From Candidatus Zhuqueibacterota bacterium (GTDB taxonomy: Bacteria; Zhuqueibacterota; Zhuqueibacteria; Residuimicrobiales; Oceaniaggregativiventaceae), in the NCBI GenBank assembly GCA_014728115.1, contig WJME01000045.1:120775-184774 (forward strand): a stretch of 64,000 bases of DNA, read 5' to 3'. Position numbers and translations under genes: made by a program. The notes below the pieces were generated by a model. It searched no databases, had not been told where the DNA came from, and worked only from the letters and a program-made list of their open reading frames with translations. How positions within the stretch are numbered: the first letter of the stretch is position 1; each line of letters begins with the position of its first letter. Below, piece after piece: positions 1 to 64,000 of the stretch.

Positions 1-23
1 AATATAAATTTATGGATTAGGGT

Positions 24-1157
24 ATGTGGTATTGGATGACATGGATCGTCAGTTCTGGCTATGCCCTCTTGAGTATATTTCTTGCATTCTATTTACGCAA
101 GCGACATTTGTTCGAACACGACTTTCCCTCTGTTTCGGTCATTGTTGCCGCTCGCAACGAAGAAAAGCATTTGACCGCCTGTTTGTCTTCTCTCTCAAAG
201 CTCGACTATCCAAAAGAGAAATTGCAAGTCACCATTGTCGATGACGCTTCATCAGACAAAACAAATGAGATTGCAGGCTCATTCTGCCGGCGTTTCGAAC
301 ATTTTAATTTAATCAGAGTGGAAGCAGGACAAAAACAACGCCCAGGAAAGGCAGGGGCGCTGATTGAAGGGATTAACAAAACCGATGGAGAGTTGATTTT
401 TATTACGGATGCAGATTGCCGCGTACCCAGGACATGGATCAAACGGTTGGTCTCCTGTATGGATGAAAGTATTGGGGTCACCGGCGGGATCACTCTTTTA
501 CATAAAAAAGACCAATCCCTTCCTCTGATGGTTAAAATACAAAGCTGCGATTGGCTCTATTTGCTGGCTGTTGTTGCAGCTTCGGCAGAAATGAATCTGC
601 CTCTGAGTTGGTTCGGAAACAATCTGGTCGTAAGAAGAAAAGCCTATCAGCAAACCGGCGGATTAGAGGTCATGAAACACAGTTTGATCGAAGATTTTGC
701 GCTCATTCAAGGTGTTGCTCAAAAAACATCATTTGATATCAAAATCGATCTTCATCCGGATTCTGTGGTAAAAAGTTTTCCTCCAGATCGATTGAGAACT
801 TTTTATGAGCAGCGTAAACGCTGGTCTTCTGAAGTAAGCGACATCCCCCTATATGGCAAAATCATGATGGGAGTAACGTTATTAGGACATGTGACACTGA
901 TGGTGCTGTTACTTGCAGGCCAATGGATGTTGTCCCTGGGGCTGTTTGCCGTCATCTCTTTATCTGATTTACTCATTTTGGTCAAATCTGCCCACATGAT
1001 TAACAGACTGGACTTGATAAAACTCTTTCCCGGTTACAAATTATTATCCATTGGCTATATCCTGGGTTCCCCTTTTATCCTGGCGTTTGATCGCAAGGTC
1101 ACCTGGAAAGATGAAACCTTTAAATCAGGTTCTCCCCAAATAAAGTCACGTGATTGA
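24..1157 (+). CDS. Membrane glycosyltransferase family 2, processive/ceramide-glucosyltransferase-like (D...DD...DxD...QxxRW)
   Basis: N-terminal TM helix, then 'SVIVAARNEE', 'IVDDASSD', 'TDADC' and 'EQRKRW' (QxxRW) motifs; 3-4 C-terminal TM segments; in-frame stop at 18-20 so the ORF begins inside the window. Confidence 0.8.
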   Translation: MWYWMTWIVSSGYALLSIFLAFYLRKRHLFEHDFPSVSVIVAARNEEKHLTACLSSLSKLDYPKEKLQVTIVDDASSDKTNEIAGSFCRRFEHFNLIRVEAGQKQRPGKAGALIEGINKTDGELIFITDADCRVPRTWIKRLVSCMDESIGVTGGITLLHKKDQSLPLMVKIQSCDWLYLLAVVAASAEMNLPLSWFGNNLVVRRKAYQQTGGLEVMKHSLIEDFALIQGVAQKTSFDIKIDLHPDSVVKSFPPDRLRTFYEQRKRWSSEVSDIPLYGKIMMGVTLLGHVTLMVLLLAGQWMLSLGLFAVISLSDLLILVKSAHMINRLDLIKLFPGYKLLSIGYILGSPFILAFDRKVTWKDETFKSGSPQIKSRD

Positions 1158-2262
1158 TATCATGATACCCAAAAAGCCAATTTTGCTGCACTATTTCATC
1201 ACAACGACTTGTAATTGTCGGTGTCAATTTTGTGATATCTGGAAACAGCAAGAACGTCATCAGGCCAGGCTTTCAGATGTACTGCAGAATCTGACTCAGG
1301 CCAAACGACTCGGGATACGGTTTGTGGATTTTACGGGAGGCGAACCGCTTATGCACCCGCATCTTCCAGAGATGCTTTTATATGCAAAACGTCTGGGCTT
1401 GATGACCACACTCACCACCAATGGCCTGTTGTATCCGGAACGCAGCAAAGAGCTTGTATCTCTGGTAGATTTGCTTCATATTTCGTTAGATGCAGCAGAC
1501 GAGAGCGACCATAATACCTTAAGAAATGCAGACTGTTATCATTCGGCACTGCTCAGCATCGATAAAGCCTTGACCTTGAAACAGGTACCGGATATTCTTT
1601 TCACCGTTAACAAGGCAAATTTAAAACACGTTGCGCCTCTTGTAAAACTCGCCCAATCATTGCATATTATGCTTATCATTAATCCGGTATTTCCCATATC
1701 CGCATCCCGATTATCAAACGTCGATCTCGATTATTTGCTCTCTTTTGCAAACAAACCGTTTGTCTATATCAATAAAGCGATTATTGCTTTTAGAAAAAAT
1801 GGCGGTAACGACAACATGCAGCCCAGATGTCGTGTAGGAGATGCGGTCATTGTTATTTCATCGAAAAACACTCTGCTTTTGCCATGTTTTCATCATCATG
1901 TGTTCGCGGTAGCGTTAGAGAACGATTTGCTCTTAAAGTGGAATAGCAAAGTGATCAGGAACCAACGGAAAAAGCAAGGATGCTTTCCCTTTTGCAAAGG
2001 ATGCGTCATCAGTTGCTATTTTGATCCGTCATTTCTTTATACATTCGATCGGTTGTATTTTCAAAACATCTTTCCGAAATTTAAATATGCCATTGATAAA
2101 TACATCCGACGGCACATTTTGAATTGGATGAAGGGAAATCCCTGTTCGGCTGCCACATATGTTAAGCGTCCCGATAAACTCGGCAAAACATATATAAAAA
2201 GGCCTGTCACTCTGAAAACGAATGACAGGCAAACAGGCAAGCGTCTTGGAAAACGGATTTAG
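1150..2262 (+). CDS. Radical SAM protein with C-terminal SPASM/twitch-like Cys cluster (anSME-like architecture)
   Basis: CNCRCQFC (CxxxCxxC) at aa 21-28 (nt 1210-1233), 'FTGGEPLMHP' SAM-binding motif, C-terminal 'PCFHHH...CFPFCKGCVISC' auxiliary cluster; GTG 1150 or ATG 1162 start overlaps the GT2 stop (1155-1157). Confidence 0.8.
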   Translation: MIDIMIPKKPILLHYFITTTCNCRCQFCDIWKQQERHQARLSDVLQNLTQAKRLGIRFVDFTGGEPLMHPHLPEMLLYAKRLGLMTTLTTNGLLYPERSKELVSLVDLLHISLDAADESDHNTLRNADCYHSALLSIDKALTLKQVPDILFTVNKANLKHVAPLVKLAQSLHIMLIINPVFPISASRLSNVDLDYLLSFANKPFVYINKAIIAFRKNGGNDNMQPRCRVGDAVIVISSKNTLLLPCFHHHVFAVALENDLLLKWNSKVIRNQRKKQGCFPFCKGCVISCYFDPSFLYTFDRLYFQNIFPKFKYAIDKYIRRHILNWMKGNPCSAATYVKRPDKLGKTYIKRPVTLKTNDRQTGKRLGKRI

Positions 2263-2768
2263 AATAGCCGAATCTTTTTGATAATTTTTTTCAATCCGCG
2301 GCCAAAAATATCTGGTTCAATCTCGATATGTCGATCCTGGCCCTCACCAAAACTCGCGGATTTAATATCATTATGATCTTTTAGGGTATCATGAATAATG
2401 AATCGCTCATAGCTTGACATTGGGGGCAAGACCACTTTTTCTCCTGACTCTATGGCTTGCTGAGCTTTTTCTTGTGCAAACTTTTTAAGATTTCCAACCG
2501 GATAAACTCTTAATTCAAACTCTTCACCATCGCGATAAGTTCGCGTAGAGACATTGGGATTATTATCGAAATGGCGATGGATAATTTTTCTTTCAAAGGC
2601 ATTGAGATTCTTTAGACAAATCGGATCGATCGTTGTATACATTTCGCGTTTAATCTTTTCGATCATTCGGTCAATTTTACTGTCCCGATCAGATCTTTGT
2701 GAATCCCTCGACCGTCTGGGATACCGTTTTCGTCCTCTATCATTGTTGTTCATAGATATTGTCCTCAT
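2259..2768 (-). CDS. R3H-domain RNA-binding protein (Jag/KhpB-like)
   Basis: RG/RS-rich N-terminus, C-terminal R3H-like 'LPPMSSYERFIIHDTLKD'. Confidence 0.6.
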   Translation of the reverse strand: MRTISMNNNDRGRKRYPRRSRDSQRSDRDSKIDRMIEKIKREMYTTIDPICLKNLNAFERKIIHRHFDNNPNVSTRTYRDGEEFELRVYPVGNLKKFAQEKAQQAIESGEKVVLPPMSSYERFIIHDTLKDHNDIKSASFGEGQDRHIEIEPDIFGRGLKKIIKKIRLF

Positions 2769-2798
2769 CTATCTGGTTATCAAACCGGATCCAGGAAC

Positions 2799-4211
2799 TC
2801 ATAAAAGCCGCTCTAAAAGTTTTTCATGAATATTATCAAAAGGTCCGTTACTAAAGGTAATCACGATATCGCCTTTTGCGAGTCCTTGAATCAAAATTTC
2901 AATCATTTGTTCAGTCGAATTCACAGCCCAGGCATCTTTTCCCAACTCGCACAAATCACTAGCTATTTTTTTTACTGACAAAACCTGTCCAGCAGGAGCT
3001 TTTTCCGGCTGGTTCACCGGGGCCAACAAAACCGCATCGGCTTCTCTAAAGGCATCAACAAGCGCTTGTTGAAACACATTACGACGAGTGGTGGCAGAAC
3101 GGGGTTCGAATAATGCCCAAATTTTATTTGCGCCTACCCGATTACGCAATCCCAAAAGTGTTTCCTTGATCGCTGTCGGATGGTGACCAAAATCATCGAA
3201 TATTTTTACACCTGCCTTTTCGCCCTTGAAATCCATTCGTTTTCTTATGCCCTTAAACGTTTCAAGTGCCGAAAAGATCGAATCAAATTCAATATTTACG
3301 AACCTGGCCACTGCGATGGCAGCCAGAGCATTCCGTACATTATGCTTACCCAACAGTGGGATATATACAGACCCTCTGTCTTTGCCATTTTCCATTAATT
3401 GAAACCGAGTCCCTAAAAGCTCATAAGAAACATTATCTGCATACCAATAGGCATCTGGATTATCGACACCAAAATCATGAACCGGACAAAAAGCGCGTTT
3501 GCTGATCGCTTTCACTCGTTCAAAATCTGCACAACTCGCTAACATCCCATTTCTGGGGATGAGATTAACAAATCTTTGAAAGGCGATAATAATTTCCTCC
3601 AATGAGGAATAGATATCTGCATGATCATACTCGACATGATTGATAATACCGATATCCGGTTTATATCTCAGGAATTTGGCAACCTTGTCAAAAAATGCGG
3701 AATCATATTCATCCCCTTCAATAATAAACTCTTTACCGCTCCCAACCTGATAACCGCGATCAAAATTCAATGGCACCCCTCCAACCAGAAAACCCGGATC
3801 CCGGTTGGCGTGCTCAAAAATCCAGGCCAATAAAGAGGTTGTCGTGGTCTTACCATGTGTGCCGGTAACGACTATGGATCGATGTCCACGGATAAAAAAT
3901 TCTCTGATCGCGTCAGGTAGCGAAATATAATCAAGATGTTGTTCGAGGATCACTTCGATTTCCGGGTTCCCTCGAGAAATCACATTTCCGACTATCACTA
4001 AATCAGGTTTGGGTTCCAGATGCGAAGCTGAAAACCCTTCAAAAAATTGTATTCCCTGGTCCTTTAAAAATGTACTCATTGGAGGATAAACATCTTTATC
4101 AGTGCCATAAACATGAAAGCCCATCGACTTGAACATGGCAGCCAGGGAGGCCATAGCTGTGCCTGCTATGGCTAAAAAGTAGATATTTTTTATATCTGAG
4201 CGCAATAACAT
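2799..4211 (-). CDS. mpl: UDP-N-acetylmuramate:L-alanyl-gamma-D-glutamyl-meso-diaminopimelate ligase (murein peptide ligase)
   Basis: 'VYPPMST', 'GTHGKTTTTSLLAWI' Mur-ligase P-loop, size of about 470 aa typical of Mpl. Confidence 0.88.
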   Translation of the reverse strand: MLLRSDIKNIYFLAIAGTAMASLAAMFKSMGFHVYGTDKDVYPPMSTFLKDQGIQFFEGFSASHLEPKPDLVIVGNVISRGNPEIEVILEQHLDYISLPDAIREFFIRGHRSIVVTGTHGKTTTTSLLAWIFEHANRDPGFLVGGVPLNFDRGYQVGSGKEFIIEGDEYDSAFFDKVAKFLRYKPDIGIINHVEYDHADIYSSLEEIIIAFQRFVNLIPRNGMLASCADFERVKAISKRAFCPVHDFGVDNPDAYWYADNVSYELLGTRFQLMENGKDRGSVYIPLLGKHNVRNALAAIAVARFVNIEFDSIFSALETFKGIRKRMDFKGEKAGVKIFDDFGHHPTAIKETLLGLRNRVGANKIWALFEPRSATTRRNVFQQALVDAFREADAVLLAPVNQPEKAPAGQVLSVKKIASDLCELGKDAWAVNSTEQMIEILIQGLAKGDIVITFSNGPFDNIHEKLLERLL

Positions 4212-4217
4212 TCGTTC

Positions 4218-5039
4218 TTATGGGTTTTGCTGTATAAACTCGTTATGGGAAATGCGGGTCATACCGGATCTATCCACTTTGACATTTGCCACTTGGCCGG
4301 ACTGACCAGGTAAGCCCAAGTTTTGATCATCCAAAGATATTCTCAAACCGCCCCCATTACCCAATTTCAAATAAAATGGAGAGTGACTTTCCCAGGACTT
4401 TACATCCCCAGGATAAAAAATCGCTTCATCAGCAAGTGAATCCTGAAAAACAATCCTTACCCAGGTTGTTTCTATTGCAGTAGCTCTCAAAATATGTTCT
4501 TGCTTTTGAAACCCCTTTAACTCAACATCAGGCTGTTGCTTTTCAACGGGTTTCTCTGCGCTGTCGGGCACGGAACGTGTGGCGTTATCGTGCATTTCCA
4601 TTGACTCGAATGGAAATGTCTGATTTTTTTGATCATCAGAAGGACATTTTAGGATCAACATCACGACCATTACCAGCAATAAAATCGCCACCATGATCAA
4701 AGGCCTGAAAAACCATAAAATAAATTTAAATTCATTGCTTTTTTGTTCTGATAGAGTCTGCTCTTGCTGATTTTTTTCATCCCTTTCTTTTGCCTTTTTT
4801 TCCAGGGCATCATTCAAACGATTTGCCATCACATCTGGATTGAGTCCCAGTTGTTCGGCAAACGTTTTTAAAAATGCTCTCACATATACAACCGGCAAAA
4901 AATGGAAATTTCCCTCCTCGAGTTTTTGCAGGTAGGAAATAGAAATTTTTGTCTGAGCGGAAATTTCCTCCAAACTAAAATTCTTTGCTAGACGTTGCTC
5001 CCGCAATTCGTGAGCGATTTTGTTGAGTTCATTTTCCAA
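4218..5039 (-). CDS. rodZ: RodZ-like cytoskeleton protein (XRE HTH + TM + C-terminal DUF4115-like domain)
   Basis: N-terminal HTH 'LEEISAQTKISISYLQKLEEG', single TM, Pro/Gln-rich linker, C-terminal beta domain. Confidence 0.6.
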   Translation of the reverse strand: MENELNKIAHELREQRLAKNFSLEEISAQTKISISYLQKLEEGNFHFLPVVYVRAFLKTFAEQLGLNPDVMANRLNDALEKKAKERDEKNQQEQTLSEQKSNEFKFILWFFRPLIMVAILLLVMVVMLILKCPSDDQKNQTFPFESMEMHDNATRSVPDSAEKPVEKQQPDVELKGFQKQEHILRATAIETTWVRIVFQDSLADEAIFYPGDVKSWESHSPFYLKLGNGGGLRISLDDQNLGLPGQSGQVANVKVDRSGMTRISHNEFIQQNP

Positions 5040-5048
5040 ATGGCTACT

Positions 5049-5651
5049 CTATAGTTGCAGATTCAAAAATGAAATAAATGTCGAATAAAATTTTGCCAAA
5101 GGGAAACCGACGATATTGTAAAAACAGCCATCGATTCTATCAGCAAATACTGCACTTTGATCCTGAATCCCGTACGAACCCGCCTTATCCATAGGATTAC
5201 CGGTCTCAATATAGTCGAGTATTTCCCAATCCTGCATAGGACGAAAATGTACTTGGGTGATCTCATAGCCTGAAATAATTCGCTGTTCAGGAACCTTGAT
5301 CAAAGTAAATCCTGTATAAACTTTATGTGTCTGGCCACTCAACGATTTTAGCATCTTAAAGGCATGCGCCGCGTCAACAGGTTTTCCTAAAATTTTATCG
5401 TTCAGAACGACAATCGTGTCTGCACCAATAACCAGTGCGTGCTCGTATTGTTTCGCAACGACAGCAGCCTTTGCTTGGGACAAAAGTTCAACATGCTGTC
5501 GGGGCCGGGTTTCATATGCATATCGAGTTTCATCAAGATCACTGGTTTGAACCTCAAATTCCAAGCCGATCAGCTTGAGTAAGGTCGATCGTCGTGGTGA
5601 TTGAGAAGCGAGTACAATCGGAAAGTCTATCGCTTCCAAAAATCGCTTCAT
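5049..5651 (-). CDS. maf: Maf-like nucleoside triphosphate pyrophosphatase (septum formation protein)
   Basis: 'LASQSPRRSTLL' N-terminal signature, about 200 aa. Confidence 0.8.
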   Translation of the reverse strand: MKRFLEAIDFPIVLASQSPRRSTLLKLIGLEFEVQTSDLDETRYAYETRPRQHVELLSQAKAAVVAKQYEHALVIGADTIVVLNDKILGKPVDAAHAFKMLKSLSGQTHKVYTGFTLIKVPEQRIISGYEITQVHFRPMQDWEILDYIETGNPMDKAGSYGIQDQSAVFADRIDGCFYNIVGFPLAKFYSTFISFLNLQL

Positions 5652-6106
5652 TTACTCTTTCGCCAATCATCGCTATCGAGCATAATGGTGACAGGCCCAC
5701 TATTTACAATATAAACAGCCATTTCTGCCCCAAAAACACCGTGTTGAATCATCAATCCTGTAGATTTTAACATCGCGATCATCTGTTGATACAAAGGTTT
5801 TGAAACATCGGGCAAAGCCGCTTGTACAAAGCTCGGTCGTCGTCCTCTTGAACAATCAGCATATAGAGTAAATTGAGAAATGGCCAAGATCTGGGCATCA
5901 ACTTGCAATGCGGAAAGATTCATTTTGCCCTGATCATCCTCAAATATACGCAAATTGACAATTTTATCAACCATTTGTTGAGCGACATGCGCATCGTCAC
6001 CTTCTTTGATGCCAATCAACGCAACAAGACCTGCAGTGATTTCTCCTACGGTTTCATTTTTTATATCAACAGATGCACGAGAGACCCTTTGAATTAAAGT
6101 TCGCAT
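5648..6106 (-). CDS. dtd: D-aminoacyl-tRNA deacylase
   Basis: 'MRTLIQRVSRASV...SQFTLYAD'; start moved from the track's 6133 to the internal Met 'MRTLIQRV' to avoid overlap with the upstream gene. Confidence 0.85.
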   Translation of the reverse strand: MRTLIQRVSRASVDIKNETVGEITAGLVALIGIKEGDDAHVAQQMVDKIVNLRIFEDDQGKMNLSALQVDAQILAISQFTLYADCSRGRRPSFVQAALPDVSKPLYQQMIAMLKSTGLMIQHGVFGAEMAVYIVNSGPVTIMLDSDDWRKSK

Positions 6107-6110
6107 AAAA

Positions 6111-6992
6111 TCAACTTCCCAGCAAGATCGCAAAAAGTCCGATAACCATGTCTGCTTTTAACCAACCGCTTACTCGACCCAATCGAGTATTTGATGGATG
6201 TTTGTGCAAGGTATATATCGTAAAGATCAAGATCGGATATATTCCGACAATAACGATGATAATATAGAGTTTTGAGTACAAATTCTGCAAAAACGGCAGC
6301 CAGGTGATCCCCATGAGTATCAAAAATACAACAGAGACCAGTCGCTTTGCTGCATCCATGCCATATATTATGGGTAGCGTCTTTGCTTGCTGGGCCGCAT
6401 CACCCTCGACATCTTGCATATCTTTAACAATCTCTCTGCCCCAGTGCATAAAAAAGGCAAACACGGCAGGGAATACTCCGGCCTGCCAGGTTCCGACTGC
6501 GGCACTGCCAAATATAAATGCCAATCCTGTCACAAGACTTACAATCCAGTTGCCCCAAAAAGCGAGACGCTTGAAAATGGCACTGTAAAAGTAGAGCAAA
6601 ATGACAGAAAAAAGACAAATGAAAGCGGTCAAGAAATTGATCATAGCACTTGTCAACAAACCCAGGCCAAAAAGACTCCAGGCAAAGACGAGAGCTTGTT
6701 TTGGTGTGATCTGCTGGCTGGGTAACGGTCTTTTGGGTTTATTGATTCGATCAATTTCGAGATCAAAATAATCATTAATAGCATTGGCGCCAGCGGTGAC
6801 CAATGCTCCGGCAAGACAAGCCAATATCACATTGGCCATAGGATCGAGGCGTTTACTGATGAATGTTGCCAAAAAGATTGAAGCGATTGCGATTAACACA
6901 TTGACAGGTCGTGCCAATCGAATAAAACCGACCCATTTGCCCATATCATTCTCTATCGAACCATATGCAGTTGATGAAAAATAAAGCTGCAA
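6111..6992 (-). CDS. UbiA-family polyprenyltransferase
   Basis: 'NAINDYFDLEIDRINKPKRPLPS' Asp-rich motif, 8-9 TM helices. Confidence 0.75.
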   Translation of the reverse strand: MQLYFSSTAYGSIENDMGKWVGFIRLARPVNVLIAIASIFLATFISKRLDPMANVILACLAGALVTAGANAINDYFDLEIDRINKPKRPLPSQQITPKQALVFAWSLFGLGLLTSAMINFLTAFICLFSVILLYFYSAIFKRLAFWGNWIVSLVTGLAFIFGSAAVGTWQAGVFPAVFAFFMHWGREIVKDMQDVEGDAAQQAKTLPIIYGMDAAKRLVSVVFLILMGITWLPFLQNLYSKLYIIIVIVGIYPILIFTIYTLHKHPSNTRLGRVSGWLKADMVIGLFAILLGS

Positions 6993-7089
6993 TCCTTGTA
7001 AAACAATAATATAGCACTATCAGGCAGGAAATGCAAGTTGTATTTCATCATGAAAAGGTGCTAGACTCTGCTCGTCTCTCTATATAAAA

Positions 7090-7560
7090 TCATAGAATCT
7101 CTCTAATTTTATATGTCAAACTACCGGCAGGCACTTTGATTTCCACAACATCGTCGATGGTTTTACCCACCAGGGCTTTGCCCACAGGTGAGTCAACCGA
7201 AACAGCATCCGGATTAAAGTTGCTAAATTCAGCAGAAGGAATCAATTCATAAATGATTTCTTCATTGGTATCGGTATCAACCAGCTTGACTTTTCTACCC
7301 ACATGAACACGGTCAGAGGTCATCTGATCGTCCTCAATAACTCGTGCTCTGGACAGCATTTCCTCGAGTCTGGCAATTTTTCTCTCAATGAGTCCCTGCT
7401 TTTCCTTTGCTGCAGCGTATTCGGCATTTTCTCGTAGATCACCATGTTCACGGGCCGTGGCAATGGCTTCGATCACTTGAGGTCGCTCTTTGGTTTTGTA
7501 AAATTTCAATTCTTTGGACAACTCGTCAAATTGTGAGCGTGAAAGGTACATCGGCTTCAT
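7090..7560 (-). CDS. greA: Transcription elongation factor GreA
   Basis: N-terminal coiled-coil and C-terminal FKBP-like domain, 156 aa. Confidence 0.85.
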   Translation of the reverse strand: MKPMYLSRSQFDELSKELKFYKTKERPQVIEAIATAREHGDLRENAEYAAAKEKQGLIERKIARLEEMLSRARVIEDDQMTSDRVHVGRKVKLVDTDTNEEIIYELIPSAEFSNFNPDAVSVDSPVGKALVGKTIDDVVEIKVPAGSLTYKIREIL

Positions 7561-7633
7561 ATTCAGATCTCCCTGTTTCTATCCTCAGTATAAATATTTG
7601 CAATTTTTCATGATTGCATTCTAGGAAAAACCA

Positions 7634-7678
7634 TAAAAAAACACAAACCGAACCGGGTTTATCCCGGTTCGGTTTGTG
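7634..7678 (-). terminator. Intrinsic terminator in the greA 5' leader (GraL-like): 16-bp perfect stem followed by U7 on the minus strand
   Basis: Plus strand 7642-7657 'cacaaaccgaaccggg' pairs with 7663-7678 'cccggttcggtttgtg'; A7 at 7634-7641 on plus = U-run on minus; lies about 75 nt upstream of the greA start; extended -10 'TGgTACAAT' on minus at plus 7702-7710. Confidence 0.55.
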
Positions 7679-7819
7679 AATAATGTAAACTAAAAAAAAA
7701 GATTGTACCAGTCAAGCAAAATCGATACGTTATCTGTATACATTGTGTTGCACTGCTAAAAGTGCTAGAATTTATCCTTTTTATGCCTTATATTCCAGGC
7801 GGGTAATCTTGAGGACTAT

Positions 7820-8356
7820 ATGAAACGCAAAGTGATCGTCATCACTACAGGGGGAACGATCGAAAAAACCTATGATGAAGAAAGCGGAACACTGAGCAAT
7901 CGGGGATCTCAGCTACAACAAATGCTTAGCCGGTTGCGCCTGCCCTATACAACCATCCAGCATCACGATCTATTGAGTAAAGATTCTCTGGAAATGACAG
8001 AAAAAGACCGTAAAATTCTCCTTCTAGCCGTTGAAAATTTCCTCGATCAAGCTGCCCCCATTCTCATTCTACATGGCACAGATACCATGGATATTTCTGC
8101 TCATTTGCTATATAATGAAATTTCTCATTCCAAACCCATTATACTGACCGGAGCGATGCGGCCCTTTGGGTTTGAAAATTCGGATGCATTGCAAAATTTC
8201 ATAGAAGCTTTGATGGCTTGTTTTCTCGTTCCTCCGGGCGTCTATATCTCTATGCACGGTATTATTCATTCCTTGCCCGGAGTGCAAAAAAACCGGGAGC
8301 GGGGAACATTTGAAAAAATTCAAAATTCGGGAAAGGAGACACACTCTTTGCAGTAA
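7820..8356 (+). CDS. L-asparaginase N-terminal-domain-only protein
   Basis: 'VIVITTGGTIEK', 'ILHGTDTM', 'ILTGAMRP' asparaginase N-domain motifs; ORF stops after about 178 aa with no room for a C-domain before pepD. Confidence 0.55.
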   Translation: MKRKVIVITTGGTIEKTYDEESGTLSNRGSQLQQMLSRLRLPYTTIQHHDLLSKDSLEMTEKDRKILLLAVENFLDQAAPILILHGTDTMDISAHLLYNEISHSKPIILTGAMRPFGFENSDALQNFIEALMACFLVPPGVYISMHGIIHSLPGVQKNRERGTFEKIQNSGKETHSLQ

Positions 8357-8522
8357 AAATGTTTACCGAATACCTGTGCGCTTTTGCAAACAGGCCTTTG
8401 AACGATGGACGTGATATTTATTTTATTATGAAAATCAGAAATATTGCTCCAAAGACTCACGTTCGACATCTTGCATGCTTTTGATCTTTTAAAAAATATA
8501 AACATCTATATTGGAGGTGATC

Positions 8523-9974
8523 ATGTCCGTGTTATCCGGATTAGAGCCACAACTGCTTTGGAAATTTTTTGATGAAATTCGAAAAATCCCCCATCCTTCT
8601 GGTAGTGAAGAAAAACTGGCCGAGTATGTAATTTCTTTGGCTAAAAAACAAAACCTGGATTATACCCAAGATGAGGTAGGAAACGTGGTTATTCGCAAAC
8701 CCGCCACTCCAGGTCATGAAAAATCCCCTGCCATTGTCTTACAATCGCATTTGGATATGGTAGGTGAAAAAAATTCAGACAAAGAATTTGATTTTGAGAC
8801 ACAGGCTATCGACATCAAGGTAGATGGCGAATGGCTCACTGCTGATGGAACCACACTCGGCTCGGATAATGGAGTGGGTATCGCTGCGGCCCTCGCTATC
8901 TTGCATGATGATTCTCTTGTACATGGCCCCATAGAAGCACTCTTTACCATCGATGAAGAAAGAGGGCTTGTGGGTGCACAATCTCTTTCACCTGATTTGT
9001 TAAAAGGCAGAAAGATGATCAATATGGACAGCGAAGAAATCGGCGTATTTAGTATCGGATGCGCTGGTGGGGCAGACTCTCATATCACGTTGCCGGTGCA
9101 ACGCAAGCCTGCTGAGAAAGATACTCTGGTCAAAATACATCTTTATGGGTTGCGCGGAGGTCATTCGGGGATCGATATTCACGAAGGGCGGGGAAATGCA
9201 TTAAAAATTCTCACCCGCCTTTTATTTCAGGTTCATAAACAAATTCCACTCGAGTTGCATTGCTTGAATGGCGGAGACAAGCATAACGCCATTCCCCGTG
9301 AAGCGACTGCACAAGTAGCAATACAAAAATCACAGGTCGCGGATCTGGAAAAATGGTTCGATGTGGCTATCAAAGATGTTCGTATTGAATTCGAACCCCT
9401 AGAAAAAAACATTTCTATTGCTATCGATGCTCTCGATACCCAGGTTCCCGCTGTCATGGAATTGGATTCTCAGAATACCTTTCTGGGTTTGATATTCGCC
9501 CTTCCTCATGGTCCTCTGGCATGGAGCAAAACGATTAAAGGCCTGGTAGAGACCTCCAACAATGTTGCCTCTATCAAATGTGCCGAAAACCAGATAAAGA
9601 TTCATCTGAGTAGTCGCAGCTCAAATCAAAGTGCATTACAGGCCACATTGGATAAGCTCGTGGCAATCACCCATCTGGCTGATGGTGCGATCGAACAACC
9701 TCCGGGTTATCCGGGATGGAGACCCAACCTTGATTCCGAAATCCTTCAGGTCGCTCTACAAGCATACAAAGAGGTGGCTGATAAAGAAGCGAGCTATGAA
9801 GCCATTCATGCAGGCCTGGAATGTGGCCTAATTGGTGAAAAATATTCGGGCATGGATATGATCTCTGTGGGGCCCACCATTAAACATCCCCACTCGCCAG
9901 ATGAAAGAGTACACATCGGATCAGTGGATCTCTTTTACAAACATGTCGTGAAAATGCTGGAAAAGCTGGCATAA
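8523..9974 (+). CDS. pepD: Xaa-His dipeptidase / aminoacyl-histidine dipeptidase (M20C)
   Basis: 'MSVLSGLEPQLLWKFFDEIRKIPHPS', 'HLDMVGEK'; GGAGGTG RBS at 8513-8519 supports ATG 8523 rather than the track's 8511. Confidence 0.8.
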   Translation: MSVLSGLEPQLLWKFFDEIRKIPHPSGSEEKLAEYVISLAKKQNLDYTQDEVGNVVIRKPATPGHEKSPAIVLQSHLDMVGEKNSDKEFDFETQAIDIKVDGEWLTADGTTLGSDNGVGIAAALAILHDDSLVHGPIEALFTIDEERGLVGAQSLSPDLLKGRKMINMDSEEIGVFSIGCAGGADSHITLPVQRKPAEKDTLVKIHLYGLRGGHSGIDIHEGRGNALKILTRLLFQVHKQIPLELHCLNGGDKHNAIPREATAQVAIQKSQVADLEKWFDVAIKDVRIEFEPLEKNISIAIDALDTQVPAVMELDSQNTFLGLIFALPHGPLAWSKTIKGLVETSNNVASIKCAENQIKIHLSSRSSNQSALQATLDKLVAITHLADGAIEQPPGYPGWRPNLDSEILQVALQAYKEVADKEASYEAIHAGLECGLIGEKYSGMDMISVGPTIKHPHSPDERVHIGSVDLFYKHVVKMLEKLA

Positions 9975-9978
9975 TTCT

Positions 9979-9997
9979 GGGGGGCCTCTGGCCCCCC
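9979..9997. terminator. GC-rich hairpin between convergent pepD and nagB (ggggggcc-tct-ggcccccc)
   Basis: 8-bp all-GC stem seen in sequence; weak T-run downstream on plus. Confidence 0.35.
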
Positions 9998-10002
9998 TAG
10001 AA

Positions 10003-10776
10003 CTATATTTTCCCTGCCGAACCCGGATCTAAAAAGAGGATGGCATGATCATGTGTTCGAAGGATGGATGCGGGACAATCCGTAGTAATGGGCCCATACA
10101 AAGCAGCCGCTACCGCATTCGCCTTTCTCTTATCAGGAACAACACAACTTAAATTTTCTGAACGCATAATAGCAGGAATGGTCAGACTCAATGCCAGAGT
10201 CGGTACCTCGTTCAAACTCTCAAACCATCCCTCCCCGACCTGTTGCATACGACAGGTTTTATCCAATTCGACGAGCTTGACCAACTCGGGATCAACAAAG
10301 TCCGCGACCGGAGGATCATTAAAGGCCAAGTGACCGTTTTCCCCAATTCCTATACAAGCCACATCTGCGGGATATTGTGTTAATTTTTCGGCATACTCGT
10401 TCATTTCTTTTTCCAGATTTTGGGCTTGCCCATTTAAAAACCAGATTTGCTTCGGATGTACCTTGTCCAGCATTCTCTCTTTTAAATTCTTTGCAAGACT
10501 TGCAGGATGATCAATGGATATTCCCTTGTATTCATCCAAATGGAACACTCTTATTTTGGACCACTCTAGATTGTCATGGTTCGCCAACGCGTCCAGAAAT
10601 TCAAATTGGGAGGCTCCCATAGAGAGAATCAGATTCGCTTCATTCCGTGTGTCGATTGCCTCCTGTAATTGAGCGGTTACCCATTCAGCAGCAGCCTTAC
10701 CGCCAAGAGTTTTGTTTTGATATATTTCAACCTCAAGTTTTTCGACCTGGAATGACTTGAAAGGTTCCATGGACAT
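10003..10776 (-). CDS. nagB: Glucosamine-6-phosphate deaminase family protein
   Basis: 'GIGENGHLAFNDP', 'LDEYKG' motifs. Confidence 0.75.
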   Translation of the reverse strand: MSMEPFKSFQVEKLEVEIYQNKTLGGKAAAEWVTAQLQEAIDTRNEANLILSMGASQFEFLDALANHDNLEWSKIRVFHLDEYKGISIDHPASLAKNLKERMLDKVHPKQIWFLNGQAQNLEKEMNEYAEKLTQYPADVACIGIGENGHLAFNDPPVADFVDPELVKLVELDKTCRMQQVGEGWFESLNEVPTLALSLTIPAIMRSENLSCVVPDKRKANAVAAALYGPITTDCPASILRTHDHAILFLDPGSAGKI

Positions 10777-10906
10777 CAGATCCTCCTTTCGCGTGTTTTG
10801 GATTTTATTGGTTTATCCTGTAACAATCGAGGAATCTTACACGTATGAAAAATACAAAATATTTATGTCATATTGATCATCTTTTCTCTTAAGGAGCACC
10901 TTCTTA

Positions 10907-12009
10907 TGGCACGAGTGAAAAAAAGGATAATCATTTGGGTTATAGTTGTTCTGGTTATTACTGTCCCTATTGCTTTTTTTGTCTTGAACGCGCGTAAAAG
11001 CAATACAGACAATGGGCCCAAAACAGTAGAGGTAAAAAGAGAAACAATTATTCAAAAAGCCCTCGCCGTAGGTTCAATTGAACCAGTAGATGAAATTGCT
11101 GTAAAATCAAAAATTTCTGGGGTGGTAGGCAAATTGTTTGCCGATGAAGGAGACTTTGTTCAAGCTGGCGCCCCGCTGCTGGAGGTAAAACCGGATCCCA
11201 CTCCACTCGAATTGGCAGAAGCAAAAAGAGATGTCGAACTCAAATCTATAGAATTGGAAAATCTCAAGCGAGAACTCGGTCGACAAAAAGAATTAAAGAC
11301 CCGGGGATTGATTTCCGATCAGGAATACGAAAACCTTGAACGTATTTTCGATGAAGCGAAATTGCGTCATCAGATCTCTTCCGAACGATTGGCGTTGCTC
11401 GAAAAAGGAAAAGTTCGGATTGCCAACACCAATATAGAAACGGTTGTAAAAGCGCCGATTACCGGATATATCCTCCAGGTGGCTATTAATCAGGGCGACC
11501 CGGTCGTTCCTTTAACCTCCTACCAAGCTGGCACGGATTTGATGAAAATGGCAGATATGAATAAACTCATTTTCAAAGGAACTGTTGATGAAATCGATGT
11601 CGGTAAAATTCAGGAAGGCTTGCCTGTAGAATTACAAATCGGTGCCCTGCCAGGGAAAGAGATTAAAGGTAAAGTCTCGTTAATATCACTCAAGGCACTC
11701 AAAGAAGACAATACCACTGTGTTTCCGGTGGAAATTACGATTACCGACAAACAAGAATCAACTCTGAGGGCCGGATTCTCGGCCAATGCAAATATTATCA
11801 TTGCCAAAAAACAGGATGTTCTTACCATTCCCGAACGTGTAATCACATTTAGAAACGACTCTGCATTCGTTCATCTTCCGTCTCCAGAGGGCGAACCCAA
11901 AGAACGCTTTATTGAAACCGGCTTGAGTGATGCCATCCAGATCCAGGTTATCTCCGGATTGAATGAAGGAGATAAAGTGTTGGAAAAAAAGGTCAAAGAA
12001 ATTATTTAA
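10907..12009 (+). CDS. Efflux transporter periplasmic adaptor subunit (HlyD/MacA family)
   Basis: N-terminal TM, coiled-coil, beta-barrel/lipoyl-like domains; AAGGAG RBS at 10892-10897 supports ATG 10907 (track start 10873 lacks an RBS). Confidence 0.8.
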
Positions 12010-12023
12010 AAAAAGGATAGAGC

Positions 12024-13259
12024 ATGTCGTATTGGTCTGATCTGATAAAAGAAATTTTCCACTATTTGCGAATGTACAAAGGTCGCACCTTTATGACCCT
12101 TTTTGGCATCACGTGGGGCACGATCAGTATCATTGTTCTTTTGGCATTTGGTGTGGGATTGCAAAAGTCCATGAGCAAAAATATGCATGGCATTGGCGAA
12201 GGAATTGCGATCATGTTCCCCGGTCGCACGGGTATGGCGTTCGAAGGCTATGGCCGTGGACGACAAATGCGCTTTATGGATGAGGACGCAGAACTTTTGC
12301 GAAACAATATCCCCAATATCAGGGCCATTACCGCTGAATATTCAAGGTGGGGAACGATGGTTAGAGTGGCTGATCGAAAAATCAGTCCCAACATCACAGG
12401 CGTGAATGTCGAATACAGCACGATGCGACATGTACTGCCCCGGCCAGGGGGAAGATTTATCAATCAACTCGATATGGAACAAAAACGTCGCGTTGCCTTT
12501 ATCGGTGACAATCTCAAAGAATATCTCTTTAAAAAAGAGGACGCGATTAACAAATATATCTATATTGGCGATTCGCCCTTTTTGGTCATTGGCGTTTTGA
12601 AAAAAAAGACTCAAAATTCTTCCTATAATTCTCGCGATACAGACCGAGTTTTTATTCCCTCCACAACCTTTAAATCGATCTTTGGTGATCGTTATGCCAA
12701 CAATATTGTTTATCAATTACGTGATTCTCGTTTCAACAAAGAAACCCGAGACAAAGTTTACCAGGTCCTCGGGAACAAATACCGTTTTGATCCCAAAGAT
12801 ACCCAGGCAATAAACATCTGGGATACTTCAGAAATGGACAAGTTTATTTTTTATTTTTCCCTGGGCTTTAACATCTTTATGGGACTGATCGGGTTTATGA
12901 CATTAACCGTTGGGGGAATCGGGCTGGCAAATATTATGTACGTGGTCGTGCAGGAACGCACCCGGGAAATCGGCATACGACGCTCAGTCGGAGCAAAACG
13001 TTCTCATATCCGCGCACATTTTATCCTCGAGGCTATGATCATCATTTCGATTGGAGCTGCAATGGGATTTTTGCTCTCGATGCTCCTGGTAAAACTCATC
13101 GCTATGGCTCCGTATGAAGATTTTGTCGGCGATCCGACCATTTCATGGGGAGTGGCAATCGTTGCGATTTCGATATTAGGGTTAATAGGCTTAGCTGCAG
13201 GCTATTTTCCGGCACGTCGCGCAGCAAATATGGTCGTTATTGATAGTCTAAGAGCTTGA
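12024..13259 (+). CDS. ABC transporter permease, MacB/FtsX family (MacB_PCD + FtsX)
   Basis: N-terminal TM, large periplasmic domain, three C-terminal TM helices with 'ERTREIGIRRSVGA'. Confidence 0.8.
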   Translation: MSYWSDLIKEIFHYLRMYKGRTFMTLFGITWGTISIIVLLAFGVGLQKSMSKNMHGIGEGIAIMFPGRTGMAFEGYGRGRQMRFMDEDAELLRNNIPNIRAITAEYSRWGTMVRVADRKISPNITGVNVEYSTMRHVLPRPGGRFINQLDMEQKRRVAFIGDNLKEYLFKKEDAINKYIYIGDSPFLVIGVLKKKTQNSSYNSRDTDRVFIPSTTFKSIFGDRYANNIVYQLRDSRFNKETRDKVYQVLGNKYRFDPKDTQAINIWDTSEMDKFIFYFSLGFNIFMGLIGFMTLTVGGIGLANIMYVVVQERTREIGIRRSVGAKRSHIRAHFILEAMIIISIGAAMGFLLSMLLVKLIAMAPYEDFVGDPTISWGVAIVAISILGLIGLAAGYFPARRAANMVVIDSLRA

Positions 13260-13272
13260 TCGGAGAGTTGTT

Positions 13273-14520
13273 ATGCCCATTTTTATATTATTGCGGGAAT
13301 TTATTCAGGATTTGAAAAAACAAAAAACCCGCGCGTTTCTCACAACATTTGCCATTACATGGGGCACGCTGGCCGTTATCCTTCTCATGTCATTCGGCGA
13401 CGGGTTACATTTCAGAATGCGCGAAGGATTATTGAACGCAGCAGATCGTATCATTACAGTGTACGGCTCACAAACCCGAATCAAATATCAAGGACTCCCG
13501 GTCGGCCGTCGAATTCGCTTTACCGAGCTGGATATCGATTTGCTTAAAAAAAGTATACCAGAAATTTCCGCAGTCAGTCCGCAACTGGGCAGATATAACA
13601 CACAATTGAGGAATGGAGATAAAACTGCCCTGACCTATATGGAAGGTGTTTATCCCAGCTTCGAATTCATGAGACGAATGTATCCCGCCCAAGGAGGGCG
13701 CTTTTTAGATGCTCTGGATCTGGAAGAAAAACGTAGAGTGGTTTTTTTGGGTTCTGTCATTGCTAGAGAATTATTCGGCGATAAAGATCCGATCGGAAAA
13801 ATGACTTCCATAGATGGCATCCCCTTTAAGGTTGTGGGCGTGATGCCGAAAAAAATGCAGACTTCTATGAGTAATGGACCGGATGACCGGCGGGCAGTTA
13901 TTCCTTATTCAACTTTTCAAAGTATTTATGGTTATCGGTATCTAAACAGCATGGTGATCAAACCACAAAATGACCGCGAAACCGACCTGTTGGTTCAGGA
14001 AATATATCGAGTGTTGGGCAGAAAACACCGGTTCGATCCCGCTGACAAGGAAGCACTTAGCATTTGGGATATGAACGAAGCTATCGAGATCCAGGACAAG
14101 GTGTTTCTGGGTCTCAAGATCTTTCTCGGAGTGCTTGGGGCCATGACCCTTGTCGTTGCCGGAGTGGGGGTTGCTAACATCATGTATGTTGTGGTTAAGG
14201 AACGCACCCGTGAAATCGGTATCAAACGAGCCGTGGGTGCCAAACGCCGTCACATTATGGCGCAAATTATCTTTGAATCTCTATTGATCGCATTCATCGG
14301 CGGTCTTACCGGTGCCTTGCTGGCCAAAGGCCTTATTTCATTGATCTGGATGATGCCGGCCAGTGAAGGAGCCATGCAATTCCTGGGCCGCCCCCTTATG
14401 TCTCCCAAAGTAGTATTCATTGCCGGATCCGTGTTAGGGATCATCGGCCTAATGGCTGGCTTTTTTCCTGCCAGAAAAGCAGCCAGAATCGACCCGGTAG
14501 AAGCTCTGAGATATGAATAA
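13273..14520 (+). CDS. ABC transporter permease, MacB/FtsX family (paralog)
   Basis: Same architecture, 'ERTREIGIKRAVGA'. Confidence 0.8.
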   Translation: MPIFILLREFIQDLKKQKTRAFLTTFAITWGTLAVILLMSFGDGLHFRMREGLLNAADRIITVYGSQTRIKYQGLPVGRRIRFTELDIDLLKKSIPEISAVSPQLGRYNTQLRNGDKTALTYMEGVYPSFEFMRRMYPAQGGRFLDALDLEEKRRVVFLGSVIARELFGDKDPIGKMTSIDGIPFKVVGVMPKKMQTSMSNGPDDRRAVIPYSTFQSIYGYRYLNSMVIKPQNDRETDLLVQEIYRVLGRKHRFDPADKEALSIWDMNEAIEIQDKVFLGLKIFLGVLGAMTLVVAGVGVANIMYVVVKERTREIGIKRAVGAKRRHIMAQIIFESLLIAFIGGLTGALLAKGLISLIWMMPASEGAMQFLGRPLMSPKVVFIAGSVLGIIGLMAGFFPARKAARIDPVEALRYE

Positions 14521-14714
14521 AGACTGAATCCTTACCCATTCCCCTGCCTATCGAAAATCAAGGGAAAGAGATTCGTGATGAAAATCTTTCCCTTGCGAAT
14601 GGTTTAAAAATCATTTAAACTATATTCTTGAAATTTTCTTGTTTCTGGTCATTTAACAGGATTTAAAACAGAAATTAAATTGTTGTTTAAGAAAAATTTT
14701 AGATCGGAAAACAA

Positions 14715-17564
14715 ATGAAATCTTTGTCTCTTTTTATATTGATATTTAGCACGTTTCAACTGGTCAGTGCAACCGTGCAAAACTCGTTCTCCACCTCTAC
14801 CCCCCCAATAATGCCGGATCGAGTAATCGTAAAACTCAACTCATTCGAGCTGAACAAAAGAGCACTGGGCGCTGAAAGCACTTTATCGATATTACAAAAA
14901 ACCTATGGATTGACAAGCGCTAAAAGCGTATTTCCTCTTGCTATTCGTTCCAAATATCCGTCAATGAATTTTATATACGAGGTGACATTTTCACACAAGG
15001 AACCACACTCTGTAGCCAAAGACCTCGAAAATGAGCCTATGGTCCTCTATGCAGAACCGCGCTACCTGCGGAATATCCGCGCCATTCCCAATGATACGCT
15101 TTTCTCTCGTCAGGATTACTTGCAATTTATCAACGTCCTCCCAGCATGGGATGCAATCAGAGCTGAACAGGGCGATGTCGTTATTGCTATCGTTGATGGA
15201 GGGACCGATATTAATCATGTCGATCTCGAGCCTGTTCTCTGGCAAAATCCAAATGAAATCGCGGGCAACGGAATCGATGATGATGGCAATGGATTTGTGG
15301 ATGATATCGTGGGGTGGAATTTTCCCCTTGATAATAATGATCCTTCCGGACTCGTCACGCAGCCCGGGAACTCTGAACACGGAACACATGTGGCCGGAAT
15401 TGCTGCAGCAACGACCAATAATACCGCCGGGGTTGCAGGAATAAGTTGGAATGCCCGGCTGATGGCGATCAATGCGGCCAGTGCGACCAGAGATAACGCC
15501 ATCGCCTATGGTTATGAGGGGATATTATATGCCGCAATCAATGGAGCGAAAATCATCAGTTGTAGCTGGGGTGCACTTGGAGGACGCTCAGATTTCGAAC
15601 AGGAAGTGATCACCACCGCCACGGACCTGGGAGCTGTCGTCGTGGCGGCAAGTGGAAATGATAACTCGGAAGCCTTTCATTATCCTTCCAGTTATGAGAA
15701 TGTCTTTTCCGTTGCAGCTGTCGGAAATAATGGCTCCAAGGCGAGCTATAGCAATTTTGGATATACGATAGATATCGCAGCACCCGGAAATTCCATCTAT
15801 AATACCATTCCAAATGATGAATACGGTTACATCAGCGGTACCTCTATGGCCACACCCGTGATCAGTGGTGCCTTGGCGCTTATTGCCACCCAACGTCCAG
15901 ACTGGAGCGGAATTAAAGTCGCTGAACAATTGCGCGTCACCGCCAATAAGATCGATAATCAAAATCCTTCATATCAATTCAAACTGGGCAAAGGAATGCT
16001 TGATGTAAATCGAGCAATTACAGAGACTCTGCCTTCTCTAAGAATCTCGAATGTAGAATTTGTAGACAATGATGGGAGCGGGATTATCGATCCAGGTGAA
16101 TTAATTCAGGTTTCTATTTCACTGACCAACCATCTGGCCAGTGCATCAAACATCTCTTTGACCTTGAGTTCTCAAAGCCCTTACGTAACCATTACTCAGG
16201 CGAATGCACAAGTAACAGCGATTAACGAGACGGAAACCATAACCGTGCAGACTCCTTTTACATTCACAACATCAGATACCACTGCAAGTGGTACACCGAT
16301 AGATTTTATTTTACAAATGTCTGCAGGAGATTATCAGGACTTTGATACGTTCATGCTCACCGTTTCTCCTCTTTTTGGGGTAATCAGTATCAATAATATT
16401 GAAACTTCGGTGACACCAATAGGACGAATCGGGTATGCTGATGTGGATAATCAGGATGAAGGAAATGGCTTCAAATTTGCACAAGGACCCAATTTACTTT
16501 TTGAAGGAGCGGTTATTTGCGGGGTGGGTCCAGATCAAATTTCAAATGCTGCGCGAGGAAATGTGACCGGCCAACTGATCTATGACAGGGATTTTAGCAC
16601 GACCAAAAATGGCAATCTTCAGGTCTTTACACCCGGTTCTCTAACTGATCAGGAAACCATCGCAATTTTTGACGATTCACAGTCAGCCAATCCCATGAAT
16701 GTTCAAATCGTACAGGAAACCTTTGCCAATAACGATAGTCTTTCTCAAGATTTTATCATTTTTAGATATACCATCGAAAATAAAGGACAAAATGAATTGA
16801 ACAATTTCCACTTTGGCCTTTTTTTCGACTGGGACATGGATGGCGGAACCTTTGATACCAATATTGCGGATTTTGATGCGACAAACAACATTGCATATGT
16901 GTATGATGTCAGTGATATCGGGCCTGATACCTTTGTGGGTATTGCAGCTATGACAGAAAAAAGTGTCTTTTCGCGCGCAATTTATAACGACGAGTCGCTG
17001 AGTTCTAATCCCAGCTGGGGAATCTATGATGGATTTTCGGATCAGGAAAAATGGGAAGCCATATCGACTCGAAACCTGCTTTCCGCAGGTCCTGCAGATA
17101 TATCCCACGCGATCGCTGCAGGACCTTTTGATATCGCAGTGAATGAAAAGATCCAACCTGTATTCGTCCTCATGGCTGGCCAATCACTTGAAGATTTACA
17201 AACAAAGGCCGATGCCGCAAAAGACCTTTATATGGAACTGTTTGAAACCTCGGTACAATCCCCCACAGGTAATCAGACCATGCCGCAAAAGCTGACCCTG
17301 TATCCCAATTATCCAAATCCCTTTAATCCAACCACAGAAATACAGTATCATCTGCCAGGCACGACCGACGTTCAATTGTCGATTTATAATTTGCTGGGAC
17401 AAAAAGTAATCACTCTTGTGGATCAAAATCAAGTGCGGGGAACCTATGCGGTTACCTGGGATGGAATGGATAGCAACGGTAATCAGGCTGCCAGTGGATT
17501 ATATTTTATGGAACTCACAACCCATCATCATACCTTGCGACGCAAAATGATGCTCACACGTTAA
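14715..17564 (+). CDS. S8 (subtilisin) serine peptidase with T9SS type-A C-terminal sorting domain
   Basis: Catalytic triad blocks 'AIVDGGTD', 'HGTHVAGI', 'GTSMATPVISG'; signal peptide; C-terminal '...LYPNYPNPFNPTTEIQYHL...SGLYFMEL'. Confidence 0.85.
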   Translation: MKSLSLFILIFSTFQLVSATVQNSFSTSTPPIMPDRVIVKLNSFELNKRALGAESTLSILQKTYGLTSAKSVFPLAIRSKYPSMNFIYEVTFSHKEPHSVAKDLENEPMVLYAEPRYLRNIRAIPNDTLFSRQDYLQFINVLPAWDAIRAEQGDVVIAIVDGGTDINHVDLEPVLWQNPNEIAGNGIDDDGNGFVDDIVGWNFPLDNNDPSGLVTQPGNSEHGTHVAGIAAATTNNTAGVAGISWNARLMAINAASATRDNAIAYGYEGILYAAINGAKIISCSWGALGGRSDFEQEVITTATDLGAVVVAASGNDNSEAFHYPSSYENVFSVAAVGNNGSKASYSNFGYTIDIAAPGNSIYNTIPNDEYGYISGTSMATPVISGALALIATQRPDWSGIKVAEQLRVTANKIDNQNPSYQFKLGKGMLDVNRAITETLPSLRISNVEFVDNDGSGIIDPGELIQVSISLTNHLASASNISLTLSSQSPYVTITQANAQVTAINETETITVQTPFTFTTSDTTASGTPIDFILQMSAGDYQDFDTFMLTVSPLFGVISINNIETSVTPIGRIGYADVDNQDEGNGFKFAQGPNLLFEGAVICGVGPDQISNAARGNVTGQLIYDRDFSTTKNGNLQVFTPGSLTDQETIAIFDDSQSANPMNVQIVQETFANNDSLSQDFIIFRYTIENKGQNELNNFHFGLFFDWDMDGGTFDTNIADFDATNNIAYVYDVSDIGPDTFVGIAAMTEKSVFSRAIYNDESLSSNPSWGIYDGFSDQEKWEAISTRNLLSAGPADISHAIAAGPFDIAVNEKIQPVFVLMAGQSLEDLQTKADAAKDLYMELFETSVQSPTGNQTMPQKLTLYPNYPNPFNPTTEIQYHLPGTTDVQLSIYNLLGQKVITLVDQNQVRGTYAVTWDGMDSNGNQAASGLYFMELTTHHHTLRRKMMLTR

Positions 17565-17571
17565 AAGCCCC

Positions 17572-17605
17572 CCCGCCTTTGCTGGCAAAGGCGGGAGCTT
17601 TTTTT
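17572..17605 (+). terminator. Rho-independent terminator after the S8 peptidase gene
   Basis: cccgcctttgc / gcaaaggcggg stem then TTTTTTT (17599-17605). Confidence 0.7.
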
Positions 17606-17695
17606 AGCTGCAAATTTTCTTGTATCCCTCTATTTATTTTTGTATTATTTGATATTTAATCGATTCCAGGTTCACTTTATCAAGGACATGAACTC

Positions 17696-18322
17696 ATGAA
17701 TGGACTGATCATCATCCAGCATCCGCTAATTCAGCATAAATTGACACACCTTCGCGACCGCAAAACCGATCATATGGTATTCAGACGCCTGACCAAAGAA
17801 CTCACCGGATTTATGCTCTATGAAGTCATGAAAGATTATCCGTTAAAAGACATTACCATTGAAACCCCTCTTATAAAATGCCAATCCCATGTCCTTGCCA
17901 GGGAAATCTCTATTATCTTGATCCTTCGTGCAGGACTGGGCATGGTCGATGGTCTCTTGGATCTTGTGCCCTCTGCACGCGTTGGCCATATTGGTCTTTA
18001 TCGCAACGAAGAAACCCTGGAACCCATAGAATATTATATGAAACTCCCAAACAGTATAGCAAACACCGATGTCATACTTGTGGATCCCATGCTGGCAACC
18101 GGGGGGTCTGCAGCAAAGGCGATAGAACTCTTGAAAAAATCGGGTGCACAGTCGATAAAATTTGTATGCATGGTGGCTGCTCCAGAGGGAGTCCAAAACT
18201 TGCGCAAACAGCATCCTGACGTCTCGATCTATACAGCTGCCCTGGATGAAAAATTAAATGAGCAAGGGTATATCCTGCCCGGGTTAGGAGATGCAGGAGA
18301 TCGTCTGTTCGGCACAAAATAA
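17696..18322 (+). CDS. upp: Uracil phosphoribosyltransferase
   Basis: '[15 protein letters not shown]' and PRPP-binding '[13 protein letters not shown]'. Confidence 0.85.
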
Positions 18323-18354
18323 TTTTTCATCTCTATCACCCGAAAGCAAAACCT

Positions 18355-19302
18355 ATGTTCTTCCCATCTCTAAATGCGATCAAAGCTGCTCATTCGTTGA
18401 TACGTCCACTTATCGAGCGAACGCCGATTCTGCATCATCCTGCGATCGACACAATTGCAGGTCGCAAGGTCTTTTTTAAATGTGAAAATTTGCAGCCCAC
18501 GGGAGCATTCAAGATACGGGGTGCAACTCACGCTGTACTCAGTTTGGACAAAAAGCAAGCTGAAAACGGAGTAGCTACACATTCCTCTGGTAATCACGCC
18601 ATCGCCTTGGCCTATGCTGCTGCAAAAAACAACATCGATTCGTTTATTGTCATGCCTCATACGGCCCCAGCCATCAAAAAACAGCTCGTACAAGAGTATG
18701 GTGCCAGGATCACATTTTGCGAGCCGACTTTGAAATCCAGGGAAGAAACATTGCAATCGATCCAGCAAAAAACAGGCGCCGTATTCATTCATCCATACAA
18801 CAATGAACAGGTTATCATGGGCCAGGCAACTGTTGCCCTGGAGATATTCGATCAAATATCGGAGCCTCAGACGATTATAGCCCCTGTCGGAGGCGGGGGC
18901 CTGATGAGCGGGATATGCCTGGCAGGTTCACAACTCTCTTCAAGGATTCGCTTTATAGCAGCAGAGCCTCAAAAAGCTGATGATGCCTATCGCTCCCTCA
19001 AAACCGGCAAAATACAACCCTCATTCGACCCCCAGACCATTGCCGATGGTCTTAAAACCTCGCTGGGAGACAAAACATTTCCGATCATTCAGCGTTATGT
19101 TGATGACATCATCTTGTGCAGCGAACAATCCATTGTTGAGGCAATGAAAATGATATGGCAACGCTTGCATATCATCATCGAACCCTCTGCAGCTGTACCT
19201 TTTGCCGCTTTGCTTGAAAATCCAGACAAAATTAAAAGCCAAACCATAGTACTGGTCCTTTCGGGGGGCAATGTCGATTTTGATCGTTTACCATGGAATT
19301 GA
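18355..19302 (+). CDS. PLP-dependent threonine/serine dehydratase family enzyme (serine-racemase-like)
   Basis: 'FKIRGATHAV', 'SSGNHAIALAYAA', Gly-rich 'PVGGGGLMSG'. Confidence 0.7.
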   Translation: MFFPSLNAIKAAHSLIRPLIERTPILHHPAIDTIAGRKVFFKCENLQPTGAFKIRGATHAVLSLDKKQAENGVATHSSGNHAIALAYAAAKNNIDSFIVMPHTAPAIKKQLVQEYGARITFCEPTLKSREETLQSIQQKTGAVFIHPYNNEQVIMGQATVALEIFDQISEPQTIIAPVGGGGLMSGICLAGSQLSSRIRFIAAEPQKADDAYRSLKTGKIQPSFDPQTIADGLKTSLGDKTFPIIQRYVDDIILCSEQSIVEAMKMIWQRLHIIIEPSAAVPFAALLENPDKIKSQTIVLVLSGGNVDFDRLPWN

Positions 19303-19304
19303 AC

Positions 19305-20204
19305 ATGAAATACAAGATCGTATTGATTATCTGGACTCTATTTATCGCCTGCAATAACTCGGAACCGCAGATCCAACCTCTGGAACTGGTGCAAGTCTAT
19401 CCTGTTGCAGGAGTCCCTTGGATAGAAACCTCTGGTTTGTGCATGGTAAATGATTCACTCTTTACCATCGGGGATAATATCGACCATACCATCTATCATA
19501 TCAAACTTGAAGACTCGATCGCCACTCTTTTTCCCAGTCGAACATTCCCACAAATCGCGGAAAAAGAACATTGGAAGCTCGACTTTGAAGGAATCACCTC
19601 TGATTCGGACGGAAATTTCTACCTGATCAGCGAAACGTTTTTAAAAATCTTAAAGGTTCCTCCTGACCCCGCCAAAGCAAAATGGATCACCACAAGTCTG
19701 GACTCCCTGGGAAAGCAGGCCGGTTTGTTTCAAAAACCCAATGCTCTGATCGAAGGCATTACCCTGATACCACCCAAGACCTTTATTTTATGTGCAGAGA
19801 GAGAACCCAGGGGACTTTTACGTATCGACTTGAGCGTGTCTCCTGCACCAATGCTGGCAATGCAAGCGCAATATTCCCATATCCCTAAAAGAGCGGGCAG
19901 AAATCTGGACTTTTCCGGGCTCTGGCATGATGGTCAAAGATTATTCATCCTGGAGCGCTTTGGCAGTGCGGTCTGTGAATTTGAATATGACAGCGGTATA
20001 TTTATCGAAAAAATGATCTGGTCCTTTGCTCATGTCGAAGACCATCCTGACTATCAATATACAGATTCACGCTATGGCCATGCTGAAGGATTATGCATGA
20101 ATTCTGAACACATTTACGTGATCGTGGATAATAACCGAGATGCACGACGGATCAATCCAGAGGACACAAGACCTCTTCTCTTTGTGTTTAAAAATCCTTA
20201 TTAA
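19305..20204 (+). CDS. Lipoprotein, possibly beta-propeller phytase-like/YjiK-like
   Basis: Signal peptide with 'FIACNNS' lipobox; no catalytic motif recognised. Confidence 0.45.
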   Translation: MKYKIVLIIWTLFIACNNSEPQIQPLELVQVYPVAGVPWIETSGLCMVNDSLFTIGDNIDHTIYHIKLEDSIATLFPSRTFPQIAEKEHWKLDFEGITSDSDGNFYLISETFLKILKVPPDPAKAKWITTSLDSLGKQAGLFQKPNALIEGITLIPPKTFILCAEREPRGLLRIDLSVSPAPMLAMQAQYSHIPKRAGRNLDFSGLWHDGQRLFILERFGSAVCEFEYDSGIFIEKMIWSFAHVEDHPDYQYTDSRYGHAEGLCMNSEHIYVIVDNNRDARRINPEDTRPLLFVFKNPY

Positions 20205-20582
20205 AAATGAATTTGTTTGTAATCTCCTCCCGCAAAAATTTCCTTCAAAATTGTATCTACAAACAATAAGCGCTACAATATTGCATGAAACATGCATCTC
20301 TGTCATGGATCGACTTGCTTGAAAATCTTTATAAAACGAGAAAATGCAGAAATCCCGCCAGCTCCCTCCATGGATATACCCTCCCTTTGGCAATGCACGA
20401 TAAAAAAATGCAGAACTGAGTTTATCCACAACCTTGCCCGCAACGAATCAGCCAAGTTTCCCACAATAATGTATGTACAACATGGTGATACAACAATAAT
20501 GTGAGAAATTTGGCTGCTTCACGGCAAACGAATAAACACTCAAGCGCAAATAAAACAAACACTTGGACCGACGCCTTCTTAA

Positions 20583-20598
20583 TGGTATATCTTTTGCT
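20583..20598 (+). promoter_or_regulatory. Candidate sigma-54 (-24/-12) promoter TGGTAT-N-TTGCT upstream of glnK
   Basis: GG(20584-85)-N10-GC(20596-97) in the context TGGTATATCTTTTGCT, about 55 nt upstream of the glnK ATG. Confidence 0.4.
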
Positions 20599-20653
20599 AA
20601 TGCAAGCGAAAACAATCCAAGCACAAGCCACGTGTCGACAAGGAGGAGATGGT

Positions 20654-20995
20654 ATGAAGCTCATCATCGCGTATATTCAGCCAGATCGGCTTAACTCGGT
20701 AAAGAAAGCTCTTTATGAGCGACAAATTTTTAAAATGTCGGTAACCAATGCCCTCGGTTGTGGTCAACAAAAAGGGTATCATGAAACCTATCGCGGTGCT
20801 GATATTGAAGTAAATCTGCTGAAAAAAATACGACTGGAAATTGCTGTAAATGAGGACTTTGTACAACCCACAATCGATGGTATCATTGCCGGCGCCAAAA
20901 CAGGATATATCGGCGATGGCAAAATCTTTGTTCAAGATCTAATAGACTGTATCAGAATCAGAACCGGAGAGACCGGCTCCGAGGCAATTGGCTAA
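20654..20995 (+). CDS. glnK: Nitrogen regulatory protein P-II
   Basis: '[10 protein letters not shown]...', T-loop region '[15 protein letters not shown]', 113 aa; AAGGAGGAG RBS at 20640-20648; the track's 164-aa ORF is an artefactual 5' extension. Confidence 0.85.
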
Positions 20996-21023
20996 ATAGA
21001 CTTTTGAAATTAGCAGGAGACCA

Positions 21024-22385
21024 ATGATGAAAAACCCTAACATACCCTCAATCCTATTCATAATCTTCATCTCTTTATTTATGATGAACAATCTACTTGC
21101 TGCTCCACAGACGGACCAAGAGGGAATGGCGTTGTCGCAAATTGCAGATGATTTACAAAACAATATCAATATCGTATGGACGAGTATCGCCGCATTCCTG
21201 GTTTTTTTCATGCAGGCCGGCTTTGCCATGGTAGAAAGCGGTTTCACGCGGGCAAAGAATACGATAAATATTATGATGAAAAACTTGATGGATTTTTCTA
21301 TCGGTACGGTTGCCTTTTTTCTTATTGGATTCGGTCTCATGTTCGGGGCCACGAACGGACTTTTTGGGACCACCCATTTCCTGGCAAAAGGTATAGATGT
21401 CATGGGTAAAGACTGGGAGTGGACTTTTTTGATTTTTCAAACTGTTTTTGCTGGTACGGCCGCAACCATTGTTTCCGGGGCCATGGCAGAACGAACAAAA
21501 TTTGTTGGATATATTGCTTACAGTGTCTTTATTTGTGGGCTCATCTATCCTATTTTTGGTTCCTGGGCCTGGGGATCACTGCTAGCAGGTGGCGGCTGGC
21601 TGGAAAACATTGGGTTCACCGACTTTGCCGGCTCCACTGTTGTACATTCTGTTGGAGGCTGGCTTGCTCTCGCAGGAGCGATAGTGCTGGGTCCTCGTTA
21701 TGGCAAATACGGACCGGATGGTCAGGCCCGTGCTATTCCGGGACATAATATCGCTATTGCGTCCCTCGGTGTATTTATTCTTTGGTTTGGCTGGTTCGGC
21801 TTTAATCCCGGCAGCACAACATTTGGCGATGGCGATATCGGACGCATTGCTGTAACAACCAATCTGGCTGCCGCCGGGGGTGCGATTACAGCCTTGTTTA
21901 CTTCCTGGGCATTGTTCAAAAAACCAGATGGCTCCATGGCACTCAATGGTGCATTGGCGGGACTGGTGGCGATCACGGCTGGCTGTGCCAACGTGTCTCC
22001 TGTCGGCGCTTTATTGATCGGACTTTTCGCCGGAATCATTGTGGTCTATAGCGTGCTTTTTATCGACAGAGTACTCAAAGTCGATGATCCTGTAGGGGCT
22101 GTATCTGTACATGGTGTCTGCGGGGCCTTTGGCACCCTTGCCGTTGGACTTTTTGCGGTTGATGGTGGGTTGTTTTACGGCGGTGGATTAGAATTACTCG
22201 GAATTCAGGCCCTTGGAGTCGGAGCCGCCTTTGTATGGGCGTTTGGATTGGGTCTTGTTCTTTTTAAAATCATCTCTGCAACGGTTGGGTTGAGAGTTTC
22301 TGAACAGGAAGAACTTCAGGGACTCGATATCAATGAACATGGCATGGAGGCTTATAGTGGTTTTCAGATTTTTACTACCCAATAG
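21024..22385 (+). CDS. amt: Ammonium transporter (Amt family)
   Basis: Signal peptide, 11 TM helices, classic Amt blocks; directly downstream of glnK. Confidence 0.9.
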   Translation: MMKNPNIPSILFIIFISLFMMNNLLAAPQTDQEGMALSQIADDLQNNINIVWTSIAAFLVFFMQAGFAMVESGFTRAKNTINIMMKNLMDFSIGTVAFFLIGFGLMFGATNGLFGTTHFLAKGIDVMGKDWEWTFLIFQTVFAGTAATIVSGAMAERTKFVGYIAYSVFICGLIYPIFGSWAWGSLLAGGGWLENIGFTDFAGSTVVHSVGGWLALAGAIVLGPRYGKYGPDGQARAIPGHNIAIASLGVFILWFGWFGFNPGSTTFGDGDIGRIAVTTNLAAAGGAITALFTSWALFKKPDGSMALNGALAGLVAITAGCANVSPVGALLIGLFAGIIVVYSVLFIDRVLKVDDPVGAVSVHGVCGAFGTLAVGLFAVDGGLFYGGGLELLGIQALGVGAAFVWAFGLGLVLFKIISATVGLRVSEQEELQGLDINEHGMEAYSGFQIFTTQ

Positions 22386-22450
22386 AGGCTGACCCCCTTT
22401 ATGGGAAACGATCTGACAACCCTGTCTATATAGCAAGCATCACCCATCGA

Positions 22451-22483
22451 AAGAGGATTGAAATTTTCAATCCTCTTTTTTTT
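22451..22483 (+). terminator. Rho-independent terminator of the glnK-amt operon
   Basis: aagaggattgaa-attt-tcaatcctctt perfect stem then T8. Confidence 0.8.
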
Positions 22484-22566
22484 GGATTTTGAATTCTCCC
22501 GAATCTTGTCTATCTTGTCAAATATCCGTGCATCTGTCAGTTCAATTTTCAACCAGAGGCATCTCC

Positions 22567-24222
22567 TTGAAGCAAAAAAATTTCCTGGCCATAATCGATG
22601 CTATCGGTCCATTTTTTAATTCTTATCACCCGGAAAAAACAGTCAATTGGTCAAAAATCGACTTTAGTCGGTTTGAGCGCAATAAAAATCTCGACCCCAA
22701 ACGCGTTGACAAGCTCTATACTTTTTTCGAGTCATTTTGTAAAACAGTGTCTCACATGGGTTATAATGCTTTATCACTCGATGATCTCGCCCACCTCTGT
22801 ATTTTTAAATTTTATCCCAGAAAACTAGAGAAAAAAATCGCAGCCTATCAAAAAATGTATGAAAAGCTCTTTGCGATTGCCCGATCCTATCATCTTGATA
22901 TTTATATAAACACCGACATTTTCTTTCTCAATGAATCGATTAAAAAACAACTCTCAAGATCGAATTCCACTGACTTGATTTACGAGGCATGCAGGCAGGG
23001 GTTGACCCATTTCAATATTTCTGGAATTATCCTTCGCATTGGTGAATCAGATGGCATCGATGTAAGGGGAGATTTTCAAAGTGAGCTATTGCTAAAGACT
23101 CCCAGGCAAACGAATCGCCTCTTGAAACAGCTATTACCGCTTTTCGAAGAGCAGCAAAAACATCTCATTTTTCGAACATGGACCGTCGGCGCCCATCCTA
23201 TCGGAGATTTGATGTGGAATGAAAAAACCTTTGATCGCACGTTTGCCAATATTGATAGCCCCTCCCTAATCATTTCCATGAAATATAGTGACACCGATTT
23301 TTTCAATCATGTGGCACTCAATCCGCTATTTTTTCATAAAAAATGGAAAAAAATAATAGAGTTGCAAACCCGGCGGGAACGGGAGGGATTTGGAGAATTT
23401 CCTTATTATGTAGGTCATCAATATGAACAGCTTGCAACGGAACTCCAGGATTGCGATTCTCTGGTCGGCATCTCGGTTTGGTGCCAAACCGGTGGATGGT
23501 CGCGCTGGCATAATATTACCTTTTTATCAAACTCTTCTATTTATAATGAGCTGAATACCTATGCAACACTGGAAATTTTTAAACATAATATAAATGCTAA
23601 AAAGGCACTCAAAACCTATATCCCTGATAAATCTCATCGAAAATTCATTCTCAAATTTACCGAATTGTTCGATCAATTGTTATATATTAAAGGATTCTCG
23701 GACAGACCCTTTTATTTTAAAAGAGTTCGAATTCCACCTCTTTTATGGGTCTACTGGGACCATATCACGATCAATCCGCTCATGATCCTTTTGTTGAGGC
23801 ATGTTTCTGCTGAGAAAAATATGGTAAAAAAGCCAGACATCAAAAATCTGAAAAAACTCGGAAAAAAAGCAGAGCTAAAACACCTCGACTATTATCTGGA
23901 TACGCTCGAATTATTAAGAGTTTGTCGTAAAGCTCTCGATCGCCAATATATGACCCAAAAGTTGTCCAAAAAGATTGCACGATATCACGTAAAATATCCA
24001 GATTCTTTTCAAACCAGATTGAATTTTAGCACGAATTCTTACAAAGGTGCACATCTTTTACTCAGACTTGCCTTAAGGTCAAGGGCGAAATACAGATGGC
24101 AGGATTACCTTCTCTTGAGTTCTTTTGTAAATCTTTTATTTCGAATTATCATTTCATTCTATAGAAAAGACATGCCTAAATTTGTGGGCAAACAAGCAAT
24201 GAAATTGGACTCTATTCTGTAA
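22567..24222 (+). CDS. Hypothetical protein (about 550 aa), possible glycoside-hydrolase-like TIM-barrel; start uncertain
   Basis: Long ORF with protein-like composition; the track's TTG 22489 abuts the terminator and lacks an RBS; candidates are TTG 22567 (weak GAGG) or the first ATG at 22756. Confidence 0.45.
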   Translation: MKQKNFLAIIDAIGPFFNSYHPEKTVNWSKIDFSRFERNKNLDPKRVDKLYTFFESFCKTVSHMGYNALSLDDLAHLCIFKFYPRKLEKKIAAYQKMYEKLFAIARSYHLDIYINTDIFFLNESIKKQLSRSNSTDLIYEACRQGLTHFNISGIILRIGESDGIDVRGDFQSELLLKTPRQTNRLLKQLLPLFEEQQKHLIFRTWTVGAHPIGDLMWNEKTFDRTFANIDSPSLIISMKYSDTDFFNHVALNPLFFHKKWKKIIELQTRREREGFGEFPYYVGHQYEQLATELQDCDSLVGISVWCQTGGWSRWHNITFLSNSSIYNELNTYATLEIFKHNINAKKALKTYIPDKSHRKFILKFTELFDQLLYIKGFSDRPFYFKRVRIPPLLWVYWDHITINPLMILLLRHVSAEKNMVKKPDIKNLKKLGKKAELKHLDYYLDTLELLRVCRKALDRQYMTQKLSKKIARYHVKYPDSFQTRLNFSTNSYKGAHLLLRLALRSRAKYRWQDYLLLSSFVNLLFRIIISFYRKDMPKFVGKQAMKLDSIL

Positions 24223-24232
24223 GGAGATTGTG

Positions 24233-24436
24233 ATGGAATGCAACAAGGAAAAAAATTTGACACGCTGTAATTGTACCTATGATCCCTGTGCCCGCAAGGG
24301 AGTATGCTGTGAATGTCTGCAGTATCACCTGCAAGCCCGGGAGCTGCCTGCATGCGTCTTTCCAGACCATGTTGAGCGAACGTACAATCGCTCATTCGAA
24401 AAATTCGCTCAATTGGTCACGAAAAACCAGATCTAG
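24233..24436 (+). CDS. Small cysteine-rich protein (CxC-x5-C-x5-CCxC), putative metal-binding
   Basis: AAGGAG RBS 7 nt upstream of ATG 24233; 8 Cys in 67 aa ('RCNCTYDPCARKGVCCECLQYH'). Confidence 0.45.
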   Translation: MECNKEKNLTRCNCTYDPCARKGVCCECLQYHLQARELPACVFPDHVERTYNRSFEKFAQLVTKNQI

Positions 24437-24440
24437 TACT

Positions 24441-25826
24441 TCACGTCCCGGGCTGAAATTGCTCAGCCCGTAAGCCATGACTCTGCATTTTTTGCTTGAA
24501 ATTTTTTCTGTCCATATCTGCCATTTGTGCAGCATGGCTTATATTACCTTTTGCCGCCACCAAAAGATCTTGAATATATGATCTTTCAAAAGCCTTTTTT
24601 GCCTCGCGAAAAGCAAGCCTGGTTACCAAATGGTCAGCATCAGGAGGTAAGGACGCTTTGTGATTCAAAACACTTTTGAATGTTATCTGTTCTTCGTCCT
24701 CCAGTATCAATGCGCGCTCAATTAACGCTTCGAGTTCACGGATATTGTATGGAAACGAATAAGAGATGAGCCTGTCCATCCCCTTTTTTGAGATCGATCG
24801 TCGTTCTTGTTTTAAACGGGCGCATGTCGTTTTCATAATGACACTTGCCAGACCGGGGATGTCTTCTTTACGCTCTCGTAACGGGGGAATCCGAATCGGA
24901 AAAATATTTAGCCGACTAAACAAATCTCTGCGAAATTGATTTTTACTGACCATTTCTTCCAAATCCCTGTTTGTCGCAGCAATGATCCGCACATCGGTCT
25001 TGAGTACTTTATCGCCACCAAGGCGCTCAAAAGTCTGATCCTGAAGAAACCTGAGCAAGTTGGGCTGCAAGTCCAATGGCAATTCGCCAATTTCATCGAT
25101 AAACAGAGTCGAACCGTTTGCCCGTTCCAACAATCCAATTCGTCGTTTAACAGCACCGCTATACGCTCCCCTCTCGGCTCCGAAAAAGTCGCTTTCGATC
25201 AGATTCGGATTCATCTGAGCAACATTTGCGACAACCATATTTCGATCAGAACGCAAGCTGTTATGATGTATCGCCTGAGCAAGTCGATTTTTACCGCTCC
25301 CAGTCTCTCCATACAATAAAACGGTTGTATCACTTTTTGCCACCCGCTTGGCGAGTTCGAGAGTTTTTTGCATCGCTGAACTTGAATTGCTCAAGGTGTC
25401 AAAATGAAATTCGTTATGATCTTTTTCTCTTTGTAAATTTTGTTCCAGTGAAAGATTGAATTTTTGCAGTGTGATTTCAATTCTGGGTTTGAGATATTCA
25501 AACGTCTCGTGCTTTTCAATAAAATCAAATGCGCCCATTTGCAATGCCCGGCTGATATATTCAGACGTTACATGAGCGGTTAAAACGATAACACAAATTT
25601 CCGGGTAATCACGATGAATAACATCCAAAACCTCATATCCATTCATCCCGGGCATCATCAGGTCCAAGAGTACCAACCGATACTCCTGATTTGCCAAAAG
25701 TTTCAGAGCATCATGCCCTGATGGTACCCCTAATGCCCGGAAACCATCATCTTTAAGATAGCGCACAATTTGCTCAAGAGTATCTTGATCATCGTCAACG
25801 ACCAAGATCTGGGGATCCTGTATCAT
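24441..25826 (-). CDS. Sigma-54-dependent response regulator (REC - AAA+ bEBP - Fis-type HTH), NtrC family
   Basis: REC 'ILVVDDD...DLMMPGMNG', Walker A '[11 protein letters not shown]', sigma-54 contact loop '[10 protein letters not shown]', C-terminal HTH. Confidence 0.85.
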
Positions 25827-25835
25827 ATCGTTCCT

Positions 25836-26234
25836 TTAATCGATAACTTGTGAATTCGCAGATAACATCTTTTCCACCAGGACACTGAGCTTGGGCCAAA
25901 AAGATAAATCCATGATCAATGTCTCGTCAGCACCCAAAAAACAGGCATCCAATTCCTGGAGTGTGGCACTGGTAACAAGGATAGGAGCATGATTTATTTT
26001 TTGTAAACCAGGGATAAAATCAGATGCAGATTTTTCCCCTTGAGGTTCCTTTTTTAGATGATAGTCAATGATCACAAGATCATATTTTTGTCGAACAACC
26101 ATTTGTTCTGCTTCCGTACCGGTGAGCGCCGTGTCTACATGATAACCGTCCGAGCAAAGCCAACGAGCGATCTGCGACAACATGGCTGGTTCATCATTGA
26201 TGACCAACAACTTTTGATTTTTTTCCATAACCAC
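25836..26234 (-). CDS. Stand-alone response regulator receiver domain protein
   Basis: 132 aa, 'LLVINDEP...DLVIIDYHL'. Confidence 0.75.
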   Translation of the reverse strand: MVMEKNQKLLVINDEPAMLSQIARWLCSDGYHVDTALTGTEAEQMVVRQKYDLVIIDYHLKKEPQGEKSASDFIPGLQKINHAPILVTSATLQELDACFLGADETLIMDLSFWPKLSVLVEKMLSANSQVID

Positions 26235-26258
26235 ACCTCACACATGAAGACTTTAAAT

Positions 26259-29200
26259 TTACTCACCCTTGAATTTCATAACGATTCTGGTTCCCACTCC
26301 TAGCTCACTCATTAAGGTTATACTTCCAGAATGATCATGTTCAACAATTCTTTTACAAATAGCCAAACCCAGCCCAGAACCTGTTGTTTTTGTCGACGTA
26401 AAAGGCTTCCATACCTTGTCAATGAATTGCGGATCAATGCCCTCTCCCGAATCCCGGACAGTAATGATATGCTGAGAATCATCCATGGCCCCCTCGATGA
26501 TCAATTCTCCCCCTTTTGGCATGGAATCAAAAGCATTCATAATCAGATTAAGAAACACTCTTTTCATTCGGTTACGATCCCATTTCAGAGAATATTGCAA
26601 TGTCTCATAGTCGATTTTTAATTCAATTTTTCGTCTACGAGCCTGGCTTGTGACAAAATAAACGCTTTCCTTAATCAAATCAGCCACTCGAGTGAGCTCC
26701 AGGTTTGGAGGGGCTTGTTGGGACCGGCGGGCAAGGTCATTAGTCATCCTTTCGATGCGGTCAACGTATTTTTGCATTTTTGTCAGCGAATCCATTACTA
26801 GAGTCATATCGAGTTCGGATTTACGCTTTTTTCTAAGCAACCAGTGAATTTCTCCGGCGATCAAAGACGAGGAGGTTCGAATATCATGCGAAATCCCAGC
26901 CAAGGTTTCACCGATTACAGAGACCTCCAGAGCCTGGGTCAAATTGAATTGCGATTCTATCAAACTTGCGGACAATCGAGCGTTCTCGATAGCTGCTCCG
27001 GCCTGGCTCGCCAGACCTTTTAATATTTCCAGTTCTCGTGTTCCGAAATCATTCTCTTTAAAGCTCTCTGCATTCAACACCCCAATAAACTTGTCGTGAA
27101 AAAGAATGGGGACGCAGACAGCTGATGCAACATTCCGATGCATAGAAAAATAGTTCGGATCTTCATTTACATTGTTGCACAAATAATGGCGTTTCTCCCG
27201 AACAACCCAGCCAGACATACCCTTGTTCACGTCAATCGTCGTACCGATAAACTGGTCAGGGTTGTCTAACCCTTTGATAACCTGTAGCTTTAAAAATTGA
27301 CCACTCTCATCTATCAACTGCAAATATACAAATCGTTGATACGGATCGATAGCATTTAATGCCTCCCGAATAATGGTTTCTAATACCTGATCGAGTTCCA
27401 GGGTCGAACTTATTTCCAGACCCGCGGTATTCAACGCCTGCAAGTGTTTTAATCTGACATCGCATAATTCGCCAACTTTGGCAGCGACAGCAGCAGAGTC
27501 TGCCAGGACTTGAAGTAAACCAATATCCTGGTCACTAAATGCATTGACCCGAGTGCTTTCAATATCAATGACCCCAATCAAATCTGTTCTGAACATCAAG
27601 GGTACGGCAAGCTCTGATCGGATTTTAGGGTACAGTTCGAGATAATCCTCTTCTCCTTCCACATCGGGTATATATCGGTATTTGCCTTTACGAGCCACCC
27701 AGGTTACCAGGCTTTTTTCATTTAAACGGATTTTGAATCCCAAAAAATCCTTTGCAAAGGCTTCGCCAGAGGCAGCCCTGATTTCAAGCATGTGTTTGTT
27801 TTCATCCTTGAGCAAAACAAATGAGGCCTTGTTACCTTGCCCGACAACATTGAGGGCAGCTTTGGAAATCATGTCCAAAATTTCCTGCAGACTCATGTCT
27901 CTGCCCAAGGCCTCACCGATCTCCTTTAGGGTGATCACTTGTCGGGTTTTTTCTTCTGCCAATTCATACAAGTACATGTTATGAAGCGCCATGGCAGCCT
28001 GCTCGGCAAGAATCAATATCCAGGATTTCTGTTGGGAAGACAAATCCAGATTTCCTGGTAACCCAATATTCAGAGCCCCCAAAACTTGTCCCATTGCAAC
28101 GAGAGGAATTCCTAACTCGACATTCACGCCTTGCCAAGACGGTATTAAATCGTCTTTTGAGACCAAATGATTAACGGTTGTCATTTGTTTTCGTTGCATG
28201 GTCAGTCCAGCACAACAATTTTCGCTCTCCGGATCAGTCAATACCAGATCCGTATTATAGTCATCCGGAAACCGAAACGCCCACATTTGCTTACCCACGG
28301 GTCGGTAGGTAAGAAATATATATTGTGAAGTTGAGATATCCGACACTGTATTGACAATTTGATCGAAAATAAAATCCAATCCTGTTAGATTTGTCACTTT
28401 TCTCGATAAATTTATGATTGCTTCCAGATCAACATAGGTCTTTTGCACATGTTCATAATGCAAAACATTTTGAATGGTAACAGCCGCATGAGATGCAAAA
28501 ATCGTGAGTATAGACTGCTGAATAGCGGATAAAGTAGACAAGTCGGGCCAATAGATATTTAAAACACCAATGACTTGTCCCATTACCTTCAAGGGTAAGC
28601 TTGACAGTGCAGAGACCTCATTTGCTCGATCTGGATTCAGGATAGCGATCTCTTTTGCGAACGAATCCCAGTGCATCGCTGTTAGAAACCGACTCGCCCC
28701 GATTTTTGCGACCCAGCCGGACAATCCATCACCCACTTTTTGTATATAACCTAAAGTAGCTTTTGGGCTTAACCCTTCAAAAGCTGCCATTCTCAATACT
28801 TGCTTTTCTTTATCCAGAACAAGGATATGACATGCAACTATAGGGCTAAAGATTTGCTGAATAGCATCAATAATAGCACGATAAACACTTTGTGGATCTG
28901 TTTGTTGTGTGATGAGGGCGGTACGATCACCTAACCGTCCCACAAGTGAATCAATCATTTTTCGCTTTTGCAGGGCCTGTTCATAACACGTTTTACTGAG
29001 CTCATATTCTTTGAATCGGTAAAAGATCTCGGCTCGCTTTTCAAAAGAAAAATTGTTTTGCAAAATAGCGGCGTAAATAGAGTTCCTCATTTTCCACTTT
29101 TGGTTACTTTGTTCCAGTAAACCAAGAAAGTACAGACGATTCCAATGAACATCATCGGGAGGTTTTTGCACGGTATGGTGATCCATTATTTGCGCGAGTC

Positions 29201-30095
29201 GTTGACTCAACTCTATATCCCTTTCGACGATCCGCATAGATTCCTGGAGTGATATTTCCTCCCCCTTTATCATATTGTCGATGGTTGTCTGAATCTTTTG
29301 GCAGGTGAGTTCAAAGGGATGAGCTGAATGATGAAAAGCATGAAAGCATATTTTTTGAATTAAATAAAGCATGCCAGATGTAGATTCACACAAGAGTCGA
29401 ATCACACCACTTTCCATGGGAAAATCCATTTGACCGCATATTCTATTCAGCCATCGCTCAATGTCGTCATTTTGCAAATCCTTTACTCTGATCATGGATA
29501 GATGATCGATAAGAGGATTATGCGATGTGGTGTCTGGGGCTTGCAAGTCCATAGCCCCACTCAAAATCGTACAAAAACTATTCAATTCATGGTCAATATC
29601 ACGCTCGGCATAAATGGATGCTAAAATGCGAAAAAAGCGATGCAAAAAAGCTGGTGGCAAATATTCCATTCCATCAAAGACTAAAATAGGCTTTTCATTA
29701 TTATCGAATCCCTTCAATACTTTCCGTAAACATTCGAGAAATTCATGATCACTGCCAAATTTCGCGGGTAATGGAAAAGAGCTGGATTGATTCGGAGAGT
29801 GTATGATTTGCAAAAGGCTGGAATAGAAATGTGAAAAGGAAGCCTTGTCCAGATGTTGAACTCTGATAAATTTTATGCGATTTTCCTGTTTCTTATTTTT
29901 GAGCTCATGATAGAACTGTAACAATAAAGTGGTTTTTCCGACTTTGCGAGGCCCTGTGATCGCAAACCATTGACCTGAATAAACACCACGGATCATTTTC
30001 TCTATGAGATCTGTTCTTTTAATCATAACGGAACGATGATCCAAAGAGTTCAGAGGACCTTGATAATGAAAAGGATTTTGAGAGGATAACGTCAT
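26259..30095 (-). CDS. Hybrid P-loop NTPase (ATPase_2/STAND-like) - multi-GAF - histidine kinase, 1,278 aa
   Basis: Walker A 'GPRKVGKTTLL', Walker B-like 'ILVFDGMEYL'; at least three GAF-like segments; HisKA H-box 'GISHDIRT', N-box 'NLIMNAFDSM', G-boxes 'DSGEGI'/'GSGLGLAICKRIV'. Confidence 0.8.
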   Translation of the reverse strand: MTLSSQNPFHYQGPLNSLDHRSVMIKRTDLIEKMIRGVYSGQWFAITGPRKVGKTTLLLQFYHELKNKKQENRIKFIRVQHLDKASFSHFYSSLLQIIHSPNQSSSFPLPAKFGSDHEFLECLRKVLKGFDNNEKPILVFDGMEYLPPAFLHRFFRILASIYAERDIDHELNSFCTILSGAMDLQAPDTTSHNPLIDHLSMIRVKDLQNDDIERWLNRICGQMDFPMESGVIRLLCESTSGMLYLIQKICFHAFHHSAHPFELTCQKIQTTIDNMIKGEEISLQESMRIVERDIELSQRLAQIMDHHTVQKPPDDVHWNRLYFLGLLEQSNQKWKMRNSIYAAILQNNFSFEKRAEIFYRFKEYELSKTCYEQALQKRKMIDSLVGRLGDRTALITQQTDPQSVYRAIIDAIQQIFSPIVACHILVLDKEKQVLRMAAFEGLSPKATLGYIQKVGDGLSGWVAKIGASRFLTAMHWDSFAKEIAILNPDRANEVSALSSLPLKVMGQVIGVLNIYWPDLSTLSAIQQSILTIFASHAAVTIQNVLHYEHVQKTYVDLEAIINLSRKVTNLTGLDFIFDQIVNTVSDISTSQYIFLTYRPVGKQMWAFRFPDDYNTDLVLTDPESENCCAGLTMQRKQMTTVNHLVSKDDLIPSWQGVNVELGIPLVAMGQVLGALNIGLPGNLDLSSQQKSWILILAEQAAMALHNMYLYELAEEKTRQVITLKEIGEALGRDMSLQEILDMISKAALNVVGQGNKASFVLLKDENKHMLEIRAASGEAFAKDFLGFKIRLNEKSLVTWVARKGKYRYIPDVEGEEDYLELYPKIRSELAVPLMFRTDLIGVIDIESTRVNAFSDQDIGLLQVLADSAAVAAKVGELCDVRLKHLQALNTAGLEISSTLELDQVLETIIREALNAIDPYQRFVYLQLIDESGQFLKLQVIKGLDNPDQFIGTTIDVNKGMSGWVVREKRHYLCNNVNEDPNYFSMHRNVASAVCVPILFHDKFIGVLNAESFKENDFGTRELEILKGLASQAGAAIENARLSASLIESQFNLTQALEVSVIGETLAGISHDIRTSSSLIAGEIHWLLRKKRKSELDMTLVMDSLTKMQKYVDRIERMTNDLARRSQQAPPNLELTRVADLIKESVYFVTSQARRRKIELKIDYETLQYSLKWDRNRMKRVFLNLIMNAFDSMPKGGELIIEGAMDDSQHIITVRDSGEGIDPQFIDKVWKPFTSTKTTGSGLGLAICKRIVEHDHSGSITLMSELGVGTRIVMKFKGE

Positions 30096-30502
30096 AATTC
30101 CAGATACTTTACTATAGCTTGTAATACCACCTCGGGATCTTCGGGTTTATTAAAATAGTCTATCACATTTAGCCTTCGACAGGCTTGTTCGACCTGAACA
30201 TCACTCCGTGCGGTTAAAATAAGCACCGGAGTATCAGATGGACAATTTTCGATTTTGCCGTTGCGAATCATTTTTAGTAATAAAAGTCCTACTTTACTGG
30301 CATCTATTTTTGAAAAAACCCCATCGCCCGCAGGGAACATGATGTCCAGGCAAACCAAATCAATCTCTCTAGTCGAAAGATATTCTATAGCCGAGTCACC
30401 ATCAGGGGCAATAAAGCACTCGACCGGTAAATCCGATAACCGGATGACGAGTCCATCAGAAAAATCGATCTCATCCTCTATAAAGAGTATTTGTTTGGCC
30501 AT
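30092..30502 (-). CDS. Stand-alone response regulator receiver domain protein
   Basis: 'ILFIEDE...LVCLDIMFP'; start set at the internal Met 'MAKQILF' (30502), which abuts the stop of the upstream kinase instead of overlapping it. Confidence 0.7.
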   Translation of the reverse strand: MAKQILFIEDEIDFSDGLVIRLSDLPVECFIAPDGDSAIEYLSTREIDLVCLDIMFPAGDGVFSKIDASKVGLLLLKMIRNGKIENCPSDTPVLILTARSDVQVEQACRRLNVIDYFNKPEDPEVVLQAIVKYLEL

Positions 30503-30503
30503 A

Positions 30504-33500
30504 TCAATTCTCCTTGGGAATTTTGGGCAGGATAATCGTAAAGATGGTATCATATCCCTCATAATCCCTTTGACGTTGCGGGTCATCAAAAAATGGTGTA
30601 CTTGCCACTTTAATTTGGCCACCGTGCGCCTGAACGATTTCCTTGCAAATTTTTAGGCCCAGGCCTGTGCCTGGGATATAACGAGTTTTATCATGGACTG
30701 TACCCCGATTGAATCCTTTAAAAATAGTGTCAAAGTTTTGTTCGGGAATACCCTGACCTTTATCCCATATTGAAATATTTATTCGCGTACCATCATCGAA
30801 CCCTTCAACTTTGACATAACGATTAGCATGTGAATATTTTACTGCATTATCCAGTATATTTGATATCACGTGTTCAATTTTTTGTCGATCACAGCGAAAA
30901 GCAGGCAGACGTTTAACATTGTCTCGTATAACGATGGAAATACCTCGTTTCAGGGCTCGGCTCTTGTATGCCTGAGCAGCGCTTTCAATAATATCTTGTA
31001 TTTTTATCGTTTCAAAAAAGTATCCTTCTGCACCCTGACTCAATGAAGGTAATAACAAGGCATTTTGCATCTGCCTCTTGGCGCGCATGATTTCATCGGT
31101 AATCGTGACAAGATACTGATTGATTTGATCATCACTTGAATAGTGTTTATCGACGAACCATCGTAATCCGCTAATTTGACTCAGAATATTATGCAGAGGA
31201 CTTTTAAACTCATGAGCAGTTTCTGCCAGCGTATTCTGCAAATTTTCGATCATGGACTTGTCGCGGGCATTCCGAATGGCAATTGCAGACTGACTGGCAA
31301 AGGTATCCAGGATACGCATTCGACGTTGCAAAACTTTTACGTCTCCATGTACCAAATCCTGCATATCGGAAAGATCTATTTGTAACGTGCCAATGGCCTC
31401 ATTATTTACCAGCAATGGAATGATATACTGGGAGATGATCCCGGCTTTTTGCACGGCTCGTTTGTCGCAAGAAGGATCATTAATACAATCGCTGCTCAGT
31501 TTTGGTTTTTTATTCAGAACAACCTGGCCAAGAATATCATTATGATTGATGCGTCGTTTGGTTTCTGCCTTGATTCTCTGCCAGTTTTCTCCCATGGCAT
31601 ATCTTCCACAAATCCATTGTCGCTTATCATCCACCAATGAGACCATACCCTTTGCATATCCGATAGACGTTAAGGTTTGAAAAATATGATCGATAGCTTC
31701 GTCTTCTCTTTGTGAAGACTGTAAATAGATACTGGCCTGATTGAGCGCCTCGAGTTGAGCTTCCAGAGTACTTCGCAGATCGATATCCATTTTCAATTTT
31801 TGAACAAGCTCGAGTTGTTCCTCTTTCATGTTCACCTGTTCTATACCGATGCCAACCAGATTGACCACTTTACGAAGAATTGTAATTTCATCTTGATCGA
31901 TATTTTCTTTATGATGCTTGTAATATCCTGTTTCCAAAGTTCCAAGAGCTTCTTCCCGCGCCAATATTGGCATTATTACGCGTACTAAATTTTCGTGTCC
32001 AAACTTGTTATAAATTTCAGGATCCAATCGTTCATCCCATCCTGACAATTTTATCATTCTTTTATTCTTGACAACCCAGACTTGAATGTCCTGACTGTTC
32101 ATTGAATGCCATGCGCTTTCCTTCCATTCATCAGGGATATTGCGGCTCTTTACGGTACCTATCATACCCGAGGATTTTTTAACCAGCGAAATGGTGGCGT
32201 AATCGAACCCCATGATTTGTGTCACTGCATCCAAAATACCTTCCAAAATCTGATCAAAATCCAAAGTTTTTGTAATAACCTCGAGTACCATTTCCAAAGC
32301 AGAAAGCTCTCGTATGCTTTGTTCCTGTTTCGAGATCAGCCGTACATTATCGATAGCAGTGGCTGCTTGGTTCGCTAGGGTTGTCAAAAAATATGTGTCC
32401 CGCTCAGAAAAGGCATTCTTTTTATCGCTTGTCACACTAATGATACCGATCACCTGCATGTCATTATGAGAATTAAAGCGTGATTGAATAGGAACCACAA
32501 TTTGAGATTGAACATCATCAAACAGCTTATAATACCTATCCGGCGCCTCAGACAAAACATCATTGGATAGGTAGGGAATGCGATTCTTGAAAACATAACC
32601 AGACATCCCTCTGCTTGTCGGACAGGGCTCTATCTCACCTTCATCACCGCGAACAGAACTGATCGCTCTGACTTTTAATGAATCTGTGGCAGGATCATAA
32701 AGCCGTAAATATACCCGGTTGCTGTTGGGAATCTTGCGGCATTCGGCAACAATCTTGTCAAATACCTTTTTTTCATCATGTGTACTGAGTAGAGAGTCTC
32801 CGACATTGATTAAGGCTTTTATCTCTCTGAGATCTTTTGCCAAGGCAATGGCACGCATAGGTTTACCTTGCCTGTCCATTATGATTCTGGCATTTAAGCT
32901 CACAGGAATAGCAATATCATTTCTGGTCTTGAAAAGCGTTTCATGATTGGTCAGACTATGATCACGGGAGCTTCTCAAAGTGGAAAACACCCGATCCGCT
33001 TTTTGTCTCGCCGTAGAAACATGGTCTGAAGCAAAATAATCCTCCACGCGATGTCCTATCAGATCTCCGAACCACTCTTTTGCACATTCATTCATGTATT
33101 CTATCACCCCGCGGGCATCGGTGATGACGGCAAAATCAGGGATATTCTCAATTAATAGTTCATAGTTCTTTAAATAAGATCTCAAATCGGCATCGCTTAA
33201 TATTTTTTGCAATTGGGTGGCTAAAATTCTAATAAAAAACTCGTCAGATTCCGGACTAAACCCTAATGATTGGTGAGCCTGGCCTTCAGCATCTTTTTTG
33301 TTATAAGTAATCAAGAGCCCGTTTAATGATTGGTCCGAGTGTAATAAAGGACAAACCAACTCGGAGAAAAGCTCCCGAGAGGGCAAAAACTTTGCGCCTT
33401 CATGACGATTTTTTATAGCCGGATGATCCCACAGCGTCTTCCCATGGGCATTAAAGACCTTTTTTTGAAACGCAAGATACCCTGTTAGGCCTTTTCCCTT

Positions 33501-34478
33501 TTGATTATGAATATTCAAACGCACCCGATAGTGTTTGAACCCACTTTGAATACCATCATTAAAATAACTAATCTGATGAACCAGTCTGTTTTCTTCGACA
33601 GAGAAAAAGCTGCAACATTCTGAATCCAAAACAAGCGCAGTATGTTTAACGAGAAAGTTAATCTTTTCTTTCAGTGAATAGTTCTCATCGATAGATAACA
33701 GGTGTTTGCTGATGTCACTCAATATCGACAGTTTTTTTAACATACGCCCTTTACGATCCAGTTCGGTGGCCAGCGTGGACACATAATGACTCAATTCATC
33801 TATTTGGATCGACCGGTTTTTTTGTGCACATAAATAAACACCAGCAAGATGCGCGATCATCTTTGCCAAAGGTAACCGTTCTTTACAAAGCAATCGATCC
33901 AAACTAAAGAAAACAATGCCGTTGAGTTGACCCTGCTCGAAAAAAGGAAAAGCCTGATAATAGGTACCCGACAAAAGCTGTAAAAATGGATCATCACTGC
34001 TTTTGGAGAATTGTCCGTGTACAATCTCACCATCGAGTGACTTGTGACCCAATTCACGCATAAAGTCTGATTCTCTCCACAACAAACCAGGCTGATCATC
34101 TCTGTTGGAATGGTATAGAATATCAAGACCTGAATGATTGGGTCCTGTAGTCAAAATGATCATATCTGAAAAAGTGAACAGACTTGCAGCAGTTTTGAAT
34201 ATTTCCTGCGCCATGTGTTCATGAAGAGTGAGATTTTGAAGAGATTCCTGCAAAGATAACAGACGTTCAATAGATGCTTGAGGGATCATCGGGTACCCCC
34301 GCTTCTGATAATGGACAATAGCATTCGGATCAGGGCAGGGGATCGTACCGGGCAGGTACATAAGATTTGAAAAGAGTAGGGTTGCATAAAAACCGTTGTT
34401 TGAGAGTGAGACAAAAATTGCACCCGTCAAAATCCACGGCCCATAAAACAAACTATTTCTTTTTTCTGTTTTATGCAA
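30504..34478 (-). CDS. Membrane-anchored multi-GAF/PAS sensor histidine kinase, 1,324 aa (TTG start)
   Basis: N-terminal TM helix; repeated GAF/PAS-like modules; H-box 'HEFKSPLHNI', N-box 'NILDNAVKY', G-boxes 'DKGQGIP'/'GTGLGLKICKEIV'. Confidence 0.8.
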   Translation of the reverse strand: MHKTEKRNSLFYGPWILTGAIFVSLSNNGFYATLLFSNLMYLPGTIPCPDPNAIVHYQKRGYPMIPQASIERLLSLQESLQNLTLHEHMAQEIFKTAASLFTFSDMIILTTGPNHSGLDILYHSNRDDQPGLLWRESDFMRELGHKSLDGEIVHGQFSKSSDDPFLQLLSGTYYQAFPFFEQGQLNGIVFFSLDRLLCKERLPLAKMIAHLAGVYLCAQKNRSIQIDELSHYVSTLATELDRKGRMLKKLSILSDISKHLLSIDENYSLKEKINFLVKHTALVLDSECCSFFSVEENRLVHQISYFNDGIQSGFKHYRVRLNIHNQKGKGLTGYLAFQKKVFNAHGKTLWDHPAIKNRHEGAKFLPSRELFSELVCPLLHSDQSLNGLLITYNKKDAEGQAHQSLGFSPESDEFFIRILATQLQKILSDADLRSYLKNYELLIENIPDFAVITDARGVIEYMNECAKEWFGDLIGHRVEDYFASDHVSTARQKADRVFSTLRSSRDHSLTNHETLFKTRNDIAIPVSLNARIIMDRQGKPMRAIALAKDLREIKALINVGDSLLSTHDEKKVFDKIVAECRKIPNSNRVYLRLYDPATDSLKVRAISSVRGDEGEIEPCPTSRGMSGYVFKNRIPYLSNDVLSEAPDRYYKLFDDVQSQIVVPIQSRFNSHNDMQVIGIISVTSDKKNAFSERDTYFLTTLANQAATAIDNVRLISKQEQSIRELSALEMVLEVITKTLDFDQILEGILDAVTQIMGFDYATISLVKKSSGMIGTVKSRNIPDEWKESAWHSMNSQDIQVWVVKNKRMIKLSGWDERLDPEIYNKFGHENLVRVIMPILAREEALGTLETGYYKHHKENIDQDEITILRKVVNLVGIGIEQVNMKEEQLELVQKLKMDIDLRSTLEAQLEALNQASIYLQSSQREDEAIDHIFQTLTSIGYAKGMVSLVDDKRQWICGRYAMGENWQRIKAETKRRINHNDILGQVVLNKKPKLSSDCINDPSCDKRAVQKAGIISQYIIPLLVNNEAIGTLQIDLSDMQDLVHGDVKVLQRRMRILDTFASQSAIAIRNARDKSMIENLQNTLAETAHEFKSPLHNILSQISGLRWFVDKHYSSDDQINQYLVTITDEIMRAKRQMQNALLLPSLSQGAEGYFFETIKIQDIIESAAQAYKSRALKRGISIVIRDNVKRLPAFRCDRQKIEHVISNILDNAVKYSHANRYVKVEGFDDGTRINISIWDKGQGIPEQNFDTIFKGFNRGTVHDKTRYIPGTGLGLKICKEIVQAHGGQIKVASTPFFDDPQRQRDYEGYDTIFTIILPKIPKEN

Positions 34479-34552
34479 CCCTTTTTACCCCATCAAAAAT
34501 CGCCACAATTGTGACTCAGACCAGCAGGTGTCGGTTGGAATAACCGGACGCT

Positions 34553-34693
34553 TTACCACACATTAAAAAAGTCGGGGTAGCTGGCAACAAGGAACAATGC
34601 GGCTAAAAAACCCAAGACAAAAATAAAAAATGCCAGCTTGATCAAAGTCCAAATTGCATTGCTCACATTAAACAAGAATCCGATTATACCCAT
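34553..34693 (-). CDS. 46-aa hydrophobic membrane peptide (MGIIGFLFNVSNAIWTLIKLAFFIFVLGFLAALFLVASYPDFFNVW); below the ORF-track cutoff
   Basis: ATG at plus 34691-34693 preceded by 'aaagggggta' SD-like run; first gene after the candidate sigma-54 promoter; 75 nt upstream of the kinase. Confidence 0.45.
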   Translation of the reverse strand: MGIIGFLFNVSNAIWTLIKLAFFIFVLGFLAALFLVASYPDFFNVW

Positions 34694-34757
34694 GGTACCC
34701 CCTTTCTTGTGAAAATCAAGATTATGTGAGTACCTCTTTATCCTCTACAATGGGTAA

Positions 34758-34773
34758 AGCAAGTCGCATGCCA
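34758..34773 (-). promoter_or_regulatory. Candidate sigma-54 promoter TGGCAT-GCGAC-TTGCT driving the signalling operon
   Basis: Reverse complement of plus 34758-34773 = TGGCATGCGACTTGCT (GG-N10-GC); about 65 nt upstream of the small-peptide ATG. Confidence 0.45.
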
Positions 34774-35021
34774 AAGTCACAGGGAAGCGGATATTTGAAA
34801 AAAGCTATTGTTTTTATTAATATTATAATCTACATTGAATTGGTGATCCATCACACATAGCCGGGGCAAAAAAACCCCACATCGATAAATTTACCTCAGC
34901 GCAAGTGGGGTAAAAAAACACCAACACCCTTATACTGAAATGAGGATAAAACAGAGCCCAGAAACTGTTATAACAAATCGAGATTCTCTGATTACATTTA
35001 CAATGCTTCACAGGTTCTGCT

Positions 35022-36719
35022 ATGAAGAGACACATTCATTTTTTATTCTTTATCTTTGCACTGACCAGCTTTTCATGTAACGCCTTAAAACCGGATGAAG
35101 AGCCGGCCGAAACCGCCTTTCAGGTGCCTGTAAGCAGTATTATATCCGGCCAATTTCGGGAAATAGTTTCAGGATTGCCCATTGAAGATCAACCCATTCA
35201 GGTGACGCTGGCAAGTGATCCCCCCAATATCATTATCAACCTGGACAATCAACCGATCAAAGGCCTGCTTACCTCCAATAGCAGGTTGAGCTTTGCACTG
35301 GATAGTGATGTGGAACCCAATGAAAACAATCCCATTTATATTCACCTCTCTGCAAAAACAGATGGCTATATAGACTGGCAGCAAACGTTAAAAATTATAA
35401 ATCCAAAACCGACAAGCTTTTACGCAGATCTGGTGCCTGTTGGTTCTCCTCCCCCTGGAATCCTTTTAGAAAAAGCATCAATTCAACTAGACTCCCACGG
35501 TAGAATTCAATCACAACCTCTTGAAATGATGTTATCATCACCGACAAACGATTTTCGCGTCAAGGCAATGTTACCTGTAGGAACGCGTATCCTTGATAAC
35601 CAAGACACCCCGCTGCAAGGAGAGATCAATGTGACCTTTGTGGTTTACGATGCGAGGAAATCTAAAGCCCTGACCCAATATCAAAATACCTTTGCGACAG
35701 CCATAGATCTGGCAGATAAGAGCAAAAGATTCTCCGGAGTTATCCCTTTTTTGTGGATGGATCTTGACATAATCGATCAATACGGTCGCAAGGGTATCAA
35801 GTTCGATACAGTCAATATTGCCGCGTCCAAACAAACAAAAACTCCCGTGTCATTTGACAAAATTTTGCAGACAATGATGACTCTAAACTCACCCTTTCCC
35901 AATCACGAAACTCGATCCACTCTTCAGGAAGGCGATCATGCAATGGCCTGGAATTATGATCAGAAAACCAAGGAATGGACACTCGGCCAGACGATCGCAA
36001 TCGGATCCGGCTCGACCTTTTCAGATCTCGTAATCAATGCATCTCTGCCTGCGCCTGGACGGTGGGCTTTTGGATGGGTGATTGAACCCTGTCCGGGCGG
36101 ATTTCAACTGAACTTTTCAGGAATTCCCGAAGCTTATCCCTTGCGCATTCTGTTCACCGGAACCCACGGTGGATTTCGGTATGAATCTCAGACGCTATCC
36201 GGACAGCTGAAAATGGATATTCCAATAAACATGGATCTGGACCTCAAAGTATTCGATATACAAGACAGATTAGTGGCAAATCAACCTATACCACAAGCCT
36301 GCCAGGCCGGACAACAAACCGTCGCCGTCAATTCATCGATAGATCAGTTTACCACTATCCGTTTTATCGCAATCGATGGCTTTTGCCCATGCAACGCGGG
36401 AGTCAATCTAAAAATAGCCACTCTTCCGGTCTGGTATCAAGCGGTAAAGCCACAACCACAATCACCATGGGTCTTTGCAGGAATCACACGCAACGGAGTT
36501 GCCGAGATCCGTGGGCTACTGCTCAACACCAGCTATGTCTTTGCGACCTGGTTTGATGGAATCTGGTATTCTGCGCGGGTCAGCCTGGCCGACGACCGGC
36601 CCTTGACAACTTTGGAAACTTTTAGTGCGAATATACAAACCGCCAGCACTCAATGGGATTCTTTGTCATTCGTGATCAGGCTTTCAGAGAACGCATGTGA
36701 AAAATTATGTCAAAACTAG
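35022..36719 (+). CDS. Hypothetical secreted/lipoprotein (565 aa)
   Basis: Signal peptide 'MKRHIHFLFFIFALTSFSC'; no recognisable catalytic motif. Confidence 0.55.
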   Translation: MKRHIHFLFFIFALTSFSCNALKPDEEPAETAFQVPVSSIISGQFREIVSGLPIEDQPIQVTLASDPPNIIINLDNQPIKGLLTSNSRLSFALDSDVEPNENNPIYIHLSAKTDGYIDWQQTLKIINPKPTSFYADLVPVGSPPPGILLEKASIQLDSHGRIQSQPLEMMLSSPTNDFRVKAMLPVGTRILDNQDTPLQGEINVTFVVYDARKSKALTQYQNTFATAIDLADKSKRFSGVIPFLWMDLDIIDQYGRKGIKFDTVNIAASKQTKTPVSFDKILQTMMTLNSPFPNHETRSTLQEGDHAMAWNYDQKTKEWTLGQTIAIGSGSTFSDLVINASLPAPGRWAFGWVIEPCPGGFQLNFSGIPEAYPLRILFTGTHGGFRYESQTLSGQLKMDIPINMDLDLKVFDIQDRLVANQPIPQACQAGQQTVAVNSSIDQFTTIRFIAIDGFCPCNAGVNLKIATLPVWYQAVKPQPQSPWVFAGITRNGVAEIRGLLLNTSYVFATWFDGIWYSARVSLADDRPLTTLETFSANIQTASTQWDSLSFVIRLSENACEKLCQN

Positions 36720-36883
36720 AATAGTATTCATCATGTAGATTCTGAATTTATAGGTGCTGGAAATAATGAGCCGATTATTACAATCCAATTCCCCAAAGGA
36801 ATAAAAAAATGTGTTTTTATGCTCTTTCCTTTTGCATAAAACATAATTGTCCTTTACATTAACGATAGGAGTCGGGGTGGATT

Positions 36884-37327
36884 ATGGGATTTTCGGAAAC
36901 AATGTTGCTCATCGCTCTGTTGCTGATCCTTTTGGATTTCTTTGTAGCAACAGATATTTTGACTCATGCGGCCTATATCATCATCAGTGTCTGGGTAGGC
37001 CTGATCATCGAGGCACACCTCTTTTATCGGATTTTGTTTGGAGTCCTGACTTGGTTTTCTGTTGTGCTTTTTCACTATTTGGTCTGGTCCAAGCTCTTGC
37101 ACCATTTTGTTGAAGAGTATATCATTCCTGACAGATATAAATCCAGCTATGAAACTCTTATCGGATCTTTTGGAAGAGTCAGGCACATTAATCATGCCCC
37201 AATGGTAGAGATTCATGATTCGTTATTCGAATATCGCTCAGAACACCCTTTAAAGGAAAATGCGCTTGTTAGAGTCATTGACTATCGCGAAGGAATCGTC
37301 AAGGTAGAACCCATAGACGAGGAATAA
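36884..37327 (+). CDS. NfeD-like membrane protein (short form; TM + OB-fold)
   Basis: Two or three TM helices then C-terminal beta domain; immediately upstream of an SPFH gene; AGGAG RBS. Confidence 0.7.
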   Translation: MGFSETMLLIALLLILLDFFVATDILTHAAYIIISVWVGLIIEAHLFYRILFGVLTWFSVVLFHYLVWSKLLHHFVEEYIIPDRYKSSYETLIGSFGRVRHINHAPMVEIHDSLFEYRSEHPLKENALVRVIDYREGIVKVEPIDEE

Positions 37328-37329
37328 CA

Positions 37330-38163
37330 ATGTCGATTATTTTTACTGTTCCCCAATCTCACTGCGTAATTATTGAACGATTTGGCAAATTTTCATCAAT
37401 CAAGCACCAGGGACTTGCATTTAAATTACCTATCATCGATGCTATCCGTAGAGTGAGTGAAGACTGGGGTGATGTTGCCAACAAACGCGGATATCTCATA
37501 GAGCTTACAGAACAACAAAGTGATACAGGAAAGCGGATCTGTCAGACTCGAGATAATGTCACGGCGCGAATCGACTCTGTCATTTACTGGCAAATCCTGG
37601 ATCCTCGTGCGGCGCTGTATGAAGTGGACCATCTACCCATTTCCGTAGCAGATAGTGCATTGAATGCCCTGCGAGCTGAGGTGGGTAGCATGCCGCTGGA
37701 CAAACTGTTTAGCGATCGGGAACATTTGAACGAACTTATTGCGACCCACCTTCGCAAAACCACGCAAAAGTGGGGAATCATCATCAACCGGGTAGAGATT
37801 CAGGAAATTGAAACCGATACAGCCACCGTCGACTCTATGCGCCAGCAAATGGATGCAGAGCGAAAAAGCCGGGCCATGGTTCTCGAGGCAGAAGGTCAGG
37901 CGAAATCGATTCTCAGGATTGCCCAGGCAGAAAAACAGGCAGCGATTCTCAGAGCCGAAGGAGATGCCAAAGCCAAAACGATCATGGCTGAAGCAGAATC
38001 TCAATACCTGGAAAAATTGATGATGACCTTACCGGCCAAAGAAGCAGCAAGTATTCTTGTTGCACAAAAATATTTAGAAGGATTTAGAGAAATCAGCAAA
38101 AATGAGGCGGATAAGGTTTTCTTGCCCAATTCTTTCAAAGGACTATTTTCTATTGACACATAA
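37330..38163 (+). CDS. SPFH/band-7 (stomatin/prohibitin-like) protein
   Basis: 'VIIERFGKF...' SPFH core, coiled-coil Ala/Glu-rich C-terminus. Confidence 0.85.
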   Translation: MSIIFTVPQSHCVIIERFGKFSSIKHQGLAFKLPIIDAIRRVSEDWGDVANKRGYLIELTEQQSDTGKRICQTRDNVTARIDSVIYWQILDPRAALYEVDHLPISVADSALNALRAEVGSMPLDKLFSDREHLNELIATHLRKTTQKWGIIINRVEIQEIETDTATVDSMRQQMDAERKSRAMVLEAEGQAKSILRIAQAEKQAAILRAEGDAKAKTIMAEAESQYLEKLMMTLPAKEAASILVAQKYLEGFREISKNEADKVFLPNSFKGLFSIDT

Positions 38164-38250
38164 TTGACCGACACAATCCCCATTTAATCATAACTTTGAA
38201 GGAAAAAACAAAAAAATGCTTGGCCCTGTTCTTTTAATAAAGAGTCTTTT

Positions 38251-39123
38251 ATGAATAAATCTCAAACCTTAGACAAAGCGAAACGTTCATTGGAAGCAGA
38301 AGATATTGTCATCATCCTGGTCATCATTTTCGGATTCCTTTTGAGCATGGCAATTTTTATATTCCACTGGCCAATTCCACCGATAATGAGTGCTGTGCTG
38401 TTAGGAACAGCGTTATCTGCCCTGGTGTACCGTTTTTTAGGTGGCATACAAGCCAACACCAGTTTTACGATCGGCGCCCTCAAACTCTCCGGTACAATGG
38501 CAGCACTTATCGGTTGTATCTACTTTATCAATAGTGCTCTCGAAAAACAAACCAGAATGGAATTGACAACTCTTTTTGATCCGCCACTGCCACAATGGTT
38601 CAGCCTTGAAAAATCGAGTGGTCAACCGATTGAGGTCAGAGTGGGCACTCTCGGCACCATCCCCTTGCCTCTGGAATCTGAAATCCGATCCAATTATTAT
38701 CGCATACGCAAGATGGAAAATCAATTTCTGCTGTTTCCCAAGACTCAAAAAGATCTACCCGTCGGCACGCTGGACCAAGAATCTTTAAAACAAACTCTTG
38801 CAGAGCTAAAACTGGGGTCTGTGGTACAGCATTTTATCGTTACCGATCGACTTGCCCCGGCGACGCTCAACGTAGAATTGGATCCATTGCCTTTCAAACT
38901 GACCACCCAAACATATAGCCAGGATTATTCGAGATTTACGTTATTTACACCAGAAGGTCAACGGGCATATGTCGGGAGCATTTATCGTAAACAAGCGGAA
39001 ATTATTAGGATTGAGGATGCCTTTTATCTCGTGGCTGTTGTCGAAGTAAATCATCAAAACAATAATGGTGGCCCCTATGCTAAATTTGCTCTGGGCGAAA
39101 TCATGACTCAATTTGATAATTAA
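38251..39123 (+). CDS. Hypothetical membrane protein (three N-terminal TM helices + soluble domain)
   Basis: Hydropathy only. Confidence 0.5.
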
Positions 39124-39137
39124 TAGGATGTGCAAGT

Positions 39138-39470
39138 ATGGCCAGTTCTGCTGCATGGATCTATTTATTGATTGCAGGCTTTTTTGAGATTACATGGGCT
39201 GTCTCTTTAAAGTATTCTCAAGGCTTTTCACGGATTTGGCCAGCACTTTTATCCATAACAGCGATGATATTGAGCATTATATTTTTATCAAAGGCTTTAA
39301 AAATCTTACCCCTGGGTACAGCCTATGCCGTATGGACGGGAATAGGAGCTGCAGGTACGGCAATCATCGGAATTTTTTTATTTCAGGAGCCCAAAGATGT
39401 GCTCAGACTTTTGTGCATCGGATTGATATTGACAGGAATTGTAGGTCTGAGGATTTTTTCCACAACCTGA
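39138..39470 (+). CDS. sugE: SMR-family small multidrug/guanidinium exporter (SugE/Gdx-like)
   Basis: 110 aa, four TM helices, conserved '[11 protein letters not shown]' with membrane Glu. Confidence 0.8.
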
Positions 39471-40319
39471 ATGAACCTTATGAGCAATAAAAATACAACT
39501 CTGAAAAAACGACTTTATCAAATCATTTTCAAAGCAGACACATTTGGAGGCAAGCTCTTTGATATCGTCCTGATCATTTCCATTATTTCAAGTGTGTGCG
39601 TCGTCATGTTACTCAGTGTGAATTCAGTGAGGAATGCATACGGGAATCTGCTCTATACCTTTGAATGGTTTTTTACAATCTTATTTACCATTGAATATAT
39701 CACTAGACTTTACAGTAGTCCCTCTACATGGAAATATGTCAAAAGTTTTTACGGACTCGTCGACTTGCTGGCCATAATTCCCACTTTTCTCGATTTTCTA
39801 TGGCCCGGCACACACTATTTATTGGTTATCAGGGTATTGCGGGTATTACGGATTTTTAGAATTATGAAGCTGGCGACCTATCTGGGAGAAGCCAACATGC
39901 TTCTTTTGGCCCTAAGAAATAGTCGCAGAAAGGTCATTGTCTTTTTTCTGACGGTATTAACTTTGGTCGTCATTCTGGGCTCCTTGATGTATCTTATAGA
40001 AGGCGAAAGTCATGGTTTTACAAGTATTCCCAAAAGTGTTTACTGGGCCATCGTAACTCTGACGACGGTTGGCTATGGGGATATATCACCAAAAACAGAA
40101 GTCGGACAGGCTCTGGCCTCCTTTATCATGATTCTTGGGTACAGCATTCTTGCCGTACCCACCGGCATTGTTACTGTCGAATTGGGACAAGCAATGGAAA
40201 AAGAAAGAAAAAAAGGAATCCCAAGCAGTTGTGTCAATTGTAATGAAACAGATCATGATCGGGATGCCCAATATTGTAAACGATGTGGTTATCAATTGAA
40301 CACCAACAGAAACACCTGA
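39471..40319 (+). CDS. Voltage-gated K+ channel (6TM, S4 RxxRxxR, TTVGYGD filter) with C-terminal zinc ribbon
   Basis: S4 'LLVIRVLRVLRIFRIMKL', pore 'TLTTVGYGD', C-terminal 'CVNCNETDHDRDAQYCKRCGY'. Confidence 0.8.
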   Translation: MNLMSNKNTTLKKRLYQIIFKADTFGGKLFDIVLIISIISSVCVVMLLSVNSVRNAYGNLLYTFEWFFTILFTIEYITRLYSSPSTWKYVKSFYGLVDLLAIIPTFLDFLWPGTHYLLVIRVLRVLRIFRIMKLATYLGEANMLLLALRNSRRKVIVFFLTVLTLVVILGSLMYLIEGESHGFTSIPKSVYWAIVTLTTVGYGDISPKTEVGQALASFIMILGYSILAVPTGIVTVELGQAMEKERKKGIPSSCVNCNETDHDRDAQYCKRCGYQLNTNRNT

Positions 40320-40325
40320 GGTCCT

Positions 40326-41195
40326 ATGAAAACTCTAACAAACCGATCGGCCATTCTCCTGATATACTGCAACGACCAAAAGGGATTGGTTGCCTCAATT
40401 ACAGAATTTATCGCAAAGAATAATGGCAATATCCTAAGCCTTGACCAACATGTGGATAGTGAACAAAAAATATTTTTTATGAGAATTGAATGGGATCTGG
40501 AAAACTTTATCATTCCGCCTGAAAAGATCGGAGAGTTTTTCAAAGTACTCATCGCAGACCGTTTAAAAATGAAATGGAAACTCTATTTCTCAGATGAAAT
40601 ACCCAAAATGGCCCTATTCGTCTCGAAGCAGGGGCATTGTCTCTCGGACATTATTGCTCGGTATCAGGCAGGGGAGTGGAACGTTCATATCCCTTTGGTT
40701 ATCAGCAATCACGAGACATTTGCTGATGTCGCAGAACAGGCAGGGATTGATTTTCATTACACTCCAGTGACCAAAGAAAATAAAACGGAACAAGAAAAGA
40801 AGCAACTCCTCTTATTAAAAAATTATGATATCGATTTTGTCGTTCTTGCAAGATATATGCAAATCTTGAGCAGTGATTTTGTGAAAACATATCAAAACCG
40901 TATCATAAATATTCACCACTCTTTTTTACCCGCCTTTCCAGGAGCAAAACCTTATCATTCCGCCTACCAGCGTGGAGTTAAGGTCATTGGTGCAACCAGC
41001 CATTATGTGACCAAAGATCTGGATGCAGGTCCGATCATAGAGCAAGATGTCGTGAGAATAAGGCATACAGATTCGGTTGAAGATCTGGTGCGCAAGGGAA
41101 GAGACCTGGAAAAAATCGTTTTGGCCAGAGCCATTTGGTTTCATCTACAACGTAAAATATTGGCCTATGCCAATCGAACCGTTATTTTTAATTAA
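40326..41195 (+). CDS. purU: Formyltetrahydrofolate deformylase
   Basis: N-terminal ACT domain + formyltransferase domain 'NIHHSFLPAFPGAKPY'. Confidence 0.85.
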   Translation: MKTLTNRSAILLIYCNDQKGLVASITEFIAKNNGNILSLDQHVDSEQKIFFMRIEWDLENFIIPPEKIGEFFKVLIADRLKMKWKLYFSDEIPKMALFVSKQGHCLSDIIARYQAGEWNVHIPLVISNHETFADVAEQAGIDFHYTPVTKENKTEQEKKQLLLLKNYDIDFVVLARYMQILSSDFVKTYQNRIINIHHSFLPAFPGAKPYHSAYQRGVKVIGATSHYVTKDLDAGPIIEQDVVRIRHTDSVEDLVRKGRDLEKIVLARAIWFHLQRKILAYANRTVIFN

Positions 41196-41209
41196 CACAG
41201 AGGAGCCTT

Positions 41210-41611
41210 ATGTCAAATATTTTTGTCGAACATACCGCCATCAATGTACCCAATGCAACGGATATGGCAAAATGGTATAAAGAAAACTTGAACATGCAAA
41301 TTGTGCGCACAGCACAAAATCAAACCCATTTTCTTGCAGATGCAAGCGGACGCACCATATTGGAAATTTACACAAATCCCGCAGCTGCGGTTCCGGATTA
41401 CCAAAACCAGGCTCCTTTGGTCTTGCATATTGCATTTCAGGCAGACAATGTCAAAGAATGCACTGAAAATTTGCTAAAAGCAGGAGCAAGCATTGTAGAA
41501 TCTATCCATACGACGGAGATAGGAGACGAAATGGCCATGCTTCGCGATCCATGGGGAATCGCCATTCAGATTTTGAAACGCGCACATCCCATGTTGTCTC
41601 TGAGAGAATAA
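41210..41611 (+). CDS. VOC-family (glyoxalase/bleomycin-resistance fold) protein
   Basis: 133 aa, paired beta-alpha-beta-beta-beta modules. Confidence 0.65.
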   Translation: MSNIFVEHTAINVPNATDMAKWYKENLNMQIVRTAQNQTHFLADASGRTILEIYTNPAAAVPDYQNQAPLVLHIAFQADNVKECTENLLKAGASIVESIHTTEIGDEMAMLRDPWGIAIQILKRAHPMLSLRE

Positions 41612-41820
41612 TCAAGAGCTTTTACCAGACCACAAAATCGTATCTGAACTTTTTCAATAGGTGCCAAATTTTCTAAAATAGCATCATCGATGATACTTTT
41701 TTTTAAGAGCAAGTAAAATATGAAACCCTTTATAAATCTCAGTGTTGAATATCTAGGAAATATTTCTGTCGATTTGAAACTCAATAGTGTCAATTTCTTT
41801 TAGGACCGAACGTATTCTAC

Positions 41821-43485
41821 ATGGTTAAAAGAATTTCATATTACATATGCCTGCTTTGCATGAGCATTTCTACCCTGTTAACTGCCATAGATAAACGTCC
41901 GGCATTGCCGTTATTGCAGGGTATCGAAACCATTACCGCCCTCGATTTTTACCGGCATATTGCCTATTTAGGCAGTGACTCTTTAAAAGGGCGGGCCACG
42001 GGATCCCAGGGAGAACGTCTTGCTGCAGATTATATCATGGATCATTTGCACAAAGAGAATTGTTTGGCCGGCACAGCCTCGGGTTATCTCCAAACCATTC
42101 CTATGCATGGGAGCTATCCCTTAAAATCTTCAGAGCTTGTAATCAATATCGACGACAAATCGGTTCGTTTAGACCTCGGTCAGGATTATGTACTCTATAA
42201 ATCCGGTGCACAAACGTTTATACCCAATCCGGTCCCCATGGTATTTGTCGGATATGGTATCATCGCCCCGGAATATGATTATAATGACTATCAATCTATG
42301 GATGTGACCGGAAAGGTCGTCGTATACCTCTCAGGTGAACCGCCCTCGGATGACCCGGAATATTTTTTGGGAAAAGAACCAACGATCTATTCTTACCCGG
42401 AATCAAAACAGCGTCTGGCCATTGCCAGAGGAGCTCGGGGGAGTATCATGATTCCCAACTCCTATAACGAGCGTAGAAAAACATGGGATTTTTGGCAGAA
42501 CGCATTTTCGTTCGAGGATGTCACCCTTGCCTATTCTGTGACGTCGCATTTCAGCATCATGCTTCATCCCAATATTGCAGAAACACTTTTCACCAAACCT
42601 CTGGATCTGCAAACTGTCCTAAAAATGGATCAGGACAATACCATGTCCAGTTTTCCCCTGAAATCGACATTGTCATTCAAAGGACAATTTCGACAGCGGG
42701 ACTTTTTTGCCAACAACATCATTGGGATTGTACCTGGTTCTGACCCGGAATTAAAAAGTACCTATATCATCTGTTCCGCCCATTATGACCATTTGGGTAT
42801 AGGCAAAGCTGTTCGAGGAGATTCTGTCTATAATGGGGTCTTTGATAATGCTGCAGGGGTAGCTGCATTGTTGCAAATCACAAAAGCGCTGAATCAGATA
42901 GACGTCACACCACGTAGATCCATTGTATTTTTATTTCTAACAGGAGAAGAAAAGGGTGTACTGGGTTCCACCTATTATACGGATCACCCGGTTTACCCCT
43001 TGCACAAAACCGTTGCCAATGTCAACGTCGACGGCGTGGCAATGTTTGACACCTTTAATGATATCGTAGGGATTGGTTCAGAATATTCGACCATCGAAAA
43101 TGAATTATCACTAATCGCCTCCGTTCTGGGACTAGGCGTGTCCTCTTTGCCCTCGGAATTTTTACGAACCGAATCATTCGCCCGGTCAGATCAAATCGTT
43201 TTCGCCAAAGCAGGCATCCCATCCGTAATGATCATGGAGGGCTTGGATTACCGAAATCTATCAAAAAATCAAGGCCTGAACCGTTTGATCAATTGGCAAA
43301 CCAATATATATCATACTCCTTTTGATGACCTGTTACAGCCCATGAATCTCGAGGCTAGCAGGCAGCATGTACGGTTTTTATTCGCATTTATTTGGCATCT
43401 GGCGAATACTACCAAGCCACCAGAGTGGAAACCTGGAGTTCCGTATATCAACGCGAGGTTACAGTCTATTGCTGAAAAAAAGTAA
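41821..43485 (+). CDS. M28-family peptidase with PA domain
   Basis: Signal peptide; 'HYDHLG', 'DNAAGVAALL', 'GEEKG' metal-binding blocks. Confidence 0.8.
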   Translation: MVKRISYYICLLCMSISTLLTAIDKRPALPLLQGIETITALDFYRHIAYLGSDSLKGRATGSQGERLAADYIMDHLHKENCLAGTASGYLQTIPMHGSYPLKSSELVINIDDKSVRLDLGQDYVLYKSGAQTFIPNPVPMVFVGYGIIAPEYDYNDYQSMDVTGKVVVYLSGEPPSDDPEYFLGKEPTIYSYPESKQRLAIARGARGSIMIPNSYNERRKTWDFWQNAFSFEDVTLAYSVTSHFSIMLHPNIAETLFTKPLDLQTVLKMDQDNTMSSFPLKSTLSFKGQFRQRDFFANNIIGIVPGSDPELKSTYIICSAHYDHLGIGKAVRGDSVYNGVFDNAAGVAALLQITKALNQIDVTPRRSIVFLFLTGEEKGVLGSTYYTDHPVYPLHKTVANVNVDGVAMFDTFNDIVGIGSEYSTIENELSLIASVLGLGVSSLPSEFLRTESFARSDQIVFAKAGIPSVMIMEGLDYRNLSKNQGLNRLINWQTNIYHTPFDDLLQPMNLEASRQHVRFLFAFIWHLANTTKPPEWKPGVPYINARLQSIAEKK

Positions 43486-44329
43486 AACCCTGCTCTCCTT
43501 ATTCTTGTCGGGATTATTAACGCTAAACTGTAGCTCATCTTTGCGAACCCAAACACCCCCGACATTGCGTATTAAAGGCTCAGACACGATGGTGCCAGTG
43601 CTGCAGATATGGGCACAGGAATTCATGAAAAGCAACCCGGGAATTGCGGTCTATACTGAGGGAGGAGGAACGAGTACCGGGATTGATGCGCTGATCAACA
43701 ATAATGTGGATATCGGAGCAGCCTCCCGGCCAATCAGACCAGAAGAAGTTCAGAAAATGGCTGAAAAGCACGAAACAGTCGGACTCTCTTTCCTGGTAGC
43801 CAAGGATGCGCTATCTATATATTTAAATCCAGAGAATCCTGTTGAAAACCTCACGATCGACCAAATCCGCGGTATTTTTTCGGGTCACATTCAAAACTGG
43901 AAAGATGTGGGAGGACCAGATAGCCCGATTCATGTCATCATACGCTCCCCAAATTCCGGAACATTTTTATACTTTCGGGAGCATATTCTTCAGGGCGAAT
44001 CCTATTCAAAAGATGCAACCAGCCTGCCCAGTCAAACCAGTGTGGCGAATATCATTGCCAGAGATCCCTTTGCAATAGGATATGGGGGCATGGCCTACAA
44101 GGGAGATATCAAACATGGCCATATTAATGGTATTGCTCCAACTGAAGAAAACGTAATCGCCGACAAATATCCGATTACCCGTTACCTATATCTTTATACC
44201 ATCGATTCACCCAGCGGATGGACCAAAGCGTTCATCGAATGGGTGCTCGGCCCCGCGGGCCAGAGCGTGGTCAATCAAGTGGGATATTATCCCATTTGGT
44301 CTCCCTTTAACCAGCAACCATCCTCTTAA
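43470..44329 (+). CDS. Phosphate-binding-protein-like (PstS family) periplasmic substrate-binding lipoprotein, orphan
   Basis: 'IKGSDTMVP', 'GGGTSTGIDAL'; the track ORF overlaps the M28 gene; I placed the start at TTG 43470, which gives a lipoprotein signal 'LLSLFLSGLLTLNC' (start uncertain). Confidence 0.6.
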
Positions 44330-45111
44330 TCTTGAAGATATATTTCCCCATGGAAAAATACCACAGCCTCACCCACGATTTCTACGCGGTCTCCCAGGTC
44401 TTTGCACAAAAGATTCCCTCCGCGTTTTGAAAGCTGCTTTGCAATCATTTCTTTTTTAGACAAGTGTTCAGACCAATAAGGAGTCAAAGAGCTATGAGCA
44501 GAACCGGTCACCGGATCTTCGGGAATACCTTCTTTGGGGGCAAAAAATCTGGACACAAAATCGACCTCGTCACCCGGCGCAGTAACGATGATACCGGTGA
44601 CATCCAATGTTTTCAATAGACCCATATCGGGAATTTGCTGCACAATTTCTACTTCACTCTCATAAACACAAACATAATCACGAGTTTTAAGCACGACGGA
44701 CGGCTTGGGGTTCAAGGCCTGTAAAAGCGCATCAGGCACTTTGCAAGGTTTCGGTTTCCAGCTGGGAAAATTCAACCTATACCCCGATTCCGCAGCTTGA
44801 ACATAGAGCTCCCCACTCTGGGTTTCAAAAATAAGCCGTTTTTGATTGATCTGAAAATATCGAAACAAAATGTGAGCCGTCGCCAGTGTGGCGTGGCCAC
44901 AAAGATCAACCTCAGAAACCGGAGTAAACCAACGAAGATGATATCGATCCTTTTTAGCCACAACAAACGCGGTCTCTGACAAATTATTTTCCGCAGCAAT
45001 CGCCTGTAACACATTATCTTCCAACCATTGATCTAAAACACAAACCGCTGCCGGATTGCCGCAAAATATAGTGTTGGTAAAGGCATCCACTTGAAACATG
45101 GGAATCTTCAT
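44326..45111 (-). CDS. PhzF-family isomerase
   Basis: 'FQVDAFTNTIFCGNPAAV' N-terminal signature, 261 aa. Confidence 0.8.
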   Translation of the reverse strand: MKIPMFQVDAFTNTIFCGNPAAVCVLDQWLEDNVLQAIAAENNLSETAFVVAKKDRYHLRWFTPVSEVDLCGHATLATAHILFRYFQINQKRLIFETQSGELYVQAAESGYRLNFPSWKPKPCKVPDALLQALNPKPSVVLKTRDYVCVYESEVEIVQQIPDMGLLKTLDVTGIIVTAPGDEVDFVSRFFAPKEGIPEDPVTGSAHSSLTPYWSEHLSKKEMIAKQLSKRGGNLLCKDLGDRVEIVGEAVVFFHGEIYLQD

Positions 45112-45166
45112 AAGGGTTCTCCTGGTTATAGTATTTTAAAGGATCATTAATTAAAAGGAAACCATC

Positions 45167-45592
45167 ATGATTAAAGCATTTGCAATCTTTGGCATAACCT
45201 TTCTTCTGGCCATTAATACGTTTGGCAAAGATTTATTAAAACCACTCAAATGGAACCATCGCCCTTTGTTAATCTTTTCACCCTCAAAAGATAAACATCT
45301 GGAAAAACAGCTACTCGAAATTGACCAGAATCAAAAAGGAATCATTGAAAGAGATATGAAAATCTTCATTCTCCATTCCAATTTGACCGGTACAATGGAC
45401 GATAATGCAATAGATTCGGTTCAAGTAGCAGATCTGTACAAGAAATTCGACGTATCACCGGAACAGTTTTCCATTTTACTCGTCGGAAAGGATGGAGGCG
45501 TTAAAATGAGAAAGACCCAGAGTCTTGAAATGAAAGAAATTTTTGCCATTATTGATAAAATGCCTATGCGACAGCGTGAGATGCGGAACTAG
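45167..45592 (+). CDS. Small secreted protein (DUF4174-like)
   Basis: Signal peptide, 141 aa, 'WNHRPLLIF'. Confidence 0.45.
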   Translation: MIKAFAIFGITFLLAINTFGKDLLKPLKWNHRPLLIFSPSKDKHLEKQLLEIDQNQKGIIERDMKIFILHSNLTGTMDDNAIDSVQVADLYKKFDVSPEQFSILLVGKDGGVKMRKTQSLEMKEIFAIIDKMPMRQREMRN

Positions 45593-45633
45593 TTTTCCAC
45601 ATTTACCACAAGTTATCCACAAAGTTATTCACA
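45593..45633 (+). promoter_or_regulatory. Four tandem head-to-tail DnaA-box-like 9-mers (TTTTCCACA, TTTACCACA, TTATCCACA, TTATTCACA)
   Basis: Seen directly at 45593-45601, 45602-45610, 45613-45621 and 45625-45633 in the 73-bp spacer between convergent genes; the third is a perfect E. coli-consensus DnaA box. Confidence 0.5.
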
Positions 45634-45664
45634 TTTTTTACAAAAGATCCTCTGTTCGCTATAA

Positions 45665-46111
45665 TCAATACTTTTTAAATGTACGTCGAACCTTTTGCCA
45701 TAATCCCTGACCTACCATTTGGTCCGCCGCTGTCAATATCTTCTTGATGACCTGCAGAACATCGGCATCCCCAGCCCAGTGCTTTTGGACGATTGCCGGA
45801 TCTGTATGATTGATAACAGAATTGAGTACATAGGCGGCCAGAGCAATATCATCTACATATCCTGCCGGACCAATGATCATCTCTGGTATGACATCAAAAG
45901 GAGAAATGAAATAGGCAATCGCTGCTGCTAACTTTGTTTTTTGCATAGAAGGAACATCTTTGTCAAACGACAATTTGACCAAAAGGTGGAAAAGATCAGG
46001 AGCCCATAATATATATTCACTCCACTGGTTTTCTTTTCCCTCTTTACTTTCAATCCAGGCCTTGATCTTTTTTCTCAATGTTCGATAATAATCTGTTTGT
46101 TTTTCATTCAT
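45665..46111 (-). CDS. DUF1232 (YkvA-like) membrane-associated protein
   Basis: 'DVIPEMIIGPAGYVDDIALAAYVL' family signature. Confidence 0.6.
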   Translation of the reverse strand: MNEKQTDYYRTLRKKIKAWIESKEGKENQWSEYILWAPDLFHLLVKLSFDKDVPSMQKTKLAAAIAYFISPFDVIPEMIIGPAGYVDDIALAAYVLNSVINHTDPAIVQKHWAGDADVLQVIKKILTAADQMVGQGLWQKVRRTFKKY

Positions 46112-46178
46112 ATTTTATCCTATATAGGGTAATATACCGACCACGCTGACCAGGATGCCTTGCGATCATTTTACACAA

Positions 46179-46991
46179 TCATGACTGAGTGACGTTCTCT
46201 GTTGTAGATGGGGATTTCCATTTTTCAAGATTCTTTTGGATAAATTCTATTATCATTTGATGTTGTTGCTGGCCTCGATCGGTCAAAGTGATGGGATCAC
46301 CAAATACTATACGGACCGGTTTGGTTGGATCAATAGGTCCGAAATCCTTAAACATTTTACCATTTCCCCAGGCATTTGTTTTGAGCGCAATGGGAATGAT
46401 CGGAACTTTGCCTCGCAAAGCCAGCTTTATACCAATAGAATTGAATTTCTTGGGGTCAAAGTCGACAGTACGGGTGGTTTGTGGAAAAATGATCACAGAT
46501 GTACCCTGTTTTAATTTTTCTATACCTTTTTCCAATGTGGTTTGCAGATCTTTGCGTGGATTTTTCCGCCCAACGACAATGGGATCACAAGCACGCATTA
46601 CCGCGCCGAAAACCGGATAATTGATCAGACTCTCCTTGACCACAAATGCAGCGGGTTTGTGAGTCACCACCAGGCTGGGCAATACAAATGTTTCCATCGT
46701 GCTCATATGATTAGAAACAAAAACACAGGGAACATCCATGGCTTTTATATGCTCCAACCCATAAATCTCGAATCGGGTGCCAAAAGATTCAAATACTCTG
46801 GCCGTTGCCAGGCTTTCCCTGACAAATTGCTGATCATCGAACCGGCCTGTCTTGGCCATATGGGAAGCATGGAACACCACCCGGGCAATATTTATATAAG
46901 CCAGATTGGGCCACTTTTTTTTCCACCATGCGACAGAGATGTCCGGACTTTTGTACGAATTATTTAAAAGTATAATTTCACGAGAAATCAT
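46179..46991 (-). CDS. Lysophospholipid (1-acyl-glycerol-3-phosphate-type) acyltransferase family protein
   Basis: 'NHMSTMETF' (HX4D/E-like) and 'FPQTTRT' blocks. Confidence 0.65.
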   Translation of the reverse strand: MISREIILLNNSYKSPDISVAWWKKKWPNLAYINIARVVFHASHMAKTGRFDDQQFVRESLATARVFESFGTRFEIYGLEHIKAMDVPCVFVSNHMSTMETFVLPSLVVTHKPAAFVVKESLINYPVFGAVMRACDPIVVGRKNPRKDLQTTLEKGIEKLKQGTSVIIFPQTTRTVDFDPKKFNSIGIKLALRGKVPIIPIALKTNAWGNGKMFKDFGPIDPTKPVRIVFGDPITLTDRGQQQHQMIIEFIQKNLEKWKSPSTTENVTQS

Positions 46992-46999
46992 GGCCGTTC

Positions 47000-47311
47000 C
47001 TATGCCCCCTCTTTACCGAGATGAATTTGCCGTTTCTCCGGATCATTGGCCGGGCGATAAAAAATTCCTACATGGCCGATCAATCCCACATGATGACACT
47101 GTGCTTTTTCGGCGATTTCCCGGCACAACTCTTTTTTGTTTTCTTTGTATTCCTGAAATCGTACTTTAATCAACTCGTGATCCTGCAGTGCTTCGTCAAT
47201 ACTCTGTAAAACAGATTCGTTCAACCCATTTCGACCAATCATCACGGTAGGTTTTAGTGGATTGGCCAGACCTCTGAGATACTTTCGATCTGCACCCCGT
47301 AGTTCTTGCAT
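47000..47311 (-). CDS. yhbY: YhbY/CRM-domain RNA-binding protein
   Basis: 'LRGADRKYLRGLANPLKPTVMIGRNGL'; AGGAGTG RBS supports the ATG at 47311 rather than the track's 47347. Confidence 0.7.
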   Translation of the reverse strand: MQELRGADRKYLRGLANPLKPTVMIGRNGLNESVLQSIDEALQDHELIKVRFQEYKENKKELCREIAEKAQCHHVGLIGHVGIFYRPANDPEKRQIHLGKEGA

Positions 47312-47378
47312 CTTTTCACTCCTGTCATTGTTTTTATAAATATGCATACTAGAAGCAGGTGACCAACGTTGATGCTCA

Positions 47379-50168
47379 TCAATTTCCAGGCATCAACACA
47401 AAGCGAGCGTACTGATCAAAATCAAAATATTGATTTACAGCAGTTTGTATATCTTGAGCGTTCAATTCTTTAATAAAATCATCAAAAGTCAAAATACCGA
47501 TTTTTTCCATTTGATGATAATCGTACAATTCCAGTGCCGATAACCAAAAGCTGTTTTCTTTCAAGGAAACCTCTCGTTGGCGTTTCTGCATCTCTGTGAC
47601 CTTTTGTATATATGTATCGTCGAGTGCATTTTTTTGCATATCTTTAATTTCATTCAAAACCGCAAGAGTCAACTCTTTAACGCGTTCGGGATCACAACCA
47701 AACTGAATATTGATTTGATACTCCGGATCAGGGTAATGCGAAGGGGTGCCACCCACAGATACTCCATACGTTCCGCCCATATCCTCCCGGATAATCTCTC
47801 TTAACCGAATTTCAAGTGCACTGATCATAGACTGAAAGAAATATCGATTTTGACGATTCCATTCAAATGAACCGGTGAAAACAAGGGTCACGCGGCTTTT
47901 CGGTTCAATGCCTCGTTCGATTACTTTATCGACTTTTCCCTGTGGAGGCTCGACTCCCACATCCCTCCAGGTTTCGTTACGATTCATTGCAGGTAAGGAG
48001 CCCAAATAAGTCATGACCATAGATCGCAGGCTGGCAGGATCAAACTTGCCAACAAAAATAAAGGTAAAATCACTCGCATCCGCGAATCTGTTTTGAAAAA
48101 TTCGAAAACTGTTCATCAAATCCATTTCTTCGAGTAGTTTCTGGCTCCATGGCCGACTGCGGAAATGGTGGTTAGCCATCGTCACCTGGATCGTATCTCC
48201 ATACACGGCTTCGGGACTGGCCCCCCGGTTTTCTATGGCTCCTTCTATTCGGGATTTGAATGCAAGAAATGCTGTACTGTCGGCGCGGGGTGCAGTGAAA
48301 TAAAGGTAAACGAGTTGAAAAAGAGTTTCCAGATCTGTTGGGGAAGCCTGGCCTGAAAAACCTTCGGTTAATTCTCGGATATAGGGAGAGACTCGAACGA
48401 TTTTCCCTGTCAACTTTTTTTCCAGCTCTGTACGGTTAAATGATCCAAGACCACTTTCACCAATCACTGCTGCAGCGGTCAAAGCCGAGATGTAAAGACT
48501 ATCTGACACCAGCGAATGCCCTCCCGGGCTATACGCAGTCATGAGCACCTGATCATTTTTAAAATCTGTAGGTTTTAAGATGACCCTCACACCATTGGAT
48601 AAGCGCCATTCTGTTACGTCCAAAGGTTCGATATACAAAGTTTGCATCAAGTCGCCAGGTTCGGGCTGCTTTTCAACCAGTTTCTCCGCCGAGATCTCGT
48701 CCTGATAGGGTTCCACATGCTTTGCTTCAACCATCTGAAACAAGTCTAAAAGGTCTGATTCAGCAGGCACAGAGATGTTCTCCTTTTCAGGTGCATTTAC
48801 AAAAACGACCCGATTGTTGTCAGAGATCCATTCCCGGGCCAATGTATTCAACTCGTCCAAAGTAATCGTCGGTAACAATTCATGGTATAATCGATACTCA
48901 AACTCAATACCGGGAATGGGTTCTGCAGTCAAAAAATGTCTGATATATTCAGAGGCATATTGTCCAGATTCGGTTTTATCTCTTTCATTATATGCCTGTT
49001 CGATGAAACGAAGTTGTTCTCGTTTTTGCCTTTCCAGTTCACTTGCCGTAAAACCGTGTTGATCTATTCGTTTGGCTTCTGTCAACAGACTTTCCAGACC
49101 CAAAGGAATGTTGTTCTCTTTTACCATAGCTGATAACAAATAGACTTCTGCTGAACGGATGAGTCGTCCTTTGGCAGAATATCCGAACAAAAAGGGAGGA
49201 TCCGCCAGGCGGACCAGTTCTTTTAACCGTTCGTTAAACATGCTATTGTAAAGGTTTTCTTTGAGCAACTCTCGATACCCTTCGATCGTGTTGATTTGAT
49301 CGGTGTCTTGTTTGTAATAAAGGGTTACACTATTGCGGGTTGCCTCTGGATCTGTCGCAATCGCAAACAAGGTAGAGTCATGATCGGGTACAGGGTAAAG
49401 CGGTCGCGGCCGGGGATTTTCAGCAGGGGCGATTCGAGAGAAATATTTTTTGATCAGACTTGACATGCCCTCCACATCAAAATCCCCTACCGCAATGACA
49501 GCCATTAGATCAGGACGATACCAATCTCGGTAAAATTTCAAAAGTGTCTCTCTCTCGAACGACTCGAGAATGCTTTTCTCTCCAATGGGAAGCCGTTTGG
49601 CATATTTTGAGTTCTTGAACAGAACAGGAAGCTGCTCATCACGCATCCGGGTCTGAGCTCCTCGACCCAGGCGCCATTCTTCAATAATCACCCCCCGTTC
49701 CTTTTCTATCTCTTCCGGTTCGAATTCGATTGCGCTTGCCCAGTTTTGTAATATTTGAATTCCCTTTTCAACTGTTGCCAAAGAATCAGTGGGGACTTGA
49801 AGCATATAGACGGTCTCGTCAAAACTCGTATAGGCGTTTAGATCCGGTCCGAATCGCATACCAATAGATTCAAGATAATCGACCAACTCATTTTTGGCAA
49901 AATCCTTGGTACCATTAAAGGCCATATGCTCGACGAAATGGGCTAAACCTTGTTGATTATTATCCTCCAAAACAGATCCGGCATTGACAACCAATCTGAG
50001 CTCTGCTCGATTTTCTGGCTTGGCATTTTGTTTTATATAATAGGTCAACCCATTTTCCAGTTTACCAAGTGTTATCGACTCATCCACCGGTAACGGACGC
50101 TGTTGGGCAAATACCAAATTGATCATGGTTATCAAAACAAGACCAGTAAAGATGCATCTCATAAACAA
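47379..50168 (-). CDS. M16-family (pitrilysin/insulinase-like) two-module zinc peptidase
   Basis: Signal peptide, inverted zinc motif 'HFVEHMAFNGT'. Confidence 0.85.
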   Translation of the reverse strand: MFMRCIFTGLVLITMINLVFAQQRPLPVDESITLGKLENGLTYYIKQNAKPENRAELRLVVNAGSVLEDNNQQGLAHFVEHMAFNGTKDFAKNELVDYLESIGMRFGPDLNAYTSFDETVYMLQVPTDSLATVEKGIQILQNWASAIEFEPEEIEKERGVIIEEWRLGRGAQTRMRDEQLPVLFKNSKYAKRLPIGEKSILESFERETLLKFYRDWYRPDLMAVIAVGDFDVEGMSSLIKKYFSRIAPAENPRPRPLYPVPDHDSTLFAIATDPEATRNSVTLYYKQDTDQINTIEGYRELLKENLYNSMFNERLKELVRLADPPFLFGYSAKGRLIRSAEVYLLSAMVKENNIPLGLESLLTEAKRIDQHGFTASELERQKREQLRFIEQAYNERDKTESGQYASEYIRHFLTAEPIPGIEFEYRLYHELLPTITLDELNTLAREWISDNNRVVFVNAPEKENISVPAESDLLDLFQMVEAKHVEPYQDEISAEKLVEKQPEPGDLMQTLYIEPLDVTEWRLSNGVRVILKPTDFKNDQVLMTAYSPGGHSLVSDSLYISALTAAAVIGESGLGSFNRTELEKKLTGKIVRVSPYIRELTEGFSGQASPTDLETLFQLVYLYFTAPRADSTAFLAFKSRIEGAIENRGASPEAVYGDTIQVTMANHHFRSRPWSQKLLEEMDLMNSFRIFQNRFADASDFTFIFVGKFDPASLRSMVMTYLGSLPAMNRNETWRDVGVEPPQGKVDKVIERGIEPKSRVTLVFTGSFEWNRQNRYFFQSMISALEIRLREIIREDMGGTYGVSVGGTPSHYPDPEYQINIQFGCDPERVKELTLAVLNEIKDMQKNALDDTYIQKVTEMQKRQREVSLKENSFWLSALELYDYHQMEKIGILTFDDFIKELNAQDIQTAVNQYFDFDQYARFVLMPGN

Positions 50169-50207
50169 TTCCTTTCATCATCTGTATTCAAATTCAACAT
50201 AATAAAT

Positions 50208-50226
50208 CATTTGAAAATTGCAAATG
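50208..50226. promoter_or_regulatory. Perfect 6-bp inverted repeat CATTTG-N7-CAAATG upstream of marR-like gene (candidate operator)
   Basis: Seen in sequence 14 nt upstream of the MarR ATG, in the 71-bp divergent spacer. Confidence 0.3.
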
Positions 50227-50239
50227 AAAAGCGTATTTT

Positions 50240-50698
50240 ATGAAAAATATCTCACTATGGTTTCGAGTGATGCTTGAACTCTATTTCCTTCTTAATCAGG
50301 CCCTAAAATCTGTTGACCGATATCTGGCACATGTTTTAAAACAGTATGATCTGACATTGCCCCAGTACCTTGTATTGCAGGCACTATATCTCAAAGATGG
50401 ACAAACGGCCACAGAACTGGTGGAGACTATTCAGTCGGACAACGCCACGTTAACCGCTATCATTGATCGCCTCGAACGCAAATTCTTTGTGCGCAGACAA
50501 TCCTCTCCCAAAGATCGGCGAAAAAAGATTATCGTTCTCACTGACAAGGCCCGTGCGATAGAACACTCGTTGAGTATTAAAGTCGAACAATTTTTCGGTC
50601 AATTGAACCAGCAACTCGACCCCAAAGAGCTCAAAGAGCTTAAAAGTGGACTGCAAAAAATAACATTTTATTTCTCAGACATTTATGAATGGCACTAG
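50240..50698 (+). CDS. MarR-family transcriptional regulator
   Basis: Winged-HTH 'LTLPQYLVLQALY...TATELVETIQSDNATLTAIIDRLE'. Confidence 0.8.
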   Translation: MKNISLWFRVMLELYFLLNQALKSVDRYLAHVLKQYDLTLPQYLVLQALYLKDGQTATELVETIQSDNATLTAIIDRLERKFFVRRQSSPKDRRKKIIVLTDKARAIEHSLSIKVEQFFGQLNQQLDPKELKELKSGLQKITFYFSDIYEWH

Positions 50699-50724
50699 AC
50701 GACTAAAAACAATCGGAGGAGACA

Positions 50725-51222
50725 ATGCACGAAAAAAGTATTGATCTGCTAAATCAAGCCCTGGCAGATGAATTGAGCGCCATCCATCAATATATGTTTT
50801 TTCATTTTCATTGTGATGACCAGGGATACGATCTCTTGGCTGCACTTTATAAAAAAACAGCGATTCAGGAAATGTTGCACGCTGAAAGACTCGCTGAACG
50901 AATTCTCTTTTTGAAAGGCGAGGTCGTAATGGAGCCAGCCCACCCGGTGGAAACCTTGCATAATGTTCAGGATATGTTAAGAATAGCTAAAAAGATGGAA
51001 GAATCAAGCGTCATGATGTATAACCGCTTTGCAAATCAGTGCAGTCAAAATGCCGACAATGTTTCTAAAAAGCTATTCGAAGACTTGGCTGCTGACGAAG
51101 AACTCCATTATGATCAGTTTGACATACAACAAGAACATTTGGAAAAATTCGGCGAACAATTTCTGGCCTTACAATCGATCGAACGCAGTAAAGGATTGGC
51201 CGGCCCTGGCACCCAGGCATAA
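50725..51222 (+). CDS. bfr: Bacterioferritin
   Basis: Ferritin-like di-iron ligands 'ELSAIHQY', 'EEMLHAERLAERILFLKG'. Confidence 0.75.
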   Translation: MHEKSIDLLNQALADELSAIHQYMFFHFHCDDQGYDLLAALYKKTAIQEMLHAERLAERILFLKGEVVMEPAHPVETLHNVQDMLRIAKKMEESSVMMYNRFANQCSQNADNVSKKLFEDLAADEELHYDQFDIQQEHLEKFGEQFLALQSIERSKGLAGPGTQA

Positions 51223-51224
51223 AC

Positions 51225-51246
51225 GGATCCTGCTTGGGCAGGATCC
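51225..51246. terminator. Hairpin ggatcctgc-ttgg-gcaggatcc between convergent bfr and thioesterase genes
   Basis: 9-bp perfect stem; no strong U-run on either side. Confidence 0.35.
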
Positions 51247-52004
51247 TAGTATTTCCATTCGGTCCGTGCCGTGGCGATCATCTGTTTTTTTTGCGGTATA
51301 GAAAGCTGATGATGATAGATCGCCGGCGAATCATCTTTGCGAACCGATTGCACCACAATGTTCTGGTCATATCTTGCCTCGGCACGGAATGCCAAATCCA
51401 TTCTTTGCAGAATATGTTTCGACTTTATAAAGTCTGGAACGCTCTCCAATATCCACTCGATCATCTTTACATTGTTGACATGCAAATTGATATCGAGATC
51501 AGAGAATCTGACCCGAAAAAGTTTTTCAAAAACAGGATCCTGGACCGTATAACGTGCTGTTTTTGACCCCTTGAAGAAAGGGAGGGGCAATCGCTCTCTC
51601 AGCCAGGTCGGCACCGGTGTGGGTTTCTTTGCCTCGATATTCACGAGCATCCATTTTGTGCTCGCCGTTGCAACCTGTGCCGCATCAGCTGTCACGAGTT
51701 CAAATTCGCGATAAGCAAAGTATCGGTCAAAACCGGTAGGCCAGGTTTTCACATGCACAGTATCATACAAACCGGGCATGGAAGATAATATGGTCACTGA
51801 TAATTCTGACAATACCCAGAAAATCCCCTGTTCCAGACACTCTTTGAATCCCACGTTCAAAGCATCTGCATGATTGCTGGCAGTCTCTTGCAAAAAATTA
51901 CACATCATAGCGACAGTTAACCGCTGATCAGCTGAAAGCTCATAAGATCGAATCTGAAAAGATCGATTATAAACAGCCAGGCTTGGTTTTGTTTTCATCG
52001 GCAT
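51246..52004 (-). CDS. Acyl-ACP thioesterase
   Basis: Double hot-dog fold, N-terminal 'YNRSFQIRSYE', 252 aa. Confidence 0.75.
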   Translation of the reverse strand: MPMKTKPSLAVYNRSFQIRSYELSADQRLTVAMMCNFLQETASNHADALNVGFKECLEQGIFWVLSELSVTILSSMPGLYDTVHVKTWPTGFDRYFAYREFELVTADAAQVATASTKWMLVNIEAKKPTPVPTWLRERLPLPFFKGSKTARYTVQDPVFEKLFRVRFSDLDINLHVNNVKMIEWILESVPDFIKSKHILQRMDLAFRAEARYDQNIVVQSVRKDDSPAIYHHQLSIPQKKQMIATARTEWKY

Positions 52005-52010
52005 CTCGTT

Positions 52011-53306
52011 TTAGGGACTAAAATAATTCAGTACACCCAGGCACAGCCAATTGGCTACAGCTTGTCTGTTGTTGGTCTCTACAAATCTCAACTGATCACG
52101 ACGGTTGCGAATGTTTCCCAATTCAATATATATGGTTGAAGGGTAAAGTCCACGCATAACATATAAATTTCGCGTAGTGACCAGGCCCCGATACCCTCTT
52201 CCAGGCTGATTTTCAGCATATTTTTGCTTGACTGTACGATACATGCTGATGGCCATATTTTTGCTCGGTTGATCATTTTTTTGATAGTAATAAAAAATAT
52301 CGATACGCTGTGTATTAGGCCGACTATCTACATGTAGCACAATGCTATATTGTTTAGCCCGTTTTCCACCGTTCTCTCGGTAGAGTTTATTTACGATAGC
52401 AACGCGTTGATCGAGTCGCTTTACATGACGCGAAGAAATTCTTTCGCCCCCAATATAGTATTCATCGCGGTCACCGCGCAAAATCCCTTCATCGCGGATA
52501 CCATCATTAGGGTCACGTACAACGACATAAACTTTGGCGCCATGCTCCAACAAACGCCTTGCAAGCCGAAGTGAAATATCATAAGCATATTCATCTTCAT
52601 GCAGTGAATAGCGTCCATAACGACCCACAGCCCCTGGATCCGGTCCCCCATGCCCACTTGTAATATAAAATATGGTGCCTTGTAATCGGCTATCCAGACG
52701 ATTTACTCGGGCATATTTGCCAAAAATGCTGAATTCTCCCAACAGAGAGGTCCCTTGAGAAGAAACCGGATCGTTTTGAGATTCAAAACGTTTGTCGAAC
52801 TGATGCTGATGAGGATAAAGCTCAAAAGGGACCCATAAATCCAGATCAGTTGTGTAATTTTGTTTTTTGATTCCGGCTTGAACCAGCGATTCATTGTATC
52901 TTTGAATCTTTTTGGCGTGCTGATAATCATTATAGTTTAACGTGGTTCGTATGCTTTGGCCATTATAGTGAAAACGATAGATCGGTAATTCATATGTGCG
53001 GCCTAACAAGAGCTCTTTGTCATAAAGTCTGTCACGGTTCAATTCTATAAAAAAATTTCTGTTTTGTAGGTCAGGGACCAGCTTGTGCCGTCTTAATATA
53101 CCATAAATTCCCTCCCCTTGTTGAGCAGAGGCTTTGACAAGCTCTTGGGAAAAGGCCAGTGAATAGAGCACAAGCCCCAAAATGAAAGCCGATTTACATA
53201 TTGAAATTCTGGGATTTTGTGGATTCCAGTTCGTAAACAGAATCGGTATGAACGCTTTGAACTGCAGATAGACTCTCATCCGTACTCCTTCCCTCGCACC
53301 ACACAT
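52011..53306 (-). CDS. N-acetylmuramoyl-L-alanine amidase (Amidase_3 C-terminal domain)
   Basis: 'ITSGHGGPDPGAVG', 'EDEYAYDISLRLA'; start uncertain (53306 or internal Met 53282). Confidence 0.75.
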   Translation of the reverse strand: MCGAREGVRMRVYLQFKAFIPILFTNWNPQNPRISICKSAFILGLVLYSLAFSQELVKASAQQGEGIYGILRRHKLVPDLQNRNFFIELNRDRLYDKELLLGRTYELPIYRFHYNGQSIRTTLNYNDYQHAKKIQRYNESLVQAGIKKQNYTTDLDLWVPFELYPHQHQFDKRFESQNDPVSSQGTSLLGEFSIFGKYARVNRLDSRLQGTIFYITSGHGGPDPGAVGRYGRYSLHEDEYAYDISLRLARRLLEHGAKVYVVVRDPNDGIRDEGILRGDRDEYYIGGERISSRHVKRLDQRVAIVNKLYRENGGKRAKQYSIVLHVDSRPNTQRIDIFYYYQKNDQPSKNMAISMYRTVKQKYAENQPGRGYRGLVTTRNLYVMRGLYPSTIYIELGNIRNRRDQLRFVETNNRQAVANWLCLGVLNYFSP

Positions 53307-53749
53307 ATAACCCGGGTTTGGTCAAAGATAAAAAAATTCCTTCAAAAATGCAGGTGATTTTTTAATGAATTATATGCAATCAATGTTATTCAAAATATAC
53401 GATCATAGCCTCATTTGCCTTTGTATTTACAAGCTTTATGTATTTCCAAAGCAAAGCTATCCGAAACAGGTCCCTTTTGATCTTTCTCTCAACATTAAAC
53501 CCAATTTAGACTCGGGTTGTGCGGTTTTAAAATGCTTTTGTGAGCTGAAATTTTTAGCAGGCTTTATTCAGGTTATCAGATAACTGATGCAATCTGCGTT
53601 ATGTTTTTGCTCTTTTATTATGTGCTGACCTCTGCGTTGATCTTTTTTGTCTATTCATGACAAGAGTGATATGAAATGACTCTGATGGGGGCAGAGTGTA
53701 ATAAATACTCTGCCACATAAAGATTCATTCGTGATATTTAACAGATATC

Positions 53750-53778
53750 TTGACAATTTTATCTATTTTTTGTAAAAT
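53750..53778 (+). promoter_or_regulatory. Sigma-70-type promoter TTGACA-17-TAAAAT for the Gfo/Idh/MocA-ABC operon
   Basis: TTGACA 53750-53755, TAAAAT 53773-53778, AAGGAGG RBS 53783-53789, ATG 53798. Confidence 0.5.
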
Positions 53779-53797
53779 AGTAAAAGGAGGAAATAAT

Positions 53798-54763
53798 ATG
53801 AAAAAATTAAACTGGGGTTTAATTGGATGTGGAGACATTTCGCAAAAACGGGTTGCACCGGCGCTCAGAGATCTCCCCGAGTGTCATCTGGTCGCTGTAA
53901 ACAGGGCCCGAACGGATTTGGCAGAATCATTTGCCCGTGAATTTGGCGCAAAGCAATGGTATGCTGACTGGCAAGATCTTCTCAACAATAAAGACATCGA
54001 TGCAGTTTATATCGCCACTCCGGTTAACCTGCATGCAGAACAAACCATTGCCGCGGCAAATGCTGGCAAACATATCCTTTGCGAAAAACCCATGGCGATG
54101 AACACACAGGAATGTGACCAAATGATTGCGGCTTGCAAAGAAAATAATGTGAAACTGAGTATTGCTTATTACCGTCATTTTTATCCGGTGATTGAACGGA
54201 TAAAAACGATCTTGAATTCTGGACAGCTTGGCACAGTCATCATGGCGACGATCAACGCATTCGAAAAATTCGATCGCAAACCAGGTGAACCTCGATACTG
54301 GTTATTGGAAAAAGAAAAATCGGGAGGAGGACCCATGATGGACTTTGGTTGCCATCGCATCGAGGTATTGGTAAATCTACTCGGTGATGTCACGGATGTC
54401 AAGTCCATCACGGATACGATCCATTATGATCGATCAGTCGAAGATACAGCCTCTGCTCTGATTAAATTCAAAGCAGGTATGCGAGGTGTATTGAATGTCA
54501 ATCACGCCATTTTCGAAAGCCAGGATACCCTGGATATCTGGGCAACAGAGGGTTCTATCCATGTTTCCACTCTCAACAAGGGAGACTTGACGATGATTAC
54601 ATCAGACGGGATCGCAACAGAATCCCATCCACCACATAAAAATGTTCACCTGCCACACATCCAGGCGTTTACCCATTCTGTTCTGAATGATACTCCCGTT
54701 CCCGTTGAGGGTAACGAAGGGAAAAAGATAACTGCTATTTTGGATTTGATATACAATAGGTAG
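53798..54763 (+). CDS. Gfo/Idh/MocA-family NAD(P)-dependent oxidoreductase
   Basis: Rossmann 'LNWGLIGCGDIS', 'EKPMA'; the track start (TTG 53750) lies inside the promoter, so it was corrected to ATG 53798. Confidence 0.8.
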   Translation: MKKLNWGLIGCGDISQKRVAPALRDLPECHLVAVNRARTDLAESFAREFGAKQWYADWQDLLNNKDIDAVYIATPVNLHAEQTIAAANAGKHILCEKPMAMNTQECDQMIAACKENNVKLSIAYYRHFYPVIERIKTILNSGQLGTVIMATINAFEKFDRKPGEPRYWLLEKEKSGGGPMMDFGCHRIEVLVNLLGDVTDVKSITDTIHYDRSVEDTASALIKFKAGMRGVLNVNHAIFESQDTLDIWATEGSIHVSTLNKGDLTMITSDGIATESHPPHKNVHLPHIQAFTHSVLNDTPVPVEGNEGKKITAILDLIYNR

Positions 54764-54814
54764 AAAAGGGCACTCAATAGTGACTTTGACTGCTATGACA
54801 AAAGGGAGAACACA

Positions 54815-55723
54815 GTGAAAGTACTCGAACTGAATCAGGTTTGCAAATCATATGAAAACGTTCATGCAGTCAAAAATCTGACGTTATCGATTGAAAAGGG
54901 ATCTGTCTTTGGATTATTAGGCCCTAACGGCGCAGGAAAAACCTCGGCCATCCGAATGATCATGGGAATTATCCACCCTGATAGCGGTTCCATCCTGAGA
55001 TTTGGTCAGTCGTCAATAAGAGATCAAACAGATCGGATCGGCTATTTACCCGAAGAACGCGGACTTTACCCCAAGATGAAAGTCATGGATACGATTCTCT
55101 TTTTCGCAGAAATTAAAAATCAAAACCGGCAACAATCAGAAAAAAGTGCTGATTCGTGGCTGAAACGTTTGGAGCTCGAAGAATGGAAAGATAAAAAAGT
55201 AGAATCATTGTCAAGGGGGATGCAACAGAAATTACAGTTTATATGTACGATTATTCATAATCCCGAATTGATAATCCTGGATGAGCCCTTTACAGGCTTG
55301 GATCCCGTCAATACCTCTCTGATCAAAGATGTCATTCTCGATTTGCAGCGAGGAGGAACAACTATCATCTTTTCTACCCATCTCATGGAACAAGTGGAAA
55401 AGTTGTGCAAAGAAATCTGCTTGATCGACAAAGGAGAAGCGGTTTTAAAAGGTAAATTGTCTGAAATTAAAAGACAGTCAGGCAAAAATCGAATCAAATT
55501 GAGCTATGATGGAGAGGCTCGATTTTTAAACGATCCAAAGTTGGTAAAGAATTATGACAATTTTGGTCAATATGTTGAAATCGATCCCGCGCAGGGTATT
55601 CGTCCACAGCAAATTTTGGCCAAAGCCATTGAACAGGTAGAAATCACTTTATTTGAAATTGCAGATCCCTCATTAAATGAAATCTTTATTACCAGTGTCA
55701 AAAAAACCAGGAGTGTGCAGTGA
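54815..55723 (+). CDS. ABC transporter ATP-binding protein (GTG start)
   Basis: Walker A 'GPNGAGKTS', signature 'LSRGMQQK', Walker B 'ILDEP'. Confidence 0.85.
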   Translation: MKVLELNQVCKSYENVHAVKNLTLSIEKGSVFGLLGPNGAGKTSAIRMIMGIIHPDSGSILRFGQSSIRDQTDRIGYLPEERGLYPKMKVMDTILFFAEIKNQNRQQSEKSADSWLKRLELEEWKDKKVESLSRGMQQKLQFICTIIHNPELIILDEPFTGLDPVNTSLIKDVILDLQRGGTTIIFSTHLMEQVEKLCKEICLIDKGEAVLKGKLSEIKRQSGKNRIKLSYDGEARFLNDPKLVKNYDNFGQYVEIDPAQGIRPQQILAKAIEQVEITLFEIADPSLNEIFITSVKKTRSVQ

Positions 55724-57000
55724 AAAAGACGATAGCGATCATCAAACGAGAATTCCTGACACGAGTAAAAACCAAGGGATTTGTGATTGGCACTTTGTTA
55801 TTACCTGTTTTTATTCTTTTTGTTACCTTTGCCCCGGCATTGCTAACACAGGTAAACAAGGAATCCACTCGAACCATCGCTGTGATTGATTTTTCTGATC
55901 AACTCTATGCTCCGCTGCAGGAAAAACTCGAAACCCGCAAACAGGGAGAGAACGCTTCTTTTCATCTGGAAAATGTGATCACAACCCAGGAAAATTTAAT
56001 AGAAACCAAGGAAAATTTATCACAGCGAGTCAAGAAAAAAGATCTGGATGCGTTTATTGTTATACCGCAAAACATTTTTAAAGAAAACTCTTTTGAGCTT
56101 TACGCCAAAAATGTGAGCAACATATCTTTGAACGAAACTCTGAAAGGTACGCTTTCAAACCTCGTCATTCAAATGCGCTTGCAAAAAAGCGGACTGGATC
56201 CCCAAAAAATTAATGAACTGAACAGACGCGTCGACATGCAAACCTTCAAAGTGGATGAAAAGGGAAGCAAAAAAGAAAGCGGCATTCTGACGTTTGCGAT
56301 CTCTTATATTTTGGTTTTCACCTTGTATTTGGCCCTCATTTTTTACGGTTCATTCGTCATGAGAGGCGTTATCGAAGATAAAAATACACGCGTCAACGAG
56401 ATGGTTATTTCATCTGTACGGCCGACACAATTGATGACTGGAAAAATCATCGGAATTGGGGCTGCAGGCCTGGCTCAATTTATTATCTGGGCGCTTTTTA
56501 CCGCACTGATCACGACTTATGGTCTCCTGGTGGTAAAACAGATGGCTCCGGAAATTGAAAAACTGGGAATCCCTTCCGTTTCAGCAAGTGTATATATCAT
56601 TTTTGTGGTCTATTTTATTCTCGGTTATTTTATGTATGCTTCACTGTTTGCTGCTCTGGGGAGTTTGGTGAATTCAGAGAGTGAAGCACAGAGTATGCAA
56701 TGGCCGTTGATTATGCCGATATTGATCAGTTTTATGTTTATTTTTCCTACCATAAACAATCCGGATAGTCCTTTGTCGGTTACCATGTCACTGATCCCGT
56801 TATTTTCGCCCATCTTGATGTTTCTAAGGTATTCTGTGGGAGAAGCCCCGATGCATCAAGTGGGGCTCAGTTTTATTCTCATGATTATCACAACATGGCT
56901 TTTTATATGGCTTACAGGAAAGATTTTTCGGATAGGAATCCTGATGTATGGCAAAAGACCGACCATGCCTCAGATCATCAAATGGATTCGACACTCTTGA
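55720..57000 (+). CDS. ABC-2 family transporter permease
   Basis: N-terminal TM, large extracytoplasmic loop, five C-terminal TM helices; overlaps the ATPase stop by 4 nt. Confidence 0.75.
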   Translation: MKKTIAIIKREFLTRVKTKGFVIGTLLLPVFILFVTFAPALLTQVNKESTRTIAVIDFSDQLYAPLQEKLETRKQGENASFHLENVITTQENLIETKENLSQRVKKKDLDAFIVIPQNIFKENSFELYAKNVSNISLNETLKGTLSNLVIQMRLQKSGLDPQKINELNRRVDMQTFKVDEKGSKKESGILTFAISYILVFTLYLALIFYGSFVMRGVIEDKNTRVNEMVISSVRPTQLMTGKIIGIGAAGLAQFIIWALFTALITTYGLLVVKQMAPEIEKLGIPSVSASVYIIFVVYFILGYFMYASLFAALGSLVNSESEAQSMQWPLIMPILISFMFIFPTINNPDSPLSVTMSLIPLFSPILMFLRYSVGEAPMHQVGLSFILMIITTWLFIWLTGKIFRIGILMYGKRPTMPQIIKWIRHS

Positions 57001-57061
57001 GTTTCGTCGACTGTTCCCGTTCTATGATCGCCTGCACCTGGTTATGCGACTGTGCTTTACC

Positions 57062-59359
57062 TTATTTCAGCTTGATCATTGAGGATTGTATTTGATGGTG
57101 GGGAGTTTTTACGACAATGAAATAGAGTCCGGTGGCCAAAGGATGGCCCTTCCCATCATCCCCTTGCCATTGCACCCTCATGGATCCGGCCAGATCACCA
57201 CTCCAAAGTTGTTTCACGTTTTGTCCGCGAGTATTATAGACACATATCTCTACATCGTTAGATTCGCCTCTAATCTCCACCGTGGTCAAAGTTTTAAAGG
57301 GCGTTGGATATATGTATAGCTCCAAATCATCCGGAAAATCTAAAGAAATAGGTCTCTGAGGATAAATCGTCATGGTCCCATCCAGATCTACCTGTACAAT
57401 CCTGTAATACCAGATTCCGGCATGATAAAGTGTATCTTGCACCTGATAATAATGTTCCCCACTGCTTTCCGGCTGTGCTGCGACAAAACCGATTCGCTGC
57501 CATGTCTGATCATCCTCTGATCTTTCGACGTAAAATCCATAGTTGGCTCTTTCCTCTCCCGTAATCCAGCTAACCCGGACAGAGTTGGAGGAAAGACTGA
57601 CAATTTCAAAATTCAACAATTCCACGGGCAAGGGATCACTTGCAGAAAATTCAGATGTATTCCCATCGTCTTCAATGGCCAAAGCCAGTATTTGAAAATC
57701 AAGAGGCACATCACCCTGCCAAATAAAAAATCCCATAGAATCAACCGAGACAGAATCAAGAAAGCCGAGTGTACCGAGAGCGTTTCCTTTATAGAGTTCG
57801 ACTTTTGAGCCAGGCGCAGCCGTTCCCTTGACTGTATTTTGTTCCACGGTCAGAATTTTCGGAGGAGTGAGTTCTGTATTTCCGCCGTTCCTATTTTCAA
57901 CCATTTTCTCCTTGTTGGCAAATATTAAATTGCGAGTCAATGTATTGCCAAATGTTTCACCACCGAGAACAAGGACGCCGTTGAAAAAGCTGCCGGTAAT
58001 CCGATTATCCGGTCCAAATAGGTTGTCATGTGCCCCCCCCTGCACCAAAATTCCAGTGGGCTGACCCGCCACAAGAGAGCTGTCCGGAGTCATACCAATA
58101 TAATTTCCCCAAAAGTGATTATGGGAGGTCCCTTTGTAATTCAAAGAGAGACCCGCCCAGCCCCACTCATTGTAATCTTCGACCCCATTGCTGCAAATAA
58201 TATTACCTGGCCCAATGGTATTATATTGAGGATATCCTTCCTGGTCATCGCCATAAAAATAGATGCCATTATGCTTATTGGGAGCAGGAGTTATTAAATC
58301 GGCACTCAATCCGATAATATTTCCCTTAAAAATATTATAGCGTGATTTACGGGCAAATTGGATCCCGCTGGAAAAGTTTCCTGATATCACATTTGCCTCA
58401 GAAAGACGGTCCCCACCAACCATATTATGCGCCGCTCCTCTGCCTATGACGATACCGGCTTCAGCATTGGGCAAAAGGGTTTTTCCGTCCATGCCAACGC
58501 CAAAATAATTTCCGCGCACCGTATTGCTATCCGCGCCGATCCACTCGATACGCATTCCGGTTCTGTTATTGCCGGAAAAAATGTTGCGCCCTCCTGCAGT
58601 ACCATCACCAATAACATTACGATAGGATCCCAGGCCGAGAATCAACCCGGCTGCGTTTTGTTGTCGCCAAACCAGGCCATTGGGAGCAGAACTCAAACCC
58701 GTGACATCGATACCTGACCAATTATTCAGAAAAACATTATGATGTGACAACTCGACTCTGATACCATAATTCTCATTACCTGAAAAAATATTTCTGTTTC
58801 GTTCACCATAATTTCCAATTGAATTATGGTGGCTATATCCCAGCATTTCTAATCCGCTCCCAGAATTCCCAACTCTTGACACCCCATCTGCCGACAACCC
58901 GGCATAACATCCCTGAATAGTGTTATGGTGAGAGGACTCGCCGCGCAATTGGATGCCGGATGAACCGAATTGGCCGATAGCTACCCCTTGAATGATATTA
59001 TTAGCGGAAAGAATCACCAATCCTGGCAGAGTAATTGATGCGTTTCCCAAAATTAAAACTGAGGGCCGAAGGGGGGATGCGGAAGGCTGTGAAAAGCCAT
59101 CCAAAAAATTGGCATCATCAGTAAGTTCCGGTAAAGGTGAATTGAGCTGAATGGTACAAAAATCAGGATTGTACCCCGAGTCAGTCTCTGGAATGGCAAA
59201 GAGAATAGTATCGGGACCGGTACGAGTCTGGGCCATTTGCAGAGCATTGCGCAGAGAGCCTGGACCGGTATCGGCTGTATTGACCACTCGGAAAGTGTCC
59301 GCATATAGAGGTAATATGATGGTCAAAAGAAAGATCAAAGAACGCTTTATCATGTGCAA
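57062..59359 (-). CDS. Secreted right-handed parallel beta-helix repeat protein with T9SS type-A C-terminal sorting domain
   Basis: Signal peptide, many 'NxxxGNxI' PbH1-like repeats, C-terminal '...ATGLYFIVVKTPHH' resembling the CTD of the S8 peptidase. Confidence 0.7.
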   Translation of the reverse strand: MHMIKRSLIFLLTIILPLYADTFRVVNTADTGPGSLRNALQMAQTRTGPDTILFAIPETDSGYNPDFCTIQLNSPLPELTDDANFLDGFSQPSASPLRPSVLILGNASITLPGLVILSANNIIQGVAIGQFGSSGIQLRGESSHHNTIQGCYAGLSADGVSRVGNSGSGLEMLGYSHHNSIGNYGERNRNIFSGNENYGIRVELSHHNVFLNNWSGIDVTGLSSAPNGLVWRQQNAAGLILGLGSYRNVIGDGTAGGRNIFSGNNRTGMRIEWIGADSNTVRGNYFGVGMDGKTLLPNAEAGIVIGRGAAHNMVGGDRLSEANVISGNFSSGIQFARKSRYNIFKGNIIGLSADLITPAPNKHNGIYFYGDDQEGYPQYNTIGPGNIICSNGVEDYNEWGWAGLSLNYKGTSHNHFWGNYIGMTPDSSLVAGQPTGILVQGGAHDNLFGPDNRITGSFFNGVLVLGGETFGNTLTRNLIFANKEKMVENRNGGNTELTPPKILTVEQNTVKGTAAPGSKVELYKGNALGTLGFLDSVSVDSMGFFIWQGDVPLDFQILALAIEDDGNTSEFSASDPLPVELLNFEIVSLSSNSVRVSWITGEERANYGFYVERSEDDQTWQRIGFVAAQPESSGEHYYQVQDTLYHAGIWYYRIVQVDLDGTMTIYPQRPISLDFPDDLELYIYPTPFKTLTTVEIRGESNDVEICVYNTRGQNVKQLWSGDLAGSMRVQWQGDDGKGHPLATGLYFIVVKTPHHQIQSSMIKLK

Positions 59360-59372
59360 CCCCGGATGCCAG

Positions 59373-61109
59373 CTATTCGGATAAACGTGAATCTTTTTTG
59401 CGATAGTGTATCACACGTAGTTCTTGGTTCATAGGGATAAGATCATCGATACTCGTGGTGCCATGAAATCCCCGCTCTTCAACACGATCAAAATATACAT
59501 CCATTGAATCGCAGACAAACCAGTCATTGGGATAAGAAAGCAAAATCCAAACGTCGGTATGGGTCTTTTTCCTGAAATCAGGAAATTGCAGCCGGCGCAA
59601 AGGAATTTTGGTATCGAGTCCATAATAAAAGAAAGGCTTTTTCCCGAATAAATGATCCAATATGATCGGTTCCTCTGCTTGTCTTTTGCTCTTTACCCAC
59701 TCGGCAGCGCCGCGCCAGTCATTTTTTGTGTTCCAGGTTTCAAAATGCACAAATGAATATGAAGCAAATACAAAAATGAGAAAAACGGGAATAATTGCAT
59801 AGCGTTTTAATCTATCAATCCCGATTGCAATCAAAATAAAATATGCGGGCATGATTACAGACATGCTACGCAACAGCATATATGGACTTTTTATGGAAAG
59901 CAGTCCGGCGACAAGTATCGGAAACAGAGTATTTGCGATTAAAAAACCCAGAGGTTCTCTATAATGCTTCTTTTCCTGATGTGTCAGCAGGGCTTTAATC
60001 TTGTCGGAAAAATAGGGAAACAAAACAAGTATTGCCAATAATAATAATCCCATTAGAGAGGCGTATAAAAAGCTGATCGGCAGAGTTTCGAGCTGATCAA
60101 CATGATAGGACTTTATTGCTTCTGCATAGATTTGTTCATTATCAGCAATTTCTCCCTTTAACATTCCGAGCCAGGTAGAGACAGGCACAAAAGACAGCAA
60201 CAAAAATATTGAGCTCACAATCAATGTGGGCATCACAAGAAAGGATTTCATCTGCCTGGCGATAACAAATTTAAATTCAGTCTTCTTTTTCACCAGATAA
60301 CTCACAGCAAGTATTAACAAGAATGCTATTGTCAAACGGCCGGCCCAGATAATAAGCGATGAATTTGCCGCAGCATAGGGATTGAGGCTATCAAAAAGAT
60401 CTCGAACAAAAATCAAATCCAGTTGTTTATACATGGGACGTGTTTTTGATAAAAGCTGACTTGTCATAAAAGGAATCCATGGCAGATATCCTACGGCAAT
60501 ACCCAGCTGTACAAGCCACCACTCCTTAAACCAAGATTTATGCACGATGGAACGCATCATTACCCAAAGTACTTGAGCGATCCAAATGACAAAAGCAAAA
60601 TAGTGGGTATAAATCGCAATTAGAATAACGATAGCATATGCAAAACTATACTTTCTATTGCCGGTCGAAAATCGTTGCCAAAGAAAAAAGCAGGAAAGGA
60701 TCACCAAGAACATAACAAAAGCGTTTGACCTGGCGTTTTGTGATAACCACACATGCCATGGGGACAATACTAACAATAATGCAGCGATGAATCCGACTCT
60801 GCGATTACTCAATCTTGTCCCCAGAGACCATAAAAGTGGAATAGAAAGGACCGCAAAAAAGACCGATATGCTCCGCAATGCCGGCTCACTCATTCCAAAC
60901 CAGGTTATCCAAAAATGGTGCAGAACGTAAAAGAGAGGCGGATGAACATCATTGATCGTCATAATCACCACACGAAAGAGTGATTCAGCAGCGTAAAACG
61001 AGCCAATGGTTTCGTCTATAGAAAAACTTTTGAAATTTAAATGATAGATTCGTACTATTAGGCCAGTGACAATTAAAACAGCCAAAAAGAAGATATTCCG
61101 TTTGTTCAT
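59373..61109 (-). CDS. GT39/GT83-like (ArnT/PMT family) membrane glycosyltransferase
   Basis: Multi-TM, N-terminal loop 'FSIDETIGSFYAAE' (DE motif), 578 aa. Confidence 0.7.
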   Translation of the reverse strand: MNKRNIFFLAVLIVTGLIVRIYHLNFKSFSIDETIGSFYAAESLFRVVIMTINDVHPPLFYVLHHFWITWFGMSEPALRSISVFFAVLSIPLLWSLGTRLSNRRVGFIAALLLVLSPWHVWLSQNARSNAFVMFLVILSCFFLWQRFSTGNRKYSFAYAIVILIAIYTHYFAFVIWIAQVLWVMMRSIVHKSWFKEWWLVQLGIAVGYLPWIPFMTSQLLSKTRPMYKQLDLIFVRDLFDSLNPYAAANSSLIIWAGRLTIAFLLILAVSYLVKKKTEFKFVIARQMKSFLVMPTLIVSSIFLLLSFVPVSTWLGMLKGEIADNEQIYAEAIKSYHVDQLETLPISFLYASLMGLLLLAILVLFPYFSDKIKALLTHQEKKHYREPLGFLIANTLFPILVAGLLSIKSPYMLLRSMSVIMPAYFILIAIGIDRLKRYAIIPVFLIFVFASYSFVHFETWNTKNDWRGAAEWVKSKRQAEEPIILDHLFGKKPFFYYGLDTKIPLRRLQFPDFRKKTHTDVWILLSYPNDWFVCDSMDVYFDRVEERGFHGTTSIDDLIPMNQELRVIHYRKKDSRLSE

Positions 61110-61256
61110 CTTGGGTATCCGCGGATAAGTGTCTGGTTACAAATAAACTCAAAGATTTTAAGCAAAACCATAATACATTACACCGATATCGGATGATGAA
61201 AACACCGTACAACAACGAATCACCAACTCGAATACCAGGAAAACAAGGAGATCTCT

Positions 61257-62258
61257 ATGAAAAAACTCGTATTGTTGCCTCTCATTACCATCGTTTTGGC
61301 GTGTGGTCAGACCTCCAAATGGGATGAAAATTCTACTACCTATCAAGTGGCCAAGGGAGTCTCGGAAAACTTGCCGATTTTGTCACCTGATGAGAACAAA
61401 ACTCTGGTTACAACCAATGATTTCAGCATCGATGTAAAAACTCTTTTTAATGATCTAAAATCTGGTATGGGCAGTAACTTTAATTCTCTTTCTCAGCTTT
61501 CAGTGACTGAACAAAGAGATTTTATTGGGCGCTATCTCAGCACCATGGTCGAGACCAGATTGTTAGAAACAGCAGCCAAGCAAAGGGGCATTAACGTGAC
61601 GTTGGCCAAAATTGACAGTATATATGAAAAATTAGCTCAAGCCAACGGTGGCGAGGAACAATTTGTGGCCATGTTGGAAAAAAATGACCTCGATATTGCT
61701 TCCTTGAAAGATGAAATCAAAAGTTCTTTATATAAAGATCAGTTTCTCACTCAATATGTATACAAGCAAATACAGATAAGTGAAGACGAACTTTTTCAAT
61801 CTTATCAAATGCCTCAGAAAGCCACTGTTCGTCATATTCTCCTGAGCACAAAGGGCAAGACAGACGCTGAAAAAACAGAAATCCTGGAAAAGATGAAAAT
61901 GATTCTGAAACAGGCCAAAGACGGTGCAGATTTTGCAAAGCTGGCTGAAAAATATTCAGAAGATCCAGGCTCCAACGATAAAGGTGGTCTTTATGAAAGC
62001 TTTGATCGCGGGGTAATGGTCCCCGAATTTGACAAGGCGGCATTCACTGTTGCAATCGGCGAAATAAGTGATATTATTGAAACTCGCTTTGGATACCACA
62101 TCCTCAAAGTGATCAGTAGAGAATCTGAAACGAGACCATTCGATAGTGTCAAAGAAGACCTTGAAAAAACCTTACTGAACAAAAAACGTCAAAACGCCTA
62201 TGATGAAACCATTAAATCACTAAAGGTTCAGTTAAATTACAAAAATATTTTTTCCTAA
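61257..62258 (+). CDS. Peptidyl-prolyl cis-trans isomerase, SurA/PrsA-like (parvulin domain)
   Basis: Signal peptide; parvulin 'GGLYESFDRGVMVPEFDKAAF...FGYHILKV'. Confidence 0.8.
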   Translation: MKKLVLLPLITIVLACGQTSKWDENSTTYQVAKGVSENLPILSPDENKTLVTTNDFSIDVKTLFNDLKSGMGSNFNSLSQLSVTEQRDFIGRYLSTMVETRLLETAAKQRGINVTLAKIDSIYEKLAQANGGEEQFVAMLEKNDLDIASLKDEIKSSLYKDQFLTQYVYKQIQISEDELFQSYQMPQKATVRHILLSTKGKTDAEKTEILEKMKMILKQAKDGADFAKLAEKYSEDPGSNDKGGLYESFDRGVMVPEFDKAAFTVAIGEISDIIETRFGYHILKVISRESETRPFDSVKEDLEKTLLNKKRQNAYDETIKSLKVQLNYKNIFS

Positions 62259-62323
62259 TCAACATTATTTCCCCAATTGTCATAAAACCGGATTATTTAA
62301 TCAAGTTATCGCACCAAAAAAAG

Positions 62324-62352
62324 TTGACATTCTATAAAAGAATCGTTAAATT
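62324..62352 (+). promoter_or_regulatory. Sigma-70-type promoter TTGACA-17-TAAATT upstream of ptsN
   Basis: TTGACA 62324-62329, TAAATT 62347-62352. Confidence 0.4.
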
Positions 62353-62409
62353 TAATGCTGACTTTATATTTCGAGGTGGTGCTCCCCGGGCTACCTCCAG
62401 GAGGTATGG

Positions 62410-62865
62410 TTGAGAGTAGCTGATTACTTTAAAGATAATCTTATTTTTCTGGATTTAGAAGCATCAGACAAGAGTGTTGCTATCTCAAAAATGGTACATC
62501 GTATGAAATTGGCCGACGCAATCGATGATGAAGCCAAATTCTATAAAGAAGTGCTGGAGCGGGAAAAGTTGGGGAGCACATCCATAGGCAATGGAGTCGC
62601 CCTGCCACACGCCAGAACAGAAAATGTATCCGAAATTGTCGTCGCTATGGCCCGCTTGAGAGAGGGAATCAATTACGATGATGAAAACACTCTGCCGGTA
62701 CGCTTGATTTTTCTCTTAGGTACCCCCTTGAAGGCAGTGGGTGAATATTTAAAAGTATTGGCTCGATTGTCAAAAATTTTAAAAGAAAATTCGACTCGCA
62801 AGTCCCTCCTGGAAGCGGATAGTGCAACTCGCATTCGTCAGATTTTTTCTCAAGCGGAAGATTAA
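62410..62865 (+). CDS. ptsN: PTS EIIA type-2 (nitrogen regulatory EIIA-Ntr) protein, TTG start
   Basis: 'GNGVALPHAR' phospho-His region; GGAGG RBS at 62399-62403. Confidence 0.75.
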   Translation: MRVADYFKDNLIFLDLEASDKSVAISKMVHRMKLADAIDDEAKFYKEVLEREKLGSTSIGNGVALPHARTENVSEIVVAMARLREGINYDDENTLPVRLIFLLGTPLKAVGEYLKVLARLSKILKENSTRKSLLEADSATRIRQIFSQAED

Positions 62866-62873
62866 GTATTTCA

Positions 62874-64000
62874 ATGGATTTCATCAGTAAAAGTCGTCGC
62901 TTATTTAATAGATATACCTTGTCCACCACGGGACGGCTCTTTTTTGCCAGCCTGGTTGTAGGTGTCGTTGCCGGTGTGGGGGCCATTGTTTTTTTTACTT
63001 TATTACAATGGTTGTCCCATATCTGCCTGCATGAACTGGCACATTATTTTCCACCTGAACCCCGGGGTGAATTGAGTGGAGTTGAAGCGGTCTCCTTGCC
63101 CATCAGATCATGGGTGTTTTTGATCGTACCCACCCTTGGCGGATTGTTATCCGGTTTTCTGGTCTTCAAACTTGCCCCAGAAGCAGAAGGTCACGGTACA
63201 GATGCTGTGATCGAGGCATTTCATCATAAAAAGGGAGTTATCCGTAAGCGGGTACCACTTGTTAAAACTCTGGCTTCGATTATCACTATCGGCACAGGAG
63301 GGAGTGCGGGCAGGGAAGGTCCTATTGCCCAAATCGGTGCCGGATTTGGATCGTATCTGTCTGATCTTCTTAGGTTAAGTGATGATGAAAAAAGAATTCT
63401 CTTGATCGCAGGAGCGGCCGGCGGCATAGGAGCCATATTCCGTTCTCCTCTCGGAGGAGCATTATTTGCCGTAGAAGTGCTCTATCGTCGGGATTTTGAA
63501 TCAAAGGGCCTCATTCCCGCTCTGGTCTCGTCTATTATTGCCTATTCCATATTCACGTCGAGATTTGGTTGGGGATTTTTGTTTGAAACACCTCACTATG
63601 TATTCGATCATCCCAGTGAACTCTTGTTTTACGCTGCTCTTGGTCTGGTTTGCGCAGCTGTCGGGTATGTGTATGTAAAAGTCTTTTATGGCACCCGCGA
63701 TCAATTTTTTCACCGTATCCCCATAAAACCGCATTGGAAACCTGCTATCGGTGGATTTTTGGTCGGTATTCTCGGTTTTTTCGCCCCCCATGCTCTTGCC
63801 TCGGGTTATGGATATTTACAGCAAGCGATGGACGGAACGCTGACCATCCATTTTATGCTTATCGCCGTGATTCTAAAGATCTTTGCCACCTCATTCACTA
63901 TCAGTTCCGGCGGGAGTGGCGGTGTTTTTGCGCCGTCTTTATTTATCGGAGGTATGCTCGGAGGAGCTTTTGGCCAACTCGCTGAATTGCTGTTCCCCTC
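62874..64000 (+). CDS. ClC-family chloride channel / H+-Cl- antiporter (3' partial, runs off window); absent from the ORF track
   Basis: 'GSAGREGP' selectivity-filter motif, 'GGVFAPSLFIG', multi-TM; open frame from ATG 62874 to the window end. Confidence 0.85.
   Translation, partial: MDFISKSRRLFNRYTLSTTGRLFFASLVVGVVAGVGAIVFFTLLQWLSHICLHELAHYFPPEPRGELSGVEAVSLPIRSWVFLIVPTLGGLLSGFLVFKLAPEAEGHGTDAVIEAFHHKKGVIRKRVPLVKTLASIITIGTGGSAGREGPIAQIGAGFGSYLSDLLRLSDDEKRILLIAGAAGGIGAIFRSPLGGALFAVEVLYRRDFESKGLIPALVSSIIAYSIFTSRFGWGFLFETPHYVFDHPSELLFYAALGLVCAAVGYVYVKVFYGTRDQFFHRIPIKPHWKPAIGGFLVGILGFFAPHALASGYGYLQQAMDGTLTIHFMLIAVILKIFATSFTISSGGSGGVFAPSLFIGGMLGGAFGQLAELLFP

Follow-up and report, generated by a model that had tools for sequence, protein, structure and literature searches.

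Gene Organization of the Cluster

The window, meaning the whole 64-kb stretch of DNA that was analysed, comes from an uncultured bacterium of the KSB1 phylum and contains six co-oriented genes on the minus strand (24441-34693), which encode a peptide, a sensor kinase (HK1), a receiver (RR1), a second kinase (HK2), a second receiver (RR2) and an NtrC-family activator. These genes and the associated features are:

20583..20598, plus strand: second element of the sigma-54 type, TGGTATATCTTTTGCT, some 60 nt ahead of glnK-amt
24441..25826, minus strand: NtrC-family enhancer-binding protein, 461 aa, receiver, sigma-54-interaction AAA+ and Fis-type HTH
25836..26228, minus strand: RR2, 130-aa atypical receiver, Pfam Response_reg 4e-9
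26259..30095, minus strand: HK2, 1278 aa, cytoplasmic sensor kinase with N-terminal NTPase
30092..30502, minus strand: RR1, 136-aa single-domain receiver, Pfam Response_reg 6e-13
30504..34289, minus strand: HK1, 1261-aa soluble sensor histidine kinase
34290..34552, minus strand: constrained non-coding spacer, 263 nt, pep46 to HK1
34553..34693, minus strand: pep46, hydrophobic peptide of 46 aa MGIIGFLFNVSNAIWTLIKLAFFIFVLGFLAALFLVASYPDFFNVW, promoter-proximal gene
34758..34773, minus strand: sigma-54-type -24/-12 element TGGCATGCGACTTGCT, GG at 34772-34771, GC at 34760-34759
34774..35021, no strand assigned: divergent intergenic region upstream of the promoter, 80% identical to L001

All six reading frames that an earlier note had proposed are present at their positions, and each domain it had assigned is backed by Pfam search. 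RR1, whose gene call is the same in three source assemblies, begins 1 nt past the stop codon of HK1 and shares 4 nt with HK2, while the next two junctions are gaps of 30 nt and 9 nt. Taken mechanically, the HK1 reading frame reaches a TTG at 34478, which adds 63 codons and leaves 74 nt to the peptide gene. These extra codons were judged non-coding because they evolve unlike coding sequence: against L001, a relative 85-92% identical, their differences by codon position are 4/9/5, compared with 78/43/357 in the rest of HK1, and substitutions in the spacer show no third-position bias in this frame. In addition, GGGGGT precedes the ATG at 34289, as it does at the peptide gene. Judged from this substitution pattern, the most likely start of HK1 is ATG 34289 and not the TTG, which leaves a 263-nt gap after pep46. 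The spacing of 0-75 nt given in the earlier note therefore holds for the four close junctions but probably not for the first, and the single transcript deduced from it is favoured by those junctions but weakened by the constrained, non-coding spacer.

Sensor Kinases and Receivers

HK1 has the architecture (GAF?)-GAF-PAS-GAF-GAF-GAF-HisKA-HATPase_c with the H-box AHEFKSPL. Pfam detects the PAS, three GAF, HisKA and HATPase_c domains, while residues ~185-374 are GAF-like (hhalign 94%) and residues 1-170 possibly so (39%). The kinase core is nearest to PhoR/WalK/PnpS among NCBIfam models, and the receivers nearest to RR1 are those of the OmpR/PhoB family, in both cases below the family cut-offs. 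Aligned with nine orthologues, RR1 is canonical, with the acidic pair ED, the phospho-acceptor Asp (LDIMF), Thr (LTA) and Lys-Pro.

The N-terminus of HK2 (residues ~1-350) is a P-loop NTPase with helical and winged-helix domains, a Walker A motif GPRKVGKT and a Walker B motif ILVFDGME. Pfam places the NTPase in AAA_35/AAA_22/AAA_14 (residues 34-345), and NACHT, nSTAND and AAA_16 score under their cut-offs. This module is an Orc/Cdc6/NB-ARC-like NTPase of the ATP-driven switch type. It is followed by a helical linker, four GAF domains, a DHp domain (SHDIRT) and HATPase_c, the GAF and HATPase_c domains being also recovered by Pfam. The kinase core of HK2 is most similar to AtoS/ZraS (best NCBIfam matches, under the family cut-offs), which are partners of NtrC-family regulators.

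RR2 matches only positions 2-80 of the 111-position Response_reg profile; it has ND instead of DD and keeps the phospho-acceptor Asp (IIDYHL) and the Ser/Thr, while the conserved Lys is missing. In most relatives (L012, L014, L015, L016, L019 and P0059-P0066) the homologue of RR2 forms the C-terminal end of HK2 itself. RR2 is thus the detached receiver of a hybrid kinase and, lacking the conserved Lys, may not be phosphorylated normally. No Hpt domain was found in a Pfam search of the cluster proteins, so the cluster is not a classical His-Asp-His-Asp relay. The branched phosphorelay that had been suggested for these genes needs revision in view of this result, the detached origin of RR2 and the add-on character of HK1-RR1 (see below).

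Distribution of the Gene Order among Relatives

Three close relatives have the same order, HK1-RR1-HK2(-REC)-activator, and so do eight metagenomic loci (L010-L017), in which the NTPase is only 25-28% identical to that of the window; the activator gene is reached in four of the eight (L012, L014, L015 and L016). L019, which is cut before HK2, has HK2-REC and then the activator. Since the order recurs in distant loci, it is a conserved, unannotated cassette rather than a chance cluster. A reduced form in L018 and L020, composed of HK2, two small receivers and the activator without HK1-RR1, shows HK2 and the activator to be the core, to which HK1-RR1 has the relation of an add-on. The cluster corresponds to no described system or curated family: all NCBIfam equivalog cut-offs were missed and literature searches came back empty. 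The earlier view that this gene order is not a described system hence stands in that respect, but the order is not unique to the window.

No sigma-54 site lies directly upstream of HK1 in L010-L017, so autoregulation is not a conserved property of the cassette. Exact sigma-54 sites adjoin the cassette in L012 and L018. In L018, a stretch of about 310 nt without a long ORF, and then a terminator, come after one such site by the activator gene.

Promoter Region and Proposed Regulation

The TGGCAT-N5-TTGCT element lies 64 nt upstream of the pep46 ATG, and the predicted transcription start near 34748 would give a 5' UTR of about 55 nt. Further upstream, the divergent intergenic region (34774-35021) contains a 44-bp A/T-rich block (about 34790-34835) that is invariant in L001, as well as a hairpin on the minus strand (ACCCCAC-N24-GTGGGGT followed by a T run, 34868-34911) whose loop is variable in L001; the region may bind the activator or have an architectural role.

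The activator at the other end of the cluster is identical to GenBank MBD3374246.1 (candidate division KSB1 bacterium). Its Pfam matches are Response_reg (1.4e-27), Sigma54_activat (5e-62, end to end), AAA_lid_14 and HTH_8; the receiver residues D11, D12, D55, T83 and K105 are present, as are the Walker A (GETGSGK) and Walker B (FIDEIG) motifs. The last gene is thus of the matching sigma-54 class, as had been noted before. Because a sigma-54-type promoter precedes the cluster and such an activator ends it, the self-controlling operon previously proposed is a reasonable hypothesis, although the promoter is confined to close relatives.

From the genes, domains, catalytic motifs, promoter sequence and its conservation, gene order and NTPase fold, we infer phosphotransfer partners, co-transcription, promoter use, signals and a regulon that would make up a cytoplasmic multi-input two-component network acting on a sigma-54 enhancer-binding protein, which probably activates its own operon; the case for this reading is about evenly balanced. 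The kinase activity of HK2 would be set by the nucleotide state and oligomerisation of its N-terminus together with GAF-bound ligands, and its phosphoryl groups would pass to the receiver of the NtrC-type activator, with RR2 as a putative competing sink or modulator of the kinase. HK1 and RR1 would provide a second input, in which phosphorylated RR1 contacts HK2 or the activator directly and so modulates it. Once phosphorylated, the activator would form oligomers that remodel sigma-54 RNA polymerase at 34758-34773; the promoter would drive the 46-aa membrane peptide and, via read-through of the structured spacer, the signalling genes. Positive feedback would result, and the spacer may be a place where transcription is attenuated.

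The Peptide Gene and the Spacer

A credible though rather unlikely alternative is that the sigma-54 promoter serves mainly the 46-aa peptide as the regulated output and that the other five genes, for the kinases, receivers and activator, are expressed apart from it, the spacer terminating or attenuating most transcripts or bearing its own promoter or operator. The cluster would then be a regulator beside its target and not one autoregulated operon. Consistent with this, the non-coding spacer is constrained, being 82-89% identical to L001 versus 59% for the neutral intergenic region at glnK. It contains a perfect 14-bp inverted repeat (34378-34391/34469-34482, arms 77 nt apart) with an alternative 9-bp partner (34442-34450/34467-34475) and, 38 nt past the peptide stop codon, a weak terminator-like hairpin (34502-34515) followed by GATTTTTGAT, which may uncouple the peptide from the kinase genes. 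Peptide, promoter and spacer were found together only in close relatives of the window, and the exact sigma-54 sites of L018 precede genes other than signalling genes. However, the hairpin has only five pairs, one of them broken in L001, the RNA fold z-score is modest (-2.1), the minus strand of the spacer yielded no sigma-70-type promoter, and the six genes are co-oriented with tight junctions elsewhere. The spacer has no Rfam match.

The peptide gene itself has a ribosome-binding site (AAAGGGGGTACC-ATG) and is called in L001 and L002. It shares 89% amino acid identity with L001 and has zero indels, while the differences by codon position (5/2/5) are not numerous enough to establish that it is coding. 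No Pfam or NCBIfam match and, among the distant loci, no homologue was found.

Specificity of the Promoter Match and the glnK-amt Element

A second alternative, which we regard as improbable, is that the -24/-12 match is fortuitous or belongs to another activator, that the cluster has an ordinary promoter, and that the activator has unlinked targets, possibly nitrogen genes such as glnK-amt. TGGCATGCGACTTGCT is the sole exact TGGCAY-N5-TTGCW match in the 64 kb, with 0.16 expected, and 14 of 100 shuffles had at least one; the match alone is thus only weakly beyond chance, and the argument rests on where the element lies, how it is oriented and how well it is conserved. L001 retains all 11 specified bases, the one change falling in the N5 spacer, and the element is conserved in L002, so that the promoter claimed ahead of the first gene is exact, correctly placed and conserved in relatives. 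In addition, no convincing sigma-70 -35/-10 pair was found upstream of pep46 on the minus strand. On the other side, distant cassettes have no site upstream of HK1, and in L018 and L020 good sigma-70-type promoters fall at the same place as the one-mismatch sites ahead of HK2.

The second candidate promoter, at glnK-amt, is likewise present and conserved in L001. TGGTATATCTTTTGCT is fully conserved, whereas the rest of its intergenic region is only 59% identical to L001, and the repeat ACAATAATGT occurs in two invariant copies, at 20463 and 20493, so this element is better conserved than that of the cluster and has repeated upstream motifs. The top NCBIfam matches of the activator, NtrX (first), AtoC and NtrC, would also suit nitrogen targets, but all are below the equivalog cut-offs, those of nitrogen regulators being missed by a wide margin. 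The two promoters share no upstream motif and the glnK adjacency is missing in distant loci; adjacency alone points to a link between glnK-amt and the operon. Although rpoN is not among the larger ORFs of the window, the conserved glnK element and the intact sigma-54 interaction domain of the activator argue that the organism has and uses sigma-54.

That the activator of this lineage has lost productive sigma-54 contact and acts as a sigma-70-type regulator or repressor, in the manner of NtrX or Rhodobacter capsulatus NtrC, is highly improbable: its GAYSGA motif departs from the expected GAFTGA at two positions (one in L001, GAFSGA; all distant orthologues in the alignment are intact) and NtrX is its top match, but activation is reported to be possible with either single variant, GAYTGA or GAFSGA (PMC3105312, PMC6615313), the Pfam match of the interaction domain runs over its full length, and a sigma-54-type promoter precedes the operon.

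Comparison with Known Systems

The autoregulated network favoured here resembles NtrB/NtrC-type systems (AtoS/AtoC, ZraS/ZraR and GlrK/GlrR) in the domain order of the activator, the HK2 core and the promoter type. Unlike them, it meets no equivalog cut-off, has two kinases and two extra receivers, its kinases are soluble GAF arrays, one with an N-terminal NTPase, and its activator carries GAYSGA.

In the Vibrio LuxN/LuxQ/CqsS-LuxU-LuxO circuit, several kinases converge on one sigma-54 activator. The cluster is similar in that several sensor kinases would act on one NtrC-family activator and in its hybrid-kinase receivers, and the sigma-54 site, ORF-poor stretch and terminator of L018 recall the Qrr small RNAs. 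However, the cluster has no Hpt protein such as LuxU, its kinases are cytoplasmic and not membrane receptors, and the activator scores 276 against a LuxO equivalog cut-off of 800.

The Myxococcus xanthus RedCDEF "four-component" operon alternates kinase and receiver genes, and its single-domain receivers pass or drain phosphoryl groups without binding DNA (PMC2755868). The likeness to the present operon is one of analogy only: Red lacks an NTPase and has neither a DNA-binding nor a sigma-54 output, and the sequence relation is limited to common domains.

For HK2, proteins combining a Ser/Thr kinase, AAA_16, GAF and a histidine kinase (P0010, P0024, P0026, P0034 and P0046) share a P-loop NTPase, GAF domains and a kinase core, but their NTPase belongs to AAA_16, they have an N-terminal protein kinase, and the resemblance covers only the GAF and kinase parts (18-43% query coverage). 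STAND and Orc/Cdc6-like ATPases (MalT, CED-4/Apaf-1, NLRs, archaeal PAB2304 and SSO1545) are among the systems closest to the cluster, although the effector of HK2 is a histidine kinase, its sensor is a GAF array, and Pfam places its domain in AAA_35/AAA_22. The cluster is real but rare, and what is new in it is the combination of well-known parts, not the kind of system.

Gene content of the cluster

The six open reading frames on the minus strand between 24441 and 34773 all have the same orientation, and the domain assignments that the earlier note had made for the cluster's proteins agree with Pfam. The cassette that they form is real, conserved and unannotated, and it is made of standard parts:

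34553-34693, minus strand: pep46, the first gene, which has a strong ribosome-binding site and encodes a hydrophobic peptide of 46 aa
30504-34289 (most likely), minus strand: HK1, histidine kinase with PAS, three Pfam-detectable GAFs, HisKA and HATPase_c
30092-30502, minus strand: RR1, single receiver domain (Pfam)
26259-30095, minus strand: HK2, histidine kinase of 1278 aa with NTPase, four GAF, weak HisKA and HATPase_c (Pfam)
25836-26228, minus strand: RR2, single receiver domain (Pfam)
24441-25826, minus strand: activator gene, the last of the cluster, with Response_reg, Sigma54_activat (5e-62), AAA_lid_14 and HTH_8 (Pfam)

The peptide pep46 has no family match in Pfam or NCBIfam. The activator has the same sequence as GenBank MBD3374246.1, whose source is given as 'candidate division KSB1 bacterium', and type IX secretion cargo proteins encoded nearby are consistent with an FCB-group organism. 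No tRNAs were found.

As mechanically called, the HK1 reading frame opens at a TTG at 34478, 74 nt past the peptide gene. Compared with L001, the corresponding locus of a close relative, the first 63 codons of this frame differ 4/9/5 times at codon positions 1/2/3 (79% amino acid and ~90% nucleotide identity), while the other 1261 codons differ 78/43/357 times (92% and 87%, respectively). Since the first 63 codons thus resemble non-coding sequence, the in-frame ATG at 34289 has GGGGGTACCCG just 5' of it (its counterpart at the peptide gene being GGGGGTACC), and the N-termini of distant HK1 orthologues fall ~10-14 residues or less from this ATG, the true start is most likely ATG 34289. The substitution pattern together with the orthologue N-termini led to the rejection of a longer HK1, beginning at the TTG, that would carry a putative membrane anchor. 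The packing with gaps of 0-75 nt claimed previously therefore stands for four junctions (a 1-nt gap, a 4-nt overlap, a 30-nt gap and a 9-nt gap), but not for pep46 and HK1, which are separated by 263 nt of non-coding sequence under ATG 34289 and by 74 nt only with the TTG start.

The cassette in distant loci

Scanning metagenomes with the NTPase alignment yielded 11 loci, which were annotated by phmmer with the window's own domains as queries. Eight of them (L010-L017, with NTPases 25-28% identical) carry HK1, RR1 and HK2 in the same order as the window, and an NtrC-type activator comes next after HK2 in every one of these contigs that continues (L012, L014, L015 and L016). In L019, whose contig begins within HK2, an HK2 with fused receiver is followed by the activator. 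The HK2 of these nine loci has an RR2-like receiver fused at the C-terminus wherever that end is present. In the remaining two, L018 and L020, HK1-RR1 is absent, and HK2 is accompanied by two small receivers as well as the activator. From this distribution, HK2 and the activator are the core of the cassette, and HK1-RR1 is an accessory pair. The gene order had been put forward as one not recognised as a described system; no description of it was found in the literature, but it is not confined to the window, as it recurs in distant metagenome loci.

Only the window and its close relatives possess pep46, the spacer and the cluster's upstream promoter. In L010-L015 neither a pep46 homologue nor a sigma-54 site was found upstream of HK1, and no such site was found directly upstream of HK1 in the distant loci. 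A conserved sigma-54-type element does occur in L011 (3124-3139, plus strand, 1 mismatch) and L012 (4094-4109, plus strand, exact), ~35-50 nt upstream of a gene for a small LysM-domain protein and 1.7-2.7 kb upstream of the cassette. In L018, two further sites, both exact, come immediately after the activator gene. Ahead of HK2, L018 and L020 have one-mismatch sites resembling sigma-54 promoters, which coincide with good sigma-70-type promoters (TTGACA-N17-TATAAC and TTGACG-N16-TACACT) and for that reason are not counted as support.

Several non-coding or small elements were observed beside the cassette. At 16186-16530 (plus strand) of L018, the first exact site is followed by ~310 nt without a long ORF and by a strong intrinsic terminator (GAGCCCGCAG...CTGCGGGCTCTTTCT), making up a candidate sigma-54-dependent small RNA with no Rfam match. 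Within 16679-18390 (plus strand), the second exact site precedes three or four paralogous small proteins of 124-174 aa, which have a common KW-x2-(R/K)GL motif and belong to no known family; one of them weakly matches a Sulfolobus virus coat protein C-terminal domain. Moreover, a conserved non-coding block of ~170 nt (plus strand) lies upstream of the cassette in L012 (~4690-4860), L011 (4077-4244) and L010 (532-671), with a TTGACA-N17-TATTAT promoter at its start and a CACCCCGAC...GACGGGGTC stem. Between the three loci this block keeps 79-85% identity despite diverging flanks, and it is a further candidate small RNA with no Rfam match.

Kinases, receivers and the NTPase module of HK2

Both kinases carry the full series of boxes, namely AHEFKSPL (H), NILDNAVKYS (N), DKGQGI (G1) and GTGLGL (G2) in HK1, and SHDIRT, NLIMNAFDS, DSGEGI and GSGLGL, respectively, in HK2. 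HATPase_c is matched at 6e-23 in HK1 and 2e-21 in HK2 (Pfam), while their HisKA scores of 22.5 and 17.4 bits do not reach the cut-off of 26.9. Judged by these motifs, HK1 and HK2 are genuine histidine kinases. In HK1 the PAS domain lies at 438-552 (ORF numbering); profile–profile comparison finds the ~190 residues ahead of it GAF-like (94%) and the first ~170 residues possibly so (39%). The GAF domains of HK2 occupy about 399-542, 574-705, 734-871 and 899-1037. Among NCBIfam models, the HK2 kinase core is most like AtoS/ZraS, which are partners of NtrC-family regulators, while the HK1 core resembles PhoR/WalK/PnpS and RR1 resembles OmpR/PhoB-type receivers. As all of these likenesses are far below the family cut-offs, they are a lead on the wiring and not a test of it. 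The 1312-aa GAF kinases P0006-P0012 were considered as HK1 orthologues and rejected: they are only generic relatives, the two-gene loci that encode them are unrelated, and the 46-aa protein next to them has no relationship to pep46.

RR1 is a canonical receiver with all the expected residues (acidic pair ED, acceptor D, T and K-P) and an insertion that follows the acceptor Asp. In RR2 and the fused receivers homologous to it, N-D takes the place of D-D, the acceptor Asp and the Ser/Thr are kept, and there is no conserved Lys; their Pfam matches extend no further than position 80 of the 111 in the profile. The C-terminal receivers that HK2 carries in L012, L014, L015, L016 and L019, and those of the protein relatives P0059-P0066, align with RR2, which is therefore a detached hybrid-kinase receiver. 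Of the branched phosphorelay proposed in the earlier note, a kinase-derived receiver is present, but no Hpt family is among the Pfam matches of the window's six proteins, so the cluster is not a classical phosphorelay.

Residues 34-345 of HK2 match AAA_35/AAA_22/AAA_14 NTPases (Pfam). An AlphaFold model from the single sequence had a pLDDT of 39, while an alignment of eight family members gave a pLDDT of 85 and a pTM of 0.82. The nearest solved structures to this model are CED-4 (18.0), plant NB-ARC (17.3) and Cdc6/Orc1 (17.1), with MalT and Avs proteins ranking lower; a PDB sequence search returned P-loop and TPR fragments only. These nearest structures of a confident model point to a switch of the STAND/Orc-Cdc6 type, in which a nucleotide-binding domain is followed by a helical domain and a winged helix. 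In its modelled structure the N-terminal module of HK2 is accordingly a STAND/Orc-Cdc6-like NTPase, followed by a helical linker, and its switching is putative. Across the family, Walker A G53/K54 and Walker B D141/E144 do not vary.

Full-length relatives of HK2 number only three in a collection of 5.8 billion proteins (99, 88 and 85% identity), with identical synteny in all. An exhaustive HMMER search with HK2 residues 1-400 against 1.84 billion representatives retrieved 301 proteins at E <= 1e-3, and about 30 among the best 149 of these have the architecture NTPase-GAF(n)-kinase. A C-terminal receiver is present in eight of these ~30; it belongs to the RR2 type in seven and to another type in one. 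Such a histidine kinase behind an Orc/Cdc6/NB-ARC-like NTPase is new. A protein homologue search with the NTPase alignment found one protein, and a profile search of species-representative genome contigs with the HK2 alignment, in a set without this lineage, found no orthologue and generic kinase/Walker-A matches only.

The spacer between pep46 and HK1

The spacer at 34290-34552 is about as conserved as coding sequence: its identity to that of L001 is 82-89%, compared with 59% for the intergenic region at glnK in these two genomes. Within it lie a perfect 14-bp inverted repeat (34378-34391 / 34469-34482) with arms 77 nt apart, one of which can pair alternatively with a 9-bp partner, as well as a weak hairpin followed by GATTTTTGAT (34502-34515). 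As RNA the spacer folds slightly better than shuffled sequence (z = -2.1). Rfam searches of the window, the spacer with the promoter region, L011, L012 and L018 gave no match, whether gathering or E-value thresholds were applied. The spacer may be an RNA switch, an attenuator or a protein-binding site. In the main rival to read-through into the signalling genes, the peptide would be the sole regulated product, and the spacer would uncouple or attenuate the genes that follow it.

Promoter and activator

The element TGGCATGCGACTTGCT (34758-34773, minus strand) is the sole exact TGGCAY-N5-TTGCW match in the window. It has GG at -24, GC at -12, exact spacing and near-consensus flanks, and it lies 64 nt 5' of pep46 in the same orientation. 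By itself the sequence is weak evidence, because 0.16 exact matches are expected by chance and 14 of 100 shuffles held at least one. It gains weight from its position and orientation, from the conservation of all 11 specified bases in L001, where the sole change is in the N5 spacer, and from the three window sites that keep GG/GC with at most one mismatch, two of which are correctly placed before operons. The element is also kept in the second close relative, L002, and stands as a putative sigma-54-type promoter before the first gene, as proposed. That it is fortuitous, as the shuffles would allow, or served by a foreign activator is less likely given this placement and conservation. No binding motif was definable in the conserved blocks upstream of it, and rpoN is not among the larger ORFs of the window. 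About 100 nt further upstream, in the divergent intergenic region, a hairpin ACCCCAC-N24-GTGGGGT followed by TTTTTT is found (34868-34911, minus strand), with a stem kept and a loop variable in L001; it is terminator-like, though no obvious gene precedes it on the same strand.

The activator matches Sigma54_activat (PF00158) at 5.1e-62 over profile positions 3-167 of 168, with Walker A GETGSGK and Walker B FIDEIG, and Response_reg at 1.4e-27 (Pfam), while its Fis-type HTH_8, at 22.4 bits, is just above the cut-off of 22. Residues D11, D12, D55, T83 and K105 and the Walker motifs are invariant in seven orthologues. At the position of the GAFTGA loop, which contacts sigma-54, the window has GAYSGA and L001 has GAFSGA; GAFTGA itself is present in four of five distant orthologues, and L019 has GAFTDA. 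Both GAYTGA (HrpS) and GAFSGA have been reported to be compatible with activation (PMC3105312, PMC6615313). By its sequence the protein is a generic member of the NtrC-family enhancer-binding proteins, with putative sigma-54 contact through the double variant GAYSGA; an activator working independently of sigma-54, which the variant loop might suggest, is less likely beside those reports.

No NCBIfam equivalog cut-off (NtrX, AtoC, NtrC, GlrR, LuxO and others) is approached by the activator, as it scores 338.6 versus 600 for NtrX, 324 versus 558.6 for ntrC TIGR01818, 331 versus 714 for AtoC and 276 versus 800 for LuxO. On these scores, the cluster is not NtrBC, NtrYX, AtoSC or LuxO at equivalog level.

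The glnK-amt operon and other neighbours

In front of the neighbouring glnK-amt operon, TGGTATATCTTTTGCT is a fully conserved island within the intergenic region that is otherwise so divergent from L001. This conserved element is the best indirect evidence for sigma-54 use by the organism. Two invariant ACAATAATGT repeats (20463-20502, plus strand), 30 nt apart and ~90-120 nt upstream of TGGTATATCTTTTGCT, are candidates for the sites at which an activator binds in KSB1 nitrogen control. An enrichment of ACAATAATGT in the window (14 versus 6.5 expected), with a third exact copy inside a gene, was considered and set aside. The upstream regions of the two operons have no motif in common, and the distant loci do not keep the window's flanking genes; for these reasons a functional tie between the cluster and glnK-amt is only possible.

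The glnK-amt operon runs on (22489-24436, plus strand) into genes for a ~551-aa protein that matches no family and for a DUF6485 protein of 67 aa, which are both kept in L001-L003. A distance of 4 nt separates the end of this operon from the stop codon of the activator gene, which converges on it. On the other side, an NfeD-like and Band_7 (stomatin-type) gene pair is followed by SMR transporter and ion-channel genes (36884-38163, plus strand), an ordinary neighbourhood whose synteny is kept in L001 and L002.

Proposed mechanism and comparison with known systems

The cluster is most likely a cytoplasmic multi-input network, with a wiring suggested by the kinase-core similarities. The four GAFs of HK2 would integrate small-molecule signals under the governance of the ATP-dependent switch module, and HK2 would phosphorylate the sigma-54 activator, with the detached receiver RR2 serving as a sink or modulator and HK1 and RR1 as an additional second input. 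The activator would then switch on the TGGCAT-N5-TTGCT promoter and, therefore, production of the membrane peptide, while read-through of the structured leader would yield more of the signalling proteins themselves. More speculatively, and with considerable doubt on our part, the cluster could belong to an undescribed signalling family of uncultured FCB-group bacteria, in which an NLR/Orc-like switch and a GAF array gate a kinase feeding a sigma-54 activator (a STAND-type module wired into two-component phosphotransfer), and to which the window's lineage would have added, as regulated output and feedback valve, a 46-aa membrane peptide under sigma-54 control together with a structured RNA leader.

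All parts are of well-understood classes (GAF/PAS kinases, receivers and an NtrC-type activator), so the finding leaves concepts unchanged. What is new is the conserved, unannotated order of kinase, receiver, NTPase-GAF kinase with fused or split receiver, and activator, and the presence of such a system in candidate phylum KSB1, for which no regulatory work was found in the literature consulted; searches on KSB1 with sigma-54, on STAND/GAF/kinase and on AAA_35 also found nothing relevant. If the NTPase does gate the kinase, the cassette would be a tractable bacterial case of STAND-type switching coupled to phosphotransfer. The conserved glnK element also offers a first handle on KSB1 sigma-54 regulons.

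Clusters of at least four two-component genes are uncommon, with tetrads holding about 1.3-1.7% of such genes (PMC3018481). By analogy, the cluster can be likened to the multi-component operon RedCDEF of M. xanthus (PMC2755868), and to Vibrio LuxO, where several kinases converge on one sigma-54 activator, as would be the case here.
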